Source: Iphione sp. A-MEVVRFRX5 (lineage: Eukaryota). From it: 64,000 bases of DNA. The notes below the pieces were generated by a model, which saw only the letters and a list, made by a program, of their open reading frames with translations, did no database searches and was not told the DNA's origin. The stretch lies in assembly GCA_976226885.1 (NCBI GenBank), contig OZ320315.1, positions 41,540,001 to 41,604,000 on the forward strand, in the 5' to 3' direction. Numbering within the stretch: position 1 is the stretch's first letter; every line of letters begins with the position of its first letter. Positions 1 to 64,000 of this stretch are shown in pieces. The position numbers and the translations under genes are program-made.

Positions 1-1689
1 CGAGTGAATGTGTGAATTCGGTATTGCACAACAGCATATACCCCCTTCATGCTGACATAGGACAATCTACATTACATGGCCCAAGCTCTTCATGGGTATG
101 TGGCCGCCATGCTTCTAAAACACAAATGACTAATGCACATACTTTTACTGTATAGAGTTGGCCCTGATTTTTTTCCAGTTTAAACTTACATATAACGTTA
201 ATGGGTAGTACACGTATGTTCAGTAGAGGTCTATCTAAACAGTGCAGGTAGCAGTTGACATGTAGGAAGAGGCACATGACCTCCACCTAGGAGTTTCTTT
301 GACATGACAGATTTTCATCGAAGTTATTGCACGAGGTAAGGGTTACCAGCTAGGCAGGAAAGGTGCAAGAGAGAGGCAACATTTAGCAAACAAACATTCA
401 ACAGTTGTGTTCAGTAGCTCTGCATGGCAGCTTATAGGGACAGAAGTGTCAGCGACAGCTCCTTGACTATAATTTTCTACTCGGCCAATGTATCCATATC
501 ATTCACTAGAATATTCTCATTCAGTACATCTTCCATAATTATGGAAAAATGGAACGGTTAACACCTGATTGACATATTTAAAAACTGATAACTCCAACGG
601 AAATAACCAAAGGGACAAAAATAAAGAAATAAAAATATTCATTTCCATTTAATGCACTGCAATATGCGGTGACCATTTCAACATCATGGTAATGATGTAA
701 AGGCCTGACGCACAGAAAATAGGACCTGACGACCCAAGGAAAAAAGCTTGTTGCAGCAGCACCTCAAGCAGTAGTTAACGACAGTGATGCTTGGGGGAGG
801 GGGCTGAATTTGTGTTGTCCATATTTGAAAGTTTGACAATTGGTATGAAGAGTTGAATTTACAAAGTGCTAATCATCCATTCTGCCCTTCTTTTTCTCCC
901 CTGCACTTTAACTGTGACCAGGGTGAAGGGACAGTGCGCAGGAAAAGGGCCTTCCTTATTGGAGGACAGATTGTATCTTTTCCCCTCTTCCATTGTAGCA
1001 GCTGCACGTCTACTGCCTATCGGCTGTCCTATCTGCCTGTTATTTCCTCCATCAGGCCTGCGAATTCCAAAAGACTTGTAATAACTGCCAATACATGAGG
1101 TTGGACAGATGTGTGTGTTGTGACGAAAGCCAGCGCCTTCGTTCGGATGGAAGACGCATGTGCAGCACGGTTCCTGATCTCGGTTGCCCTCTGGTGTGAA
1201 CAAAACGAACTTCTACTCGTACTGTGTGTCCCTCTTCCTCATGCACAAAACAATGAGGCGTTTTAGGAAAACAAAAGGGCCGACCACGTTTTCAAAGATG
1301 TTAAGAGAGATATACATGTATATGTCGATGGAGATGACCCTGCTCGAAATAAAACATGCATAGCCTTTTTTTGAGGATTAACATAGACGTTCTTTTGCCC
1401 TTGACGACTTGACTAACTTTTAAGAATGGCGAAATAAAAAAATAGCAAGATTATTGATAAAGATATATATAAGAGAATGGGAAGGTACAAATTTATTGTT
1501 GGAGTGAATTTTCCTGACAAAATATGGAGTAAATTTGAAGCCATAGAGATACTGAGAACACAATTACCCAGCTCCGTAAGACAATTAAGAAAATTCATGA
1601 ATATTGGAGGGAAATCAATTAAATCGAAAAGGGTGCCAAATGGAAAAGAAGATTAGGAGAGAAATGAAAAGCAACCGATATTTTACAAC

Positions 1690-2620
1690 GTATTTCGTTA
1701 GATGTAATTCACATAGATCCAGTGAGTTAGCAGTGGCCCATGGGGTACCCCAGGGTAGCCATATGGGGCCATTTCTGTTGTGGTCAATGGACTGCCTGAT
1801 GCTGTGAGATAGGGAATGGCGTCGCTGTACACATATGATGTTACAATGGTATGTAAGGCGAGAAATCCCATGACCTCTCAGTTGTAGCGGCAATCTGGTG
1901 TGAATGATGTGAGAAAATGGTGTGTTGCAAATGGGCTTGTGTGAATGAGTCAAAAACTGCCTTTATGGTATTTGGGAGAGTGAGCCAACTGGTACCGTTG
2001 AATGGAAAGTTAATCCAGCAAGTGACAGAATTTAAACTCCTCGGTTACATGGTGGATGATAATATCATCTGGGAGGCCCAAACACGTATGGTAAGGGCTA
2101 AATTGAAACAACGACGTTATTTGCTGTCAAAGTAAGTCTGTCCTCTGGATTTTAGAGAGAGAATTAGGCTTCTGAAAAGCTTCTTGCTGCCCTTAGTTGA
2201 CTATCGGTTACCCTTAATGGTGAGTAGTAGGAAGATACTTCTCGATGATTTGCAAAAATAACTTAATAGGGTAATGAAAATTGTGTTAATAGGCACACTT
2301 AGGACAGAAATCTCATCAACAACACTGAGAGATGAAGCAGGAGTGACCACTGTTGCTAAGAGAGGTTAAAGGCAGGTGAAAGAGAGGTGAAAGTGATATT
2401 ACTGGTTCAAAATTTGTTCCAAATTGGTGAAAGTACATTTCAAAAAGGAGGTCGTACACGGCGGTGTAGTTTGGTTAAGCCTTTATCCATGAAAAAAAAA
2501 ACTAAGAGTAGTCTGTATCAAAGGAACTTTGTATATCAAGGGACGCTATTGTGGAATTCCTTCAAAATTCCAAATAAGGAAAATCTAACAAAGAAGCAAT
2601 TTCAGGCTATGTTGAGTTAG
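1690..2620 (+). mobile_element. Decayed non-LTR retrotransposon (CR1/L2-like) RT 3' fragment
   Basis: Broken frames carry LINE RT motifs in order: GVPQGSHMGPFLL (cf. GVPQGSxLGPxLF), LYTYDVT (degenerate YADD), FKLLGYMVDDNIIW (cf. FKYLGVxIDxxLxW) and FLLPLVDY. Multiple stops and frameshifts. Confidence 0.65.
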
Positions 2621-4066
2621 TCAAAAGTAATTGACACTATCATGGAAATATTCGTTGCCTTGTCCTTATGCGTATTGTTGAAGTCAGAAGTATTAGACAT
2701 TATCCTGATAATATTTGTTGTCTTGTCCTTTATGTGTATTGTTTCCACCAGGGGGACCTCAATGTACTACTATATGTAACCTAAAAGAAGTGGAAATAAA
2801 GATCTTGATTTTCAATGTGTACATCTCTTCCCTATATTGCCCAGACAGTCTCACATATCTCCCCTGATCTCTCAGTCTCCCAGATAAGCTTGGTAATGAA
2901 CACACTACTTGATACAACAGTTTGAGCCAAGGTATATGCCATGCAGAGATAAGACACAAAAAAACAACACTCGGCCATATACGGGATTGCCTTTTCAAAC
3001 AATATTCAAGATATTTTTCCAAATTAAACTGGTGATGCAGTGTTAGTACCATGTGTTGCTAAGAATGAAGGCAAGTCAGAGGGGTAGGCTACAGGTACGA
3101 CAGAGTGGTACCTTATTCATGTGTTGGGGTAAGAGGTGTGGATTATCACTGACTGCAGGCAACGCTTCCTGCTAGGCCCTGCAGCATCCAGAATGTGCAC
3201 ATGAATCTTACATATATTTTTTTACGGTTTTATACTTCCGACTGCTTTTGTCTATAATTTGTCATACATGTCTATAGTATCTGTATATTTATTACCGGAT
3301 CTCATCTTCAAATAGCGTGAAACAAGGAAAATCATGGACGCCAAAGACTGGTTGATTAAAAACTTTTTATACCTTATAATAACATACATGAACTGAAGAA
3401 CACAACACCACCGTTGTATGGAGTAATGCACAACCTTTCCTTCTTGTTGAACAACGGTCGAATAGGCCTATATAAACGTTTGTTCGATACAGCGAGTTCT
3501 TTACCGAATACAGTGAGATAATGTATTGTAGATATGTCATTGACCCGAAAAAATACACGTTTTTATTTATATTTGTTGCGCCGTACAAGCCGTACAGTAT
3601 AATTCAAGGTTAAGTTTAGGACAGAGCACCTATGTACAAATGCAGATTACCTGAATGAGAATCTAAGGGTTTCTTTTCTGTTTGTTCGATAAATGAAAGG
3701 GTCAGATCTTGCTCCAGTGCGGAATCCACGCATCTGTATACATAAAACATTACTTCGGTTAGGAAGGCCTTCAGAGCGAGGCTTATTATTTTAGTACACA
3801 CGAAGATATCTTTTTTGTGAAATAAAAATAAATGCAGCCGATGCCTCCAATGTTCCTCTTAAAGGGGGACTTGCACTATCTAAAGGGCGAGCCACTCACA
3901 AATGAACGATGTATTCCAAATGGCTTACCTCCCAGTATAATTTTAGCAACGGAAAATTATTTAGAAGGAATTTCCTTTTTCATTTTAACTGGGTAACAAC
4001 TTTGTAGGTTTCACAAAAATTTTTATGGTCAAATCAAGCTCAAGTGAAGTAATGTTCGTTGATTTT

Positions 4067-4539
4067 CAGGCCCTTAGCCAAGGGGGTTTCATCCGATACC
4101 ACCCCCCCCCTCACAAGAGCCAGGAGTTCCACCTCTCTAGGCCTATAGCCAAGGGTGTATCATGAGAAAGANNNNNNNNNNNNNNNNNNNNNNNNNNNNN
4201 NNNNNNNNNNNNNNNNNNNNNNNNNNNNNNNNNNNNNNNNNNNNNNNNNNNNNNNNNNNNNNNNNNNNNNNNNNNNNNNNNNNNNNNNNNNNNNNNNNNN
4301 NNNNNNNNNNNNNNNNNNNNAGAGATATTGGGAATACAGTATAGAAGTGATTCTGAAGGTACTGAAAGTATGATTAATGCATTTGCATGCAAATGTACAT
4401 GGATTCACCAGCAGGTGAAATATTTTAAGGAGTGAGCAATCTCTAACCCATCTAACCAGGAGTTCCACCTCTCTAGCTAAGAGTTCCACCTCTCTAATCT
4501 GAGATTACCCCCCCCCAAGACTTCCTCGCTACGGGCCTG
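4067..4539. mobile_element. Non-autonomous TIR element (MITE), spans an assembly gap
   Basis: TIRs caggcccttagc (4067-4078) and gctacgggcctg (4528-4539), 11/12 match. Flanked by ATTTT on both sides (4062-4066, 4540-4544). Same TIR as 36236-36395. Confidence 0.55.
4172..4320. other. Assembly gap (N run)
   Basis: 149 consecutive N. Confidence 1.
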
Positions 4540-4840
4540 ATTTTCGAAATACACGTGTATATAAAGGAAACTTTAAATTATTTCAGGAATGTTTTCATCG
4601 TCGATTATTATTACTTTCAAGTCAAAATTTGAAAATTCACTACATATTGTTTTTTTTTTAAAGTTTACTGGTCCTATGATAGTCTTTCTTACACTGACCA
4701 ACAAACACCACTGCTTAGGATAGCTGCAACCAGTAAACACAATCGACTTGTGCATCCATGAACCCTACTCCTGACCATGCTTTTTACAGTCGTAACTGAT
4801 AATGCCATACACGTGACAGGGATCACGCGGAGTCACCCGA

Positions 4841-5033
4841 TCAGGACGACTGCGCCTGCGCTAAGTCACCCTCCTCCGGGCAGTCCTCATCCTCTTCTTT
4901 CGTTGCGGACTTGGCGATATCTGGATCGAGCATTATACCGATCATGGCGAAGTCGTCAGGTTCAACCAGGTCAATGGGTCGCTCGCCCTCCTCTGTCATG
5001 ATGCTTCGGTCGGCCCCATTTTGGAGAAGAAAC
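4841..5033 (-). CDS. PPP1R27: PPP1R27-like, coding exon 3 of 3
   Basis: (R)FLLQNGADRSIMTEEGERPIDLVEPDD...*. Acceptor tttgcag| at 5034, TGA at 4841-4843. Spliced CDS 178+151+193 = 522 nt = 173 aa. Confidence 0.85.
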
Positions 5034-6751
5034 CTGCAAACATACATTGATATGATAAATTACTTTAGTCTATACAAAATGTGTCAGCGGACACACTGGA
5101 CACAGAATATCACAAAATAAAGTATACTGAACTCTTGCGTCCCTCGCGCCAAGTATCTACAATATCTGCAAATGCACAAAAGTATAGAATGATATACTCG
5201 TCTGCACAAGCTATTGTATGCATGCATACAACCCTTTAAGTCGCAGATGACCGAACTGCTAAGTTTGGGTCGTCGGTAAGGTCGCTTATGAATATGATCT
5301 GAGGTCAGCGGGCAGGTTGTGAGCTGCATCATGATGGTTAGTTGGCAATGGACGTTAAGTCTTGCTTTACCAGTTGGATATTGGCTAAATAAATATCTCA
5401 TGAGATCATTAATAAGTCGAAATTATTTTATGTTCTCCACATCAAATAGCACATCGATTTTATTGCATTGAACACCTACCGTGGTGTGGGAAAAATAGGA
5501 TCTTTTTCATGCACAGAAACAATGCAAGTTGACAGCAGTTCTCCACGGATCCGTAAGACACAACAAAAAATTGGACAGCTTGGAACATGAATGCTAAAGG
5601 TGAGTATGTAATAATGAAAGGTTATGAATTATGTATTTAAATATCCCAGTATCGTTCTCTGACTCAGTATTTCATACTAACTACTATACGGAGCTGACAT
5701 GGGTCAAGAAAGCCACATTGGCTTTCGAATCTCTCAAGAACATCGAGAATGAACATTAATCAGGAGATCCCAAAATTACAATTGTATACATACGTAATCC
5801 ATTCTATTTACATGAAGGAACACAGTCTTCTGTTTCCCTCCTTTTCCCAGTACATGTATTTTTACACTGCCTATATAAAACACTGCCTGAAAGTAGGTCC
5901 AGCTCATACATACAAATCTCATAGCTGTGATTAGAAGTTTAGAAAAGTATATTATTTTATATATTCATATAACAGGACTAAAACGGGTGTTCATTGTGTG
6001 TGTGGAAATAGACTGATGACCCTACATTTTCAAAGCTGAGTAGGGATATCACTTGCTTATGTTAGAGACACTTTATCTGTGTTTAGCCAAGCCGAACCTT
6101 CCCACACTGTGAACAACCAGTGCTAGCACCTAAGGCAACTGTCTTTCTATGAATTGCGTACTACAGATGCATAGGAAATGTAACGAAGTATATTGCATAT
6201 GCATCCAGCCAAACAGAGACCTGCTGCCAGCTCAACAATCGCACTACCCATCATTTACCTGCAGTGACAATACAGCCACACTTCGTTAGCCTGCAGTCAC
6301 CGGAACGATCCAGCTATTGCTAAACAATTTGCTTCCTGCTCACATACTAAAATCTACATCCACATTTGGAGTATCCCATCTCAATAATAATAATATATCT
6401 GTTGCAAGTGGGTCGGCAATGTTGCACGTTACATGTGGTTTGCATTATTTATTGTATAAAGGTTTTCAAGTCATACTTGTCCTCGTTTTGCCTAACTTGC
6501 TCTCAGTAGCTCCTTGTGAACTGACACCGGTATGTACAATATTAATATCGAACACTTAATGCCCAGAATACCACGGTATGCTAATTCAAGCATGAGAAAC
6601 TTGTAACAGTGGATGTTACGGTTATAAACATTTCACAGACCTCTGGAGAGTATCATCCAGTTGATCATATGAGAAATTCTATAGAATATGATCACTTGTT
6701 TTAGCTTCCAGTAAAAGAAGGCAAACTGTCAGGGCACATGATGCTAGCAGT

Positions 6752-7372
6752 AAACCGCTATCCCCATAGACGCGAACCTTCCGCACCCGCCACCTTCTGC
6801 GTGGACAGCGGGAGGTCCGGACCAAGCAGTTAAAATACAACTACCCCCATGTACGCGGACAATCCGCACACGCCACCTGCTGCGTGCGGGACGACCCATG
6901 TTCGTCCGGGAATCCCGCACCACGCCACTCTGTGCGGGCTGGGTATACAATAGAATACTGCACAAAAGTGACTGTACTGCACTACCTACTGTACTACTGC
7001 ACAAAAAAACACACCATTTACACAAATTTGACAGGAATTCAGTGAGATCTGCACAAAAAACACATTTTTTACACAAATTTGATGGGAATTCAACAAGATC
7101 TGCACAAAAAACACATTTTTTACACAAATTTGACAGGAATTCAGTGAGATCTGCACAAAAAACACATTACTTACACAAATTTGGCAGGAATTCAATGAGA
7201 TGTGTACATATACACACACATACACACTCACACACACAGCTGAAACACAGTGCGTACAGTTCGCATACATGGGGATAGACCTCGCCACCTGTTGCGGAGA
7301 GGTCCGGGTAGCACGCACCACGCCACTGGTTGCGTGCGGACTGTTCGCGCACATGGGTATAGCGCTTAATAT
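6752..7372. repeat. Foldback-like composite repeat with GC-rich inverted modules around a 51-bp minisatellite
   Basis: cgctatccccatagacgcgaac (~6756) is an imperfect inverse of gttcgcgcacatgggtatagcg (~7345) and of gttcgcatacatggggatag (~7259). cacaaatttg recurs at 7021, 7072, 7123 and 7174 (51-bp period). Confidence 0.5.
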
Positions 7373-8538
7373 CTTAGCATTTAAGGCTTTGTGGATCAAG
7401 CTTGGTTGACAGTGGCTGGGATGATTTGCAACTGCTCCTTAGGCAATATAACCCTAAGACTATTACCAAAAGTGCACAATTTCCACAATTACGGCTCACT
7501 TTCAAGGGAGACACATACACTTTACACACATCCATACATGTAAATACATACGTACGTACATACATACATGCATAATCTACCTGTACACCCCGTGCAGTCG
7601 GGTGTGAAGAAATGTGCTAAAACAACACTCCATGACAAACATGCACCAAAAAACAGTCTTCATTGAAATACCGCCTTATTGCCTCCGGAAGGAACAACCT
7701 TTCGAGCTGAAGAGCCTGTCAACATAGACTACGAAGTAGAGGCCGGTGGCCAGACCAGTCCATCATGGAGCTGGTTGGAAAGTCTCCAAAAGAGGTGGAG
7801 GAACAGGAGGAAGCGGAGTCTCGGGAGAATGATTCTGAACTTCATATGACCCCTGTCACAGTTCCGATCGTCAAATAACATGGTAATAAGATTCTAGGAT
7901 GATATACATATCTTGGGACTGAATGGAGCTACAAACCAATGTACTCCTTAGATTAGCTTTCATATGGTAGGAGTATCATTAAGATCCAAGCAGGGAAAGT
8001 GGTGTTGTTAGGTCTAATAAATGTATAGGGACAGAATCTTATTAGAGACTCTCTCCACATTGCTTCAGAAAGGGTGTTTACCACAATCTAACTATGATCA
8101 TATGTTTATATGTGCTCTTACTCGACTTTTTAAAACGTTTTATTAACCTTGAGTAAGGCTCCAAATATCCAAACTCATATCCAAATAAGTCTCTTATCCA
8201 AACGCTTTTGCAAGAAATGCATCCAGCTCGGACAAAGAAAGGAGTTCACTGTACGTGTATTACATCTTGACCATGAGCTGAAAAATAGTGCTATCCAAAA
8301 ACGGGTTTGTATGAATTTATCATTCGATCTTGTATAACGTGTTAATTGTCATGTATGGTTTCATTACCAAGAAGTACATTCATTCCTCATCTGCTCTTTC
8401 TGGAGGACTTCTATCTTGGAAAACTGCAGGTTCAAACGTCATCGTGTGAATATGCTCAGTCACGTATGTACGTTTCATTTTCCCCCATATCGATCAACAA
8501 ATACCTATTCTTATTTACTCCGCGGTTCTTCAACCTAC

Positions 8539-8689
8539 CTGGCAATCTCTCCATGACCTTCTGAACAGGCGGCGTGGAGTGGCGTCCACGTGTCCTCGTC
8601 CAGCCGATTTATGTCGGCTCCATGACGTACCAGGAGACGCACTGCCATGAGGTTTCCGTCCAGTACGGCCTGGTGCAGAGCCGTCATAC
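8539..8689 (-). CDS. PPP1R27: PPP1R27-like, coding exon 2 of 3 (ankyrin repeats)
   Basis: GMTALHQAVLDGNLMAVRLLVRHGADINRLDEDTWTPLHAACSEGHGEIAR. Acceptor cag| at 8690, donor AG|GTAGGT at 8538. 151 nt, phases 1 and 2 fit exons 1 and 3. Confidence 0.9.
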
Positions 8690-9622
8690 CTGTGTAGGTT
8701 GTTTCAGATAATACAGAAGAGAACACAGTGATGAGTCATCTAAAGTGCGCCACATGTTGCAACATTCCATACAAATCAGGACATCGCTGCAGACTGTAGA
8801 TATACTTGCAACCTTGACTGCCAACGACCCAAAGTCTATATATTCCATAGTACATGCCAGAAGGACATGAGGCAATATTATGCTCGGTTATGTATTGATA
8901 TTTCTGTACACATATCGATGTTTCTATGCTGCTATTTCTGAAATGTATTTTTTCCACTAAATTATAATTTGAACTTACTAAAGCTGCCCAATTTTCATTT
9001 ACAAAATTCGCTATTACTAAGCCTTACATTTGCAATTATATTTAGAAACTTAAGGAATAAATTACTTAACATGCACTTTTATAAGGTACATTCTACCTAA
9101 AATCTGAAAAATCGCCCACACTACAATGCCTTGAAATCTGAAAAAAACCCGCCCACCCTACAATGCCTCCACGTAGAGTTCAACCTGGACTGAAACCAAA
9201 CCTCAAACCCCTCCAGGGCCTCCCTGTGGGCCTGCAAACGTTGTTCAAATGTAATTTAACAAGAGGTTATATATGGTGACTACGAGTATCCATTCGCTTA
9301 ATAATGCCCCGATAAAGTCGTTGTGGCAAAGTCTAAACATGTTTTACTACAAGCAGTCGATTACGGAAATACCAAAGCTATGTCGACAATGAGGTATTGT
9401 GTACAGTTATTTTGGTCGAAAGTCGTTGAGATGAATTTAATGGGATAATCACACGACGTTTGAGTTCGTTGGAGGCTATTCTTTTCAAGTTGTATTATCT
9501 TCTGGAAAATGCATCCACAAAGCACTGTTGAAGACAATCGACGGGTCAACTTTACGGGAAGTATATGTCCTTCATTCTACACTTCTGGTCTGACTCCAAA
9601 GAAAAGATAGTAACGAGTCTTT

Positions 9623-9846
9623 ACAGGGGGGGTCAGGGGGTACACAATAACGTTTCACCAGGAATTAAAAACAACCATAACGCTTTAAAGTATGCCTGAT
9701 AGCGTTTCACCAAGAATTTTTCCTCTCATAATGCTTCACCAAGATGTTTTTTATAACGAATAACGCTTAATTTAGAAGGTCAATAACGTTTCACCAGGAA
9801 TTAAAACAACTGATAACGCTTCACCAAAATAGTTGACCCCCCCTGT
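9623..9846. mobile_element. MITE (hAT-like CAGGG termini) with internal taacg(c/t)ttcacca subrepeats
   Basis: Perfect 13-bp TIR acagggggggtca / tgaccccccctgt. GTCTTT duplicated at 9617-9622 and 9847-9852. Related ends at ~58925 and ~60300. Confidence 0.6.
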
Positions 9847-11187
9847 GTCTTTAATCGCCGTCATGGGCGTAGCATTCAATTAATTACTTGCATCACTGCT
9901 ATTGGTTGGTCATGTTTGATATGAATCTGATTGTTGTAGCGATGACGTGACTGTCAACATTATCCAATCTGAATCGTTATTACTATAAGATGAGCCTGGC
10001 GAGCGGACTTAAGTTCACTCACACACATCCCCCAAGGCCAAATCAGAACTACATGTCGCTGCCAACAACTACAAGTTGATTGTTCTTTTATCTTTGAAAA
10101 AATGTGTATGTTACACCACTAGGATAACACAACACGAAGGTGTATGTGTTTTATGGGACACGTCCCTTATGGCATCTTTTTGAAAATATTTCCGAGAGAA
10201 TTACGTTCCTTGGTAAAACTTTACTAAGGTATAGAACACTATTTCAGAGTAGTGTAGTCATATACACATTATCTCACAAAGGCAATAACAAATTGGCCAA
10301 AGCTACTGCATGGTATTCTTGTGTCCATAGTCTCTGGTAATGTGTTTGGATTCAAATTTCCAGGAATGATCATCCAAATGAAGGAAGTTTCAATACATAG
10401 TCATCTCCATGTGCACGTGTAGCCTCACAGGTATTTTTGAAGGGTGGTACCCCGAATTACCGTGTACAAGAAACGGTATAAAACGTCTTTCTAAGTGTTG
10501 TAGAAAATAAAGCAACTTTCTCATAATGCTTATGGCAATAGTAACCTAATAGGACTAAAATTATACATATCGACTATAAGTATTCACAAATCAATTCACC
10601 ACCATAACAATCTGCTGTTGTTGTAGAGTGAAGGGATTACATCTATATTACACCTATTACATATTACAATGTACATATGTTTACTGACGTCCATTACCAG
10701 ACATTCGTATCTGACGATCCTCCACATTTCCTTATTGTTTTTGTACCAAGAAAATGCTAGTGTTTTGCCAGAAGCCGGATATGGATTGTGCATTGATCCA
10801 TCACAGTTTCAGTGCGTGATCCACACAGTATATGGACGCATATGTTCGAATGTAACACGTTTCGGTAACGCGCCTAGCCAGAGAAACTTGGATCCCCTGA
10901 CGCTGCGCTGCCCTTCATGTAAATTTTGCTACATATACCAGTATTTACACAAAAGTGTGAATACAGACCGGACAACATGGGCATTAGGAATAATGCTAAA
11001 TGGAAGGCTCTAGATTACATGTAAAGCGCTGACTGGTCCGCTGTAATAATTTCCATTACGCCCATGGTACACATAGCGACTGTACTCAGGTTACACATCT
11101 ACCACTATAAGCTAGGTGAACACTCGTCTCCAGGGGGCTGGGGGATAAGAAAAGCCAGCATGCTGGAGAGAGACATTGCAGACTTAC

Positions 11188-11365
11188 CTGCATCTCCGAT
11201 GGCATTGATGTCAATTTGCACGCTGGCTCGCCGAAGCATCGAGTGCATGGCAGGCAGATCGTTCTCCTTGATGTTGTCCAGAAAGACAAGTTCATCTGGA
11301 AAGCGAACATGGGGCCGGGACTTGCCCGGGTTCTCCTTCGCGAAAAGCGATGCTCGTCGACTCAT
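11188..11365 (-). CDS. PPP1R27: PPP1R27-like ankyrin-repeat PP1 regulatory subunit, coding exon 1 of 3
   Basis: MSRRASLFAKENPGKSRPHVRFPDELVFLDNIKENDL...; RVxF-type PP1 docking motif (HVRF) followed by PDELVFLDNIK, resembling vertebrate PPP1R27 (VRFPNDVLFLDHIR). Donor AG|GTAAGT at 11187, phase 1. Confidence 0.85.
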
Positions 11366-14300
11366 GTCTCATAAAAGATGACGCGATCTCTCCAAACGAC
11401 CAAGGTCCCTCCCGTTCACCGCGTCCAACGTCGGTTTCACACGACAAGAATTATGCTCTGTCGGCATAAACATCAAACGCTCCGACGAGCACGAAGTTGA
11501 AGATTTCCACGAAAAGTGGTGTGCGCGGAACGTTGATGTGCCCGTCCCGCTTAATTATGCCAGGGTTACTGCTGAGCTTCCACCGCATGTGCCTGCACAC
11601 GATGGTCAGTAAATTGGTTTTGTGCGGCGGCGTTCCTGGCCAGCGAGTATAGTATACACAGGTCAGTCCAAAGCAAAGACACCCGACCCGGTAGAGGGGG
11701 TGGTGGAGTGAGAGAGAGAGCGCGAAAGAAGGAGAGAACACACACCGGTAAATTTGCACAACACCGGCAAACACAGCCTAATGGTCACTGCAGTCCGACA
11801 TATTCAGCAAACGGACTCGAGCGATGGACTTCTTGTACGGGAGTCCACGTAGGTTTAATGCCGCTGTGATGGTGGACACGTGCAAAGGAGTCTGCGGCGG
11901 GGCCTGTTTATAACCCGGGGGGGTGTACTCGTCCCCCTCAGCTGTTAAGGGCATGTAAACAGCCTCAAGTCAAGGACCTGGTGGACTCAATTGGCATCCA
12001 TGTTGCATTAGCAGTCGGCCTATACCTCGACTTGCACCTAGATGTGATCGTAGTGTTCTCTTCTGATAGTGACTTGAGGGGTCTATCACTTGTAAACCGA
12101 CGTATTAGCACTGGATTGACCCTGGTCCATTACGACGACAAGTGTTGTCAACCAACTGCAAAATAAAAAGCTCAATATTACATGATATCGTGACATCTAA
12201 GGAAACGGTGGCTATCTTCTCTTATCAAACTATTACTACTCTAGAGCCCGATTTGCCTTAAAACATTGTCATGAAGAAATGGAGTGAGATGCACATGCAA
12301 GATAGTATGCTTGATGAGTAGATTGAGATGCTCATTCTTTTCAACAGAATAATGGAAATGAACATTTATAGCATGAAAGATTTTAATCACATTTCACACC
12401 GATGCCATTCACAACAATCACTATTGATACAGGTGGTTTTCCATAAGTTGACTCTAGTTTATTATAGTAAATAGCGAATAACGAAGGGCGATTTTATTGC
12501 CAGTTTTTACCGTAACATATTCAGCATTACCTCCCGAGCAATACATTCACTGAGTAATGACTATGAAATGTGTACCAATGAACACATTCACAAGAGCGTA
12601 CAAAGAGGAAAAGCCCAATAGGATAATTCATTGCAGAATATTCGAATACAAACTACCGAAAATTCCAAAGTCAGAAAGATGGAGGGATAAACCAATATTA
12701 TTCCTACATAATACCACATATATAAACGTGTTTATAAACGTCTAAAATACATCGACCCGAGAAAAAATATCGTGTTTTTAAGGATAGTTTTATTTACACC
12801 TGGAGACAAAGTGAAAATAATGATTCATGACTAGAAGCCAAACAAACCTACTTTGAATCATTCCGAGTCAATATACATGTGTATGTGCTGCCGAAGCAAT
12901 GACACATCACCTGATGCCCGAAGCAGAGTACCATAATAACATTATTATGCTTTTTAAGAGTTCGAGCTAATAACTATGACTTGCGTTGGTGTGCAAAGTA
13001 ACAACCGCATTGAGGGGAATTCTTTTTTAACCCAGTAAAACTCTGATCGCATTGACTTTCAGGGATTAAGCCTTGCTCTGATTTCATGGTTACGAATTTG
13101 TCGAGGGCTTAGCCTAAAGGCGACAATGACTTAACTATTCAAGAGAAAACACTGACTGTCACCCAATGTTATAGTCATTTACTCTCCAGGAACACAAATG
13201 CTGCTATTTTCCGCTTGTGGCTTTTAAGATGGACATATATTGTACCTGCCCCCCATTAAGACTTCATTCGCTTCATTCATCAGGTTGAATGGACAGCCCT
13301 AAGCCCCTGCCGGGTAACACCTTCACGAAGGTCACACAGGGGGCGGGGGGGGGTGGGGATGGGGGACGGCTGACCGCCAATTTACAACCGCCTCCGCAGA
13401 TAGGTGTTGGCGGAACCTGTCACTGAAAAGAAGATCGGAACTGAATGATATCATTGCCCACTAGGTGCGTGAACATATTTGTGTAACGAACGATTAGTAT
13501 GGGTATATGTGTATTTTCTAATTTAATCGGGCTAAATGTTGTGATCAAAAAAGTGTGCAAAAAGGAAAGGGGGGGGATTTCTTTTTAACGCTTTCAAGTC
13601 ACCGCCAGTACAGGACAGTAGCCCCTTTCTATAGCCGATTGGTTTTCTAGATAAACTTCATCAACACCGGTTGATGGCACAATAAACATTTCTTTGGATG
13701 AACATAGAACGCACCGAAACCTATGCTAAGAGGCAATGGGTAAATCCGGCAATTCTTTTCTTTGGCAGAGCGACATTTTTGCTTTCTTCACTATCTGTAA
13801 TTACTGATCTTAGCTTATTTACCGGCCTGCAGATAAACTGCCACTCCCTTATCTGTTTAATCCACCTACAGTCGGCCAGTTTTGTTGTAAGTACGTGTAC
13901 CAAGAACATGACATTGAAAAAAAAGTTCATTGCATTCGCCTCTTACAGGTACAGTTGAAACCCTATTTCAGACCACATCGATTTAAGACCAAATTCAATT
14001 TCAGACCATTTTAGCTGGGAACCGATGTATTGATCTCTATGATTAACAGTTATCGATTTTACCAATCGGACCATTTCAGCTTGGTCCCAAGTGGTGGCCT
14101 TAAATAGAGTTCCCACTGTAGTTGAAGTTAATATGTAATGTCCATGTTAGACCGGGCTATTAGCAAGATAGAATGAAAACAAATGTGATCTGATAGACGT
14201 CACATTTATGATGTGCACGAGACACGCAACTAGGGAGTGGAACATTCTAACTCGCTACTAATAAAAATTACACGCGGGTTACATCAAAATAAAATTGTTT

Positions 14301-16877
14301 CGCCATGTTATATATAATGACATGAGAACCATGCCAGATCTAAACAATGTGACAGAATAGATAAACAAACATTTTATCAATACGGTTTCTTTAATGCATG
14401 TAACTATAATAGCTGTGAATCACGAGAAAGAAAAGAAATCTAAAATACACTGTATATACCGCATAAGCTCATAAACAATGGATTCTACCCGTCGTTTTTT
14501 TAGCCAACGCCAGTCTGGCTTTGGTTGCTGAATGAAAAGGACCCAACGCCACCGTGTGTTCTGGACTATACGAGGAGCAACTGAGAAATACGAGAAGGCA
14601 TGTGATCTCCTTGGCAAAACGAGTCACTCGGCCGATGTTTGGCTCATGGGTCGGGAATGTCGCACACGGTGGGGCCGACCCCATTTCAACCACCCAGCTT
14701 CTTGAAGATGTTCTCACGGGTTGCTGCATACTTTTCGTGCCTATTGCATAACGGTAAAATGGACGTGCGGTTTCAAAATTCATTGAAAATTGCGCTTAAA
14801 GGGGACTGCACCAGATGGTTAGAGGCGACATTATATTCAACTATATACATGTAATTACCGCAAACATTAAACAGATCACGCCCTATGTCAACTTTCACCG
14901 TGCACAGACACCATTCGGCTGACGCGAGTGCATATTTCATATGTCGTGTATGTGACAATGTAAACCAGACGAGATTATATTGTGATCCAGTAGTGAGTCA
15001 CTTAAAGCCTACTCTGATCGAACCACTCAACGACATCCGCATGTACGTGTGATTTTCATTTATCACATCCACATCATGCCAACAACAAAGTTTCCACTTA
15101 CATCTGACGCGAGTGCCCTTTTGATGATAAAATGCCTGTGGTTATATCACGCTGACACGATAACACTTCAATTGTAATCAATTTAGGAGCAGACACCCTC
15201 TAATAGGCAGTTGTGTCGCCAACAACGCCATTCACTGTAATCTATACGTCTACGTAAACATTTTAAGTGTACATGTATATATATATATATGACAACTTAA
15301 TGCTGTATATTACTTTTTGGCATAGTGTCTACAAAAATTCGTGCTTCTGCATTAAAGCCGTGACTAATGTAATTAGTGGATTCGTTGAGGCAACAGTACG
15401 ACCAAGTCCCGTGAGCGGGGCAAAGTTCGCATCAGGTGCGTGTATATGTACATCAAGGGGGTTTAATTAATGAGGTTACTGTCTCTCATCAGAGGCTAAT
15501 GAGGGAATGAAGTGAGTGGCGGAAGGTAAGGACCAGACAGGTTTGGGTGAAAGGTTGTTATTAGGGATACATGTAAGCCTATACATGTATATCGATACAG
15601 ATAGTTTAACTAACGACAAAATGAAGATCATTCAATCTTGCTTCTGGGTGGTCTTACCATGCAGAAGGGGCCCTGAGGACGACAAGCTCGGGAGTCAACA
15701 CCTCTGGTCATTTGCCAATTGAAATTCACCAAAGCCCTCCGTTTGTGTGTGTGTTGGGGGGGGGGGAGGGGCAGCAGCACTAGCTGTTTCAAGCCGTGTC
15801 CGTGCAAGTTGTTTCATGCATCGCTGAAAGAATGAATTTCATAAATGCTATTTGGTCTCTCTCTTTTCAGCGACCTTTCGCATTTTCCTAATCCATCACG
15901 GATGCGATTATTTAAAGCTCTTACAAACAGGTACATGTATAGGTAAATAACATATACAAGACTTGTTCATGTAGCTGGGTGTAAACCAATCTTGCAGTGT
16001 CAGGGCAGTCACGCACCCCAAGAGATAGCCTGAGATAACTGCGTAGACCTGTGCACTCCCTTCATGACATGGTGCTATATAACACTTCTTGCTTTCCTCT
16101 TTATTAACCTTTGCCTTCTCTGCTAAGGCAGCCCCAAAACACCTGGTGATAAGATCGGGTGAATACGAGAATAACATCCACAAGTGAAGTCTACTAAAAA
16201 GGAGGCCTTTGTTTAGTCTACGAGTCGACCCGGACGATACAACAATGGTTCCTTTTTCAGACCTGAAACTGATTTACATGTACTTGTACAAATATCGCAT
16301 CAGTTGATTTCTTCCAATTATGTACAATGTGGCCTGAACTAGCTGTACATTGAGGATCAAATGCATAGATAACATTAGCCTTGCTATTTCAGAATCAATA
16401 TTCACAGTAATTGATAAAAACAAAAATATCGTGCAAGACCAGTTCTACAACTAGAAATACCCAGACACTCGACCGCTCCCGCCACAGCTTGGTGTGTTGT
16501 GCTGAGGTTGACTCCTTTGTTGACAGATACTGACCAGAGTCAGTTAACGTGATATCCATGCGAATGGCCAATGCTAGCCCGGCTGTTGCCCGCCCATGCT
16601 ATACCCACGCCCACGTACATGCCACAGAGGATACCTCCAGCAACCCGCGCCAAGTTATATCTATCTATATATCCACCTGCCACAACACACCCACGGAGAT
16701 GGTGTAACCAACCTACCTCCGTTTCTCTATCCTGTTGCCAAACTGAAGATTTACATGCATGTTATTTACATGTATACGTAAAAGCCAACACTTATGATGT
16801 TCATTCATATGTAATATACATGCATATGTGCAAAATGTATACATGCATACACGTACATGCATATTTGCATAGGGCAC

Positions 16878-17086
16878 TTGAAGTTTAGGGGCCGATTCGT
16901 ATGTTCTTATTGTGGGGGGTGGGATACCCCCAGACCCCCCCCCCCCCCCCCTTGTACATTAGGATCTTACCTTACTGTGGGAGTAGAACCCCCCACCACC
17001 AACACCCCCTTGTGCATAGGATCTTAACTTATTGTGAAAATAGGAGTCATTTTAGGTGAAAATCGAAAGGGGCCCCTAAACTTCAA
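16878..17086. repeat. Short inverted-repeat-bounded element (MITE-like)
   Basis: Perfect 16-bp inverted repeat ttgaagtttaggggcc (16878-16893) / ggcccctaaacttcaa (17071-17086). No clear TSD. Confidence 0.4.
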
Positions 17087-20000
17087 TCTATCCATACAGA
17101 TATATTTATCAAACCATCATGTTATCTATCATTTGTTCACTTTTACCCATGTGGAAAAGGTTTCTGTGGTATATTATACAACTAACATCTATCAGCTCCT
17201 TTTTGCCAGACTGACGGCTCGGTGACATCTCCATAAACAGCTACAAACAGAGCAGTCGGTTAAGTCCACGAGTGGGCTATATACAGACAATCTCTGTAAA
17301 GAAATCTGACACGAACAGACCACCATCTGTAATATTCAAGAAAAGGAAGAAAGCAAAAAGAGCACACCCTAGCGTTGTTTTGGGTCGTTCACTGCAGGGG
17401 ACAGAGCCCCAGAGGGAAAACTACTTGATCGTAATGGTTCCTAGCGGATAGTGTCGACACCATGTTGATCCACAATAACACTACTGCATTAACAGGTTAG
17501 GAAACCAGTTAACTTAGAAATGGCTTGTCTATTTGTCTCACTTTTATCACTTCTGTCCCACATCAACAATCCCCTTTTATATTGTTCAATTACCATAGGT
17601 TCGTCAATGTTTTAGTTACAATTTCCATTATGAACAGTAAGGTTTCTCAGGATAACGTTCAAACTAGTTTATTATATGCAAACAGTATTTTGATGTAGAG
17701 CATTGACGAATTTTCTTCCTCCCGAGAGGCTCAGAAATGGGCGTCTGTAGGTAGAATGACACGGGCTTAAGAAGCTAGAAGCAACCACGTGTGCAAATAT
17801 TTGATGCCCGTCGTCAAGTCCATAAGAAAAGTTGTCTTTTTTCTATACTGCTCTGCAAACCTACTTGTAAGGTCTGGGGAATGGAGTTGAAGAGTACAGT
17901 AACTACATTGTCTTGGCAGTGACAACAGATATGACTGCATCGAAGAACAGAATGCCAGTGTAACAAAAAGTGCTGTGATATCTGGCATGTGTTAGGACAC
18001 AGATGAACTATTCTTTTTTTCTATATTTCTCTCTCAACAATCTCCCTATTGCATAATGTTATATATCTAAAACAATGTGCCGTCAATACAAGTTCATATC
18101 AAAAGACAGGTCCATCTATATGTTATTTAACAGGGAACATGGAATTCGCAGTACATGTATACTTATACGTGTACCTGTGCATGTATCGACGTCGCATACT
18201 CAGCAGCCTGAAAAAGGGATCTTTGAAAAGGACCTGAATTAATTTGACCACCTTGTGTACATACTAATACCTGTAGATTGAGCGATTACATGTCAGATAG
18301 GTACCTTTCTCGTGAGCAAGGAAGTCAAACACACCTCTCAAACTATGCATCCCCCATGAACGCTCCGTCCATGCGTCTCACGGTTTTCGAGGGCGCCACA
18401 CACCACCACCGATTGAAGAACACGTCATACCCGTCGACGATAAATACTATTTATCCAGGATAACATCGGGATTAGCCTTCTCTTGGCAGGGGTATTGCCT
18501 TACGATAGTCAATGTTCTGATCATGTCAACTGCCTTATCTCACTGAGTGGGCCCAACCAAACGAGTGCCGCGTCTCGTAGGTTCTCTGTGCATCAGCCGC
18601 GATCATGTGTCGATATGTCTCATTAGTCAAATAGCGCTTCCTTCGTGTCAGAAAAAAACTATCATGTCGAAATATCTGCGGTCCCTCTTATCTGTGACCT
18701 CAGACCATCCGCAAATTTCGTCTGCTCGGCTTATTCCACGATTTGGGGGAAATACTCCTCTTTGTATTAACGTTGACTATTATTGTGGTTATTAATCTAT
18801 GTGGACAGCCTGTGATAATTAGCCACTGTTAAATATACCGGCGCTCTCTCTCTCTCCAATTAGGCAATAAACATAATCGAGGTCTTCGCATGCAATCGGC
18901 CCTGTACAACCCCAAAGCAAACATTCTTACATGCGTGATATATGGGGGTGCAACAACGTTACGTTAAGCACGAACGACAGTAAAACTCTTGTAATGAAAA
19001 TGCTTCCGACATGCAAAGAGGCCTTTTAACATACTGGAGTATATACATTTATTATACTCTTGTGCAAGTACAGGGTATATGTTTTGGATATGTATCACGG
19101 GTGCAATAAACACAAGTGTATTGCACATCGTGCAATACACATATACTTGCACATGTCATACTCACTGTATAATAAACAGGTTGGTATAATAAAAAAAAAC
19201 CAAGTTTGGGTGCTAATTAAAATGGCAGACTTGTTGAGTATGGAAATATTTTTTTAACATATCCTGCGAGCTTGTTCAAAAAATATTTCCATACTCAACT
19301 CATACGGTTGTTTGCTTTGGCACTCAAACTACATATTCTCTTAATACATTATAACTTTTTTCAAATTATGTCAGGCATGAAATTTGCTCCCATCAGCAAT
19401 ATAATTGTTATGCTAACCAATGGAATATGGAGGCTTATGGACTACAATGGTGGTAAGTGTAAATAGGGGAGAAGAGGCCTGCGGCCAACTAACCTTTCAA
19501 GTAAAAACAGTTGTTTTTAAGTATGCCAATGATAAGAGATTTAGTGTAAATCACAATCCTGTACATTGATAGGACAAGGTCTGTTTTGTTTGAAAAAAAA
19601 TCTTCCAAACATTTCCCTTTCCTGCTATGTTTTACGAGTACAATAAACTCAGCGTCTTTTAAAGTAGAAATGTTCCATAAAATAACCTCCTAGCATTGTC
19701 CACGAAGAACCAAACAAAAACAGCCGACTTTATTGGTTATGAACCTGCAGTGTATGAATGCTGTGAAGTTCACACATGCTGGCACCATTGTTAAATAAAG
19801 TGGTTCCGAATCGGTCTACAGGCTGAGTACAGTATATGGTCGGTCAGGGCCACATGAATCACTACTTCCCTCTCAGTTTATAAACACTTTTCTAGGGTGA
19901 AGTGAAGACGAACATGGCAAAACGGGAGGCACTTTTTAAATCTATCACTATATGAAGAGAGTGAGAACTCGTACGTGAGATAATCCATTTAAAGAATAAT

Positions 20001-22851
20001 TTCATGAATGATCAAGGTTATAGAAACATCGTCTATGCACCTAACTGTTCATCAATTAAAGTGTATATAGCAATCACGTCGCGAAGACAGCCCTTCGACT
20101 GAAAATACGTTTATACGTTCACTAATGAAAATAAGTAGCATAACTATACATTCGATAAACATTATAAGGACTTTCTTAACTTGGAACGTGTTCGCATTGT
20201 TGTTTTTACAGATATATATATATTTACATTATAGCCAGTAATGGTGTGGACTCGTACTTTATCTAATACATAAATATCTTCATACATAGTCGCAATATTT
20301 TTCGTCCGTGATACCTAGGAGACAACACGAAAACACACGGTATGGATAAAATGCAACATTACTCCATATAGGGAACTAACTTTAGACTAAAATACATGTA
20401 CTATAAGTTCCATAATACTGTGGGATCACAATATAGATACATGTACCTAAAGTGTTAATAAAAACGCATATGAATATTGCTTGGCAGAGTCCTTGCAATT
20501 ATTTGTAACACACGAGGCCCCTATCGTTAAAAAAAAACCTTTCCATGCTTGTCTCGTCACTACCCCCGTGTCCCTATAATACACAAGTCACGCATACGTG
20601 CCAATATAAGTCAAACACTCTTATTTACATCTTTATCCCACGGCAAGCATTATGATCTGATAAGATATGACGCTGCGTATCCTTTTATGAAGTAATTGTT
20701 ACACGTTTCGCCATCACTGGATCTAGGTGCTTCTATTAGCAGCTGAAGCCGGAATGATAATCTTCATGTCTTTCCATCATATTTTTCATATTTTATGAAT
20801 TAGAAAGTATGAAACTTGAAATACGATTGTCTTTGTTCGACATTCAACAGAGGTTTCCTGACAAATTTAGTACATGTAGTTACTTATACAGAATGAATTT
20901 TGTAGCTCTCAGAGCGGAAATTGCTGCATCTTGTCAATTCATGTACATGTGCAATACACAGGATATTCAAAACTTAATCCATAGGCAGATTTTATAGCAT
21001 TCATTTACCAGTATCGGAATGTGAGAGAAATAGACATCAAACCTTTGAATGTACGATGCATTGTGTACTAACATAAGAGGAAATGAGGAACAATGATCGA
21101 TGCGAGGCTAATTCAGGGCTGTCCTTGGTTGCCAGAGACGAAACAAGGAATGAAAAACCACCGGGGAGCGTGTAAGCGTTTATATGGAAGATATCAGCTC
21201 GTGCTTTAGTGTGCCTAATGTAGTGATAGGTTTGATATGACATTAGAAAACCCATCACTCATTCACAGGACATGTTTTCTCTGATATGAGAGAAAGGTTA
21301 AGTGACATGCACTATCATTGAAACAGTAGTCAACACAGATACAGGAGAGCTTTCAATTTAATGCCTTACATATTTCTGAGATATATACATGTGGCATGAA
21401 CACACGTCATGCACTTTAGTTTCTAGGTTAGCTGCTCTCAATGTGGAGCTATCAGAAGAACGAAATATTTGTCGGAACGGAATTGTAGTGGCATTACAGT
21501 GCATAGCAACATTTTAAAATGGTGGGAATATTTTCAATAACTCGGACACCAATGACATAAAACACACGTGCATGTATACACTATAGGCATGTACTGGTTT
21601 GTAATCGCACTGGTCGAGAGATCTTCCCTAGCGTCATACAGACGTCACCGTCCTGGAAATGAGAACACCTTTATGAAGTATATAAAAAAAAACCCATGTT
21701 TTTTCCCTACCTCTCCTCAGACGAGATGCACACAATGCCTCCGTCAGAATATCATGGGACTACATGTATATGGGTTGAAGTACTCCCACTGTCTACTCCT
21801 CCGTCCTTTCCTGAGATCCTAGCCGCGGGTGAATCCCAGTGCGTCTGCACGGCGTCTGAGACGCGGCGTTCGGCGCGCGCGGCTTTTATGGTGGTGGCCA
21901 GCAGACGACGAGCCGTTTTATGGCCGTGGTAGAGCTCGGTCGCGTCCTGTTTTAACTGTGTAGGTTGATAGGCAGCTGGTTTATCCACTGTAACAAACAA
22001 CCCGTACCTTCGATCGTCCCTAAACATAAAGACAACACGTATCCATTACGGGCGGCACTCGCCATGTGTAATACTGGGACCATGAGATACACGTAGTAGT
22101 CATAAATTATATCTAATACAAATGTATCATACACTCTGATGTAACTAGGCTTAACTTAATACTTTGCAATTAGTCATACTCTGAATTCACTTAATGATTC
22201 TAAAATAGTACTGAGCGACGTCTTCCTGAAAAAGTAAAAATATTAACCAAAGGGAAGTTAATAACTTTAATAAGGTGTGCAATCCAGCATCAGAGAACGT
22301 TTTGCCGCAGGTACACAGTTCATAGACAAAATTGGGTAACCTCTTTTTGTGATAGAATTAACTGCGTGTATGTTTAGCAAAGCATGTTAAGTTGGGAGGC
22401 GTATGTGCAGGGAAAAATATCGATATACACGTTTACTCAAACCACAATGCAAAGTTCTACTAACCTACTTAACTATCGATGTAAGCACAAAGGATATTTA
22501 TCTGGTCAAACTCTGATATATCTAAATGGCACTTTTTATTGGCAAAACAATGCAGAAAGGAACAAACATGGTATGGGGATCCATATACACATATTCCAGA
22601 AAAAGGTTCCTTCTACATGTATTAGGGCCGGGTTCCATACCTCTGTTGAGGTCCGACGTTTTTGATCCGTTTAGATCCGTTTCATCAATCATGTTGATTC
22701 TACTGGAGGGTGGCTTGTGCGTTTGGGTCCGTTGTTCATTAATGGTCCCTGATCGATAATTTCATGCAAATGGACACAAAATGCACAGTAGTATACCACA
22801 GATAGACTTTGGAGCTGGCATATTTCCTCTCATTTCCTCACCTTACTCACC

Positions 22852-23010
22852 TTTTCCAGTGACATTCACCAGTTTTCATACTTTTTCCAGTGAAATTCTC
22901 CAGCTTTGATACTTTTCCCAGTGAAATTCACCAGTTTTTATACTTTTTCAAGTGACATTCACCAGTTTTCATAACTATGTCCTGTGAAATTCACCAGTTT
23001 TTATACTTTT
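22852..23010. repeat. 31-bp minisatellite (~5 units)
   Basis: Unit ttttccagtgaaattcaccagttttcatact repeats with a 31-bp period. Confidence 0.8.
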
Positions 23011-23768
23011 CATCCATCTAGGGTAGATCTAATATAGATATATGATACATTTCACGCAACCTCAATGCAACCTCAGAGGCATAACGCAGCCTCACGGATA
23101 CCAACACAAGTATGAAAATCGGCCCTTAAGTAGACGTTTCCACATTAAAATAAGGACTTTTCCTGTTTGCATTGGACTTGTGTAGTCACCAGGTCTTCAC
23201 TGAGGTACTTTCCAACTTCGCCATTTGACTTTAAAAATACCACATGTACGCATATTTCCACATGAAAACAGAAGCCATAAAAAAAAAACTTTATTTCCAG
23301 TAACATGTTGAAAACTGCAGATAGGGTGGGTAGTCGGTTTTTTTTATACCATACAAATATTCCACTGAAAAGCCTATACAACATTTTCCAATAATGGAAT
23401 GACTATACTTCTCCTGCTTGGATCTTAATGAAACTTATGTCATATGAAAGCTTTTTGTCTCAACATGGATATTGTATGTGTAGCTTCATTTATTGTCAAG
23501 ATACTTGTATGTCAGTTATATAAAAAATGTTCCAGGAGGTTAACAATCAGGGTTGGTCAGGTTACTGGAAATGAAATTTTAATAGGCCTAATAGTGATGA
23601 CTATGCATGATTAAGGACCGGTTTCCATATATTCAGGTTTGTTTTACGTGTAGAGGACTGTCGAAAGATTTTTACCAATTTTTCTGGACCTCTGCGCACC
23701 TCTCCAGGGAAGTGCTTTCATAGGGTCCAAGTAGTGGCCTTCTAGCGGCCTGGTAGCCATTGTGTGTG

Positions 23769-23915
23769 TGTATGTTGAGATTGAAGCATATCAGGGGAAA
23801 TTGTGTATTTTTTCTTGGAGATTGAAGCATATTGACGGAAATTGTGTGGTTTTGAATGGAGATTAAAGCATATTGGTGGAAAATTGTGCAGATTTCATGC
23901 AAATTATATAATAAT
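23769..23915. repeat. ~40-bp minisatellite, same family as 59574-59835
   Basis: Units of ttgaagcatat..ggaaattgtg..ttttt..ggag; both arrays end in atgcaaatta..aataatt. Confidence 0.65.
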
Positions 23916-26751
23916 TAAACATGAACTAACATGTGTAGACATGATTCCTCCTCCTCTAAACTCCCATTAACCTATTTAGTACATGTCCTACTTCCTGTTG
24001 CACCTATACGCTATGTGTAACTATGATTTTTAGCTGAAAACTCTACATACTTAGTCGATCATGGCTTTTATATCAATATTACAGGATTATGATAAAGAAA
24101 TAGATGGGACCACATTTAGATGAAGTCTTGAAGTCATAATTATCCTTGTTTATTGCAAATCTTGAAGCTCTCATAGGAATATGTACTAACTCTCCTCTTA
24201 TCACACATTTTCACCTTGACATGATTGTAAAGTATGCATGTTGACACTCTACTTGGTATTAATCCAGCTACTGCAATACTAGTCCTGGCTTAGTATTCCT
24301 TAGTATAATCCCATTGGAATTGAACATGGAAACAACCCTGTAGATTGTCACAGGATCATTTTCTTCCATGCAATGCCGTCTGATATCTGGAGACAAAACC
24401 CCCACACATGGAAACTGGGCTAACAACGATTTTGCTTTAAGACTATATAGTATCAGTTGCTGTATAGTCAACATCTAAAAATTAGTCACTCATCATACCT
24501 TTTTTAAACAACAACAAATCCACGGAAATCATTGTACCCTAAAAAGGTATATCCCCGACTAGTCTAAATTAGCACAATTGTGCAGTAAAACACTTTATAA
24601 CAAAGATAGAATATGTACGCGTACATATTCAAAATAATGGTAAATGGCAAATACAGTGCAGTGGATCATGCCAGATAAAATACGGTACAGATCTGGTCAA
24701 TACAGATAGAGGATTTCTTAGTTTTTTCCCGTTTTGAGATCTTCTCTCGGGGTTTCCAGAATAAATGTGGCAACCAATCCTGCTGCTGCTATTTTCCAGA
24801 CCTAAATGATATGTACTGTTATTGATGTGCACCCACATTTATCTTAAAAGATGCCATAGGCAAAATTGGAAATATTACTCTGCTGCCTTCAAGTACGAAA
24901 TATTGCTCTCACCCTGCAGGTAACAAATGTAATGTTTAATGGATTTGTACTGGATCCAACAAATTACAAACAAAAACAGGCATGTGTTAATGACTGCTAA
25001 AGGGTGGGGTGGGGGGGGGGTGTCGTATAGCACGCTGCTTGTCGCCGACGCCCCTCCTTCACCTCTCTGGCCATCTTACCTAGCAGAGGTGCTTATGTTA
25101 TAATGTTCACCATAGCAGCTTGATCTAATAAGACTGTTCATCAAGACTGACCCGAGGCAAGAAAAGTAAGGTGGTTCGTTGAGCGTTTGAATTCTTTCTT
25201 CAATTTCATAATCAATATAGCAGGAAGAATAACCTAAACAGGAATACGTGTACTTCAAAGACGCTCTTTGTTTCATGTTTCTAGAAAAGAATGCTTCCAC
25301 AATGTTCCCCTATCTAGACCTGTTTGTCACAGATGACATGCTCAAACAAGTTGCATTTACTTGGTTGAGAGGTTTCATGATAGTGTTCCTCTGAAGTATA
25401 TTGTCCAGAACTGTGTACGGAGAATTGCAACATTATACATGTATCTGTAATTACCAGTTAGCACTTGCCGTCCTGTCAGAGATTAAACAACCAAAGTAGC
25501 GGGGGATTGCAGCATCCCTATAAATGAATAAAAAGGTCAGAATAAAATTCGGACCATGCACACATGTAAAATATCAATTACTGGTACAAGTGGAAAGCCT
25601 CTAATCAGGACACCCTTGGATGTTTCTCAAACTATCCCTTATTGAGATACATCCCTGTCAGAGACTTTCTTTGATAATTATAGGTAACGTAAAATCTGTT
25701 CTTACTTGAAGTGATCTTATTAGAGACATGCCCCTGTTGGAGATGAGTCCAAAATAATGTGGCTTTCTGGAAATTAGTTTTAATTCTCCAGAAAACTAGT
25801 CCTTCTCGATGTGATGTTAAGAAACATAGTAGTAAAGAATTGTACTGATAAACAATTATTGTGAAACGTTTTGACATCTTTTTGGTGATACATATGATGA
25901 GGTGTCTATGTTGAGGCACATCAAAATATAGAATTATTCGCCCATGCCTCTGCCAGAGTTCTTCAGGGCAGACTTATTTTTCTACACACGGACTACCGTA
26001 AATCACTTTCTGGAGAACAGCCACGGATGCAACTTTGAGTTCATATTGCTCTTTGGGAAACCTCTCCATATCTGAGCTACACTTTATTATCCTCTATGTA
26101 TTAACGCGGAGATATCCGGCCATCTGAGGTTGAAGCCGATTGCGCTAAGTGGACAAACTTTCTGTTGACAAAGTGTAAGCCCATGGGCCCCTGTTTATCT
26201 TTAGCATCTCAATTACTATCTTCCTAGAATGAATTGCGACTTAAGGCTCCTTCTCTTTTTCTTCCAATGACATCAGCAAATTGAGGAGGAGAAGGAAAAG
26301 CGTGATCTTCACTCATCCACAAATGTGAAATATGTCAAGGCATTCACATGGTCATTGATGTTAAATTTACATTGCGCTTAGCGGTCAGCTGCTTCAACAC
26401 TTCTTTAAAACACAAGCGTACATAGGCCTATTAAGAATACATTACTCTGGATATGATTAAATCTTTACAGCAACAATATTGCCAATATTTGAGCAGCCTG
26501 AAAGACGGTAATTTGGGGAGAATCTTGGGTGAACATGATAAGGGAGAGGGTGAGGGAGTTTAACAAGTAGAAGGAGAGCTGGAAAAGAAAGTGTGGAGTC
26601 AGGGAACAGAGGGCAGGATTTCCCGAGTCAAATGTTACTGTAATTCGCAGTACAGTTTCCTTGTTGTGTGCAGCTCAGGATTTTGATGTTGGTGGGTGAA
26701 ATATAGGCGTCACCTGCATATTGCTTGTGACCTGACGGTCCTGTGATCATA

Positions 26752-26860
26752 ACCATTGCTATCTTAACGCTATAAATGAGATGCAATATGTAAAAGGTAT
26801 TGGAAATAATTTTATTTTCTCACCGGAATAATTTACGAGTAAAATATGGTAGAAAAAGGC
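26752..26860 (-). repeat. Ngaro repeat B2 (3' terminal) with putative poly(A) signal
   Basis: Identical to B1; minus-strand AATAAA at 26816-26811; separated from A2 by a unique 62-bp spacer. Confidence 0.93.
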
Positions 26861-26922
26861 TCTAGGGAGATATAAAAATTGCACATTGGAATAATACATT
26901 GTAAAGGGTTGTGGCGGGTGGG

Positions 26923-27043
26923 CAGCGATCCAGGACAGCGAGTGAGGCCGGCAGCTTTTGCGCAGCCTTATATAGTCCAGGAGTAGAATATTTTTAGCTC
27001 GAGCTGACGCAATGACTGGCCATGCAAGCCTACATGCCGACAC
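26923..27043 (-). repeat. Ngaro repeat A2 (internal)
   Basis: Identical to A1; abuts B1 with a 2-nt overlap (ac), recreating the circle junction. Confidence 0.95.
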
Positions 27044-27150
27044 CATTGCTATCTTAACGCTATAAATGAGATGCAATATGTAAAAGGTATTGGAAATAAT
27101 TTTATTTTCTCACCGGAATAATTTACGAGTAAAATATGGTAGAAAAAGGC
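27042..27150 (-). repeat. Ngaro repeat B1 (internal)
   Basis: 109-bp direct repeat of 26752-26860; minus-strand AATAAA at 27106-27101. Confidence 0.95.
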
Positions 27151-27169
27151 CAAACGGTGAGAAAATAAA

Positions 27170-28156
27170 TTATGCATCTGTCAAGCTATGCGTAAGTAGG
27201 TTTGCCACCACACCACCCCTGTTCGTACGGACATAAGCATGATAGGCATTTGAAGACCAATTGCCGAAAGCTTGAATATGTCTCTCGTCACAACCTTGAT
27301 TATAGGCTACAGTAGCCCCTGTTCTTCTCAGACTGTGGAGAGAGTACATATGACATGGAAGGCCGAGGGCCCGTAATATGTCCTTAAGCGTTCTCCCTAG
27401 GGACTGCGCTGTCACGGGGCTGTTGTCCCGTGGATTGACCAGGACAGGCTGCTCTGGGTGGAACGTAGGGGAGACTTGAAGAAGTTCTCGGTAGGCGTTG
27501 ACCACACAGACATCAGGATCAGGAGCGGGCGGCAACACCACGGTGCGGACATCATCGAAGTGCTGCATTGTCTTGGCCCACCTCTGCCTGACGACGAGGG
27601 TGTTGCCTTGAATGCAGATATCGCTCCTAGTCAAGTGGCGCCGAGGATCGAACTCAGCCAGGGTCCTTGGTGCCAACTCCGACTGACGGAAGCCTGTATA
27701 AAGCAGAAACAAAACAGAAAAACGCCAAAACGGGGCCTCCGGGCGAGAGGCCCCCATGACAATGATCTGTCGAACCAGTGACAAATCCATGGGGAGTCTC
27801 CTATTAACTGAATGGTCTTTCATCCTCCTCAACGCCTGCAGCGCCAGGCCAACTTCTCTGGAGTCCAGTGCCGAGGTGTAGATCTGGTGATCCTTCAGAA
27901 ATTCACGCACGGCCGATACTGCATTCGCGACCGACGCCGGCGACCTCATATGAGACGACAGGTACCGGACGTACATGGTTGCATGCATAATCGTGGGAGA
28001 CAAGGGAGGAGCGCCACACCACCTGCAGAACGCCAAATACGTAGATGCAGCGCCCCGTCGATTAGCCAGCGTACCAGGAGCGCGAGCCGTTCGAACGAGG
28101 CTGATGGCGCCAGCCGCCAACTGCCGCAGTTCAGGATCTGGGAGGAAGCAGAGAGT
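27170..28156 (-). CDS. Ngaro tyrosine recombinase ORF3 (stop-to-stop frame; no early ATG)
   Basis: Catalytic R (TGFR), K (WAKT), HSLRR, W (GNW) and Y (HAYVR) are all intact. The track start at 28120 is TTG. The frame continues directly from the pol TGA at 28157-28159. Confidence 0.93.
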   Translation of the reverse strand, partial: TLCFLPDPELRQLAAGAISLVRTARAPGTLANRRGAASTYLAFCRWCGAPPLSPTIMHATMYVRYLSSHMRSPASVANAVSAVREFLKDHQIYTSALDSREVGLALQALRRMKDHSVNRRLPMDLSLVRQIIVMGASRPEAPFWRFSVLFLLYTGFRQSELAPRTLAEFDPRRHLTRSDICIQGNTLVVRQRWAKTMQHFDDVRTVVLPPAPDPDVCVVNAYRELLQVSPTFHPEQPVLVNPRDNSPVTAQSLGRTLKDILRALGLPCHMYSLHSLRRTGATVAYNQGCDERHIQAFGNWSSNAYHAYVRTNRGGVVANLLTHSLTDA

Positions 28157-30034
28157 TCAAATGTCAATAGGCCAGTCAAGTAGGGAGAGGTCTGGCGAGA
28201 CGGGCACCATGTCTCTTTCAGACATGAAGTCACGCGCAATGAACCTGTACTTGGCCGCTGTGTGCCATCGTGACAACGCGTCAGCGAAGTCCATCTGGCT
28301 ACCAGGTACATGCTGGAACTCAAGGCGGAAACCATTATTGGCCTGATGAAACCACAGTGTCCTGGCGCAGCTCATCAGGACGTCATCGCGTCCCCTACCT
28401 GAAACATACACCTGGACAGCTGGTAAATTGTCGCAACAAACTCTTACTACTTTTCCTGCATCATTACCGTCAGTCATGGCACAGACTGCCAACATTACAT
28501 TTGCCGCCTCAATCTGCGTAATACTCATGTGCTGCATGCCAACGGGGAGAGTCTCCGCATAGTACATGTGCCCATCAGATGCCCCTATGCCACTCAAACA
28601 TGCGTCCGCCACCAGGACCCGCGACACGTCATTGCTGCCAATGATTTGGGTACCATTCCACAAAGGGAGGAACTGAAGGAACCACCTAATGTCTTTCTTT
28701 GCTGCTGACCCCAGCCTCAAATGCCTACCCTTACCGGCTCGTAGAAGGGCTAGAAGTCTGCCAACGAAGAGACGTGCTGGCCCCACACAGCGCGCGACGT
28801 GCAGGAGTTTTCCTATAATGCTCTGTAGGGACTTCCTGGTGACCGTCCGCACATTCTTGAGTCGATCCAGATCCGTCAGGATTTCATTGACCTTCTGCAA
28901 TGGGACAGAAATTAACATGTCATCAGTATTGACGTCCACTCCAAGCCAGGTGACCACCTTCCCAGGCCCCTGGGTCTTATGAACCGCTTCCGGCAAACCC
29001 AGCTGGCCGAACAAGTCCCTGGTAATCATGAACGCTCGCCTTGCTTCTTGCTCACCCGAGGCAGCGACAATCAGATCGTCAAGATACATGAAAGCACACA
29101 CATCCCGACCAGCCAATATCCTCACTAGGGCATCCGCAACCCGCTGCATGTGGTTAGATGAGCATCGCGACCCGAAGGGGATGCTCACATCCACATAGAA
29201 ACGGTCCTCCCATTTGAATGACAGTAATGGCCAGTCCCCCGGACATGCCGGGAAGTTCTTATATGCCCGAGATATATCCATGGTAAACATGAATGTGTCA
29301 GTCCCGGACAACCTAATTTTTCCCAGGAGGGACTCGACAGTTGGCAGGGAGTGATCACGTGTGGTCCCAAGCACCGTATTTTTAGGAACATAAGCATTAA
29401 CTGAACACTCTGGTGGAAAAGACATATCCGTTATTACACGACGTTGATCAGTGTCTTTCTTCGGGCGCGTCATTAATGGAGAGACATGAATCCAACCATC
29501 AAATGGGGGCTGGTCAAATGGTCCCATCAATGCGCCAAGAGAAAGTTCAGTGGCAACATACTTACTCACGTGCTCCGGGTAACTCGTTGCAGACGGATGA
29601 TTTGTCAGCATTGCAGTATCTGTTTCTGGTCCCAAGTAACCAATAGGAAAACCAAACCGAAGCAGATCTATTAGCTGTGGGTCACCTGTGTCCTGCGCCA
29701 GATACCAAGACCATGCCTCAATATTTAGCCCAGATTGAAGTGGGCAACGAGCTGCTAGTAAATTCGGATAACCAGTGTTCTTAACTTTATCATAAATGGT
29801 CGCCAATGTACTGTCCATCACTGATACATTTGCCTGTGGCCATTTCAAACGACGATAGGCAGCCATCTTATGTACATCGCATATATAGGCAATGTCATTG
29901 TTATCATCTGTTTCACAGCATTTCTTGATTGCTTGAAAGTCAATTCTGACACAATTAGTGGAGCCATACTCACATTCGGTGTGCTGGTGAACCTTTCCTA
30001 TATGTGTACGAGAGGCCGAGTTCGTTTCGGCCAT
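28157..30034 (-). CDS. pol: Ngaro RT + RNase H ORF2 (625 aa; frame open upstream into gag)
   Basis: LNIEAW...LLRFGFPIGY, MDISRAYKNF, IPFGS and YLDD (RT); VADAC, ITQIEA, CCDN and HVPG...ADALSR (DIRS-type RNase H). No methyltransferase domain. Confidence 0.95.
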   Translation of the reverse strand: MAETNSASRTHIGKVHQHTECEYGSTNCVRIDFQAIKKCCETDDNNDIAYICDVHKMAAYRRLKWPQANVSVMDSTLATIYDKVKNTGYPNLLAARCPLQSGLNIEAWSWYLAQDTGDPQLIDLLRFGFPIGYLGPETDTAMLTNHPSATSYPEHVSKYVATELSLGALMGPFDQPPFDGWIHVSPLMTRPKKDTDQRRVITDMSFPPECSVNAYVPKNTVLGTTRDHSLPTVESLLGKIRLSGTDTFMFTMDISRAYKNFPACPGDWPLLSFKWEDRFYVDVSIPFGSRCSSNHMQRVADALVRILAGRDVCAFMYLDDLIVAASGEQEARRAFMITRDLFGQLGLPEAVHKTQGPGKVVTWLGVDVNTDDMLISVPLQKVNEILTDLDRLKNVRTVTRKSLQSIIGKLLHVARCVGPARLFVGRLLALLRAGKGRHLRLGSAAKKDIRWFLQFLPLWNGTQIIGSNDVSRVLVADACLSGIGASDGHMYYAETLPVGMQHMSITQIEAANVMLAVCAMTDGNDAGKVVRVCCDNLPAVQVYVSGRGRDDVLMSCARTLWFHQANNGFRLEFQHVPGSQMDFADALSRWHTAAKYRFIARDFMSERDMVPVSPDLSLLDWPIDI

Positions 30035-30049
30035 TTCTACTCGTTTTTT
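30014..30049 (-). promoter_or_regulatory. Putative -1 programmed ribosomal frameshift signal (A_AAA_AAC + hairpin)
   Basis: Heptamer 30049-30043 in the gag frame, two codons before TAG; GGCCGA/TCGGCC hairpin at 30032-30014; a -1 shift enters the pol frame. Confidence 0.55.
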
Positions 30050-31305
30050 GCCACGTTGCTGGAAGCAGGGCGTTGCACGGGCTGGCTGGATGGCTGGGCC
30101 TTGAAATTCTGCTGCTGGTTTGGCTGCTGACGTTGCTGGTTCGTATACCTAGCTTTCTTCGAACATGCGGCAGTCGTATGGGCATGCTTGGCCCCATTAG
30201 CTGCGAAACAAAAACCACAGGCATGCAACAGGATAAAGTGGCCCTCGCAATGAGACTCACCCTTCTCCGAACATGAGCCCATACTGTATCGCGGGCACAC
30301 AACCTCAAGGGCAGGGTCCGCAGGATCAGTGGGCGCCATGCTTATGCGCAGTCTCTCGTACCGTATGGCATCTTGGTCCCTCCATGTCAGGTCATTCCGT
30401 TCTATGCGGTCAAAAACCATATTTGACCACCTCCTAACGTTACGCCACGGTCGATGTTGGGCATCTTGCGCCACATGAAAGAGGTGGTCGAGAACGAATT
30501 CCTTATCATGGGGTAAAACAGCATGTCTATCCCTAAGCATGGTAAGGTAGGCAGCAATATATTCCTTATAGGTAATTTTTGACTTATATTCATTTCTTTC
30601 TTTAGCTGTCATGCTCTGCTCTCTCTCGACATACATATGAGGTCGGGGGATAATATTCCTAATCCGAAAATCAAAGTTACCTCGAGTGGACTCCAGCTGT
30701 GACATCCATGGAGCGGCTGCATCCAAGTATGCGTCCACGTACTGCTGGACGGCCGGTCCTTGTCTGAGCTGTGTTGGAGTCGGAAATGTCGGCATTGTCT
30801 GCTGAACAGGGTATGGCGGAGGCGGAGTGGCATAATGCTGGCTTTGCTGTATTGTCGACTGCACGTGGTATGACGGTAGTGACTGCACCGGCGGGGTAGT
30901 GTAGTTTTGAAGCTGTGTAGATGGTTGCGTAACAGCAGGTCCGCTGTAAGTGGCTGGGGGGTGTCCAAGCGCGCGCTGGCTGGGCACGACGGTGCTAGAA
31001 GTTGTCTGGACCGGTTGCCCACCACTCGTTGCCGGTACCTCGTGTATTTCGCCGGTAGACTGCTGGGTGGACTGGTTCTGAAATAAATTAGACAGGTCAG
31101 TTATTTGCGTTTTTAGTCCTGCCAATTCATTGACTGCACGTTCAAGTTGCTCAAGTCTGTCGGTGATTCTCGGTTTCTGGTTGGCGTCCTTCTTGTTTGG
31201 AGCAGGCGTCCGTGGTACTTCGGTCACGTCCTGGTCCGAGCTTTGTCCACTAGATTGGCCACCGGTTTGGCCATTCTCGGGATCGGGGTTCTTCTTGGGT
31301 CCCAT
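30037..31305 (-). CDS. gag: Ngaro Gag-like ORF1 (422 aa from ATG 31305)
   Basis: N-terminal coiled coil (RLEQLERAVNELAGLKTQITDL), Q/P/T-rich linker, and C-terminal C-x7-C...H / CxxC...H...C fingers (CPRYSMGSC...HACGFC...HTTAAC). The GTG start in the ORF track (31449) lies upstream of the predicted TSS. Confidence 0.85.
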   Translation of the reverse strand: MGPKKNPDPENGQTGGQSSGQSSDQDVTEVPRTPAPNKKDANQKPRITDRLEQLERAVNELAGLKTQITDLSNLFQNQSTQQSTGEIHEVPATSGGQPVQTTSSTVVPSQRALGHPPATYSGPAVTQPSTQLQNYTTPPVQSLPSYHVQSTIQQSQHYATPPPPYPVQQTMPTFPTPTQLRQGPAVQQYVDAYLDAAAPWMSQLESTRGNFDFRIRNIIPRPHMYVEREQSMTAKERNEYKSKITYKEYIAAYLTMLRDRHAVLPHDKEFVLDHLFHVAQDAQHRPWRNVRRWSNMVFDRIERNDLTWRDQDAIRYERLRISMAPTDPADPALEVVCPRYSMGSCSEKGESHCEGHFILLHACGFCFAANGAKHAHTTAACSKKARYTNQQRQQPNQQQNFKAQPSSQPVQRPASSNVAKNE

Positions 31306-31328
31306 GTCGTAGAGAGGACGTGCACCGA

Positions 31329-31449
31329 CAGCGATCCAGGACAGCGAGTGAGGCCGGCAGCTTTTGCGCAGCCTTATATAGTCCAGGAGTAGAATATTTT
31401 TAGCTCGAGCTGACGCAATGACTGGCCATGCAAGCCTACATGCCGACAC
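31329..31449 (-). repeat. Ngaro repeat A1 (5' terminal)
   Basis: 121-bp direct repeat of 26923-27043. Confidence 0.95.
31346..31380 (-). promoter_or_regulatory. Putative Pol II core promoter in repeat A (TATA box + initiator)
   Basis: Minus strand TATATAAG at 31380-31373 and Inr-like TCACTC whose A (31349) is 31 nt downstream. TGCGTCA CRE/AP1-like site further upstream. Duplicated in A2 (26974 / 26943). Confidence 0.6.
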
Positions 31450-34400
31450 AATTTAGAGCAGTGTAGTTTCAGTGAATGAGGTATGCAGAAATACGGTCCC
31501 TGAGATTTGACTGTGCATATATTCTGAAAGCTTACCCTTGAACAAAATCGTTGCACAAATATCCTTCAAGCATATGTGTTGGTGTGATATTTTGTTTGCA
31601 CTCATGCATGTCATTCCAACAAGGAGCTGTATATTGGAAACATATCTTCACCACAGAGTTTCCTCTCTACAGGCAAACGCTTTATGGGTATACTCTCAGT
31701 TCATCTTTACCATCGCTTTAAACATTCTCCTCGCTATATTTTATTATCTCTCAGTCCGTTCCTTTTTCTCCCTGGCAACCGTCCATTCTTCTACCCTTGC
31801 TCTCTATCTGGTTTACCAATCTCTGTTCTGTGACCTCGTGCACGGCTTATCCTTAACGGTTCATGCACCCTATACCTTGCCAAAGGGTTTCCGGTCAGGT
31901 TTTTCATCTTCTAATCTCGCTACTCTTTGTTTCAGTTACGAATTTCAAACTACTTACTACACGTATTTTGCCCAAGTTCTAAACGAAAGCGCCAATTTTA
32001 GTGTTCTTTGGGTTTCCGGTTTAGTTTTCTTTTATCTGGACGTTAATGATCTTTAAGGCAAAAATGTATCACTTCTGCTGAAACTTAAGGAACACAATGA
32101 TGTATCATGTAAAAGTCTAGCCTTATTTAGTATGAAGATATTCACAAAACAATAAAAAATAAGAGGTTGCAAATGGCCACAATGGTAGGGCCGGTCGGGT
32201 CACCACCAACATGTATTTTTTGATAGACCTTAGTAAGATGAAACAGTGCAGTGCTACGATGTGGGCACTCGTCGGTTCTTACTCAAACACTTTAATTCCT
32301 GGTCTGTTTGCTTAAGTGATCGCCTTCGGATTGACTGTGTATGCACATGCATATATGCGCATTCATTTACGCGTCTGTCTAACCTTTCGGTGAATCGCAA
32401 GTTCATATCCGAAAACGGGTGGTTTCCAGGAATTTTCAGGTGGTTGTGTCCGATTGGTTTCAAGAACTTCAGGTTTACTGAACACACATAATAACACTTT
32501 ACATCGAAGATTCCACCTTATATAGATTACTTATACATTAAAACTTTCATTTATGGTGATCCTCTATGCGTAGTCAACAAATACTGTTTCTTCACTGTGA
32601 GATACAGGCCCATAACAATTAAGGGTGCTCAGGATATTGGTCGAGACACACCTACCTCCTTACAGAGCCCAAAGTCTCACATGCAGCATCGAACGACTGG
32701 AAGAGAAGAAGGGCGGGAAAGAAACAGAGGGGATAAGAAGCAGTGGGAATATCTGACACTTTCATTTGAAATTGACAATACTACTGATACTATTCCTACC
32801 AGCCAGATTTCATAACGGCAGTTTCATAAAGGCCAAACTCACATGCGCCAGGTTTCCTTACCTGTGTTTGTGTAGTTGTGAGTTGGGGTGCCTTGAGGTG
32901 CATTTGTTAAGAGCATAGTGTCTTATATGTGTGTCCGCCATCTGTCTGTGTTGCCTTATATTAGTGAACACTGCTCGATAACTCAATGCACAAATGCATT
33001 AAGGCACTTCCCCTCAACCTTTTTCCACGTTGTTACCCTTTTTATCATCAAATTCACCATTTTACTTATGTTTTCCTGTCATTCTTTTCCAATATTTGCT
33101 GCTTTTATTGGCAAATGCATCATCTTTCATACTTGTTCCGTCATTTTTGCTTGTTTTCGCTGCTTTCAGCATCAAATTCATTTTCCATACATTTGCTTGT
33201 TATTTTTGCGCCGTTTTCACCACTTTCATTTTCAAATTCATCACTTTTCATACTTCTCCTCATCAATTTTGCTGCTTTTCATGTAGCCTTAACGCAGCCT
33301 CAAAGAACATCCCCCTCCATGAGGCTGTGTGAAAACTGTTACGGTTACCAATGCACACAGAGGCCTCATGCAGCTCGATGCAGGTAGGGAAACTGGGCCT
33401 AAGATGTGTAACTACTGAGAAACATGAATATTAAAAAGAAGCGTATATGAAATGTAAAACGATAGTTGCAATTCCCAATATAGTACTTGGTCTCCATGGT
33501 GTCAGAGGAAAGTGGACTCTACAAAACTTACAAATGTCGAGTCATTACCTCGAAGGACAGCCGTAGATGCATCTTTTGAAGTATACGTGAGAAAATGTTG
33601 ATTGAAGAGATATTCTGTTTCCTAGATACGTATACCTCCTGGATCAATGCCAAGATTGCGTTTCAGTGACAGCAAGTCTTCAGATGTTAATCCAATTGAC
33701 GGTGCGACACGGTTTCACAGCTGTATCAGTGACGTGATTTGGTTCCAACCTAGGAGGCAAACCTGGAGGCAAATTATATGCAGTAAATTCACGCTTTATG
33801 ATATTAAGTCGTTTGACCTGTACACTGTATACTATTCGGGAGCACAGGAGTATTCTAGTGAGAAGGTATTAGTCATAGTAGGGCTGCTTGGCACATAAGT
33901 ACAGTAGACTCTTACCCTGCAACCACGCGGATTGGGCAACCACTCACCTAGTGCAACCACCTCTACCCAGAATGGGGTGAATTTCAGTACATTCTTTACA
34001 TGATGGTCTCTGCCTATGGTGACCACTTGTCCAAGGCAACCACTCGGCCAATGCAACCACCATTTTCAGTACAAAATGAATTGTGGTCGAATTGGATGAC
34101 CACTCACCTGTATCCAGACTGAGAACTTGGCGGTGACCTGTTCTCTAAGATGACAGTGGAGCCGCAAGCCCAGATTTGTGGTTGCCTGGGACAATCACTC
34201 ATCCATAGGAGGGTATCCAGGCCGAAAACTCAGTAGTCACCCCCATTTGGAGATGAGAGTGGAGAGTCAAGCCCAGGTCACCAATGTTGTTGGAGTGTTT
34301 CCAGCCCAAGAACTCGGCAGTAGCCCCTATTTGGAGATGAAAGTGGAGACTTAAGCCCATGTTGCCTGTATTGTTGGAGTGTTTCTGGCCTGAGAACATG

Positions 34401-35137
34401 GCAGTTGCCCACTTTGTAGGTGACATTGGAGCCTCAAGCCCAGGTCGTCCACACTGTAGGAGGTGTTAGTACAACCACTGCTTCCCTAAGAAAGAGCTTA
34501 ACAGAAGGTATCAACAGAAACAAGAGGCTCTTACTCAGCAAATTCAGCACTGTTAGAATTTTTTTTGGACTTCAACCCATCTAGTTCAGCACTTTTAGAA
34601 CTTTTGGGACATTTACCCATCCAGTTCAGCACTTTTAGGAGGGGAATGAATTTGATAGCTTGACCCCCTAACCAATGGCTTAGGGGACCACTCACCTTAG
34701 GCAACCACTTTGGTTCAGTCCCAGTGGTGGTCGCTTTAGGTGGAGGCAACTGTACCCGTATTGATGGAAGTTTATGACAATGTGGTGGATAAATGGATAC
34801 ATTTTTGCAAATATTCTGATATTATCATCCTGCAACCAAACTAAAAAGCAAAAGGTCACCCAAATGTCAGTTCTATGTGTAATGGTAAAAGAAAGGAACT
34901 GGTATTCAGAAGGAAAGTAAATGTTTATGACTTTGTGATTTTTTTTTCAACTGGGAGGGTGGTTTCTTTTGTGCTGAGAGATTTTTACCCCTCGTGAATC
35001 CCAGTCCCTGCACTCTCAATGCTAACTGACACGCATCATTGTTCTGAAAATCACGAAGAAAGGGTTATTTTTGCCAACTTCGCAAGTTCAAAATTTTATA
35101 AAAATTGGGGTCGTGACTGAGAGCAAGAGAAAGAGAG

Positions 35138-35143
<6 letters not shown>

Positions 35144-35171
<28 letters not shown>
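35144..35171. repeat. (AG)n microsatellite
   Basis: About 14 AG units. Confidence 0.95.
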
Positions 35172-36235
35172 CTCCTCACACTTCCTTGGTTTCAGAGGAA
35201 CAACCTGAGGGCATCCCCCAAGGTGATGTTCTTAGATATTTGAAATTTTTTCATATGTTTGGTCACCTCAGTATGTGGAAAAAGGTCTCTTGGGACTGCC
35301 TTTTGAGTTCTTAAAAAGTTAGATACTTGATCCTAATTGGATGATTGTTTTTAGTGATATGACAGTTGTATAAGCCAATCAGAGTGCAGCGTTCAAAGAC
35401 GGTGGGACCTTGACGAAGATAGAAATAAAATAAAGGTTAATGACGCCCCCAAAATCTATGGAAATATTACAGATAGAATTATGTGCCTTCGGATACATAA
35501 AGAAGGTATGCTAGCCATGACCTATTCCAAGTTTGGTATTTTTTGGTCAAGTAGTTGGTGTCTGAAGCCTAAACAACCTATCGCTTGTCCATGCCAGAAC
35601 CACTCATCTATGACGATTCATTGTGGGTGGAGCTATTGCTGCAAAAGTAATCTGTGAATTCACCTAAAACTATGATGCTGATATCTTAACCATTTGTTCT
35701 GTGTATTGCGCAGAATTTAATTCATCCTGTTGCCAGGATGGGAGACAAGACTATCCAGGGATGGAGATGGGCTTTTCTAGGTGAGTCCAAAGTCACTTTT
35801 GATTGACCAGAGTCGAACATAAATTTATTGAACCTATTAATCACATGACTAGTAACATCATCAGGGGATGTTTTTATAGTTTGGGATGCAAGCCAATCTG
35901 CTTGAATTTTTTTTCTAAAGCCGTTTGTGGTCAATATAATTTGTGAAGTACAGTAAAAGTACAAAAGGGGGGATCTGGTTCCCCTGTGATTATGTTTAAA
36001 ACGACATGGCTACAGGAGTCCAACAATGGCTGTATTGTAGAACTGATTCTCAGAAGCCCCTGTCCCATCTTCATGAGGCAGCCATGCATAAAGAACTTTT
36101 CTGGTAGAGGCTTACTTGTTGCAATGTGTCTTCAACTACTTCATGTTGAGCCCACTTGTAAGCCTCTAGAGTCTCTCTTAATTTGTAAGCCTCTAGAATC
36201 TCTCGTAATTTTGAATGACCAAGAAGATCCCATCT

Positions 36236-36395
36236 CAGGCCCGTAGCCAGGAAGTTTACTGGGAGTTATCAGATGATACCGTCAATACCTGAGAGGTGGA
36301 ACTAATTTTGTTTATTCCTATCACGGCATATTGTCAGAAATGTCTTTGGGGGGTACCATGCGAAACTCCCACGATATCCCTTGGCTACGGGCCTG
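36236..36395. mobile_element. 160-bp MITE with 14-bp TIRs and 5-bp TSD
   Basis: Perfect TIR caggcccgtagcca / tggctacgggcctg; CATCT duplicated at 36231-36235 and 36396-36400. Confidence 0.75.
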
Positions 36396-37164
36396 CATCT
36401 TTACGTCTACCAGATTTAGGGGCCGCAACATACATGGCCAAGTGTTCATAGACAAAGTTACTGGTTCGGGAAAAGCTGAAAAAAGAGTGTAGGTTCTTGA
36501 ACCCTCTCTATCAATGGGGATAGTGCCATTCTTTGCCTTAAAAAATCACATCTTTAACATATTTCAAGCACCTGCCAACTGTCTCACGCATGGCAGAACC
36601 TTGACTTAAGAGGGATTGCCATGAGTACTTGTTCTCACAAGCCTCATACACGTGAAGGTGGGTTCTAAAGCTAAGTTCATTGTCTAGAGTGGTGGAAATG
36701 GAGCATAAACAGCTGGCCGACTTTACGTAGGAGTCGAAGGGCCCCTCTTTTATTAGGCATTCTAGACAGTCCTTTGATACCAGAAATCATGGGGACTTTC
36801 TGTGTTTCAGAGCAATACTTCTCAAACCATTTCAGGTTAAAGTGGTACATGTGTACTGGCCCCAGGATAAAGGAGCCCATCCTATGACCATCCTCAATAT
36901 GATGTGGGTCAACCTGACGCCCCCCCCCTGTAGGGGTTGTCATAAGAGGGACAGGGATTACCTTCCCTGCAGCGGGTGGTTCTTCATCAGGATCCCGATC
37001 AGGGTGCCCTCCTCGATTGGAATCACTCAGTCTCACTTGCGCAATAGGATTCATACCCACCAGCCGACCAGCACTGGCGCACAAATCTCTCAATTCTCTC
37101 CTGGCCCACAAAATTTTATTCTTACTCCTGATCCTAACAGCAACAGAAGGAGTTCACCAGATCG

Positions 37165-37416
37165 TTCATTTCATTTCATTGTATCTTTTACCAGGAATAT
37201 ATTCACCTATCATATGACAGGGATCTTCCATATCCTCCTGGGGTAGCATACTACCATCTATTGTTGAGAATTGAGAGACCAGAATACCCAGGGTTGTCCC
37301 CTACTCTTATTTCGAATAGGTTTCTGGGGTCTTTTTGTGCATAGGGGACAGAATTCTATACACCCACGGCCTTTTTATGAGTTGTGGACCACTCTGGGTT
37401 GGGGCTACAGTAAATC
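37165..37416 (-). mobile_element. 5'-truncated SINE copy
   Basis: About 250 bp of high similarity to 49755-50004, ending in a (TGAAA)n tail on the minus strand. Confidence 0.7.
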
Positions 37417-40400
37417 AAAGATTGCGTGTTGGGTAATCAATGCTTTGAATGGTCAGTGAAGAGCCTGACAGTATCAGGGTGCTTTACAAGGGCAAAACCA
37501 CTAAAAAGAGGCAAAACAAAAACAACAGGGCACTACCAGCTGTGTTTAATACGCTATATCTGGTGCCCTTCTGAAAAAGGATTCACACCAAACTGGAATG
37601 ATTGCCTAAAAGCATTCCACCTAGAGAGAGAGCTACTATAAAGGTTTCTAGCCTTAGGTCTCCAGGTTTGAAAGATAATAGACTTGACTTTTTAGAGGTT
37701 CTTGGTATATATCCAGAGAGGTTCTTAAAGAAAAGTCATCATATTTGTAGGCCAACCTTTGCAGGCTGATTTAATTGTGTATTTTAGGAGGTTCAGAGGA
37801 CATTTCTTGAAGACCACAGGAAGTTGGATGGACAACTGGGGCAGCCTGCTGTAACAGGTTCTGTAAGAACAGAGCTGAGGATTTCTCAAGCTGAATCTGC
37901 AACTCACACCTACGACGTATATATGCTAAATGAACTATTCACATTTTCCTTGGCTTTCACAGGAGGTTTGATGCCAGAGGTAACGGTAGCTGTCACATGT
38001 GAAAAGTTTTTTACATAGCTTATTATTGATCTAATTTGCATAAAACCACACAATTTCAATGTTCACTGATACAGTGCACTTCACTAAAAGTTCACTTTCA
38101 TAGATGCGATGGTCACCACTGTGATGCACTTCATTTAAAGTGTTCACTCACATAGAGGTAATGTTCACACGTGAGTGGCAGGTTGTACCAAAGTGCCATA
38201 AAACTGACCGATCAGAAGTACTTGAACAAGCTGAGCAGAAGGTAACAAAGGTGATGGCGTCCTGTGCAGAAAGGGAAAAACGCTTTTCAAGCCAGGAAGC
38301 ACTGGAGAAAACATCACTAACAAGTTCAGCTGGCCCGTACTCCCATCTCATCTGAGCCCTCTAGTGGCCAAGCATTGAACCAAAACTATTTAAAGCTGTT
38401 CCTATAGTCTACAAAGAGTGCGCTCATAACCTGACCCTCATGAGGGACTTGATACACTTAATAAAATCTCTGTTTAGCATGAAACCATGCGGAGATTGTA
38501 CTGAATTCCTTTCTAATGGTTATGAAACCAATTAAGCAAACCGTTCAATAACCTTCGATAAAAGTGAATCTACACTGGGCGATAATTGTTCACTTATTCA
38601 TTATTCCCCTTTTAATTTCGCTGGAAAGTTGCCTTTATGAAAAGAAAAGATTATCAAATTCACTTTGATATGATCACTTATGTTAATAAGAATTCGCTTG
38701 AGATATTTTCATTTTCAAATCCAACATACCTCCAGGATTAATTAGCATTCATTATAATGTCGCCAGCACTTCTTTCTCTCTTCCGTTTGAGAATTCGAAG
38801 TCACTGTACTCTAAATCACAATTTACACCTCTGAACTCTTGGAGTGAATTTTCGAGTTGACACATGAACTCATCAATATTTTCAGTTGCCTAGCCAGTAA
38901 TTATTTACACTGACATTTTTCCATTGAATAGTTTATTTCTTGTTTTCTTTCCTATTATCTCTCATTCTGAAGTTTTCCAAAGTTAAACTGGGAAGTTGTT
39001 GTTTCCGTCTAATTCATTCGTGTTATCGTTTCTTAGAGAGAATTAATTTCCTGAACTTAGCATTTTCTTTGGTTTTAATCTATCTTCATTTTTTTAATTT
39101 TTCGATAATTTTGTTTTATTCCTTGCCTGAATTGCCCTTTCTGCCTATATCAAATCTGAACTTTGTCGTTATTTTCAGTTCAGTAATTAGTGTATGAAAT
39201 ATCATATAGCTCTTATTCCAGTTATCTGTGAAGTTTCTGTATGTGTGAGGTCTGTGAGGATTTTCTATATTATGAAAATGAACTGGGTTAATTCCGTGGG
39301 TCTAGTGCATGAATCCATTTCCATACATTCCTGCAATGTCAGAAACTACCAATGTGCATAAATTTCACACACGCGCCAGTAACATAGGAATGTACCAGTG
39401 TTCAGAGGCTTAGGAATGCACAGAAAGGTATAAGAATGCATCTCAACCAGGGTAGTGTAAATAATGCATGTTGATACTCCAAACTTGGTTTAATCCAGCT
39501 ATGGCCACTACAATCCTGGCTTAGTAATTCCTTCAGTGCAAGTCCATTAGTTAATCCAATTACATTCCCTTAATGTAGTTCCAAGTGGGTATGTGTTCCT
39601 AAGCATCCCCAAAGTTCCACAAAATAGTTCTAAGTGCAGACTGGTTTATTGGCCACACAGGGTCCATATTTGTAGCAAGTCTAACCAGGTGTCATAGCAA
39701 AAATGTATCAGGTAATGGAATAAAATGATTACAAATTAGCTAGTGTTAATACTTTCCTCCAATCAGCTTACAGGTAACAGTTACAAAGTAGCAAGTGCTT
39801 GCAAAATGCTGGTGGTGCCACAAGCAGTTAGTATTCAGTAACACTTCGGGGAGTGGCTGTGTACTGTTTCAAATTTCCATTACAACGTCCCTTAGTAGAG
39901 ATTCTAATCTTTTGGTTCTACACTTCCTTACCCTGAGTAATTCATAAACACCATACTTTGAAGCTAGTCGTATATCAACTTTCATAACTGGGAAATACTG
40001 ATCACTTACTTGAACAGGGTTACACGTGGTGATTAAAATTACTGAAAATCGAGTCAATAGTGGCATATCGTCATTAAGTTCAGGTCAATTTTATCATATT
40101 GCAACTCCTCCAGCTTTCCATTTATATCTGTAGTTATTTCCGATTAAAGTGTATGCTATAATGGTAAGAATAGTACTGGTAGACCTAATTATTAACCTCG
40201 TGTCAGTAATAGATATGTATCTTAACTTCTGACACTCAAAACACCAATTACAAGGAGTTTTTACATTAAATTCATAATCAAGCATAACTAACACACTATG
40301 CAGTGGTCTATTAAGTATAATTTTACGTTTGCCACGTGAAGGATAGGACAGCAGGCAATAGATGATGGACGTCAAATGATCAAGACAAAATCTGATAAGC

Positions 40401-42699
40401 CTTGACTCCTACATTGCAGCTTCTAATTCCGAATACAGGTATACCCTTTTAGACATTACTGCAAAAAAATAACCATGAAAAATGATGCAAACAAAATCAT
40501 TTATTGTACAGTTTGTGTAGAGGATTTCTTTACATAATACATGAACAAAAATATTATAGTAAACATCACAAATCACAGACCTGTTATACATTACATCAAA
40601 TGTACAGTAAAATTTTATACTGACCGTTGCTAGACCAATAATCTGTACAATGATGAGCACCCTATAGAAGTCTGCGGAATGCTGCAGTGCATATAAAGGA
40701 TATTACTTGGTACATGTCTCAGAGTAACAGGCACCCCATGGAAACGGGCAGTTCCATATTTTGGACTTTAGAGTAAGGATAATACATACGTTGAGTATTA
40801 CAAACAGCTAAATGTACACTTAACGGATTGGATTCTGGGTATGGCATACATGTATTAATATATTCAACATGGTTTCAAATGAGATTTACTTCATTGAGCA
40901 TTGAGACAGAGTTAGCGCTTGAGGAATGATGCAGACAGCCGAGTGATGTTACGGGCAACACTTTAAAACAGTTGACTAGTTTGAGCAGGTCAGTTACCTT
41001 GCAAATAAAGGTAGCACTGGTCAGCTTATTACTGAAGCCTACCCTGTAGGTCGGAAACCGAACCCAAGCTTATCCCGCTTCTTATCCCGAAGAATGTTTT
41101 AAATGCATCCTCATGAGATAAGCAGGTCTGACTGTTATGCCCTTTTTCCCCTTCAAACTTGTATTTTGCAAAATGCATCTCAAATGCTTAACCAGGTTGC
41201 AATTCAATTCATATATGCATACAGAATTTGTCCTCATATAATCTAATGCTTGGAGCTTGACTACCGACCACATTTCACAGGGACTATGAAAACCTCAACT
41301 GAATGATATACTGGCAGAACAAAAGTTAAAAATACATCTCTAAGTCTTCAAACCATTACAGTGAACTGAGACAATTTTCCCGTGGACTTTCTTTGCATTT
41401 CATTATTGTTTGATACCTTGATTGTTGAATCTCTGTATGTAATATGACATCATTTTAAAATCTTCGGAAATACTTCGTTCACTTTCCGCCCGATATGAAC
41501 GGATACAATGGTGCTAGTTATTTTGACTACTACATGTAAATCCTTTTACTATGTTCTGTTGGCTCTCTAATCACGATTCCCTAAATCTTTATTCCTCAAA
41601 AAAGGGTCTCTCCCCCTGTAAATTAGATCAAAGAGTTCATAGCTTAACTCTATTTGAGGGTTGCATTGATATTTAACCTGACTTCATATAAAGCTTACGT
41701 CAATAAGCATAAACTACGGGTCATCCTTTCACAACCCTCTAAATGAAGAACTGTAACTGTCACAGTGGCAACCGTAGCTTCTGGAGAGATTGCACTGTAT
41801 ATGACAAAACAAAATCAGACAAATAGTACAAAATACATCTCTGTGTCTTTGCTAAAGCGTTTTCCTCTCGCAGAGAGATAAAGTATACATATAAAGCATC
41901 AGAAATCCATTTAGAAATGCACTGATCACTTTGGCACAGGTAGTTCAACTGGGACGAAAACCAAGTCAGAGGATATAGCAATAGTATGCATAACGATGTC
42001 ACAAATACATAACAAGCTTAAAAAATATTTCAGACTAATGCAGTCATGTAAGTACACATATGGATACATATGTAACGGATTTTGATTCTGTAAGTTATGT
42101 ACACTTTTACAATTTTTTTTTATACATTAAGACTCGGCCGCTGCCTCAAACAACAGAATACAATAAAAATATAAACGGAAACACATTTACAAATTGGCAT
42201 CCATGTTCAAAAGGAGCGTGGGTAAATAACCAGGTCTAATTCATCCCATCAACACGCATATACACACAGACTCTAAATAATCCCATCAATATAATACCTC
42301 TCTGTGCCGGCTCAGACATCAACGAGTTCTGCTAAGTTTTGCCGTATGTCACAGGTCCTGCTCTGAACATCATGATACAGTTACAGTTACAAAATATTTA
42401 GCCGATCATTACTCGTGAGCCAATCCCTCTTTTAGAAACACGGATGCAAAGCATTGAACGTTGTTGACGGTGTAGTACCAATTCTTTATACCATGTGGAC
42501 CAGGAATGCAAGTCTATGATAATGTCAAGGCAAACAAAATATACACAACACTTGACACTCTCATAAATGTATTTAAACCACCCCTACAACCTCTCTCTCT
42601 CTATGTTCCTACCATCCCCCCGAGCCCGTTATTTCCCATAATCGTACTGCTGATTTCTTGTGGTCATTGTGTTGTTGTTTTCAACTCCCCTGACGAAAT

Positions 42700-42797
42700 G
42701 TGGTCAGGATTGGGTGGGGACTCGAACCAAGGTCTGTCCCATGCCTTGTTCTCTCTGAGAGAGCCAGCACTCCTACCCACTGCGCCACAGAGGACAC
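42700..42797 (-). mobile_element. tRNA-derived SINE head / tRNA-like pseudogene
   Basis: Minus-strand Pol III A box TGGCGCAGTGG (42787-42777) and B box GGTTCGAGTCC (42728-42718). No clean cloverleaf. Confidence 0.55.
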
Positions 42798-42969
42798 TCT
42801 CTTTCCACATGAAAGGGGAGAGGCAGGAGAGAGAGTGAAATTCTTTCTTCCTTCCTTTAATGTGGGGGGGGGTGACACTACAGGATTAAAGATAAATCAT
42901 TGTCGGAGTTTTGATACTTCCTTGGATTAATGTAGGTACACCCTCCACACCCCCTTTTTCTTTTTAATA

Positions 42970-43170
42970 TTTTCATGAATTAAATGCATCTTTAGCATGA
43001 CCTCCAGAAATATTTGCCGCCTTTTCATGAATTAAATGCATCTTTAGCCAAACCTCCAGTAACATTTGCCACTTTTCATGAATTTAACGCATCTTTAGCA
43101 CTACCTCCAGAAATATTTGCCACCTTTTCATAAATTAAATGCATATTTAGCACAGCCTCCAGAAATTTTC
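42970..43170. repeat. 51-52 bp minisatellite (4 units)
   Basis: ttttcat(g)aattaaatgcatctttagc..cctccagaaatatttgcc at 42970, 43022, 43073 and 43125. Confidence 0.8.
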
Positions 43171-43447
43171 CTTTTTTTCTTTAATGTGGGGGGAGACCCC
43201 CCACACCCCCTTCTTTTCTTTTTCAAATTTTAAAACACAAAAACCTTCTAAACTGATCCCAAATCGCACAAAAACCTTCTAAACTGATCCCAAATCACAC
43301 AGAAACAGCCGTCTCGGCTATCGCCTCGCCGGCCTGCTCACCTTCTTGACAGGGCACTTGACAGCCGTCTCGGCTTCGCCTCGCCGGACTCAACCCTCTT
43401 GACTGGGTCGGCAAATCGCACAGTTCAGGGTGGGGTGGTTTAAATCA

Positions 43448-43541
43448 GATAAAGTCCTTGGTGTCAACATTACTGTACTATAATAGGCTCGGCCCTGCCT
43501 CGCCCATTATAGACAGTAATGTTTCCACCTCGGACCTTATC
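43448..43541. repeat. Imperfect ~40-bp-arm palindrome (hairpin mini-element)
   Basis: Arms gataaagtcc...tataataggc and gcccattata...ggaccttatc flank a tcggccctgcctc loop. ctcggct(a/t)cgcctcg mini-hairpins nearby at ~43315 and ~43368. Confidence 0.55.
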
Positions 43542-46500
43542 TACCATGTAATTAGTGCTACTGTTATAGTGGACTGCTAATATCTATATACTGAATCCCA
43601 AACAATCGACAGGATGATATATCGACAGCACTTTTTCTGGACAGACACTTGTTTGGGAACTGACATCACCCACCCAGCTACAACGCGATTCCTCATACCT
43701 TTCGTGACGCTATAACAGGCGTTCGTCGGATCAAAATGTGGTACTTCCGTGGATAATTTTCATAAAAGTCGCACTGTAAGTTTTTTGGGGGGCCAGACGC
43801 CAGCGATACATCAATACGTGGCAACTAAGGTGAAGGGAAATTGTCATTTTCTTCATGTCCCTTCTTGGGAGCTGGCACAAGAAGAAATAGGCTCTTATAC
43901 TGGAACAATCAGCTCTACTGCCACAGGAATGACATTGGCAGCATGTAGTTCAGTGCAACTAAGCTTGAAAATTGGAATACACAAAGGTATAGGAACTGTG
44001 AAATCCACCCTGAGTGCAGAGAAATCCCCCACTCCCTCTGAGTGCAGAGGAAGATGCGTCTCTAATGAAAACTCAAACCTGACTTCTTCTAAACACAACC
44101 TTACCCCAGACAAAACCTGTTGATGTAAGCGACTGTTACTCTTACCTTACAAACCTTAAACCTTACATTATCATATTTACCAGTAGTTGTTATAGTTTCG
44201 TTCTACAACGACCCTCTGTTGTACACATTCAAGAATGTAGGCCTACATGGAAATGTATGTATACAACAAACTCTACAACCAAGTTGCCGACATTTGTCTC
44301 TTTTCTTGTATATAAATTAATGAATGGTGCGGAGTACATAATATAAGCAGGTCCATGCTTCTCCCCTTCAAAACATACGGGTCAATCCTGCTCACGAATA
44401 GACCGATCCGTGGTTTGAAGGGGCTAGAGTCACTTAGGAGATGCATTATAAAGCCTGCACTCGGTCATGGAGTCGAAGTAAACAACAGTGACCGTCTCTT
44501 GTACACTGTGTCAACATCTGTCACATCCGCGAAGAGCTTTTCACTGACAAACTGGGAATTGAACAACCACGAGGCAAGAACAGACGATTACCACAGTAGA
44601 TTTCAATCCCCTTGAAAAGAAGCTGCATTCCTCCTGTAGCTACACCTGAATTTTGTTGTGGAACCAACCAGAACAAACAGGGAGTAATGTTTGCTGGAAC
44701 CTAAATGACCATGTCAGGGTTAGGAAGCTGCTAAGAAAAAAAAAAAAAAAAACCAGCAGGAAGAGAGAGAAGGGGGGGGGGGAGAGAATTTCAAATCAAA
44801 GGGTGCAACAGAAAGATAACCTCATGAAAACCTACCAGTCTCTCCTCTTAGATCAATGGGGAAAAACACATGACAGCACGGAAATCTCCTGACCTTCCGA
44901 AAATGCATGATAATAATGTTAAGTACTGTTAAAAATCATACTTTACATTCCCTTGCCAGGGCACTAAGTACTGTAGAATTGTGACAAACTGGAAACGTGG
45001 AGATAATTCCCGTCTCATGTGAGTGTAACATGACACTTGTGTTTATTCTAAATGTAGTAAGTCATGAAATGCGCATCCACTGGTTTTGTCTCTGCCATGT
45101 TGAAATGTGATTTTTTTATTTCCTACTGAAAATCCAAACTGTAACTCAACTTTTTCCTCCTGTCTACTCAAGTAAGGAAATCGTGAAAAGTTTCCCTCCT
45201 GTGTAATAAAGAAGGAAAATGTGAAAACCGTGGTCAGGAGGTGCGCAATTCTGAGCAGCCGTAAAAGAGCATTTGTTGAGTGTCAATTCTTTACTCTTAT
45301 TGCGGCCGTTCTTTTTTTTGCAAAGTCTGCTGTCTACTTATCAGTCCCGATCTCATATTGACAAGGAAGGTCTACGACTTTATAATGACATCTACTTGTT
45401 GACTGATCTGTGTATCAACGGAAAATTCGATAGACAGGACAATGTTTCTTGGATAGATGGTTTGGAAAAGGGGTCGGCAGCTTGGTAGGAGGGAGGGGTC
45501 ATACAGTGTTTAGTAAAGAAAGCTCTAGGATTATGTATTATCTTTGATACGACTGTAAGACTTTCTCAGTGGTTTGATAACATGTACTTATATTCTCTCT
45601 CTCGAGACAGTACATTTCAATTCAACTAAAAAAAAAACATGACTCGTGAGACATTTCATGTCTGTGGTTCGATCTATACATCAGTGACATCTTAGAGTCT
45701 GTAACATGCGCGCAGTGTAAAAGAAACAAACCGTGCGTTGCATATGGGCCTGACTTCATAATCTACGTATGGAAACGTCATGAAAGCACTCTGCAGAATC
45801 TGTCACCCCCAATGGAATGTTTACCGACAACAAAGATTTACAGAACACAACCATCAGTTGTAATATTAACTTAATATCAAGAGTAAACAAATATAGTGCA
45901 TTTTTAAACGAAAATAATGTATTCCTTTGACCCTGGACGTGAAGCGTATTAGTACATCGTTGAGGGGGAGAGATATTCAGCCGAGGGGCTTGTAATGATG
46001 TGTCACTTCATGAGCGAAACCTGCGTTATATCCCATATATCACTTCTGAGTGATCAACTGGGTGAACATTTCCTCCTTTGAGTTTTAGAATGCACCGACT
46101 AAAATGCTGAGTTAATATTAATTTGTATACATTATAACAACGTCATAAAAACAAGTGGATATCGATATAATAACAAAAAAACATGGATACCATCTCTAGG
46201 AGATGATTTCAACTACATGTACTATGTAAATATAGTAAAATACATTTTTCCTTGTATACGAAATGATAACATTATGCAAAATCTAATATCTTTGTGTAGC
46301 TTGAGTTGTTGGTCTTCAAGGCCAGTTTTAAAAAGATCATCATACCCACCAGAAATACCGAATCATTCTTTCTATCGCAACACATACATAACGCACCATT
46401 ACATCTACAAGTGATCTCGAATATGAATATACGTTGACACTGGGAATGTAAGCGTTCAAGTCACGACATACAAAAAGTAGCATCTTTCCTTGTTTGGTCA

Positions 46501-46756
46501 CTGTGGAAATCGACACTGGTTGGTTGATCTCTTACTTTTTGTTTGGCATGGTACCATATGGTAACAGATACATGTAACTTGGTCGTAATGAGTTGATGCA
46601 TGGTGCACGAGTTAAATGCATGAGATAACGAACCTCGGAGTAGCATGGACAGTCGTGCAGTGCATGAGTATGTGTGTGTGTCTGCATGTGTGTTTGCTTG
46701 TATGTGTGTGTGTGTGTTTGTGCTCACAAGGCAAGAACCATGTGTACCTCTTCATT

Positions 46757-48004
46757 TCAGTAGATGAACTCCACCGGCTTCTTGGTCGTCTTCTTGATCG
46801 ATGAGACGAGTCCGATGTGTCGCACCAGGTTCGGCTCTATAAGGTAGCGTTCGTAGTGGCGGGTGCGCGCGAAGGAGTCCATGGCGAAGTCGAGAGGGAA
46901 CGTGGCGGTGCAGGTGGTGTCGGCGAGGTAGGCCGCCAGTTCGCCGGCCATGGGGCGCGGGTAGAGGATGGCCGGGGAGCAGCAGTCGGGCGCCCCGACC
47001 ACCGAGTAGAGCGACGGCGAGACGCGACGCAGCTCGAGCAGGTACTGCCGCCCGAGCGAGGCGACCACCAGCGCGGTGAAGACACAGCCGGTCACGTAGT
47101 AGTAGGCTGGGTGGGTGGTGTGGCGCCGCTCCAGGAACCAGCACGTGTAGAGGAAGATGAGACCGCCGACCAGAGCATAGCCGAGCAGCTCGCTGAGGTG
47201 GCGCAGCTCGTTACTGAAGCCTTGCCAGCGCTCAGGGTAGTAGAGCTTGAGGTATGCCCAGGGCCGACTGTTGGGCACGTAGTCACCGGCACTGAAGCGG
47301 TGCTCCACCAGGTGGTTCAACACGTGATGCAGGACGGTAAAGAGCTCTGGACGCGGCACGGCATCGTCCTCGATGATCAGCACGTACCGCGGACGGTACG
47401 ACAGCGCGCGCCGCATACAGAACATATAGTCTGCTTTCTCTTTATTGAACGTGTCTTTCTCGACGTGATCTGCACCTGCCTCGAAGCGCCGATAGCGGGG
47501 TATGTACTTGGCTAATTCGTCTGCTTCGGTGTGGGCCTTGGGCTCGGCGTCGCAGAGGAAGAGCACCTTATTGCCGAAAACTCTGTCGGCGTCGAAGACC
47601 TGCATGATCCTGGCCACCACCTGAGTGAGGTAGCCGATGGCCTTCCCCTCCTGGTTCCTGTTGACTGTGACGATGCCGATGGCAACGGACACGTTCCCGT
47701 TCGTCTCCATGTTGGTAAAATGGCGGAGGACGGCGTCTGCTTTCAGACCGGCCAGGTACTGTTTCGACAGGGCGACTCGCGCTACGTTCATGGAGGAGGC
47801 CCTCTGCATGTACTGATCGTCCGATTTGAGCGATATGTAGTGGTACTTCGAATAGGCCCAGTCCCTGCACGTTAAGGGCATGAGCACGCCGAAGGTACCC
47901 AAGAAGAGCACCGATATAAAGAAAGCTACCTTGGGGTTGTGACGCCTCCATAACCGAAGACATGAAAAACACCGGTAAATGTATCCATGGAGACACATCT
48001 TCAT
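46757..48004 (-). CDS. PGAP4: PGAP4/TMEM246 GPI-anchor GalNAc transferase, single coding exon (415 aa from ATG 48004)
   Basis: Matches remembered human PGAP4 motifs: FNKEKADYMFC, YVLIIEDDAVP, YLKLYYPERWQ, LGRQYLLELRRVSPSLYSVV..CC.PA.L.P and EPNLVRHIGLVSS. N-terminal TM plus two internal TM segments. The track start at 48019 is TTG. Confidence 0.93.
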   Translation of the reverse strand: MKMCLHGYIYRCFSCLRLWRRHNPKVAFFISVLFLGTFGVLMPLTCRDWAYSKYHYISLKSDDQYMQRASSMNVARVALSKQYLAGLKADAVLRHFTNMETNGNVSVAIGIVTVNRNQEGKAIGYLTQVVARIMQVFDADRVFGNKVLFLCDAEPKAHTEADELAKYIPRYRRFEAGADHVEKDTFNKEKADYMFCMRRALSYRPRYVLIIEDDAVPRPELFTVLHHVLNHLVEHRFSAGDYVPNSRPWAYLKLYYPERWQGFSNELRHLSELLGYALVGGLIFLYTCWFLERRHTTHPAYYYVTGCVFTALVVASLGRQYLLELRRVSPSLYSVVGAPDCCSPAILYPRPMAGELAAYLADTTCTATFPLDFAMDSFARTRHYERYLIEPNLVRHIGLVSSIKKTTKKPVEFIY

Positions 48005-49754
48005 TTTGAAGTGTGTCAAGAAACACTGGAATCACGCAAGCACTTTCTGACAGGAGCTGAGATTCAAGGCTTCACGTACAATCTCTCCAAGTAAGATGAC
48101 ACGTAATTCGGATATCACCCCGTGAAGTGCAACGAATAAAGTGTTGACTGGAAGAAGTGATGCGAATTCGAAGCGGCTTCCATGTGATAAATCATCTTCA
48201 CATACAGTTTCCTTTATTCACCATTAAAGAAGACATAAATTTGCGTATACCTTATACTTTGCACGGCGCCATCTTCTTACTTTGGTAACGAGCCAGTGAT
48301 GATTAAGAAAAGGAAACAGTCAATTACGAAAGCAACGTCAATGCGTCGGCAACATTTTCCGTTGTACAGGTGAAACGTTATAACGTGGATGACATGCCGC
48401 TATCTACCGCAATCACATACGACGGATTCGAAAGGTTTAAACTGTATCCATGGCCCGTTGCCGCAACCTTGAAGAGTGCTGGAAAGATGAACAACAAAAG
48501 AGTTACACATTAAATCAGACGAAAGTTACTTGTTCTCGGAATGACACTGTTTTATACTACACGTAATGACGATTATCTACAGGTAAATCCGTATGACTGG
48601 CAATCCAATGCAAAATGACAGAAAAGCCCACAGGTCCGCTTGATATACCCCTAAGGTTAAATATAGCAGCGGCTATATACAGTACCGATTAGTGCGGCCA
48701 CACCCATACCACGCCCGTTCCAACAAAACGCTGTATATTTTTCAAAGGGCAAGTCATGCACCATGTCATATGACAAAAACGAATCTGTATTAGTCAAATG
48801 TACGCGTTTTAACGAAAACATATCAGGAGAAACAGAGGACCATAACATAGCAGGAGAAACAGAGAACCAAAACATATCAGGAGAAAAAGAGGACCAATTT
48901 TGCATAAATATAATATGGTACCTTAATTTAATGTTCTAACACAGTTGGCTCAGTCCGATATTCATGAACAATATTATTTCCATTCAACTCTTTCATTTTA
49001 GTTCACGAAGCAATTTGTTCACTACTTCTGAACTGGATCTCACACTGCCGACATATTTATATATACCTAATTGACTTATATTTTAGGTTATGGTTGTATA
49101 TCTCCAAAACATTATTCTAATAGCATGAATCACAAGCACACGGTAAAAAGTATGCACATCGCTTTTTACAGAAAGTTGTGATTTCTATAGAGAAAGAAAA
49201 CCGAACAAATTTTTGTCCTAGTCAACAGAGCTAACAAATGTTTCTGACGTGAATAAATCAACTTTATTTTTTTGTGTTTGTTCCATGATTGTAACCACAA
49301 AAGTCAAAAGCCGACAATAAGTATAGAGCTGATGTGGTTCATTCATTAATGTGGACGAAATGCATATAGGAACAGCGCAAACTGGACCACTCGTCCAACA
49401 AAAATGCATTTAGACATTAAATAGCTTTTAATCAAGAAAGGGACGTCATGCAGTACAGGAAAAGGTTTGGTAAATTATGGAAATCAATGCTGGTCAGTTA
49501 TTTCTTTTTTTGCTTTCTTCCTGTTTTTTTTCGCAATATCCATCACCTTGTGGTAGTAGCCCAGTCAAATTTAAGAAATTATTGCATGATACACAAACTG
49601 AATACATGAGATGTGAATCCTACGAGCAGCAATGGGCAGTTGCGCAATGCACGTGTATGCATATACATGTATATGTGTATGTTTGGGGGGGGGTAGCTTC
49701 ATTTAATTGGGGGTAAATTGTCTCAAATCCATTTAATAATTTTTTTTCCATTTT

Positions 49755-50075
49755 TTCATTTCATTGTATCTTTAACCAGGAACTAGATATTCTCTATCAC
49801 ATGACAGAGCTCTTCCATATCCTCCTGCGGGTAACATACTACCATTTATTGTTGAGAATTGAGAAACCAGAATACCCAGGGTTATCCCCTACCCTAATTT
49901 CGAATAGGTTTCTGGGGTCTTTTTTGTGTATAGGGGACAGAATTCTATACACCCATGGCCTTTTACGAGTTGTGGACCACTCCGGCTTGGGGCTACAGTA
50001 AATCTGTCTGGTTGTGATCAACAGTCCCAAGCCCAGGATTGAACCTGTGACCTCTACACACTGAGCTAACTCCCC
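49755..50075 (-). mobile_element. tRNA-derived SINE (head, body, TGAAA tail)
   Basis: Head GGGGAGT with A box TAGCTCAGTG (50068-50059) and B box GGTTCAATCC (50045-50036); body shared with 37165-37416. Confidence 0.7.
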
Positions 50076-50641
50076 AGTCTGAATCAATGCAAATATAGAA
50101 ATAGAAATAGACCATTTCTGCAACTTAATCATAAATGTCATGCTGTAATGGGTTGTTTTAGCTGCCAGCAATGGGTTAATTGATGCATACTTAGAGCAAA
50201 AGTGTCTGAAATTTCGGCTTGAATCACTGAGTACTACGGGAATATTTCAACACTGAACAATTAAGTTAGGTTAAAGTTTTTTTCATCTACCTGTGGTACA
50301 AAGTCTGAACGATAACCTTTATGCTAATTTAATTGATTTATTCCATAGCATTGACTTGAGCATGAACTGAATGAACTCACGCCACCTACTGGACAGATAA
50401 ATGTGCTACCCTTTTATATATTACTGTTGCACTCATATGTTCATTCCCTGTTGTTATATTTTTAGCCTGTCTTTACTTTCAGGGACTTAACTACATTTTT
50501 AAATTGACATTACACAGCAGTATTAGGTCATTATTGAACAATTACCAAACTACTAAAATTACCATTAAAATCAGGCCTCTAACTCAATGTCATTAGCAAT
50601 GGTTGCCAAGACAATAGTTATAGAGTCAAATCACATGTCAT

Positions 50642-51184
50642 CAGGGTCCCTACTCAAATTTCATTTTCAAATTTGTTGTGTTTTCCCAGAATTTTCCCTG
50701 TGCCATGGCAGTTTTCCCTGTGCTGGTTTCTGTACAACTTTACATGACAAGACTTTGAATTATTAAATTATAATTCAAGTTTGTTGTTCTCTAGCATGTA
50801 ATATGTATCATTTTTGCATCATAAGTTACAAGTTCCAGTGTTAGGTACAGGATTTTGAAAATTAGAACTATGCATTCTTTTCTATCCTCAATTCCATAAC
50901 TTAAGCTCACTCCCATGTGAACAGGTCATAATAGTGTCAGAATGCAAAAGGAAAATAGAAGCAGTTAAAGTTTATGACTGCTATGAAGCATTTCTTACTA
51001 TCTGATTACATATGGATGATTTTCTAACTAATGAATTTGACCTTGTCTTAGAGGCAAAAATCTTTGATTTTTTTCCCCCTGTGTTTTCCCTGTGTTTGCT
51101 CTAAATTTTCAAATTCCCTGTGTTTTCCCAGACAGGGAATTTTTTGGCCATTTTCCCTGTTTTCCCTGTGCTATGGGGACCCTG
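50642..51184. mobile_element. Non-autonomous hAT-like element (CAGGGT TIR, ttttccctgt subterminal repeats), 6-bp TSD
   Basis: TIR cagggtccc / gggaccctg; TGTCAT duplicated at 50636-50641 and 51185-51190. Confidence 0.65.
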
Positions 51185-52129
51185 TGTCATGCTTCAGTCA
51201 ATTTGCAAGAGGATGTCCTCGGAGGACGAAACATTGCCCTCCTTGTAAAGTTCTGTGTCAATGAACGTCCCAAGTTACTTGAGATTCTTTTGGTTGGGTG
51301 TTCTTGGCACTTAAGTTAATTACTTAATTAGGACTTTCATAAACAGTGTGGCAGGGCATTGAACTGCTTACCACTGATCTCACCTTTCATAGCAAACTCC
51401 CCAATGTAAGTTATATTAGGTTCTTAATTGGATGTGACTGATAACACAGCTAGATAACCATATATCAGGCTTTTGGTGATCAGGAGTTATGTTGATCTGG
51501 GGTGTCATATGCATTTTTTATGACAGAAATCTGAGTACCAATTTTTTCATATAAAAAAATAAGTATTCCCCCATACCGATAAAATGTATACACTCTGTAT
51601 ACATTTCATATCTTTATATACATTTATTTAAGGCCCCAAGTACAAATTGGTCTTTTTGTGGTGACCCATCCTGAATTTCTTTTGTGGTTAGTTCAAGCAT
51701 TCACATGCTGTCCAACCAGCGATGAATTTCAATAAAGAAATTGTACTGACTTTCCATATTTCCCTTATCATCCTTTTCGATTTTCTTCCTCCAGGACGTG
51801 GTCCTAAAGGTAGTGGTAATGCTAGTTCATGTGATGTCTGAAGAGATACTTTCGAGACTGACTTAAATGACAATTCTCTATTGCCATTTATCATTTTGTG
51901 CGACAGTGGCTGTGTTGTAGTGTTATTCCCCATCAGATAATGTTATGCTTCAAGGTACAATTGCTACTAGCATTATGGAAAGAGAATATATTGTATAATG
52001 TACAGATAAAAAGATTTAAGTTCTGCTTGTACAGTCTAACAGCTGACCGGACATGCAAGGCTGGCTTTTTTAATGACACAAGTATTAAAAAGGATATTTT
52101 AGTAGGTGTAGTGAAACAATAAAGCTCTC

Positions 52130-52290
52130 GGAGTAAGGTGTCGATGCGAAGCTATTGCGTGTTGTTTATATGAAAACACCTAGAGGAGTCAATAATTGTG
52201 GGGTTATGATGGAGTAAGGTGTTGATGCGAAGCTATTGAGTGTTGTTTATATGGAAACACCTGGAGGAGTCAATAATTGTGGGGTTATGA
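52130..52290. repeat. 81-bp tandem duplication
   Basis: ggagtaaggtgt.gatgcgaagctattg...caataattgtggggttatga at 52130 and 52211. Confidence 0.85.
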
Positions 52291-53588
52291 CCCAGATGCC
52301 AAGGTTAATTGAAAAATTGACCCAGCAGTGATCCAAGTCAGAGAGTAAAGGTTAAATTGCAACCTCAGGTTGTGACCTCTTGTTATATAATGACCATGTT
52401 TGTTTGTACTTTTTAGATTGCTCCTTTGACTGTACTGGTATGCTTACTTAGCAATAAAGGATCAACTAAACTGCATCCCAAGTCCTGAGTTGTATTGTGT
52501 TACAATTTATCAATTAGAATTGTTACATTGTTCATGGTAGCATCACACACAGCAGGTGCGTTTGCCACATTTTGATGGTAATGTTAGTTCAGGTTTAGCA
52601 TTGTAAATCTATATTTCATGTTTATTCCTACATGCTGGTGGTAGCCACCTTTGGTGGTGGTTCTGGGATTGCTCCCAAATTAATATGCATGTAATGGGAG
52701 GTAACTACATTACACATAGTAAGAATACACAATACTTGCAACCTGACAATTTGTGACCGGTCATTTGAACCCCCATAGTCTGTACATTGAAAGTACAGCT
52801 AAGCACCTGGCGTGGATATAGCAGACTTATACTTGTCTTCCCATTGATGATAGAGTACTTCAAATGACAAAATCATACCTTAAAGAATTATATTACAGAT
52901 AGATACAAAAATACACACATTGTAGCTCTGGGAGACTCATGGCCAGAGTATCAATATTAGAACTATGAGAATTGTGACCAAAAAACTTGAGAGAGCTGGG
53001 GCACAAGAGCGAGGGTAGGCCAGAAATTAGGGCCAAATTCCTGAGTACAGATTGTTGTGGGTGCAAGTGACCTGACTTCCATAGAAATACATCATACTGC
53101 TTAGAGATTGGCGTATAATGATGTCTCCCACACCCTGTGTGATAGAAAATTATATTCATGTACATATATACATGTGCCAGTATATATGTTAGTTGCCAAG
53201 TCTAAATTTAAGGACTTTATGAATCGTGCTACATCATTGGTGAATTTGTCATTGGTTCCATGATTCATGAATGCTTGATCAAACTCTCAATAAGCCAGGA
53301 ATTCAGGGAGGGTCGCTTTGCTAGACAAGCACTAAAGAGGTTGTGTATGTGAGTACAACAGCACTAATTTACCAGTTTGACTAGACTTACCTGGGTAAGT
53401 TGACGGTAAACTGGAGTTAGTCCCGCTGTAGGAACGGAGTGGGGAGCAAGGGAGATATGATCGCTGCCACCTGGTGGACGACAGTATTGAAAGTGAGCGG
53501 CAAGAGCTGCCCTGTGTCGAAAAATACTGTAACGAGTGGGGAAGCTTCTTGCAGCAGATGCGAATCCGGGAGGGAGAGTCAGGGAGGG

Positions 53589-53713
53589 CCCTTGCTCCCC
53601 ACTCCGTTCCTACAGCGGGACTAACTCCAGTTTACCGTCAACTTACCCAGGTAAGTCTAGTCAAACTGGTAAATTAGTTCCGCTGGTCGTCACTACGTGG
53701 TGACCAAGGGAGA
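53589..53713 (-). repeat. DIRS internal complementary region (ICR)
   Basis: 53589-53678 is the reverse complement of 53363-53452; 53674-53713 is the reverse complement of 58133-58172; 5-nt overlap ttagt. Confidence 0.95.
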
Positions 53714-53906
53714 CTTGAAAGGTAAAGAATAAGACACTGGGCAGTATTGCAGAAAAAAGGCAGAATACTTTAATTCTGAATGAACACAGAAGCATGCAAA
53801 GGTTTTCAAAACGAGGGGTCTTTGACCCAGTGAACCAGTTTGAACGTAACAAAAAGAACCAGAGAGGACCCCTGTGGGGTCGTGTTGCTGCCTAGAGAGC
53901 TAGGAG

Positions 53907-54995
53907 TTACTTATGCGGAGTAATGTCTCTGCGGTAGTGTTTGAAGAAACTAGAGTCTGACCGCCACATCCCTTTGTTAAGGATTTCCTGCAAGGGCAGG
54001 CCTTGTGCGTAGAGTTTTGACGCGGACGCGCCTCTCGTGCTGTGCGCTGTGTAGACCGTCGTGTCCACCCCTGCTTTGGCCATGACTTCTTTGGCCCAAC
54101 GGCTAATGGACGTTTGTCCTACCGCTTGATGGGGCGGAATAACGCTGATAAACAGTCTACTGTTAGAGTCCGCTAAGTCTTTCGTGCGGTGAAAATATTC
54201 CTTGAGACAATGGACTACACACACTGCTGGGTCAGAGGTACAGGGGGTCAGTTTGACCTGATCAGGCCGTCTACCTGGTGCTGAGTGCTTAAGAACCGAC
54301 CCGTACAAAATAGTGACCGAACCGTCAGAGGAGAAATGAACGTTACATCTTACAATCTTATACAGTGTTTGGGTCCTCCCACAGGAGGCGAGAAGTAACA
54401 ACATGCTGGTTTTTAAGGACAACTCTTTTAGACTAAGGCTACTGTTTGGTGTCCAACTGCGTAAGAAACTGAGTACCAATTCTACGTCCCAAGTGTCTGT
54501 ATACCGGGCTCGGGGCGGTCGAACGTTAAAGATCCCTCTTAGTACACGGGAGGTAACGTACTGTTGTCCGAAAGGAACCCCATTAAGCTTAGGGAGAATG
54601 ACCGACAAGGCCGAACGCGCTGAATTAATGGTGTTATACCTAGCTCCTTGTTCAAATAACTGTACTAGAAACAACAGTCCTTGTTGTGTGGAAGCTCTAG
54701 TAGGGTGGAAGTTCTTTTCCATGCAAAAGGTTCGCCATCGGCGCAGGTAAGATCGATATAGCTGTCGAGTCTTTGGCCGCCATGAGCGGATGATGTGTTT
54801 TCCAATCTTGGGGTGTGGTGTCAGTTCACGTACTGTTTGTAGCATAAGCGGACAGCAACTAGCTTGATACTGGCGATATGTGGCTGGGAGCCCTGGAGGG
54901 GCCCCTGTAGGTTGTCCGGCTGGCTGTAGAACTTGAGTGGAGCCCGTGTGGAGGCCTCCATCAGCAGGGGGAACCACCATTGCGCTGGCCACCAT
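53907..54995 (-). CDS. DIRS tyrosine recombinase (probable start ATG 54845, 312 aa)
   Basis: SWRPKTRQLYRSYLRRWRTFC N-terminal helix; catalytic R (SCGR), K (LKHS), HSTR, W (GMW) and Y (KHY). Overlaps the end of pol in another frame. Confidence 0.95.
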   Translation of the reverse strand: MVASAMVVPPADGGLHTGSTQVLQPAGQPTGAPPGLPATYRQYQASCCPLMLQTVRELTPHPKIGKHIIRSWRPKTRQLYRSYLRRWRTFCMEKNFHPTRASTQQGLLFLVQLFEQGARYNTINSARSALSVILPKLNGVPFGQQYVTSRVLRGIFNVRPPRARYTDTWDVELVLSFLRSWTPNSSLSLKELSLKTSMLLLLASCGRTQTLYKIVRCNVHFSSDGSVTILYGSVLKHSAPGRRPDQVKLTPCTSDPAVCVVHCLKEYFHRTKDLADSNSRLFISVIPPHQAVGQTSISRWAKEVMAKAGVDTTVYTAHSTRGASASKLYAQGLPLQEILNKGMWRSDSSFFKHYRRDITPHK

Positions 54996-56788
54996 GGAGC
55001 CACCAGGATGACGTCGGCGTTGTCGGCTTGGGCCTTCCGGAGCGTCCGTCCCACCAGACTGAAAGGAGGGAAGGCATATGCGAGATCAAACTGTCCCCAA
55101 TGGAGTGTGAACGCATTGATAAAATAAGCTTCAGGGTCGGCTTTCCAGCTGACATAAGTGGGGACTTTGTGATTAACCCGGGATGCAAATAAGTCTACGT
55201 CGGGGGAGCCCCACTGTCGGACAATGCGGTCAAACAATTTATGGTTCAATTCCCATTCTATCTCAAGATTGAAGGATCTCGACTCAGTGTCCGCTATGAC
55301 GTTGGCGGACCCTGGGATGTGGGTTGCTTGTAGCACTAAGTTTCTTGCCTCCGCAAATTCCCAGATGGCTAGTGCTACCAGGTTACATTTTCCTGCTCGT
55401 GTCCCCCCCATGTTGTTAATGTAGCTTACTGTTGTTGTGTTGTCCGATAACAGTAGCACGTGTGCATCACGGGTGTTCTGGCAGTAAGTCCTTAAGCCAA
55501 AGAGAGCTGCCATCAGTTCGAGCACATTGATGTGCAGACCCCTTTCACTAGAGGACCATAGGCCTCCTGTGCTATGTCCGGAGTGGCTTGCGCCCCATCC
55601 CATGAGGGATGCGTCTGTTGTGAGTCGTAGTGTGGGAGACGAGAGTGTAAAGGTTTTCTGGATGGTGGGTATATTGGATATCCACCATTGTAACTCCTCT
55701 CTGCATCTATGTGTCAAGGAGAAGTTGCCCCGGAATTCCAGCCTCCCCGCTCGGCGAAGGCATTTTATTTTTCGCCTCTCTAAGTGTTTTAAGTGTGCCG
55801 GCCCATAATATGTTGCTTTAGTCAAGTCGTTTAAGGTCCCGATAACTGAGGCGGCTGTCCGTATGGAGCATGTGTTGTCCGTCAGCAGGCGTGTAACCTT
55901 TTGGGTTGAGCGAGTGATTTTATCACGTGTGGGTGTGATTGTTTCGGTTGTGGAGTCGATGTTGTAGCCCAAGAAGGTGATTTGTTGTTGAGGTTGCAGG
56001 TTTGACTTTTCCAGATTTGTTACGAACCCTAGTGTGGTGAGGGTTTGCATCACGGCTTGTGTGTGTTGTTCCGCCATTGCTGGCGTGTGGCTGATGATCA
56101 ACAGGTCATCGAGATATGCGATTAACCGTATCCCTTGTTCCCTGCAGTAGGCTAGTACGGGTCTGAGGACTTTGGTGAAGATTCTCGGGGCTGAACTAAG
56201 TCCGAATGGTAGCACATTAAATTTGTACACCTGGTCCTGCCATTGGAAAGCTAGATAGTCGCGGAACTCTGGTTCGATATTTACTGAGTGGTATGCGTCT
56301 TTTAGATCTAAAGATGTCAGGTAGGCATTAGGGTGTATCGCTAGTATTGCCGACTGAAAAGATTCCATTTTGAAATGATGTTTGACCAGGAATACATTGA
56401 GCTGAGAGAGGTCAATAATGAGTCTAAAGGTGCCGTTTGGTTTCGGTCGGAGGAAGATGTTGGATATGAACCGCGCCGATTGAGGGTGAATTTTGGCAAT
56501 TACCCCCGAGTTGAGCATCTTTCGTATAGCCTCACTTGCTGCTTGAGTTTGTTCATGGTTAAACAGGTACTGTCGAGGGATGGTCCCTTGAAAGGGCGTT
56601 TCTAAAAATTCTAATCTGACCCCTTGTACTAAGCTTAACATATCCTGGTCTGACGTGACATTTTCCCATTGCGGTACAAAGTCAGCAATCGTAATTTTAT
56701 ACGGAGCAGAAAAAGAGTGACTCACCCTTACTGGCCTTTGGGCTGGGGTTTCTGCTGCTGCCCCAGCCCCTTCCCGTTTCCCGGGCGG
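54821..56788 (-). CDS. pol: DIRS pol: RT + RNase H + Dam-like methyltransferase domain (open frame; no upstream ATG)
   Basis: LDLKDAY, LPFGLSSAP and YLDD (RT); TDAS, HINVLEL, SDN and HIPG..N..AD..SR (RH); DLFAS...AFPPF..V.RTL.K...LVAPWWP.Q.WFP (MT). The track start at 56725 is GTG, and the frame is open back to 56788. Confidence 0.95.
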   Translation of the reverse strand, partial: PPGKREGAGAAAETPAQRPVRVSHSFSAPYKITIADFVPQWENVTSDQDMLSLVQGVRLEFLETPFQGTIPRQYLFNHEQTQAASEAIRKMLNSGVIAKIHPQSARFISNIFLRPKPNGTFRLIIDLSQLNVFLVKHHFKMESFQSAILAIHPNAYLTSLDLKDAYHSVNIEPEFRDYLAFQWQDQVYKFNVLPFGLSSAPRIFTKVLRPVLAYCREQGIRLIAYLDDLLIISHTPAMAEQHTQAVMQTLTTLGFVTNLEKSNLQPQQQITFLGYNIDSTTETITPTRDKITRSTQKVTRLLTDNTCSIRTAASVIGTLNDLTKATYYGPAHLKHLERRKIKCLRRAGRLEFRGNFSLTHRCREELQWWISNIPTIQKTFTLSSPTLRLTTDASLMGWGASHSGHSTGGLWSSSERGLHINVLELMAALFGLRTYCQNTRDAHVLLLSDNTTTVSYINNMGGTRAGKCNLVALAIWEFAEARNLVLQATHIPGSANVIADTESRSFNLEIEWELNHKLFDRIVRQWGSPDVDLFASRVNHKVPTYVSWKADPEAYFINAFTLHWGQFDLAYAFPPFSLVGRTLRKAQADNADVILVAPWWPAQWWFPLLMEASTRAPLKFYSQPDNLQGPLQGSQPHIASIKLVAVRLCYKQYVN
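56705..56782 (-). promoter_or_regulatory. Putative -1 programmed ribosomal frameshift signal (G_GGA_AAC + pseudoknot)
   Basis: Heptamer 56782-56776 in the gag frame, 6-nt spacer, 9-bp stem 1 and 8-bp stem 2; a -1 shift enters the pol frame. Confidence 0.75.
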
Positions 56789-57873
56789 TTACTGTCGGAG
56801 TTCTCGAGCGGGCTCCTGTAGTTGTTCCCCTTATAGTCCGTTCTCTTCTTGTACCTGTTCTGAGTCTGGTTGCCTTGTTGACCATTGGCGGGCTTGTTCT
56901 TCGGGTACGGCTCGGACCGGTTTGCGAAGTTCCCGTTCTTGGGCTTGAACTTTCCTCCCACTTTTCCGCGGTCAAACTTTTTCGAGAACTTTTCATCGTC
57001 CTCCAGATCTTTGCATTTCTGGCGGAAGTCGTTTCCAAACAGAAGCTCCGACGACGGGGATGCTTCGTCTACCAGTTTTTTGTACGTATCCGGTAGTCCC
57101 ATCTTTACCTCGTGGCGTCTAATTTTGAGGAGGTCGTCCCTGTTGCTAGCTTGCATGTTCACCGTGTCTGTGATAATTTTAAGTGCGTCTCTAACCCACG
57201 GTTGTTCTCTTTCCTTCTTGATGAGGGTTTCTGAGAGCCTCGCTAGGCCGGTGAAAATGGTGTTCGCGCTATACATCTGTTTCTGGAGGGCCTTGTCACG
57301 ATTGCGTCCCACCGGATGCATGTGTAGCCACAACGCTGAATTAAGTTTCGGAACCTTCAACTGATCGATGTTTCCGGGTCTGGCGTATTTTTCGCGAAGG
57401 GCCTTAATGGTTTCCGTGTCTAGTGGAGTTTTCACCCTGCCTCCGAAGTATTTGGCGACTCTGTCATGCGTGTCCGCGGATACGGTTTTGTCACGATCGA
57501 TATTTTTAGCCAATTCTTCGAAATATGCTCCTTCGTCGTCATCTGGTGCTTCCGACAGTGTGGGCATATCTGCATCCTCGGGTAGGGATCCTAACAGTCC
57601 ATCGGTTGATAAGGTTGAGATGTTTGAAATCTGGTCCCCGAGCATCCGTTCAATGGAGGGCGCGAAGCTGCTTCGTGGGCTGGCGGCGCGACTCGCTCGT
57701 TCCACCGCCGTCATTCTGGCACCCAGGGAATGGATAGCTGACAGGACTTGGGTGAGAGTGTCGTCTTTCTCAGGTTGGTTTCTCGGTCTGAGGGCCGGAG
57801 GTCTGTTTTGAGGAACGACACCCTCGTCAGCCCCGCTAGAAGATGAGCTAGCTCTGTCGAGGTCTTCCGCCAT
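56728..57873 (-). CDS. gag: DIRS Gag-like ORF1 (381 aa)
   Basis: YARPGNIDQLKVPKLNSALW and SELLFGND motifs typical of animal DIRS1 ORF1; basic N/K/Q-rich tail; sits just inside the 5' ITR. Confidence 0.85.
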   Translation of the reverse strand: MAEDLDRASSSSSGADEGVVPQNRPPALRPRNQPEKDDTLTQVLSAIHSLGARMTAVERASRAASPRSSFAPSIERMLGDQISNISTLSTDGLLGSLPEDADMPTLSEAPDDDEGAYFEELAKNIDRDKTVSADTHDRVAKYFGGRVKTPLDTETIKALREKYARPGNIDQLKVPKLNSALWLHMHPVGRNRDKALQKQMYSANTIFTGLARLSETLIKKEREQPWVRDALKIITDTVNMQASNRDDLLKIRRHEVKMGLPDTYKKLVDEASPSSELLFGNDFRQKCKDLEDDEKFSKKFDRGKVGGKFKPKNGNFANRSEPYPKNKPANGQQGNQTQNRYKKRTDYKGNNYRSPLENSDSNRPGNGKGLGQQQKPQPKGQ

Positions 57874-59414
57874 GCTCGCAAAATGGCCGGTCTGGACCGC
57901 GTGTAGTTACAAAAAAGAAGGGGGGAAACGAGACCAAGACGGGTCGACCCCTTTCTAATTTGCGGTCAAATGGGAAAACAAAAGTCCCAAGCACTACTAG
58001 ATGTCAACCAAATCTGAAGTTAGCTGAAAAAGACGTCGATGGAGTTCGATAAAAAATCCTGACGTAGGTAACCGTCTGTCCACCTAGGAATCCAGGACTT
58101 TCACTGTCGTCCACCAGGTGGCAGCGATCATATCTCCCTTGGTCACCACGTAGTGACGACCAGCGGAACTAACTACCCTGACCGTTTGATACAAAAATGG
58201 ATAACACTCAAGTTGAAGTGGCATCAAGACTCAACTTAAGGAGTGGAACTTGTATTTTTAAAAAAGCAGAACTTTGATAATAAAGAAGAAAAGTGGGGGG
58301 AAGAGTTGTGACAAAATAAGTCTTCATCACACACACATAACACAACACAATAGGTCACAAGCACAAGCACGAACGACAGAGTGCAAACCTATGACCTAAT
58401 GCTTGAACTTTAAGTAACATCTCATTCAGGCACTGAGATAAGGACACAATAAGTTATTTTTTCCATGCCTGTGCACATATTATACCACCTGTTGCTGGGA
58501 TGTTTGTATCATGAGTTGGTATACACTTTCAGTTCAGAACGCAAACATACAAAATGGCAGGTGTCCATTCAATGTTTCAACACAGAAATATAATAAATGT
58601 AAAAAGACCATTTCCTGTCAAAGACAGAATAGGATGCTTTAATTCAATACATAAACACTCTGCAGACGTATACTGAATCTATTTTAATACATATTAATCT
58701 TAAAATAAAAACCATTTTTTAAATACGTCATCTCCCAAACCAGAAGTCAAAAGATTTTATGCTCAGTATGCATGCTCAACTTTGCAACTTCCGGACTAAC
58801 AGTGGGACTCCGGGGGACCAAATAACACTTCACCAAGAAGTAAAACCATCCATAATGCTTAAATAAAGTCCAGATAATGGTTCACCAACAGTTTTTTTCT
58901 TTGGTAGCGCTTCACCAGTAATGACAGGGGGTGTCGGCTATTCTGGTGAAGCGTTATTGGCTCTTCCTATTCACCACGAAGTGTTATTTTCCCTCCTAAA
59001 TGAGCCCGAAACATTATCCAGCATCTAATGGTGAAGCGCTAACCAAGAAATAATTCTTGGTGAAGTGTTATCTGCTTGGTATTTTAGCACTATGAGTGGT
59101 CTGAATTCTTGGTGATGCATTAGGTTGTGTTCACATGCATCCTGACAACAAATCGGCCGTGTGTGTGGACACAGAGGAACCCCCTGCAGAGTTTGTTAGT
59201 TAATTGCCTCCATATGGTCTACAGCTGTCCCTTAACCATTGCTTCTATGGAACTTCCCATACGTGTCCATGCCAATCCCATCCTTGACGGGATGGGATTT
59301 TGACACCCGCATCCATGTGTGGATGTGTATAAGGCCTGGTTTCCTTGTGTATGTTTTTTTTTCTGTACTGTGTGCCTGTGTGGAAAACCAGTCGCTTTTC
59401 CGGACCTGCATGGA

Positions 59415-59573
59415 NNNNNNNNNNNNNNNNNNNNNNNNNNNNNNNNNNNNNNNNNNNNNNNNNNNNNNNNNNNNNNNNNNNNNNNNNNNNNNNNNNNNNN
59501 NNNNNNNNNNNNNNNNNNNNNNNNNNNNNNNNNNNNNNNNNNNNNNNNNNNNNNNNNNNNNNNNNNNNNNNNN
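59415..59573. other. Assembly gap (N run)
   Basis: 159 consecutive N. Confidence 1.
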
Positions 59574-59835
59574 GAATATCAGTAGAACTTGTGTGGCTTT
59601 TTGTGGAGGTTGAAGCATATCTGTGGAAATTTTGTGTTTTTTGTGGAGGACAAAGCATATCTGTATAAATTGTGCATTTTTTTTTGCAGAGGTTGAAGCA
59701 TATCAGTGGAAATTGTGCAGTTTTCTGCAGAGGTTGAAGCATATCAGTGGAAATTGTGCATTTTTTGTGGAGGTCAAAGCATATCTGTGGAAATTGTGCA
59801 GTTTTTATGCAGATGATATGCAAATTACAAATAAT
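59574..59835. repeat. ~40-bp minisatellite abutting the gap
   Basis: Units of tgaagcatatc(a/t)gtggaaattgtgca.ttttt.t(g/c).gagg; same family as 23769-23915. Confidence 0.8.
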
Positions 59836-62800
59836 TCACATCATCTAAGATATGTTATATAATGTTTTTCTGTCTTGAAACACCCATTTCTCTATCCTAC
59901 TCACCTGTGTGCATGCGTAGTCTGGGGAAAAAAGAACATGATCTGTTTTCAGTCTCTGGACCACGGACCACACACTCGTACACATGGAACACCCTTTGTT
60001 AAAATCAGTGAGTTTGTTTTTTTCCATACCATGCAGTCTGTGGTCCAGGGAGAAAATCCGTACACAAGGAAACCGGGCCCAAGTCTGTACATATGTGAAT
60101 GGCTTCAGTAGCTAGGTAAGCAGGGCTGGAAAATTATTCGCACCTGTCTGCATATGCAGAGCGGAGAAATCAGGATGCATGTGAACAGCGCCTTATTGGG
60201 TATACCCTGACTCCTCTGTGTAATGGGTTGATAAGGCTTTTACGGTGAACCCAAATGCCCAATAACGCTTCACCGGAATAGTTGTGCCCTCCCCTCCCTG
60301 TAGTCTACTGAACATGTTCAAAGAACAGAAACCAACAAGAATGCTTCTGATAAGTATAATTAAATCTCATTTTCAATAAACTAGTAGGGAAAATAAATAA
60401 AGAATGTATACAGGGTGTGGGTATGAGCGGGTATACTCGTTTCCGATCGATTTCATTTTCCAACAAGACCACAGGTCGATCAGTAACTTGTACAACCGCT
60501 CATACCTGAACACCGTAAATACAGAACTACAATAAAAACGTGCAGCCAGAACAAATGTGAGGGTTCCTGTTACATCTTGATGTTAATTCTATTCAACACT
60601 TGAGGTCGCAATGAAAGAGTTACTCCATACAACCTGTGTGGTAAATTTTTCTGTGTGTGCTCCACCAGGATTTCATTTTACAGCAGACTACAGTACGAAA
60701 TAAGCTTTTTCGTTACATTATCGCTCTAATTCAAGCGTATTCACGGTACAAAAGGGAAGACACGACACTGATCGTATGGAACATAAGTTTCTAACTGTAT
60801 AAATGTTCTCAGATCATACACCTTGCCTGTTACAGTGACATAATATAAAATTCAAAGGGAAGTATGTCCATACCTGACAAGGTTGCGGCGCACCTCCCCG
60901 CCATGTCATCCTGTTCTCTCCACTAAAGCGCTAGGTGGATCAGCTGTTTAACAATGGCGCCACCTCGAGTCACTTTCCACATGGCGCGTCAAGATTAAAC
61001 ACACACGATATGCTGTCGGAATATATTTATAATAATATGCATTTAGATACAAGGTGCTCGCTAATATTAGTAGTAGTACATGTTATCTTTGGATCGCATA
61101 TATATTCGCATTACATTTTTGGGGGTTTTAAATATTACGTTAGGCGAGGTCGGCTCAATCGTAGACGAGATATTGTCATGCGGCAGACGTCAAAACAAAA
61201 GACATACATGTACGTCATTGCCGATATGTGTTGTACATTTGTTCAGCGTATTTCCTATGCATAGTGTTTCATTAAACTATTATAAAAATCCATGGGATTG
61301 GCATAGCAGATGGGACCAAAGCAATCATAATATAAATTACAAGGACTCAGGTTACTTCAAGCCCCTTCAAGCCCTCTTGGATAACCAGTCACCAAGAATT
61401 CGAGAATCGAAATGCTCCAGATCAGTACCCATTCACCCAGAATTGACGGACCTGAATGACCGATGGGATAAAAATACCTCGATTCTCAATAACTGCTGGC
61501 CCTGAGATAAACATGCCGATAAGCTTCACCAGAAAAGGCAGAATACATGTACGACATGATGTAGTTGCCCCCCGTGTAAATTTTTTGTACCAAGCTTGTT
61601 TCATTCGTTCCGAAAAGTTTCGGATTTTCAAACTACACTAGACAGAAAAATTAATACATCCGCTAGATTACAACAATTTTTGTATGTCTCAAGTGGATAC
61701 TCAAGAACACGGTCTCAAGATAGTGAGTGTGTACATGTGTACACGTGGACAGTCGAGTTTCCTGCTCACGTGGTAGTTGCTCACATGTGATCGTTCGTGA
61801 ACCACTGCCACCTAGCGGGATCCGTCGGTTCTGCTCTCAATGCCTTCGATTCCTTATATGGATCTAATTAGCATTTCATCGAAATATCCAACCAATCGGG
61901 TGGCTCGTACGGCACTGCTGTCGCTAGGAGAGGGTGTCGAGCTCGAAACTGTGAATGTTGGCACTGAGCGGCAGGCAAGCAAGCGGAGAACAGGGGAGGA
62001 ACCAGTTGTCAGGTAAAAATTGGTTTGTGTAGTTTACTTGGAAAAATGTTTCATTTCACTGCTACGTCTGGATGTGTCAGTGGTACAGCACTTTTTTTTC
62101 TGCTTGCTCCTGAGTCCTTCATACCAACATGGAGAACGTCCATGTTCCCGGGCATGTTCCCCATGTTTATAGATTGGCACGACTCAAACCCAATGAATTT
62201 CCCTTTCGGATAATATGTACACCTAACCGAATTGTAGTTTTATGTTTCAAATCCAAAATATCCAGCAGTCTTCCTGCTGTGCACTGCTGTGCAGTGTCCA
62301 TAGGTGTAACACAGTGTAACATGTCGACGGTATTTTGTAGCTCATCAGTAGTGGAACAAAATCATTGAAAATGCACATGGGAGGCGGATAGGGTGAATTG
62401 TTTGTATAACAGTTGCTGGTATGCAGTAAAGCAGCTTTTTAATTATTTTTTTCCAAAGATACAACGCCTAGGTTGAGGTACAACGTACCCAGGGTATAAC
62501 TGAGGGCTTTACATGAGTGGGCGCGTGCTCTACCCTTCCTTGTCATTGAACAGTCTTCAAATAGACAAACAGATTTACAGTACCTTCTAAGATACATTCA
62601 CTGAATTCGTACGTCTGTCGTCCATATGTCATGACCAAGAAGACTGGCTTGGGTACCATGGCTTGACATAGCTAGAAAGGGCCAGCACTTGCCTATCCCG
62701 ATGACACTAACCCCATCTACCCTTCTAGGTCACCGTTGCCTCAAGGTCGAAATGTCCGTTTTCCCCACACTGAGCTAGGGTGGTGGATATTGTGTAGTTC

Positions 62801-64000
62801 AGTACATCCTACTACGGGTTTGAAGCCAAGGAAGGTATTTCTCATTTACAGGACATCATGCAACATCATGCGTGCTTATTTACATATCTACATGTATTCC
62901 AGTGCCATGTATAGGCTTTGGATGTTTGCTTTTGCTTGTTTATGTGTTGTATTGTGATTTTCATTCGCTCTTATCTAGACTATAGTCAAGTAAAGATTAC
63001 AAATCAAATACAAAGGGATAGACTGTTAGTCCTTCCGTATTGACTTGGTATAGCTTGTACCTGGTATCCTTCACATCCATAGCGACCTTAGTTCAAAAGA
63101 GATAGAGAGAGAAAAAAAACTAAAACGTATGTAGTTCACTAGAAGACTGGGTCAAGAGCAGCACAGCTGTATGAACTACGGTGTTTTATTACAAGATAAA
63201 ACACTTGACGAGCGTTATATCTTGAGTTCGCTCGCCAGCCAGTACAGTATGGTGAGTGATGGTCATACAGTAATTTAGGATTGAGGTGGCACTAATCATA
63301 ATCACAGGCATTGATATAGGGAATCCACGTTTTTCTTATTTGCTTTAAATCAAATAAGGTTGATAAAAAACGTAAAATTCTGTTTTCTTCCATGTATTAG
63401 AGGTGGCGTAAGGGGATTACATAATGGTGATTACTGTAATACTATTGATGACCTGTTGATACCGGCACTCGATTATTGGCTAGCGCCGAGTGCAAGTGGC
63501 CGGCACTTGTGCTCAGACACCGGTGGCCGGCTTTCTTTAGCGGCAAGAATGGTTCAGGTGGCCTCAGATCCGCACTCGCCCTCCACGAGCCCATGTTTGG
63601 CCACGGACTCGCTAACTTGCCAGTCAGTACTCACACTATAAATAACTAGACATATCAATGTCTGGGATAGTTTACCTACATGTCATACACATTATAGGAG
63701 AAAAGTGTTCTTATCATAGATATGGTTCTGAGAATATAACAATATGTGAGTACTGAACGTTTCACACAATGGTACAAAACTTTGCCAGATAAAGTCTATC
63801 TAACCAGACGAAACATCGCATGCCTAAATGTTCCAAGTGCATAGTCGACCTCTTCCTTTTACCCAAATTATACGTTGGTCAAAAAATAAAAAAACTCTTG
63901 ACACTGCCTGTGTCCATATGGTTCTACTAAACCAGGGTCATTCGGCTGTGAAGTATAGCAAGGCAAGTGCCGGTGTTTAGTTGCTTGCTGTAGTTCTTGT

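Follow-up and report, generated by a model that had tools for sequence, protein, structure and literature searches.

The 64-kb window, that is the whole stretch of DNA analysed, carries an intact Ngaro-type retrotransposon on the minus strand at 26752–31453. Its gag, reverse transcriptase (RT)/RNase H and tyrosine recombinase (YR) ORFs lie on one strand in Ngaro-like order, and all three are open. The features of the element, all on the minus strand, are:

31329..31453, minus strand: split direct repeat A1, 99% identical to 26923–27047
31380–31374, minus strand: TATATAA box inside A1, positioned from the sequence
30037..31305, minus strand: gag ORF, 422 aa, ATG at 31305, by alignment to related gags
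30675..30683, minus strand: predicted splice donor GAG^GTAACT, phase 1, GT at 30680–30679, from its consensus match and the donors of relatives
30255..30263, minus strand: rival phase-1 donor AGG^GTGAGT, GT at 30260–30259, from its consensus match, inside the Cys/His cluster
30043..30049, minus strand: predicted slippery heptamer A AAA AAC where gag and pol overlap, its register suited to a -1 frameshift
28157..30148, minus strand: pol ORF, with RT and RNase H-like part and without methyltransferase, from Pfam and an RNase H motif
28138..30680, minus strand: predicted intron of 2543 nt, which would remove 3' gag and the whole of pol, from coordinate arithmetic
28138..28168, minus strand: predicted 3' splice site with a branch-like TTGAC (A at 28164, by eye), a pyrimidine tract and CAG
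27170..28137, minus strand: tyrosine recombinase exon, Pfam PF00589, E 2e-8
27042..27168, minus strand: split direct repeat B1, AATAAA at 27106
26923..27047, minus strand: split direct repeat A2, from repeat comparison
26752..26878, minus strand: split direct repeat B2, the end of the element, AATAAA at 26816

Layout and coding sequences of the element

Ngaro-like elements are defined by the layout A1-gag-pol-YR-B1-A2-B2, with an RT, the YR placed last and no methyltransferase, in the descriptions given in the texts of PMC13465315, PMC3783388 and PMC4157794. This layout, the RT, the last-placed YR and the missing methyltransferase are shared between the element and these members of the order DIRS. 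Its split direct repeats occur in the order A1 ... B1 A2 B2, are 99–100% identical across their cores and leave about 45 nt between A2 and B2. Pfam gave no match to Dam methyltransferase in its pol, which separates it from DIRS1-like and PAT-like elements, and a repeat search detected no inverted repeat within it. The inverted terminal repeats and internal complementary region of DIRS1-like elements are thus absent. A DIRS1-like pol elsewhere in the window has a weak Dam match (E 0.004). No further copy of the element was found in the window with blastn, and scans of viral contigs returned no relatives.

The RT and the YR were identified with Pfam, gag by alignment to relatives and the RNase H by a motif. 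The gag has no significant match in Pfam, and aligns with the gags of the DNA relatives L001, L003, L006 and L010 and with those of P0047 and P0088. Its N-terminal half is, by eye, heptad-like and of low complexity, and its C-terminus carries a Cys/His cluster; the conserved WPH-like domain begins at codon 221. The A AAA AAC near the end of gag is found in matching register in L003 and L001 and is absent from L006, L010 and L011. A hairpin at 30014–30032, downstream of this site, is no better than those of shuffled sequences (z -1.0).

The YR frame and its predicted acceptor

The pol ORF, 30148–28160, closes at a TGA (28159–28157), and the YR ORF continues in the identical frame from 28156 to 27170 on the minus strand, encoding 328 aa. 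These ORF coordinates agree with the initial annotation, which had placed the YR in the pol frame directly behind a single TGA. It had also reported that the YR has no early ATG, which holds, although the first in-frame ATG is codon 57, at 27988, rather than about codon 45. Comparison of the YR with Cre gives a match over profile positions 18–165 (E 6e-11); a start at Met57 would lose some 40 residues that align with the Cre N-terminal domain. The catalytic residues R157, K195, H274, R277, W300 and Y308 (R-K-H-R-W-Y), expected of a Ngaro-like YR, are all present.

The published expectation for Ngaro is a short -1 overlap and frameshifting (Poulter and Butler 2015, as quoted in PMC13003380). 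This element departs from that picture in having its YR in frame behind a stop, with a conserved acceptor; the short -1 overlap with pol, a typical rather than strict Ngaro trait, is not seen. In fungal Ngaro elements the YR may be in frame or shifted, and section 15 of PMC3783388 does not propose splicing for them.

The predicted acceptor CAG occupies 28140–28138, so that the exon would begin at 28137, a position that coincides with the onset of YR homology. With 14 pyrimidines out of 15 it is the richest among all 269 AGs of the element, and the AG-free stretch here is about 52 nt. The branch-like TTGAC, pyrimidine tract and CAG described in the initial annotation are all present.

Place and phase of the acceptor are kept in relatives, as the initial annotation had asked to be checked. 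From 152 YR protein matches, 44 single-ORF relatives with a long enough N-terminus were used, leaving aside proteins longer than 430 aa, without the anchor Gly/Ser or with fewer than 24 upstream residues. The MAFFT column of residue D7 holds four sequences and is uninformative, therefore offsets were counted from the anchor Gly. D, E, A, G or V stands 21 residues upstream of this Gly in 31 of the 44 (13 do not fit this exact offset), and in all 31 the preceding residue is P, A, S, T, L or V, for which codons exist that put a CAG or TAG in phase 1. The same six account for 58% of residues in the upstream zone, giving a probability of 0.58^31, about 6e-8, with the sequences treated as independent. 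L, F, S and I are abundant in this zone and K, R, E and D nearly missing, as in a translated pyrimidine tract.

Six DNA relatives contain a pol/YR junction and were counted for the acceptor (L005, L007, L009, L010 and L011 lack it and were left out). In five of the six, the best-scoring AG in the 130 nt upstream of the anchor is a phase-1 CAG at -47 to -62, compared with -62 in the element itself. The sixth, L008, is frameshift-damaged and has its best AG at -55 in phase 2. The frame offsets from pol to YR in the same six are 0, 0, +1, +1, +2 and +2. In L001 the YR is in frame behind one stop, here TAA. In L002 and L004 approximately 300 nt separate the pol stop from the YR, and an in-frame stop lies just upstream of the YR, whose frame has no ATG ahead of the anchor. 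The YR of these two elements is therefore not accounted for by readthrough or by a frameshift at a short overlap.

Donors in gag and fused gene models

The predicted donor at 30680 follows gag codon 208 and is 12 codons upstream of the WPH-like motif. The initial annotation had considered it the best donor in gag. GAG^GTAACT is found there in phase 1, but when matches to a U1 consensus are counted it reaches 7 and the site at 30260, likewise in phase 1, reaches 8; the two are equal in another scoring. Joining 30680 to 28137, both in phase 1, would by arithmetic give a frame of 530 aa, in agreement with the 2543-nt intron and the product of about 530 aa first proposed; joining 30260 to 28137 gives 670 aa.

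Five related gags were compared, L002, L004, L005, L008 and L009 having no usable gag and L007 a broken one. In four of these five a phase-1 donor scoring at least 7/9 is positioned 10–30 codons before the WPH motif, a zone in which none of the five has a donor of this score in phase 0 or 2. The enrichment over random windows is P ~4e-5, for a window picked after the sites were known. Residues encoded at these donors vary (GN, GM, RK, GK) while the GT stays, and the distance to the WPH motif is 12 codons in this element versus 19–28 in the relatives. Conservation of the donor, another point for comparison raised at the outset, is roughly borne out by these sites. As expected of spliced expression, donor and acceptor are both conserved in the relatives, with matching phases.

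The donor at 30680 is also roughly level with the junction of RefSeq models from lancelets, in which an N-terminal Gag is joined to the YR at the matching point and pol is absent. P0042 (with three more 503-aa loci) and P0092 track the gag of P0047/P0088 and then switch to YR, leaving gag at Gly-Lys, 23 residues upstream of the WPH. Six more RefSeq models have a long non-pol N-terminus on the YR (P0048, P0065, P0078, P0097, P0128 and P0273). Divergence of P0145 from P0273 begins exactly at A^G and that of P0160 from P0048 exactly at T^G, where a phase-1 CAG is possible. Gag identity is directly shown for two of the eight fusion models; matches to a gag profile are weak for P0048 (E 0.06) and P0097 (E 0.011), and the profile search gave none in P0065, P0078 or P0128. 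Other models join pol to YR (P0074, P0108, P0047 and P0088), and P0158 has an upstream piece other than the gag N-terminus joined to the P0048 acceptor. All of these fusion proteins are predicted gene models, from relatives about 30% identical in the YR. One search found no longer YR homologues among 8000 candidates, which is weak evidence, and the fusions surfaced later by another route. In the 'uncharacterized' Branchiostoma and Glandiceps models XP_078682739.1, XP_078682969.1 and XP_077986280.1 a non-pol N-terminus meets the YR at the equivalent of 28137, as proposed here. They differ in being automatic annotations that are not named as retrotransposon isoforms, with about 30% identity in the YR.

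Expression of the YR

Judging from the sequence, the YR is quite likely translated from a spliced RNA in which gag codon 208 (donor 30680) meets the acceptor at 28137, and its product would be a Gag(N-terminal)-YR fusion about 530 aa long. This RNA would lack 3' gag and pol. The unspliced RNA would be both the genome and the template for Gag, and ribosomes slipping by -1 at A AAA AAC would probably make Gag-Pol from it. With its N-terminal Gag piece the YR would gain a start codon, and this piece may help to load the YR into particles of Gag, much as Gag does for Gag-Pol.

Use of the acceptor at 28137 with another donor is unlikely. The candidates are 30260, the best consensus match in gag, which would retain the conserved Gag domain; 29973, which is in phase 1 in the pol frame; and a donor near the pol end, giving a Pol-YR such as the joins in P0074 and P0108. 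However, 30260 splits the Cys/His cluster and has no phase-1 counterpart scoring at least 7 in the five related gags, and the conserved donor zone and RefSeq junctions precede the WPH motif. Less probable still is a Gag-Pol-YR polyprotein formed by UGA readthrough or by the frameshifting that Poulter and Butler (2015, as quoted in PMC13003380) propose for Ngaro generally. The position of the YR in frame behind one stop, here and in L001, would suit it, as would the in-frame join of P0161. The varying frame offset and gap among relatives, the TAA of L001, the intervening stops of L002 and L004 and the absence of a slippery heptamer at the pol/YR junction of this element argue against it, and the phase-locked acceptor signature would be left unexplained.

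Separate translation of the YR, from an internal promoter, by reinitiation past the end of pol or with a non-AUG start, is slightly less probable again. In three of the six DNA relatives (L003, L006 and L008) an ATG precedes the anchor in frame, and many called YR proteins have their initial M a short way upstream of the conserved part, although the start codons themselves are not visible in these. Against this, there is no such ATG in this element, L001, L002 or L004, and the conserved donors and the fusion models would not be explained. The poorest candidate is a dead copy, whose TGA would be a nonsense mutation interrupting a fused pol-YR ORF. P0161, the top pol match (50%), reads in frame from the RNase H into the YR N-terminus without a stop, its YR ending abruptly after about 58 residues, and P0018 likewise reads from RNase H into YR. 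The three open ORFs and the near-identical repeat cores oppose this reading, as do the pol tails. Past the AD.LS motif of the RNase H the tail is 42 residues, the commonest length among the 90 pol relatives with this motif (29/90, with 44/90 at 37–45 residues), and of the 40 tails longer than 60 residues that of P0161 alone matches the YR N-terminus in frame. The TGA, whose conservation was raised initially as a further test, sits at the modal pol end of the family, the one exception being P0161 with its in-frame sense join.

The proposed splicing of gag to YR has parallels in other elements. The env of retroviruses and of Drosophila gypsy is expressed from a spliced RNA and, like the proposed YR, is a last ORF on a subgenomic RNA without pol (PMC4276936), therefore the comparison with env made in the initial annotation is sound. 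The YR product would differ from env in being an integrating enzyme and in retaining about 208 Gag residues. The comparison with a spliced integrase of copia fails, as the spliced subgenomic shGAG RNA of plant Ty1/Copia elements described in PMC5580714 makes Gag only and not integrase. What it shares with the proposed system is the use of alternative splicing to set the balance between structural and enzymatic products. The literature searched contained no description of a spliced Gag-YR RNA; one could be mentioned in Repbase reports or by Goodwin and Poulter (2004).

For the translation of the third ORF in YR retrotransposons, frameshifting is the sole published proposal found. On balance, many animal Ngaro elements probably produce their YR instead as a Gag(N)-YR fusion, from an RNA in which a phase-1 intron has taken out the whole of pol together with the conserved half of gag. 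The intron position would be old and shared by divergent families, and the frameshift model would be wrong for them. A conserved splice would then account for the varying frame relation of pol and YR within Ngaro groups. It is predicted precisely enough to be looked for in the RNA-seq that exists for lancelets, fish or frogs. The splice would show where the enzyme truly begins, which is of consequence for expressing such recombinases, and suggests that the integrating enzyme may be loaded into particles through Gag. A set of 'uncharacterized' RefSeq genes of lancelets and hemichordates would be spliced transposon RNAs, and host-like gene models of this kind would be marked as such.

Structure of the Ngaro-like element and its surroundings

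A 4.7-kb element occupies minus-strand positions 31453 to 26752, and its split direct repeats are arranged A1-coding-B1-A2-B2. The two copies of repeat A (125 nt) are 99% identical and those of repeat B (109 nt) are 100% identical over the core. Judged by this repeat order, its three open frames (those of gag, of pol and of the tyrosine recombinase, YR) and the absence of a methyltransferase domain, the element is classed as Ngaro-like. At the joins, the 5' flank (31454-31448), the B1/A2 junction (27048-27042) and the 3' end (26752-26746) have little more than GT in common, and no target duplication is evident there, which is what recombinase-mediated insertion predicts.

Features of the Ngaro-like element, of a second YR retrotransposon and elsewhere in the window
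Ngaro-like gag: minus strand, open frame, ATG at 31305, 422 aa
Ngaro-like pol: minus strand, reverse transcriptase by Pfam, E 1.5e-12
Ngaro-like YR: minus strand, Pfam E 2.3e-8, catalytic residues present
Ngaro-like repeats: minus strand, TATA box in repeat A, AATAAA in repeat B
DIRS1-like gag: 57873-56728, minus strand
DIRS1-like pol: 56788-54821, minus strand, weak Dam match
DIRS1-like YR: 55085-53907, minus strand, overlaps pol, own ATG
Short tandem repeats: 22834-23010, 23759-23881 and 34208-34462, periods of about 31, 41 and 84 nt

The second retrotransposon, of DIRS1-like type and apparently intact, occupies 53360-58160 on the minus strand, its inverted terminal repeats being identified by visual inspection only. 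At 56725, immediately past the gag stop codon, it has AGG|GTGAGT, which resembles a strong donor, and ahead of its YR no acceptor stands out. An uninterrupted 424-aa ORF (46757-48031, minus strand) has a DxD-like motif and several hydrophobic segments, one of them N-terminal; it presumably resembles a glycosyltransferase-type host gene and has no Pfam match at E 0.01.

Predicted splice sites joining gag to YR

YR begins right after the single TGA that ends pol (28159-28157) and shares the pol frame, as the initial annotation had it, but the first Met is residue 57 rather than about 45 codons in. A start at Met57 would truncate the N-terminal domain, since a profile of 32 YR relatives matches Cre from profile position 18 on. 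The AG preceding 28137 has pyrimidines at 14 of 15 positions, the maximum among the 269 AGs of the element. Joining the gag donor at 30680 to this acceptor was proposed to remove 2543 nt between two phase-1 sites and give a protein of about 530 aa; arithmetic on the predicted sites agrees, with a product of 530 aa. That 30680 is the best gag donor does not hold, a phase-1 donor at 30260 that equals or exceeds it by simple consensus count having been overlooked.

The initial annotation had suggested checking both sites in other copies. Among relatives, a phase-1 donor scoring at least 7/9 lies 10-30 codons before the conserved gag motif WPH in four of five related gags, the window donor being at -12, and no donors of at least 7/9 in other phases occur in that zone of the five. 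The chance estimate for this pattern is about 4e-5, for a zone picked after the sites were seen. The gag of metagenome locus L006 offers no more than a weaker phase-1 site, at -28. The encoded dipeptides vary while the GT is retained, and 30260 is without counterpart in the five gags.

For the acceptor, 44 single-ORF proteins among 152 YR relatives extend far enough upstream. In 31 of these, as in the window copy, the residue 21 positions ahead of the conserved anchor Gly is D, E, A, G or V, and the one preceding it is in every case one (P, A, S, T, L or V) that permits a phase-1 CAG (25) or TAG (6); these six residues account for 58% of the upstream zone, where L, F, S and I are abundant and charged residues nearly absent. 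The remaining 13 do not match at precisely this position. Of 11 metagenome loci compared as DNA, six include the pol/YR junction, with frame offsets of 0, 0, +1, +1, +2 and +2. In five of them the highest-scoring AG within the 130 nt leading up to the anchor is a phase-1 CAG at -47 to -62, the exception being the frameshifted L008 (-55, phase 2). In L002 and L004 about 300 nt separate the pol and YR ORFs, a stop lies in frame shortly upstream of YR, and the anchor is not preceded by any ATG; in-frame ATGs are present in L003, L006 and L008.

By eye, the gags of L001, L003, L006 and L010 start with a Cys/His knuckle, as do gene models P0048, P0128 and P0273; a splice would carry it onto YR. The window gag lacks it. 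The L001 and L006 contigs are circularly permuted relative to the element (either with pol-YR ahead of gag or with YR at each end), which suggests tandem copies or collapsed assemblies. Pol frames in L006 (2927-5449) and L007 (732-3818) have long Cys-rich N-terminal extensions and are in register with the upstream frame after a single stop, in contrast to the -1 overlap of the window copy.

The pol stop and the fusion gene models

Relatives bear on whether the TGA is a lesion in a fused pol-YR frame. The RNase H motif AD.LSR is found in 90 of 111 pol relatives, and the tail after it is most commonly 42 residues (29/90), the length in the window copy; 44 of the 90 have tails of 37-45 residues. 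Among the 40 tails longer than 60 residues, only that of P0161, the top-scoring pol match, extends in frame to the N-terminus of YR, and the YR of that protein is cut short a little further on. This join and a similar RNase H-YR join in P0018 indicate that fused forms exist, perhaps as damaged copies. R-S or R-T occurs at tail positions 44-51 in 32 of 46 tails of at least 50 residues, against 4% of background windows, which fits a putative acceptor read in another frame.

Also recovered by the YR search were RefSeq proteins of 482-640 aa (Branchiostoma and Glandiceps), all predicted gene models, with a non-pol N-terminus joined to YR. P0042 (503 aa, four loci) and P0092 track the gag of P0047/P0088 as far as a Gly-Lys that lies 23 residues ahead of WPH; from there they resume in YR with an Ala, which is what phase-1 splicing out of a GGT codon predicts. 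The read-through proteins P0145 and P0160, which are genomic, diverge from models P0273 and P0048 precisely at A|G and T|G. Because the long pol frame is skipped, junction evidence may well lie behind such models. Counting against a Gag-YR fusion, it is pol that is joined to YR in P0074, P0108, P0047 and P0088, and of the eight fusion models just two are directly shown to contain Gag.

Expression of the recombinase

It is very likely that YR is made by splicing to 28137 from some donor, and the use of 30680 in gag is itself probable. Full-length RNA would yield Gag and, most likely through -1 slippage on A AAA AAC (30049-30043), Gag-Pol; this heptamer is also in two of five relatives, and the hairpin that follows it in the window copy is not significant.

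For Ngaro YR, frameshifting was put forward by Poulter and Butler 2015, as quoted in an excerpt of PMC13003380, and in the available text of PMC3783388 fungal YR is in frame or shifted in all groups. Spliced YR is not described in the keyword-matched passages of PMC7192593, PMC6681497, PMC9341512, PMC4157794, PMC9210276, PMC13465315, PMC12477816, PMC8547959 and PMC2632668. The route predicted for the window copy is without report in the literature searched. Its nearest precedent is spliced env, as the initial annotation had proposed (PMC4276936, in part); the parallel drawn with copia fails because, in the part of PMC5580714 concerned, the spliced copia RNA encodes Gag.

The feature noted here is real and well supported, within a known element class, and the Gag-YR splice is its predicted route of expression. 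The spliced RNA would encode Gag(1-208)-YR, in which the Gag part would supply the ATG and, as a guess, may tether YR to particles.

What the first reader, a model, noticed from the sequence alone, without database searches (positions are those of the whole stretch)
56705..56788. Textbook -1 ribosomal frameshift cassette (G_GGA_AAC + H-type pseudoknot) linking gag to pol in a DIRS1-type retrotransposon
Seen: the minus strand reads AAC CGC CCG GGA AAC GGG AAG GGG CTG GGG CAG CAG CAG AAA CCC CAG CCC AAA GGC CAG TAA GGGTGAGTCACTCTTTTTCTGCT. G_GGA_AAC (56782-56776) is an X_XXY_YYZ heptamer in the gag frame. After a 6-nt spacer, GGGCUGGGG (56769-61) pairs with CCCCAGCCC (56748-40) to give 9 bp. Loop bases AGCAGAAA (56756-49) pair with UUUCUGCU (56712-05) to give 8 bp, with loops of 4, 0 and 27 nt. 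The pol frame is open only from 56788, six nt before the heptamer, and has no ATG before the conserved FVPQW..VTSD motif (first Met is about 28 codons after 56725). Established: heptamer, 5-9 nt spacer and pseudoknot is the retroviral/coronaviral -1 PRF architecture, and G_GGA_AAC is used by SRV-1 gag-pro and PEG10. Inference: pol is made as a ~1017-aa Gag-RT-RH-MT fusion. I do not know of a characterised frameshift pseudoknot in DIRS elements, but I could not check the literature.
Basis: partly seen in the sequence, partly recalled or inferred. Interest (0 to 1): 0.82.

Follow-up and report, generated by a model that had tools for sequence, protein, structure and literature searches.

The report
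DIRS retrotransposon gag-pol frameshift signal
An apparently intact DIRS-type jumping gene carries a real, well-placed ribosome-slippage signal that lets its reverse-transcriptase gene be read as an extension of its first gene; this is ordinary for retroviruses but is shown here to be general for this little-studied group, which also carries an unexpected conserved splice-site-like pair.

Summary
On the minus strand, G_GGA_AAC (56782-56776) lies in the ORF1 (gag) frame, 6 nt after the pol frame opens. A 6-nt spacer and a perfect 9-bp stem follow.

Pol is in the -1 frame. It has no ATG before residues that are invariant in relatives. No acceptor exists that could splice an initiator in.

Among 41 distinct related DIRS junctions with pol in -1, 35 carry a canonical in-phase heptamer. 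That is a 6.6-fold, phase-specific enrichment. Stems after the heptamers are stronger than at control positions. Rfam's only match in the element is a sub-threshold hit to the Ma3 gene frameshift signal, starting exactly at the heptamer.

So -1 programmed frameshifting giving a Gag-Pol fusion is well supported (about 0.85). The pseudoknot's second stem is only marginally better than chance and is unproven.

It pairs in phase with an acceptor-like site at the start of the recombinase frame. The same holds in an unrelated Ngaro-like element in this window. This suggests a pol-removing intron, but no transcript evidence was found.

Verdict: a new member of a known kind; moderate interest.

The parts
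53356..58174 (-). DIRS1-like retrotransposon, one apparently intact copy of about 4.8 kb. All three reading frames are open with no breaks.
   Evidence: Inverted termini and an internal complementary region bound it. Three ORFs carry RT, Dam-like and tyrosine-recombinase hits. It is the only copy in the window.
58097..58174 (-). Left (5') inverted terminal repeat.
   Evidence: It is inverted relative to 53415-53494 at 84% identity. Its outer 40-45 nt are complementary to 53674-53718 at 96-100%.
56728..57873 (-). ORF1 (gag-like), 381 aa, stop TAA at 56730-56728.
   Evidence: ORF listed. It is homologous to the upstream ORFs of DIRS relatives: phmmer E down to 8e-34, with 53 of 57 below 1e-5. 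No Pfam or PDB match, alone or as a profile. 'Gag' is therefore by position and family convention.
56776..56782 (-). Slippery heptamer G_GGA_AAC in the ORF1 frame. A second, weaker overlapping heptamer, C_CCG_GGA, lies at 56785-56779.
   Evidence: G_GGA_AAC is listed among the most shift-prone heptamers on mammalian ribosomes in PMC5009743. Its codons align with the shift-site codons of the nearest relatives.
56770..56775 (-). 6-nt spacer.
56740..56769 (-). Stem 1 hairpin: arms 56769-56761 and 56748-56740 (9 bp) with a 12-nt loop at 56760-56749.
   Evidence: Duplex energy -20 kcal/mol. It forms in the MFE and the centroid. Its hairpin score of -18.8 is the strongest of 36 related junctions and beats all 15 controls. 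It aligns to the stem of Rfam RF01093.
56705..56712 (-). Candidate 3' arm of stem 2, pairing with loop bases 56756-56749. Unproven.
   Evidence: Its significance is marginal. It lies downstream of the donor-like motif, so inside the candidate intron.
54821..56788 (-). Pol reading frame (-1 relative to ORF1), 655 codons open. RVT_1 lies at about 55958-56446 and the Dam-like methyltransferase at about 54968-55255. There is no ATG before the conserved W41/T45/D47.
   Evidence: The best relatives are 47% identical.
56720..56728 (-). 5' splice-site-like motif AGG|GTGAGT. The G of GT is at 56725, and exon 1 would end on a pol-frame codon boundary.
   Evidence: It is a conserved nucleotide-level motif at this position in relatives. 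A match of 7/9 or better occurs in 90% of 41 junctions against 15% of controls (p 1e-21). It is phase-locked in 34 of 37.
55059..55080 (-). 3' splice-site-like motif: a pyrimidine tract ending CAG, with G at 55059. Exon 2 would start at 55058 on a YR-frame codon boundary.
   Evidence: It has the best pyrimidine tract of 167 AG sites downstream of the donor. The same site is found in relatives. It is confounded by the pol-frame methyltransferase motif F-P-P-F-S.
53907..54995 (-). Tyrosine-recombinase ORF, 362 aa from its ATG. The frame is open from 55085. It is -1 relative to pol and overlaps the end of pol.
53589..53718 (-). Internal complementary region.
   Evidence: 53674-53713 is the reverse complement of 58133-58172 (100%). 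53589-53678 is the reverse complement of 53363-53452 (100%).
53356..53494 (-). Right (3') inverted terminal repeat with its extension.

Best explanation
The site is a -1 programmed ribosomal frameshift signal.

**Mechanism (inferred).** Ribosomes translating ORF1 (gag-like) of the full-length DIRS transcript mostly stop at the TAA at 56730-56728 and make Gag alone. A minority pause with GGA and AAC in the P and A sites, because the 9-bp G+C-rich stem 6 nt downstream resists unwinding. Both tRNAs slip back one base to GGG and AAA. Reading then continues in the pol frame to 54824. This gives a Gag-RT-RNaseH-methyltransferase fusion of about 1017 residues.

**Shown:** the anatomy, the phase, the absence of any other entry into pol, and the family-wide conservation of the arrangement.

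**Inferred:** that slippage occurs, and its efficiency.

**Stimulator.** It is at least a stem-loop. Whether the loop also pairs with 56712-56705 to form an H-type pseudoknot is open; I put it at roughly 0.35.
For: **1. Anatomy**. The heptamer is in the ORF1 phase, 6 nt inside the 60-nt overlap. A 6-nt spacer and a perfect 9-bp stem follow.

**2. No other entry into pol.**
- The first pol-frame Met is residue 50. W41, T45 and D47 are conserved in 28, 27 and 28 of 28 relatives.
- No AG lies between 56720 and 56651.

**3. Family survey.**
- Pol is -1 to ORF1 in 58 loci, +1 in one and in frame after a stop in one.
- After de-duplication, 35 of 41 junctions have a canonical in-phase heptamer.
- The in-phase rate is 3.4% per codon in the overlap against 0.53% in the rest of ORF1 (odds ratio 6.6, Fisher 7e-21).
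- 53 of 84 zone heptamers are in phase (binomial 2e-8).
- 26 of 41 junctions have no pol-frame ATG before the conserved W.

**4. Downstream stems.**
- Mean energy is -10.1 against -5.3 kcal/mol at control positions (Mann-Whitney 1.4e-7).
- 12 of 36 junctions beat all 15 controls. The window's stem is the strongest.
- Two alignable sub-groups keep the stem, each with two compensatory pairs.

**5. Positional homology.** The shift-site codons align with those of the nearest relatives (G_GGU_UUU, G_GGA_UUU, G_GAU_UUU). Each of these is followed by its own stem.

**6. Rfam.** The only match at E<=1 in the 5.6-kb element is RF01093, the Ma3 gene frameshift signal.
- It spans the full model at 56782-56722.
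- It scores 29.4 bits, E 0.04 (0.002 on 301 nt).
- The heptamer is identical. The stem is nearly identical, and its one differing pair is changed on both sides.

**7. Heptamer quality.** G_GGA_AAC is among the most shift-prone heptamers (PMC5009743).

**8. Rank within the window.** Third of 680 heptamers by downstream hairpin.
Against: - There is no expression, ribosome or protein data. Frameshifting itself is inferred.
- Only one copy of this family was available, and the nearest relative is 47% identical in pol. Neither the heptamer nor the stems could be tested for conservation or covariation within the family.
- The 81-nt region does not fold better than shuffles (z -0.96), because the sequence is G+C-rich.
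- The Rfam hit is below the gathering score. At whole-window scale it would not be significant.
- Six of 41 related junctions lack a canonical heptamer. These include the clade nearest the window.
- Four loci have a pol-frame ATG overlapping the ORF1 stop, so other entry routes exist in some relatives.
Confidence: 0.85

Rival explanations
1. Pol is translated on its own by termination-reinitiation or non-AUG initiation next to the ORF1 stop, for instance at the GTG at 56725, which lies 3 nt after the TAA. The heptamer and stem would then be incidental.
For: - Gene callers place starts at this position in many relatives, giving the 'MS..' column.
- Four related loci have a pol-frame ATG that overlaps the ORF1 stop by one base.
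- 15 of 41 junctions have some pol-frame ATG before the conserved W.
Against: - The window has no ATG there.
- The 'MS' starts are GTG or TTG calls made under the bacterial code.
- Reinitiation would not require a fixed -1 frame, yet 58 of 60 loci have it.
- It does not explain the 6.6-fold, phase-specific heptamer enrichment or the stems at a 4-10 nt spacing.
- The loci with an overlapping ATG also carry an upstream U_UUU_UUA.
Confidence: 0.07
2. Splicing from the GTAAGG or GTGAGT donors joins ORF1, or an upstream AUG, to pol. Pol would then be made from a spliced mRNA without frameshifting.
For: - Donor-like GT motifs lie at 56731 and 56725.
- The second is a conserved element in the family.
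Against: - No AG dinucleotide exists between 56720 and 56651.
- For these donors the only frame-restoring acceptors are at 56634 and 56616. They lack pyrimidine tracts and would delete the W..T.D residues conserved in 27-28 of 28 relatives.
- The donor lies after the ORF1 stop.
Confidence: 0.03
3. The copy is a silent relic. The arrangement is inherited but nothing is translated, so the cassette has no present function in this genome.
For: No expression data are available. Most transposon copies in genomes are silenced.
Against: - All three frames are open with no breaks.
- The internal complementary region is 100% identical to both termini over 40 and 90 nt. This points to a recent insertion.
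- Even if this copy is silent, the signal would still be the family's expression device.
Confidence: 0.05

Closest known systems
Ma3 (PNMA3) gene -1 frameshift signal, Rfam RF01093 (RF_site5)
   Same: The heptamer is identical and the spacer similar. The stem is nearly identical: one pair differs and is changed on both sides. The full-length model matches, starting at the heptamer. The review PMC5009743 describes Ma3 as about 20% efficient -1 frameshifting at a classical heptamer stimulated by an H-type pseudoknot.
   Different: The score of 29.4 bits is below the gathering score of 35. The host here is an intact DIRS element with RT, methyltransferase and recombinase, not a domesticated Ty3/gypsy-derived gag gene. 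The downstream tail that would hold the second stem is not alike. Convergence on a G-rich stem after this heptamer is as likely as shared descent.
gag-pol -1 frameshift signals of retroviruses and LTR retrotransposons
   Same: Pol is in -1, with a short overlap, an X_XXY_YYZ heptamer, a 5-9 nt spacer and a 3' stem or pseudoknot. The outcome is a Gag: Gag-Pol ratio set by translation. A 2003 survey found pol in -1 in 28 of 51 animal LTR retroelements (PMC5009743).
   Different: The DIRS order lacks protease and DDE integrase and uses a tyrosine recombinase. I found no description of recoding signals for it in the held literature.
Subgenomic splicing in retroviruses and in copia (from my own knowledge, not from a tool). 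This comparison applies only to the candidate intron.
   Same: A donor near the end of gag and an acceptor before a downstream gene would remove pol from part of the transcripts.
   Different: No transcript evidence exists here. The acceptor overlaps a conserved coding motif. In fused gag-pol relatives the phases do not all fit.

Membership tests
Canonical eukaryotic -1 programmed frameshift cassette | X_XXY_YYZ heptamer phased in the upstream (0) frame | tested here: met
   G_GGA_AAC at 56782-56776 is in the ORF1 frame.
Canonical eukaryotic -1 programmed frameshift cassette | Downstream ORF in the -1 frame, open from before the site, with no initiator of its own | tested here: met
   The pol frame opens at 56788. 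The first Met is residue 50, after conserved residues 41-47.
Canonical eukaryotic -1 programmed frameshift cassette | Stable RNA structure starting 5-9 nt after the heptamer | tested here: met
   A 6-nt spacer is followed by a 9-bp perfect stem of -20 kcal/mol. It ranks third of 680 heptamers in the window and is the strongest of 36 related junctions.
Canonical eukaryotic -1 programmed frameshift cassette | H-type pseudoknot (loop of stem 1 paired with downstream sequence) | tested here: inconclusive
   The 8-bp complement gives P 0.005 (Watson-Crick only) to 0.058 (with G-U), and P 0.03 by energy. Two of 139 natural segments match as well. It is not a family-wide feature. No pseudoknot-aware folding tool was on hand.
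Canonical eukaryotic -1 programmed frameshift cassette | Measured frameshifting, or a detected transframe product | not testable with these tools
   No expression, ribosome or protein data are available.
DIRS1-like retrotransposons (DIRS order) | Pol with RT/RNase H plus a methyltransferase domain | tested here: met
   RVT_1 at 1e-27. Dam-like at 0.004, below the Pfam cut-off. Relatives carry RNase H and Dam hits.
DIRS1-like retrotransposons (DIRS order) | Tyrosine recombinase ORF overlapping the end of pol | tested here: met
   Phage_integrase and SAM-like N-terminal hits are just below the cut-offs. There are 31 homologues with E down to 3e-81. The overlap is 262 nt.
DIRS1-like retrotransposons (DIRS order) | Inverted terminal repeats plus an internal complementary region matching both termini | tested here: met
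DIRS1-like retrotransposons (DIRS order) | ORF1 homologous to ORF1 of other members | tested here: met
   phmmer E 8e-34 to 1e-5 against 53 of 57 upstream ORFs. A capsid fold could not be tested: there is no PDB or Pfam match, and the model has pLDDT 41.
Rfam RF01093 (Ma3 gene frameshift signal) | Score at or above the family's gathering score | tested here: not met
   29.4 bits against 35.
Spliceosomal GT-AG intron (candidate, 56725-55059) | Donor matching the 5' splice-site pattern and conserved beyond coding needs | tested here: met
   The window scores 8/9. A score of 7/9 or better occurs in 90% of 41 junctions against 15% of controls. Flanking codons are hypervariable, while the xAG, GTx and xGT positions are kept.
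Spliceosomal GT-AG intron (candidate, 56725-55059) | Acceptor (pyrimidine tract plus AG) conserved beyond coding needs | tested here: inconclusive
   It ranks first of about 120-200 AG sites in 27 of 36 loci and is in phase in 30. In 22 of 30, however, the tract encodes F-P-P-F and the Pro third positions are free. The AG-holding codon is never TCN. Eight loci use other sites.
Spliceosomal GT-AG intron (candidate, 56725-55059) | Spliced transcripts or processed copies | tested here: not met
   Nine YR-anchored contigs all have pol upstream. There is no gag-next-to-YR arrangement in 95 loci. The sample is biased towards pol-bearing DNA, so this negative is weak.

The most novel reading that the evidence does not exclude
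Tyrosine-recombinase retroelements of this kind carry a conserved intron that removes nearly all of pol.

**In the window's DIRS element.**
- The donor lies 3 nt after the ORF1 stop, on a pol-frame codon boundary.
- The acceptor lies at the opening of the recombinase frame, on a recombinase-frame codon boundary.
- The same -1 frameshift signal would therefore feed two products: Gag-Pol from unspliced RNA and a Gag-recombinase fusion from spliced RNA.
- This would explain two long-noted features: the 'long ORF overlap' of pol and YR, and the lack of a usable YR start codon in many elements.

**Support.**
- The donor motif is conserved at nucleotide level.
- An in-phase acceptor is present in 30 of 36 loci.
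- The YR frame opens 0-12 codons before the site in 24 of 30 loci.
- The first YR-frame ATG lies more than 90 codons downstream in 12 of 30 loci.
- The pol/YR overlap shows no slippery-site enrichment.
- The Ngaro-like element in this window has the same layout, and there the acceptor lies in non-coding sequence.

**Against.**
- The acceptor overlaps a conserved coding motif.
- The phases do not fit in 4-5 of 8 fused gag-pol relatives.
- No spliced contig or processed copy was found.
Probability: 0.3. Interest if true: 0.8.

Novelty: new member of a known kind. Interest (0 to 1): 0.5.

Why it matters
How DIRS-order elements express pol and the recombinase from overlapping frames has been left open in the papers I could read. 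They describe ORF overlaps but no recoding signal. This window gives a clean example, and the survey done here shows that a retrovirus-style -1 frameshift cassette is the rule in this clade.

That matters for three reasons:
- Annotation: pol should be modelled as a Gag fusion rather than given a bacterial-style GTG or TTG start.
- Evolution: it bears on how the Gag : Pol ratio is set across retroelements.
- Method: it provides a new, natural set of heptamer-plus-stem variants.

If the candidate intron is real, it would add a retrovirus-like subgenomic mRNA to a group thought to lack one. It would also tie two products to one frameshift site.

Tried and rejected
**Searches that gave nothing useful**
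- The word search with ORF1 gave no hits in its length band. Homology was then shown locally against the upstream ORFs of fetched loci.
- No closer relatives than 47% pol identity exist in the collections. Within-family covariation of the window's stems was therefore impossible.

**Alignments and folds that failed**
- Mixed-family consensus folds gave no consensus structure. The stems lie in different registers. Only small alignable sub-groups worked.
- MAFFT misaligned the 3' arms of the nearest clade. Those sequences were folded singly instead.
- The pseudoknot is not supported as a family feature.

**Hypotheses tested and not supported**
- A second -1 frameshift from pol into the recombinase frame: the overlap shows no in-phase heptamer enrichment, and the window has none.
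- A short intron just after the donor: it is excluded because there is no AG, and the apparent ..GCAG|GT.. in relatives encodes conserved Ala-Gly.

**The hunt for spliced transcripts**
- It used the last word search and nine look-ups. Only pol-bearing contigs were found.

**ORF1 structure**
- The single-sequence model was too poor to use (pLDDT 41). No fold search was run on it.
It was not sent.

- The exon-joined model and any string joined across the frameshift were deliberately not built. Exon 2 was searched on its own by reference.

**Disclosure and compliance**
- Disclosure: the 9-nt splice-donor pattern used as a yardstick in my scripts came from general knowledge, not from a tool.
- Nothing in the window was taken for human.
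- The N runs (4172-4320 and 59415-59573) were left alone.
Full report
**1. The observation**

- GGGAAAC lies at 56782-56776 and is phased G_GGA_AAC in ORF1.
- A 6-nt spacer follows.
- Stem 1 is a perfect 9-bp stem, 56769-61 with 56748-40, with a duplex energy of -20 kcal/mol.
- A further 8-nt complement links loop bases 56756-49 with 56712-05.

ORF1 runs 57873-56728 and is 381 aa long. The pol frame is open from 56788 to 54821 and is -1 relative to ORF1. The first pol-frame Met is residue 50, at 56641.

**2. What the element is**

- The pol frame has RVT_1 (1e-27) and a weak Dam-like methyltransferase hit.
- The third ORF (54995-53907) has weak Phage_integrase and SAM-like hits.
- Inverted termini (58174-58097 and 53494-53356) and an internal complementary region (53718-53589) bound a 4.8-kb element. 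The complementary region is 100% identical to both termini over 40 and 90 nt.
- This is the DIRS1-like architecture described in PMC3266345.
- All three frames are open with no breaks. The copy looks young.
- ORF1 has no Pfam or PDB match, alone or as a profile.
- ORF1 is nevertheless clearly homologous to the upstream ORFs of DIRS relatives.
- A single-sequence structure model was too poor to use.

**3. Can pol be reached any other way?**

No.
- In an alignment with 28 relatives, W41, T45 and D47 of the pol frame are conserved in 28, 27 and 28 sequences. All lie before the window's first Met.
- There is no AG between 56720 and 56651.
- For the two donor-like motifs, the only frame-restoring acceptors would delete those conserved residues.

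**4. Is the cassette more than chance?**

- Of 680 XXX(AAA/TTT)N heptamers in the window, on both strands and in any phase, this one has the third-best hairpin at a 4-10 nt spacing. The two above it are a single T-run site.
- It lies in phase within a 60-nt overlap.
- The 55 nt that hold stem 1 fold with z -2.1.
- The 81-nt stretch including the proposed stem 2 gives only z -0.96.

**5. The family survey**

Pol relatives are at most 47% identical, so the test is at family level. I fetched 95 loci.

*Frame arrangement*
- Among loci with an upstream ORF of at least 150 codons, pol is -1 in 58, +1 in one and in frame after a stop in one.
- About eight further loci have one fused gag-pol frame.

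*Heptamers, after de-duplication (41 distinct -1 junctions)*
- 35 carry a canonical in-phase heptamer, mostly U_UUU_UUA (15) and A_AAA_AAC (13).
- The in-phase rate is 3.4% per codon in the overlaps against 0.53% in the rest of ORF1 (odds ratio 6.6, Fisher 7e-21).
- 53 of 84 zone heptamers are in phase (binomial 2e-8).
- 26 of 41 junctions have no pol-frame ATG before the conserved W.

*Stems after the heptamers*
- They are stronger than at 15 control positions per locus: mean -10.1 against -5.3 kcal/mol, Mann-Whitney 1.4e-7.
- 12 of 36 junctions beat all controls. The window's stem is the strongest.
- Two sub-groups that align without gaps keep the stem, each with two compensatory pairs.

*The clade nearest the window*
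- It lacks a canonical heptamer. All four copies share G_GAU_UUU at the homologous position, where the A-site codon can re-pair perfectly in -1.
- Each is followed by its own stem.
- In a Gag C-terminus alignment, the shift-site codons of the window and of six relatives fall in the same columns.

**6. Likeness to known signals**

- Rfam's only match at E<=1 in the 5.6-kb element, on both strands, is RF01093, the Ma3 gene frameshift signal.
- The match spans the full model at 56782-56722. It scores 29.4 bits against a gathering score of 35. E is 0.04, or 0.002 when only 301 nt are searched.
- The heptamer is the same. The stem is nearly the same, and its one differing pair is changed on both sides.
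- At gathering thresholds the whole window has no Rfam hit.
- PMC5009743 lists G_GGA_AAC among the most shift-prone heptamers. It describes Ma3 as about 20% efficient frameshifting with an H-type pseudoknot.
- This is a likeness, not membership.

**7. The pseudoknot**

- Stem 2 is marginal. An 8-bp Watson-Crick match to the 12-nt loop arises in 0.5% of shuffles of the next 70 nt, or 5.8% if G-U pairs are allowed. Duplex energy gives P 0.03. Two of 139 natural segments of the element do as well.
- Among 20 relatives with strong stems, only three reach P<0.05.
- I therefore treat the stimulator as a stem-loop that may be a pseudoknot.

**8. An unexpected conserved element**

*The donor*
- In the 110 nt before the conserved W codon, a match of 8/9 or better to the splice-donor pattern occurs in 56% of 41 junctions against 2.7% of control windows. 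A match of 7/9 or better occurs in 90% against 15% (p 1e-21).
- It lies mostly 5-35 nt after the ORF1 stop. Its GT falls on pol codon positions 1-2 in 34 of 37.
- The flanking codons are hypervariable. The motif codons keep their nucleotides while the residues change: Q/K/E/R before it, and S/G/R/C/N after the Val.

*The acceptor*
- In the window, the best acceptor-like site downstream, of 167 AG sites, has its G at 55059. It lies 26 nt inside the opening of the recombinase frame and on a recombinase-frame codon boundary.
- The equivalent site ranks first in 27 of 36 relatives and is in phase in 30. The implied introns are 1.65-1.85 kb.

*Caveat*
- In 22 of 30 loci the tract encodes the methyltransferase motif F-P-P-F followed by S or R. 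The Pro third positions use all four bases.
- The AG-holding codon, however, is never TCN, and eight loci use other pyrimidine-rich in-phase sites.

*Further points in favour*
- The recombinase frame opens 0-12 codons before the site in 24 of 30 loci.
- Its first ATG lies more than 90 codons downstream in 12 of 30.
- The pol/recombinase overlap has no slippery-site enrichment.
- The unrelated Ngaro-like element at 27170-31449 in this window repeats the layout:
  - an in-phase A_AAA_AAC heptamer (30049-30043) followed by a hairpin;
  - a donor-like motif 66 nt after its ORF1 stop;
  - a joint-top acceptor in the non-coding gap before its recombinase ATG, in a compatible phase.

*Points against*
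- Phases do not fit in four or five of eight fused gag-pol relatives.
- All nine recombinase-anchored contigs have pol upstream.
- No processed copy occurs in 95 loci.

*Status*
- I did not build the exon-joined model. Exon 2 was searched on its own.
- If the intron is real, the 3' arm of stem 2 lies inside it. Only stem 1 would then be common to both RNAs.

**9. Literature**

- No held paper describes recoding or splicing in DIRS or Ngaro elements.
- The founding subscription papers are not held, so priority cannot be settled here.

**10. Verdict**

- The site is a real -1 frameshift cassette of the classical kind, in an intact DIRS1-like element (confidence 0.85).
- The pseudoknot is unproven.
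- This is a new member of a known kind.
- The candidate intron is the most novel reading left open (probability about 0.3).

Noticed in passing
window 56720-56728 and 55059-55080 (-); relatives L001-L083: A splice-donor-like motif just after the ORF1 stop is conserved at nucleotide level. A phase-matched acceptor-like site lies at the opening of the recombinase frame. Together they suggest an intron of about 1.67 kb that removes pol. No transcript evidence was found.
   Followed up: partly
window 27170-31449 (-): A second, unrelated tyrosine-recombinase retroelement of Ngaro type: RT and recombinase, no methyltransferase hit, 22% pol identity. Its ORFs are 470, 625 and 316 aa. ORF2 is -1 of ORF1, with an in-phase A_AAA_AAC at 30049-30043 followed by a 6-bp hairpin. 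It also has a donor-like motif (G at 29973) and a top-ranked acceptor (G at 28138) in the non-coding gap before the recombinase ATG.
   Followed up: partly
L001, L093, L094, L095 (one assembly, ERZ25767047): The clade nearest the window has no canonical heptamer. It shares G_GAU_UUU at the homologous Gag position, where only the A-site tRNA can re-pair perfectly. A copy-specific stem follows, and its loop holds the ORF1 stop and the donor-like motif.
   Followed up: partly
L010, L018, L028, L060, L061, L070, L074, L079: Relatives in which the pol frame stays open more than 1.2 kb upstream of the conserved W, apparently as a single fused gag-pol frame. Five of the eight still carry the donor-like motif at 8/9, four of those five in a different codon phase.
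   Followed up: partly
L009, L016, L043, L052: A pol-frame ATG overlaps the ORF1 stop by one base, giving a stop/start overlap. These loci also have a slippery heptamer upstream, so a reinitiation route may coexist with frameshifting in some families.
   Followed up: no
window 53589-53718 versus 58133-58172 and 53363-53452: The internal complementary region is 100% identical to both termini, and all three frames are open. This DIRS copy looks like a recent insertion.
   Followed up: partly
window 46757-48019 (-): An ORF of 420 aa with a TTG start and no Pfam match. Its nature is unknown.
   Followed up: no
window 58830-59130 and 58892 (+): Just outside the element's 5' end there is an imperfect inverted repeat (about 90 nt, 77%) and a T-run followed by the strongest hairpin in the window. 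Both lie next to the N run at 59415-59573.
   Followed up: no
window 52130-52290 (+): Two adjacent 80-nt direct repeats, 95% identical, lie downstream of the element's 3' end.
   Followed up: no
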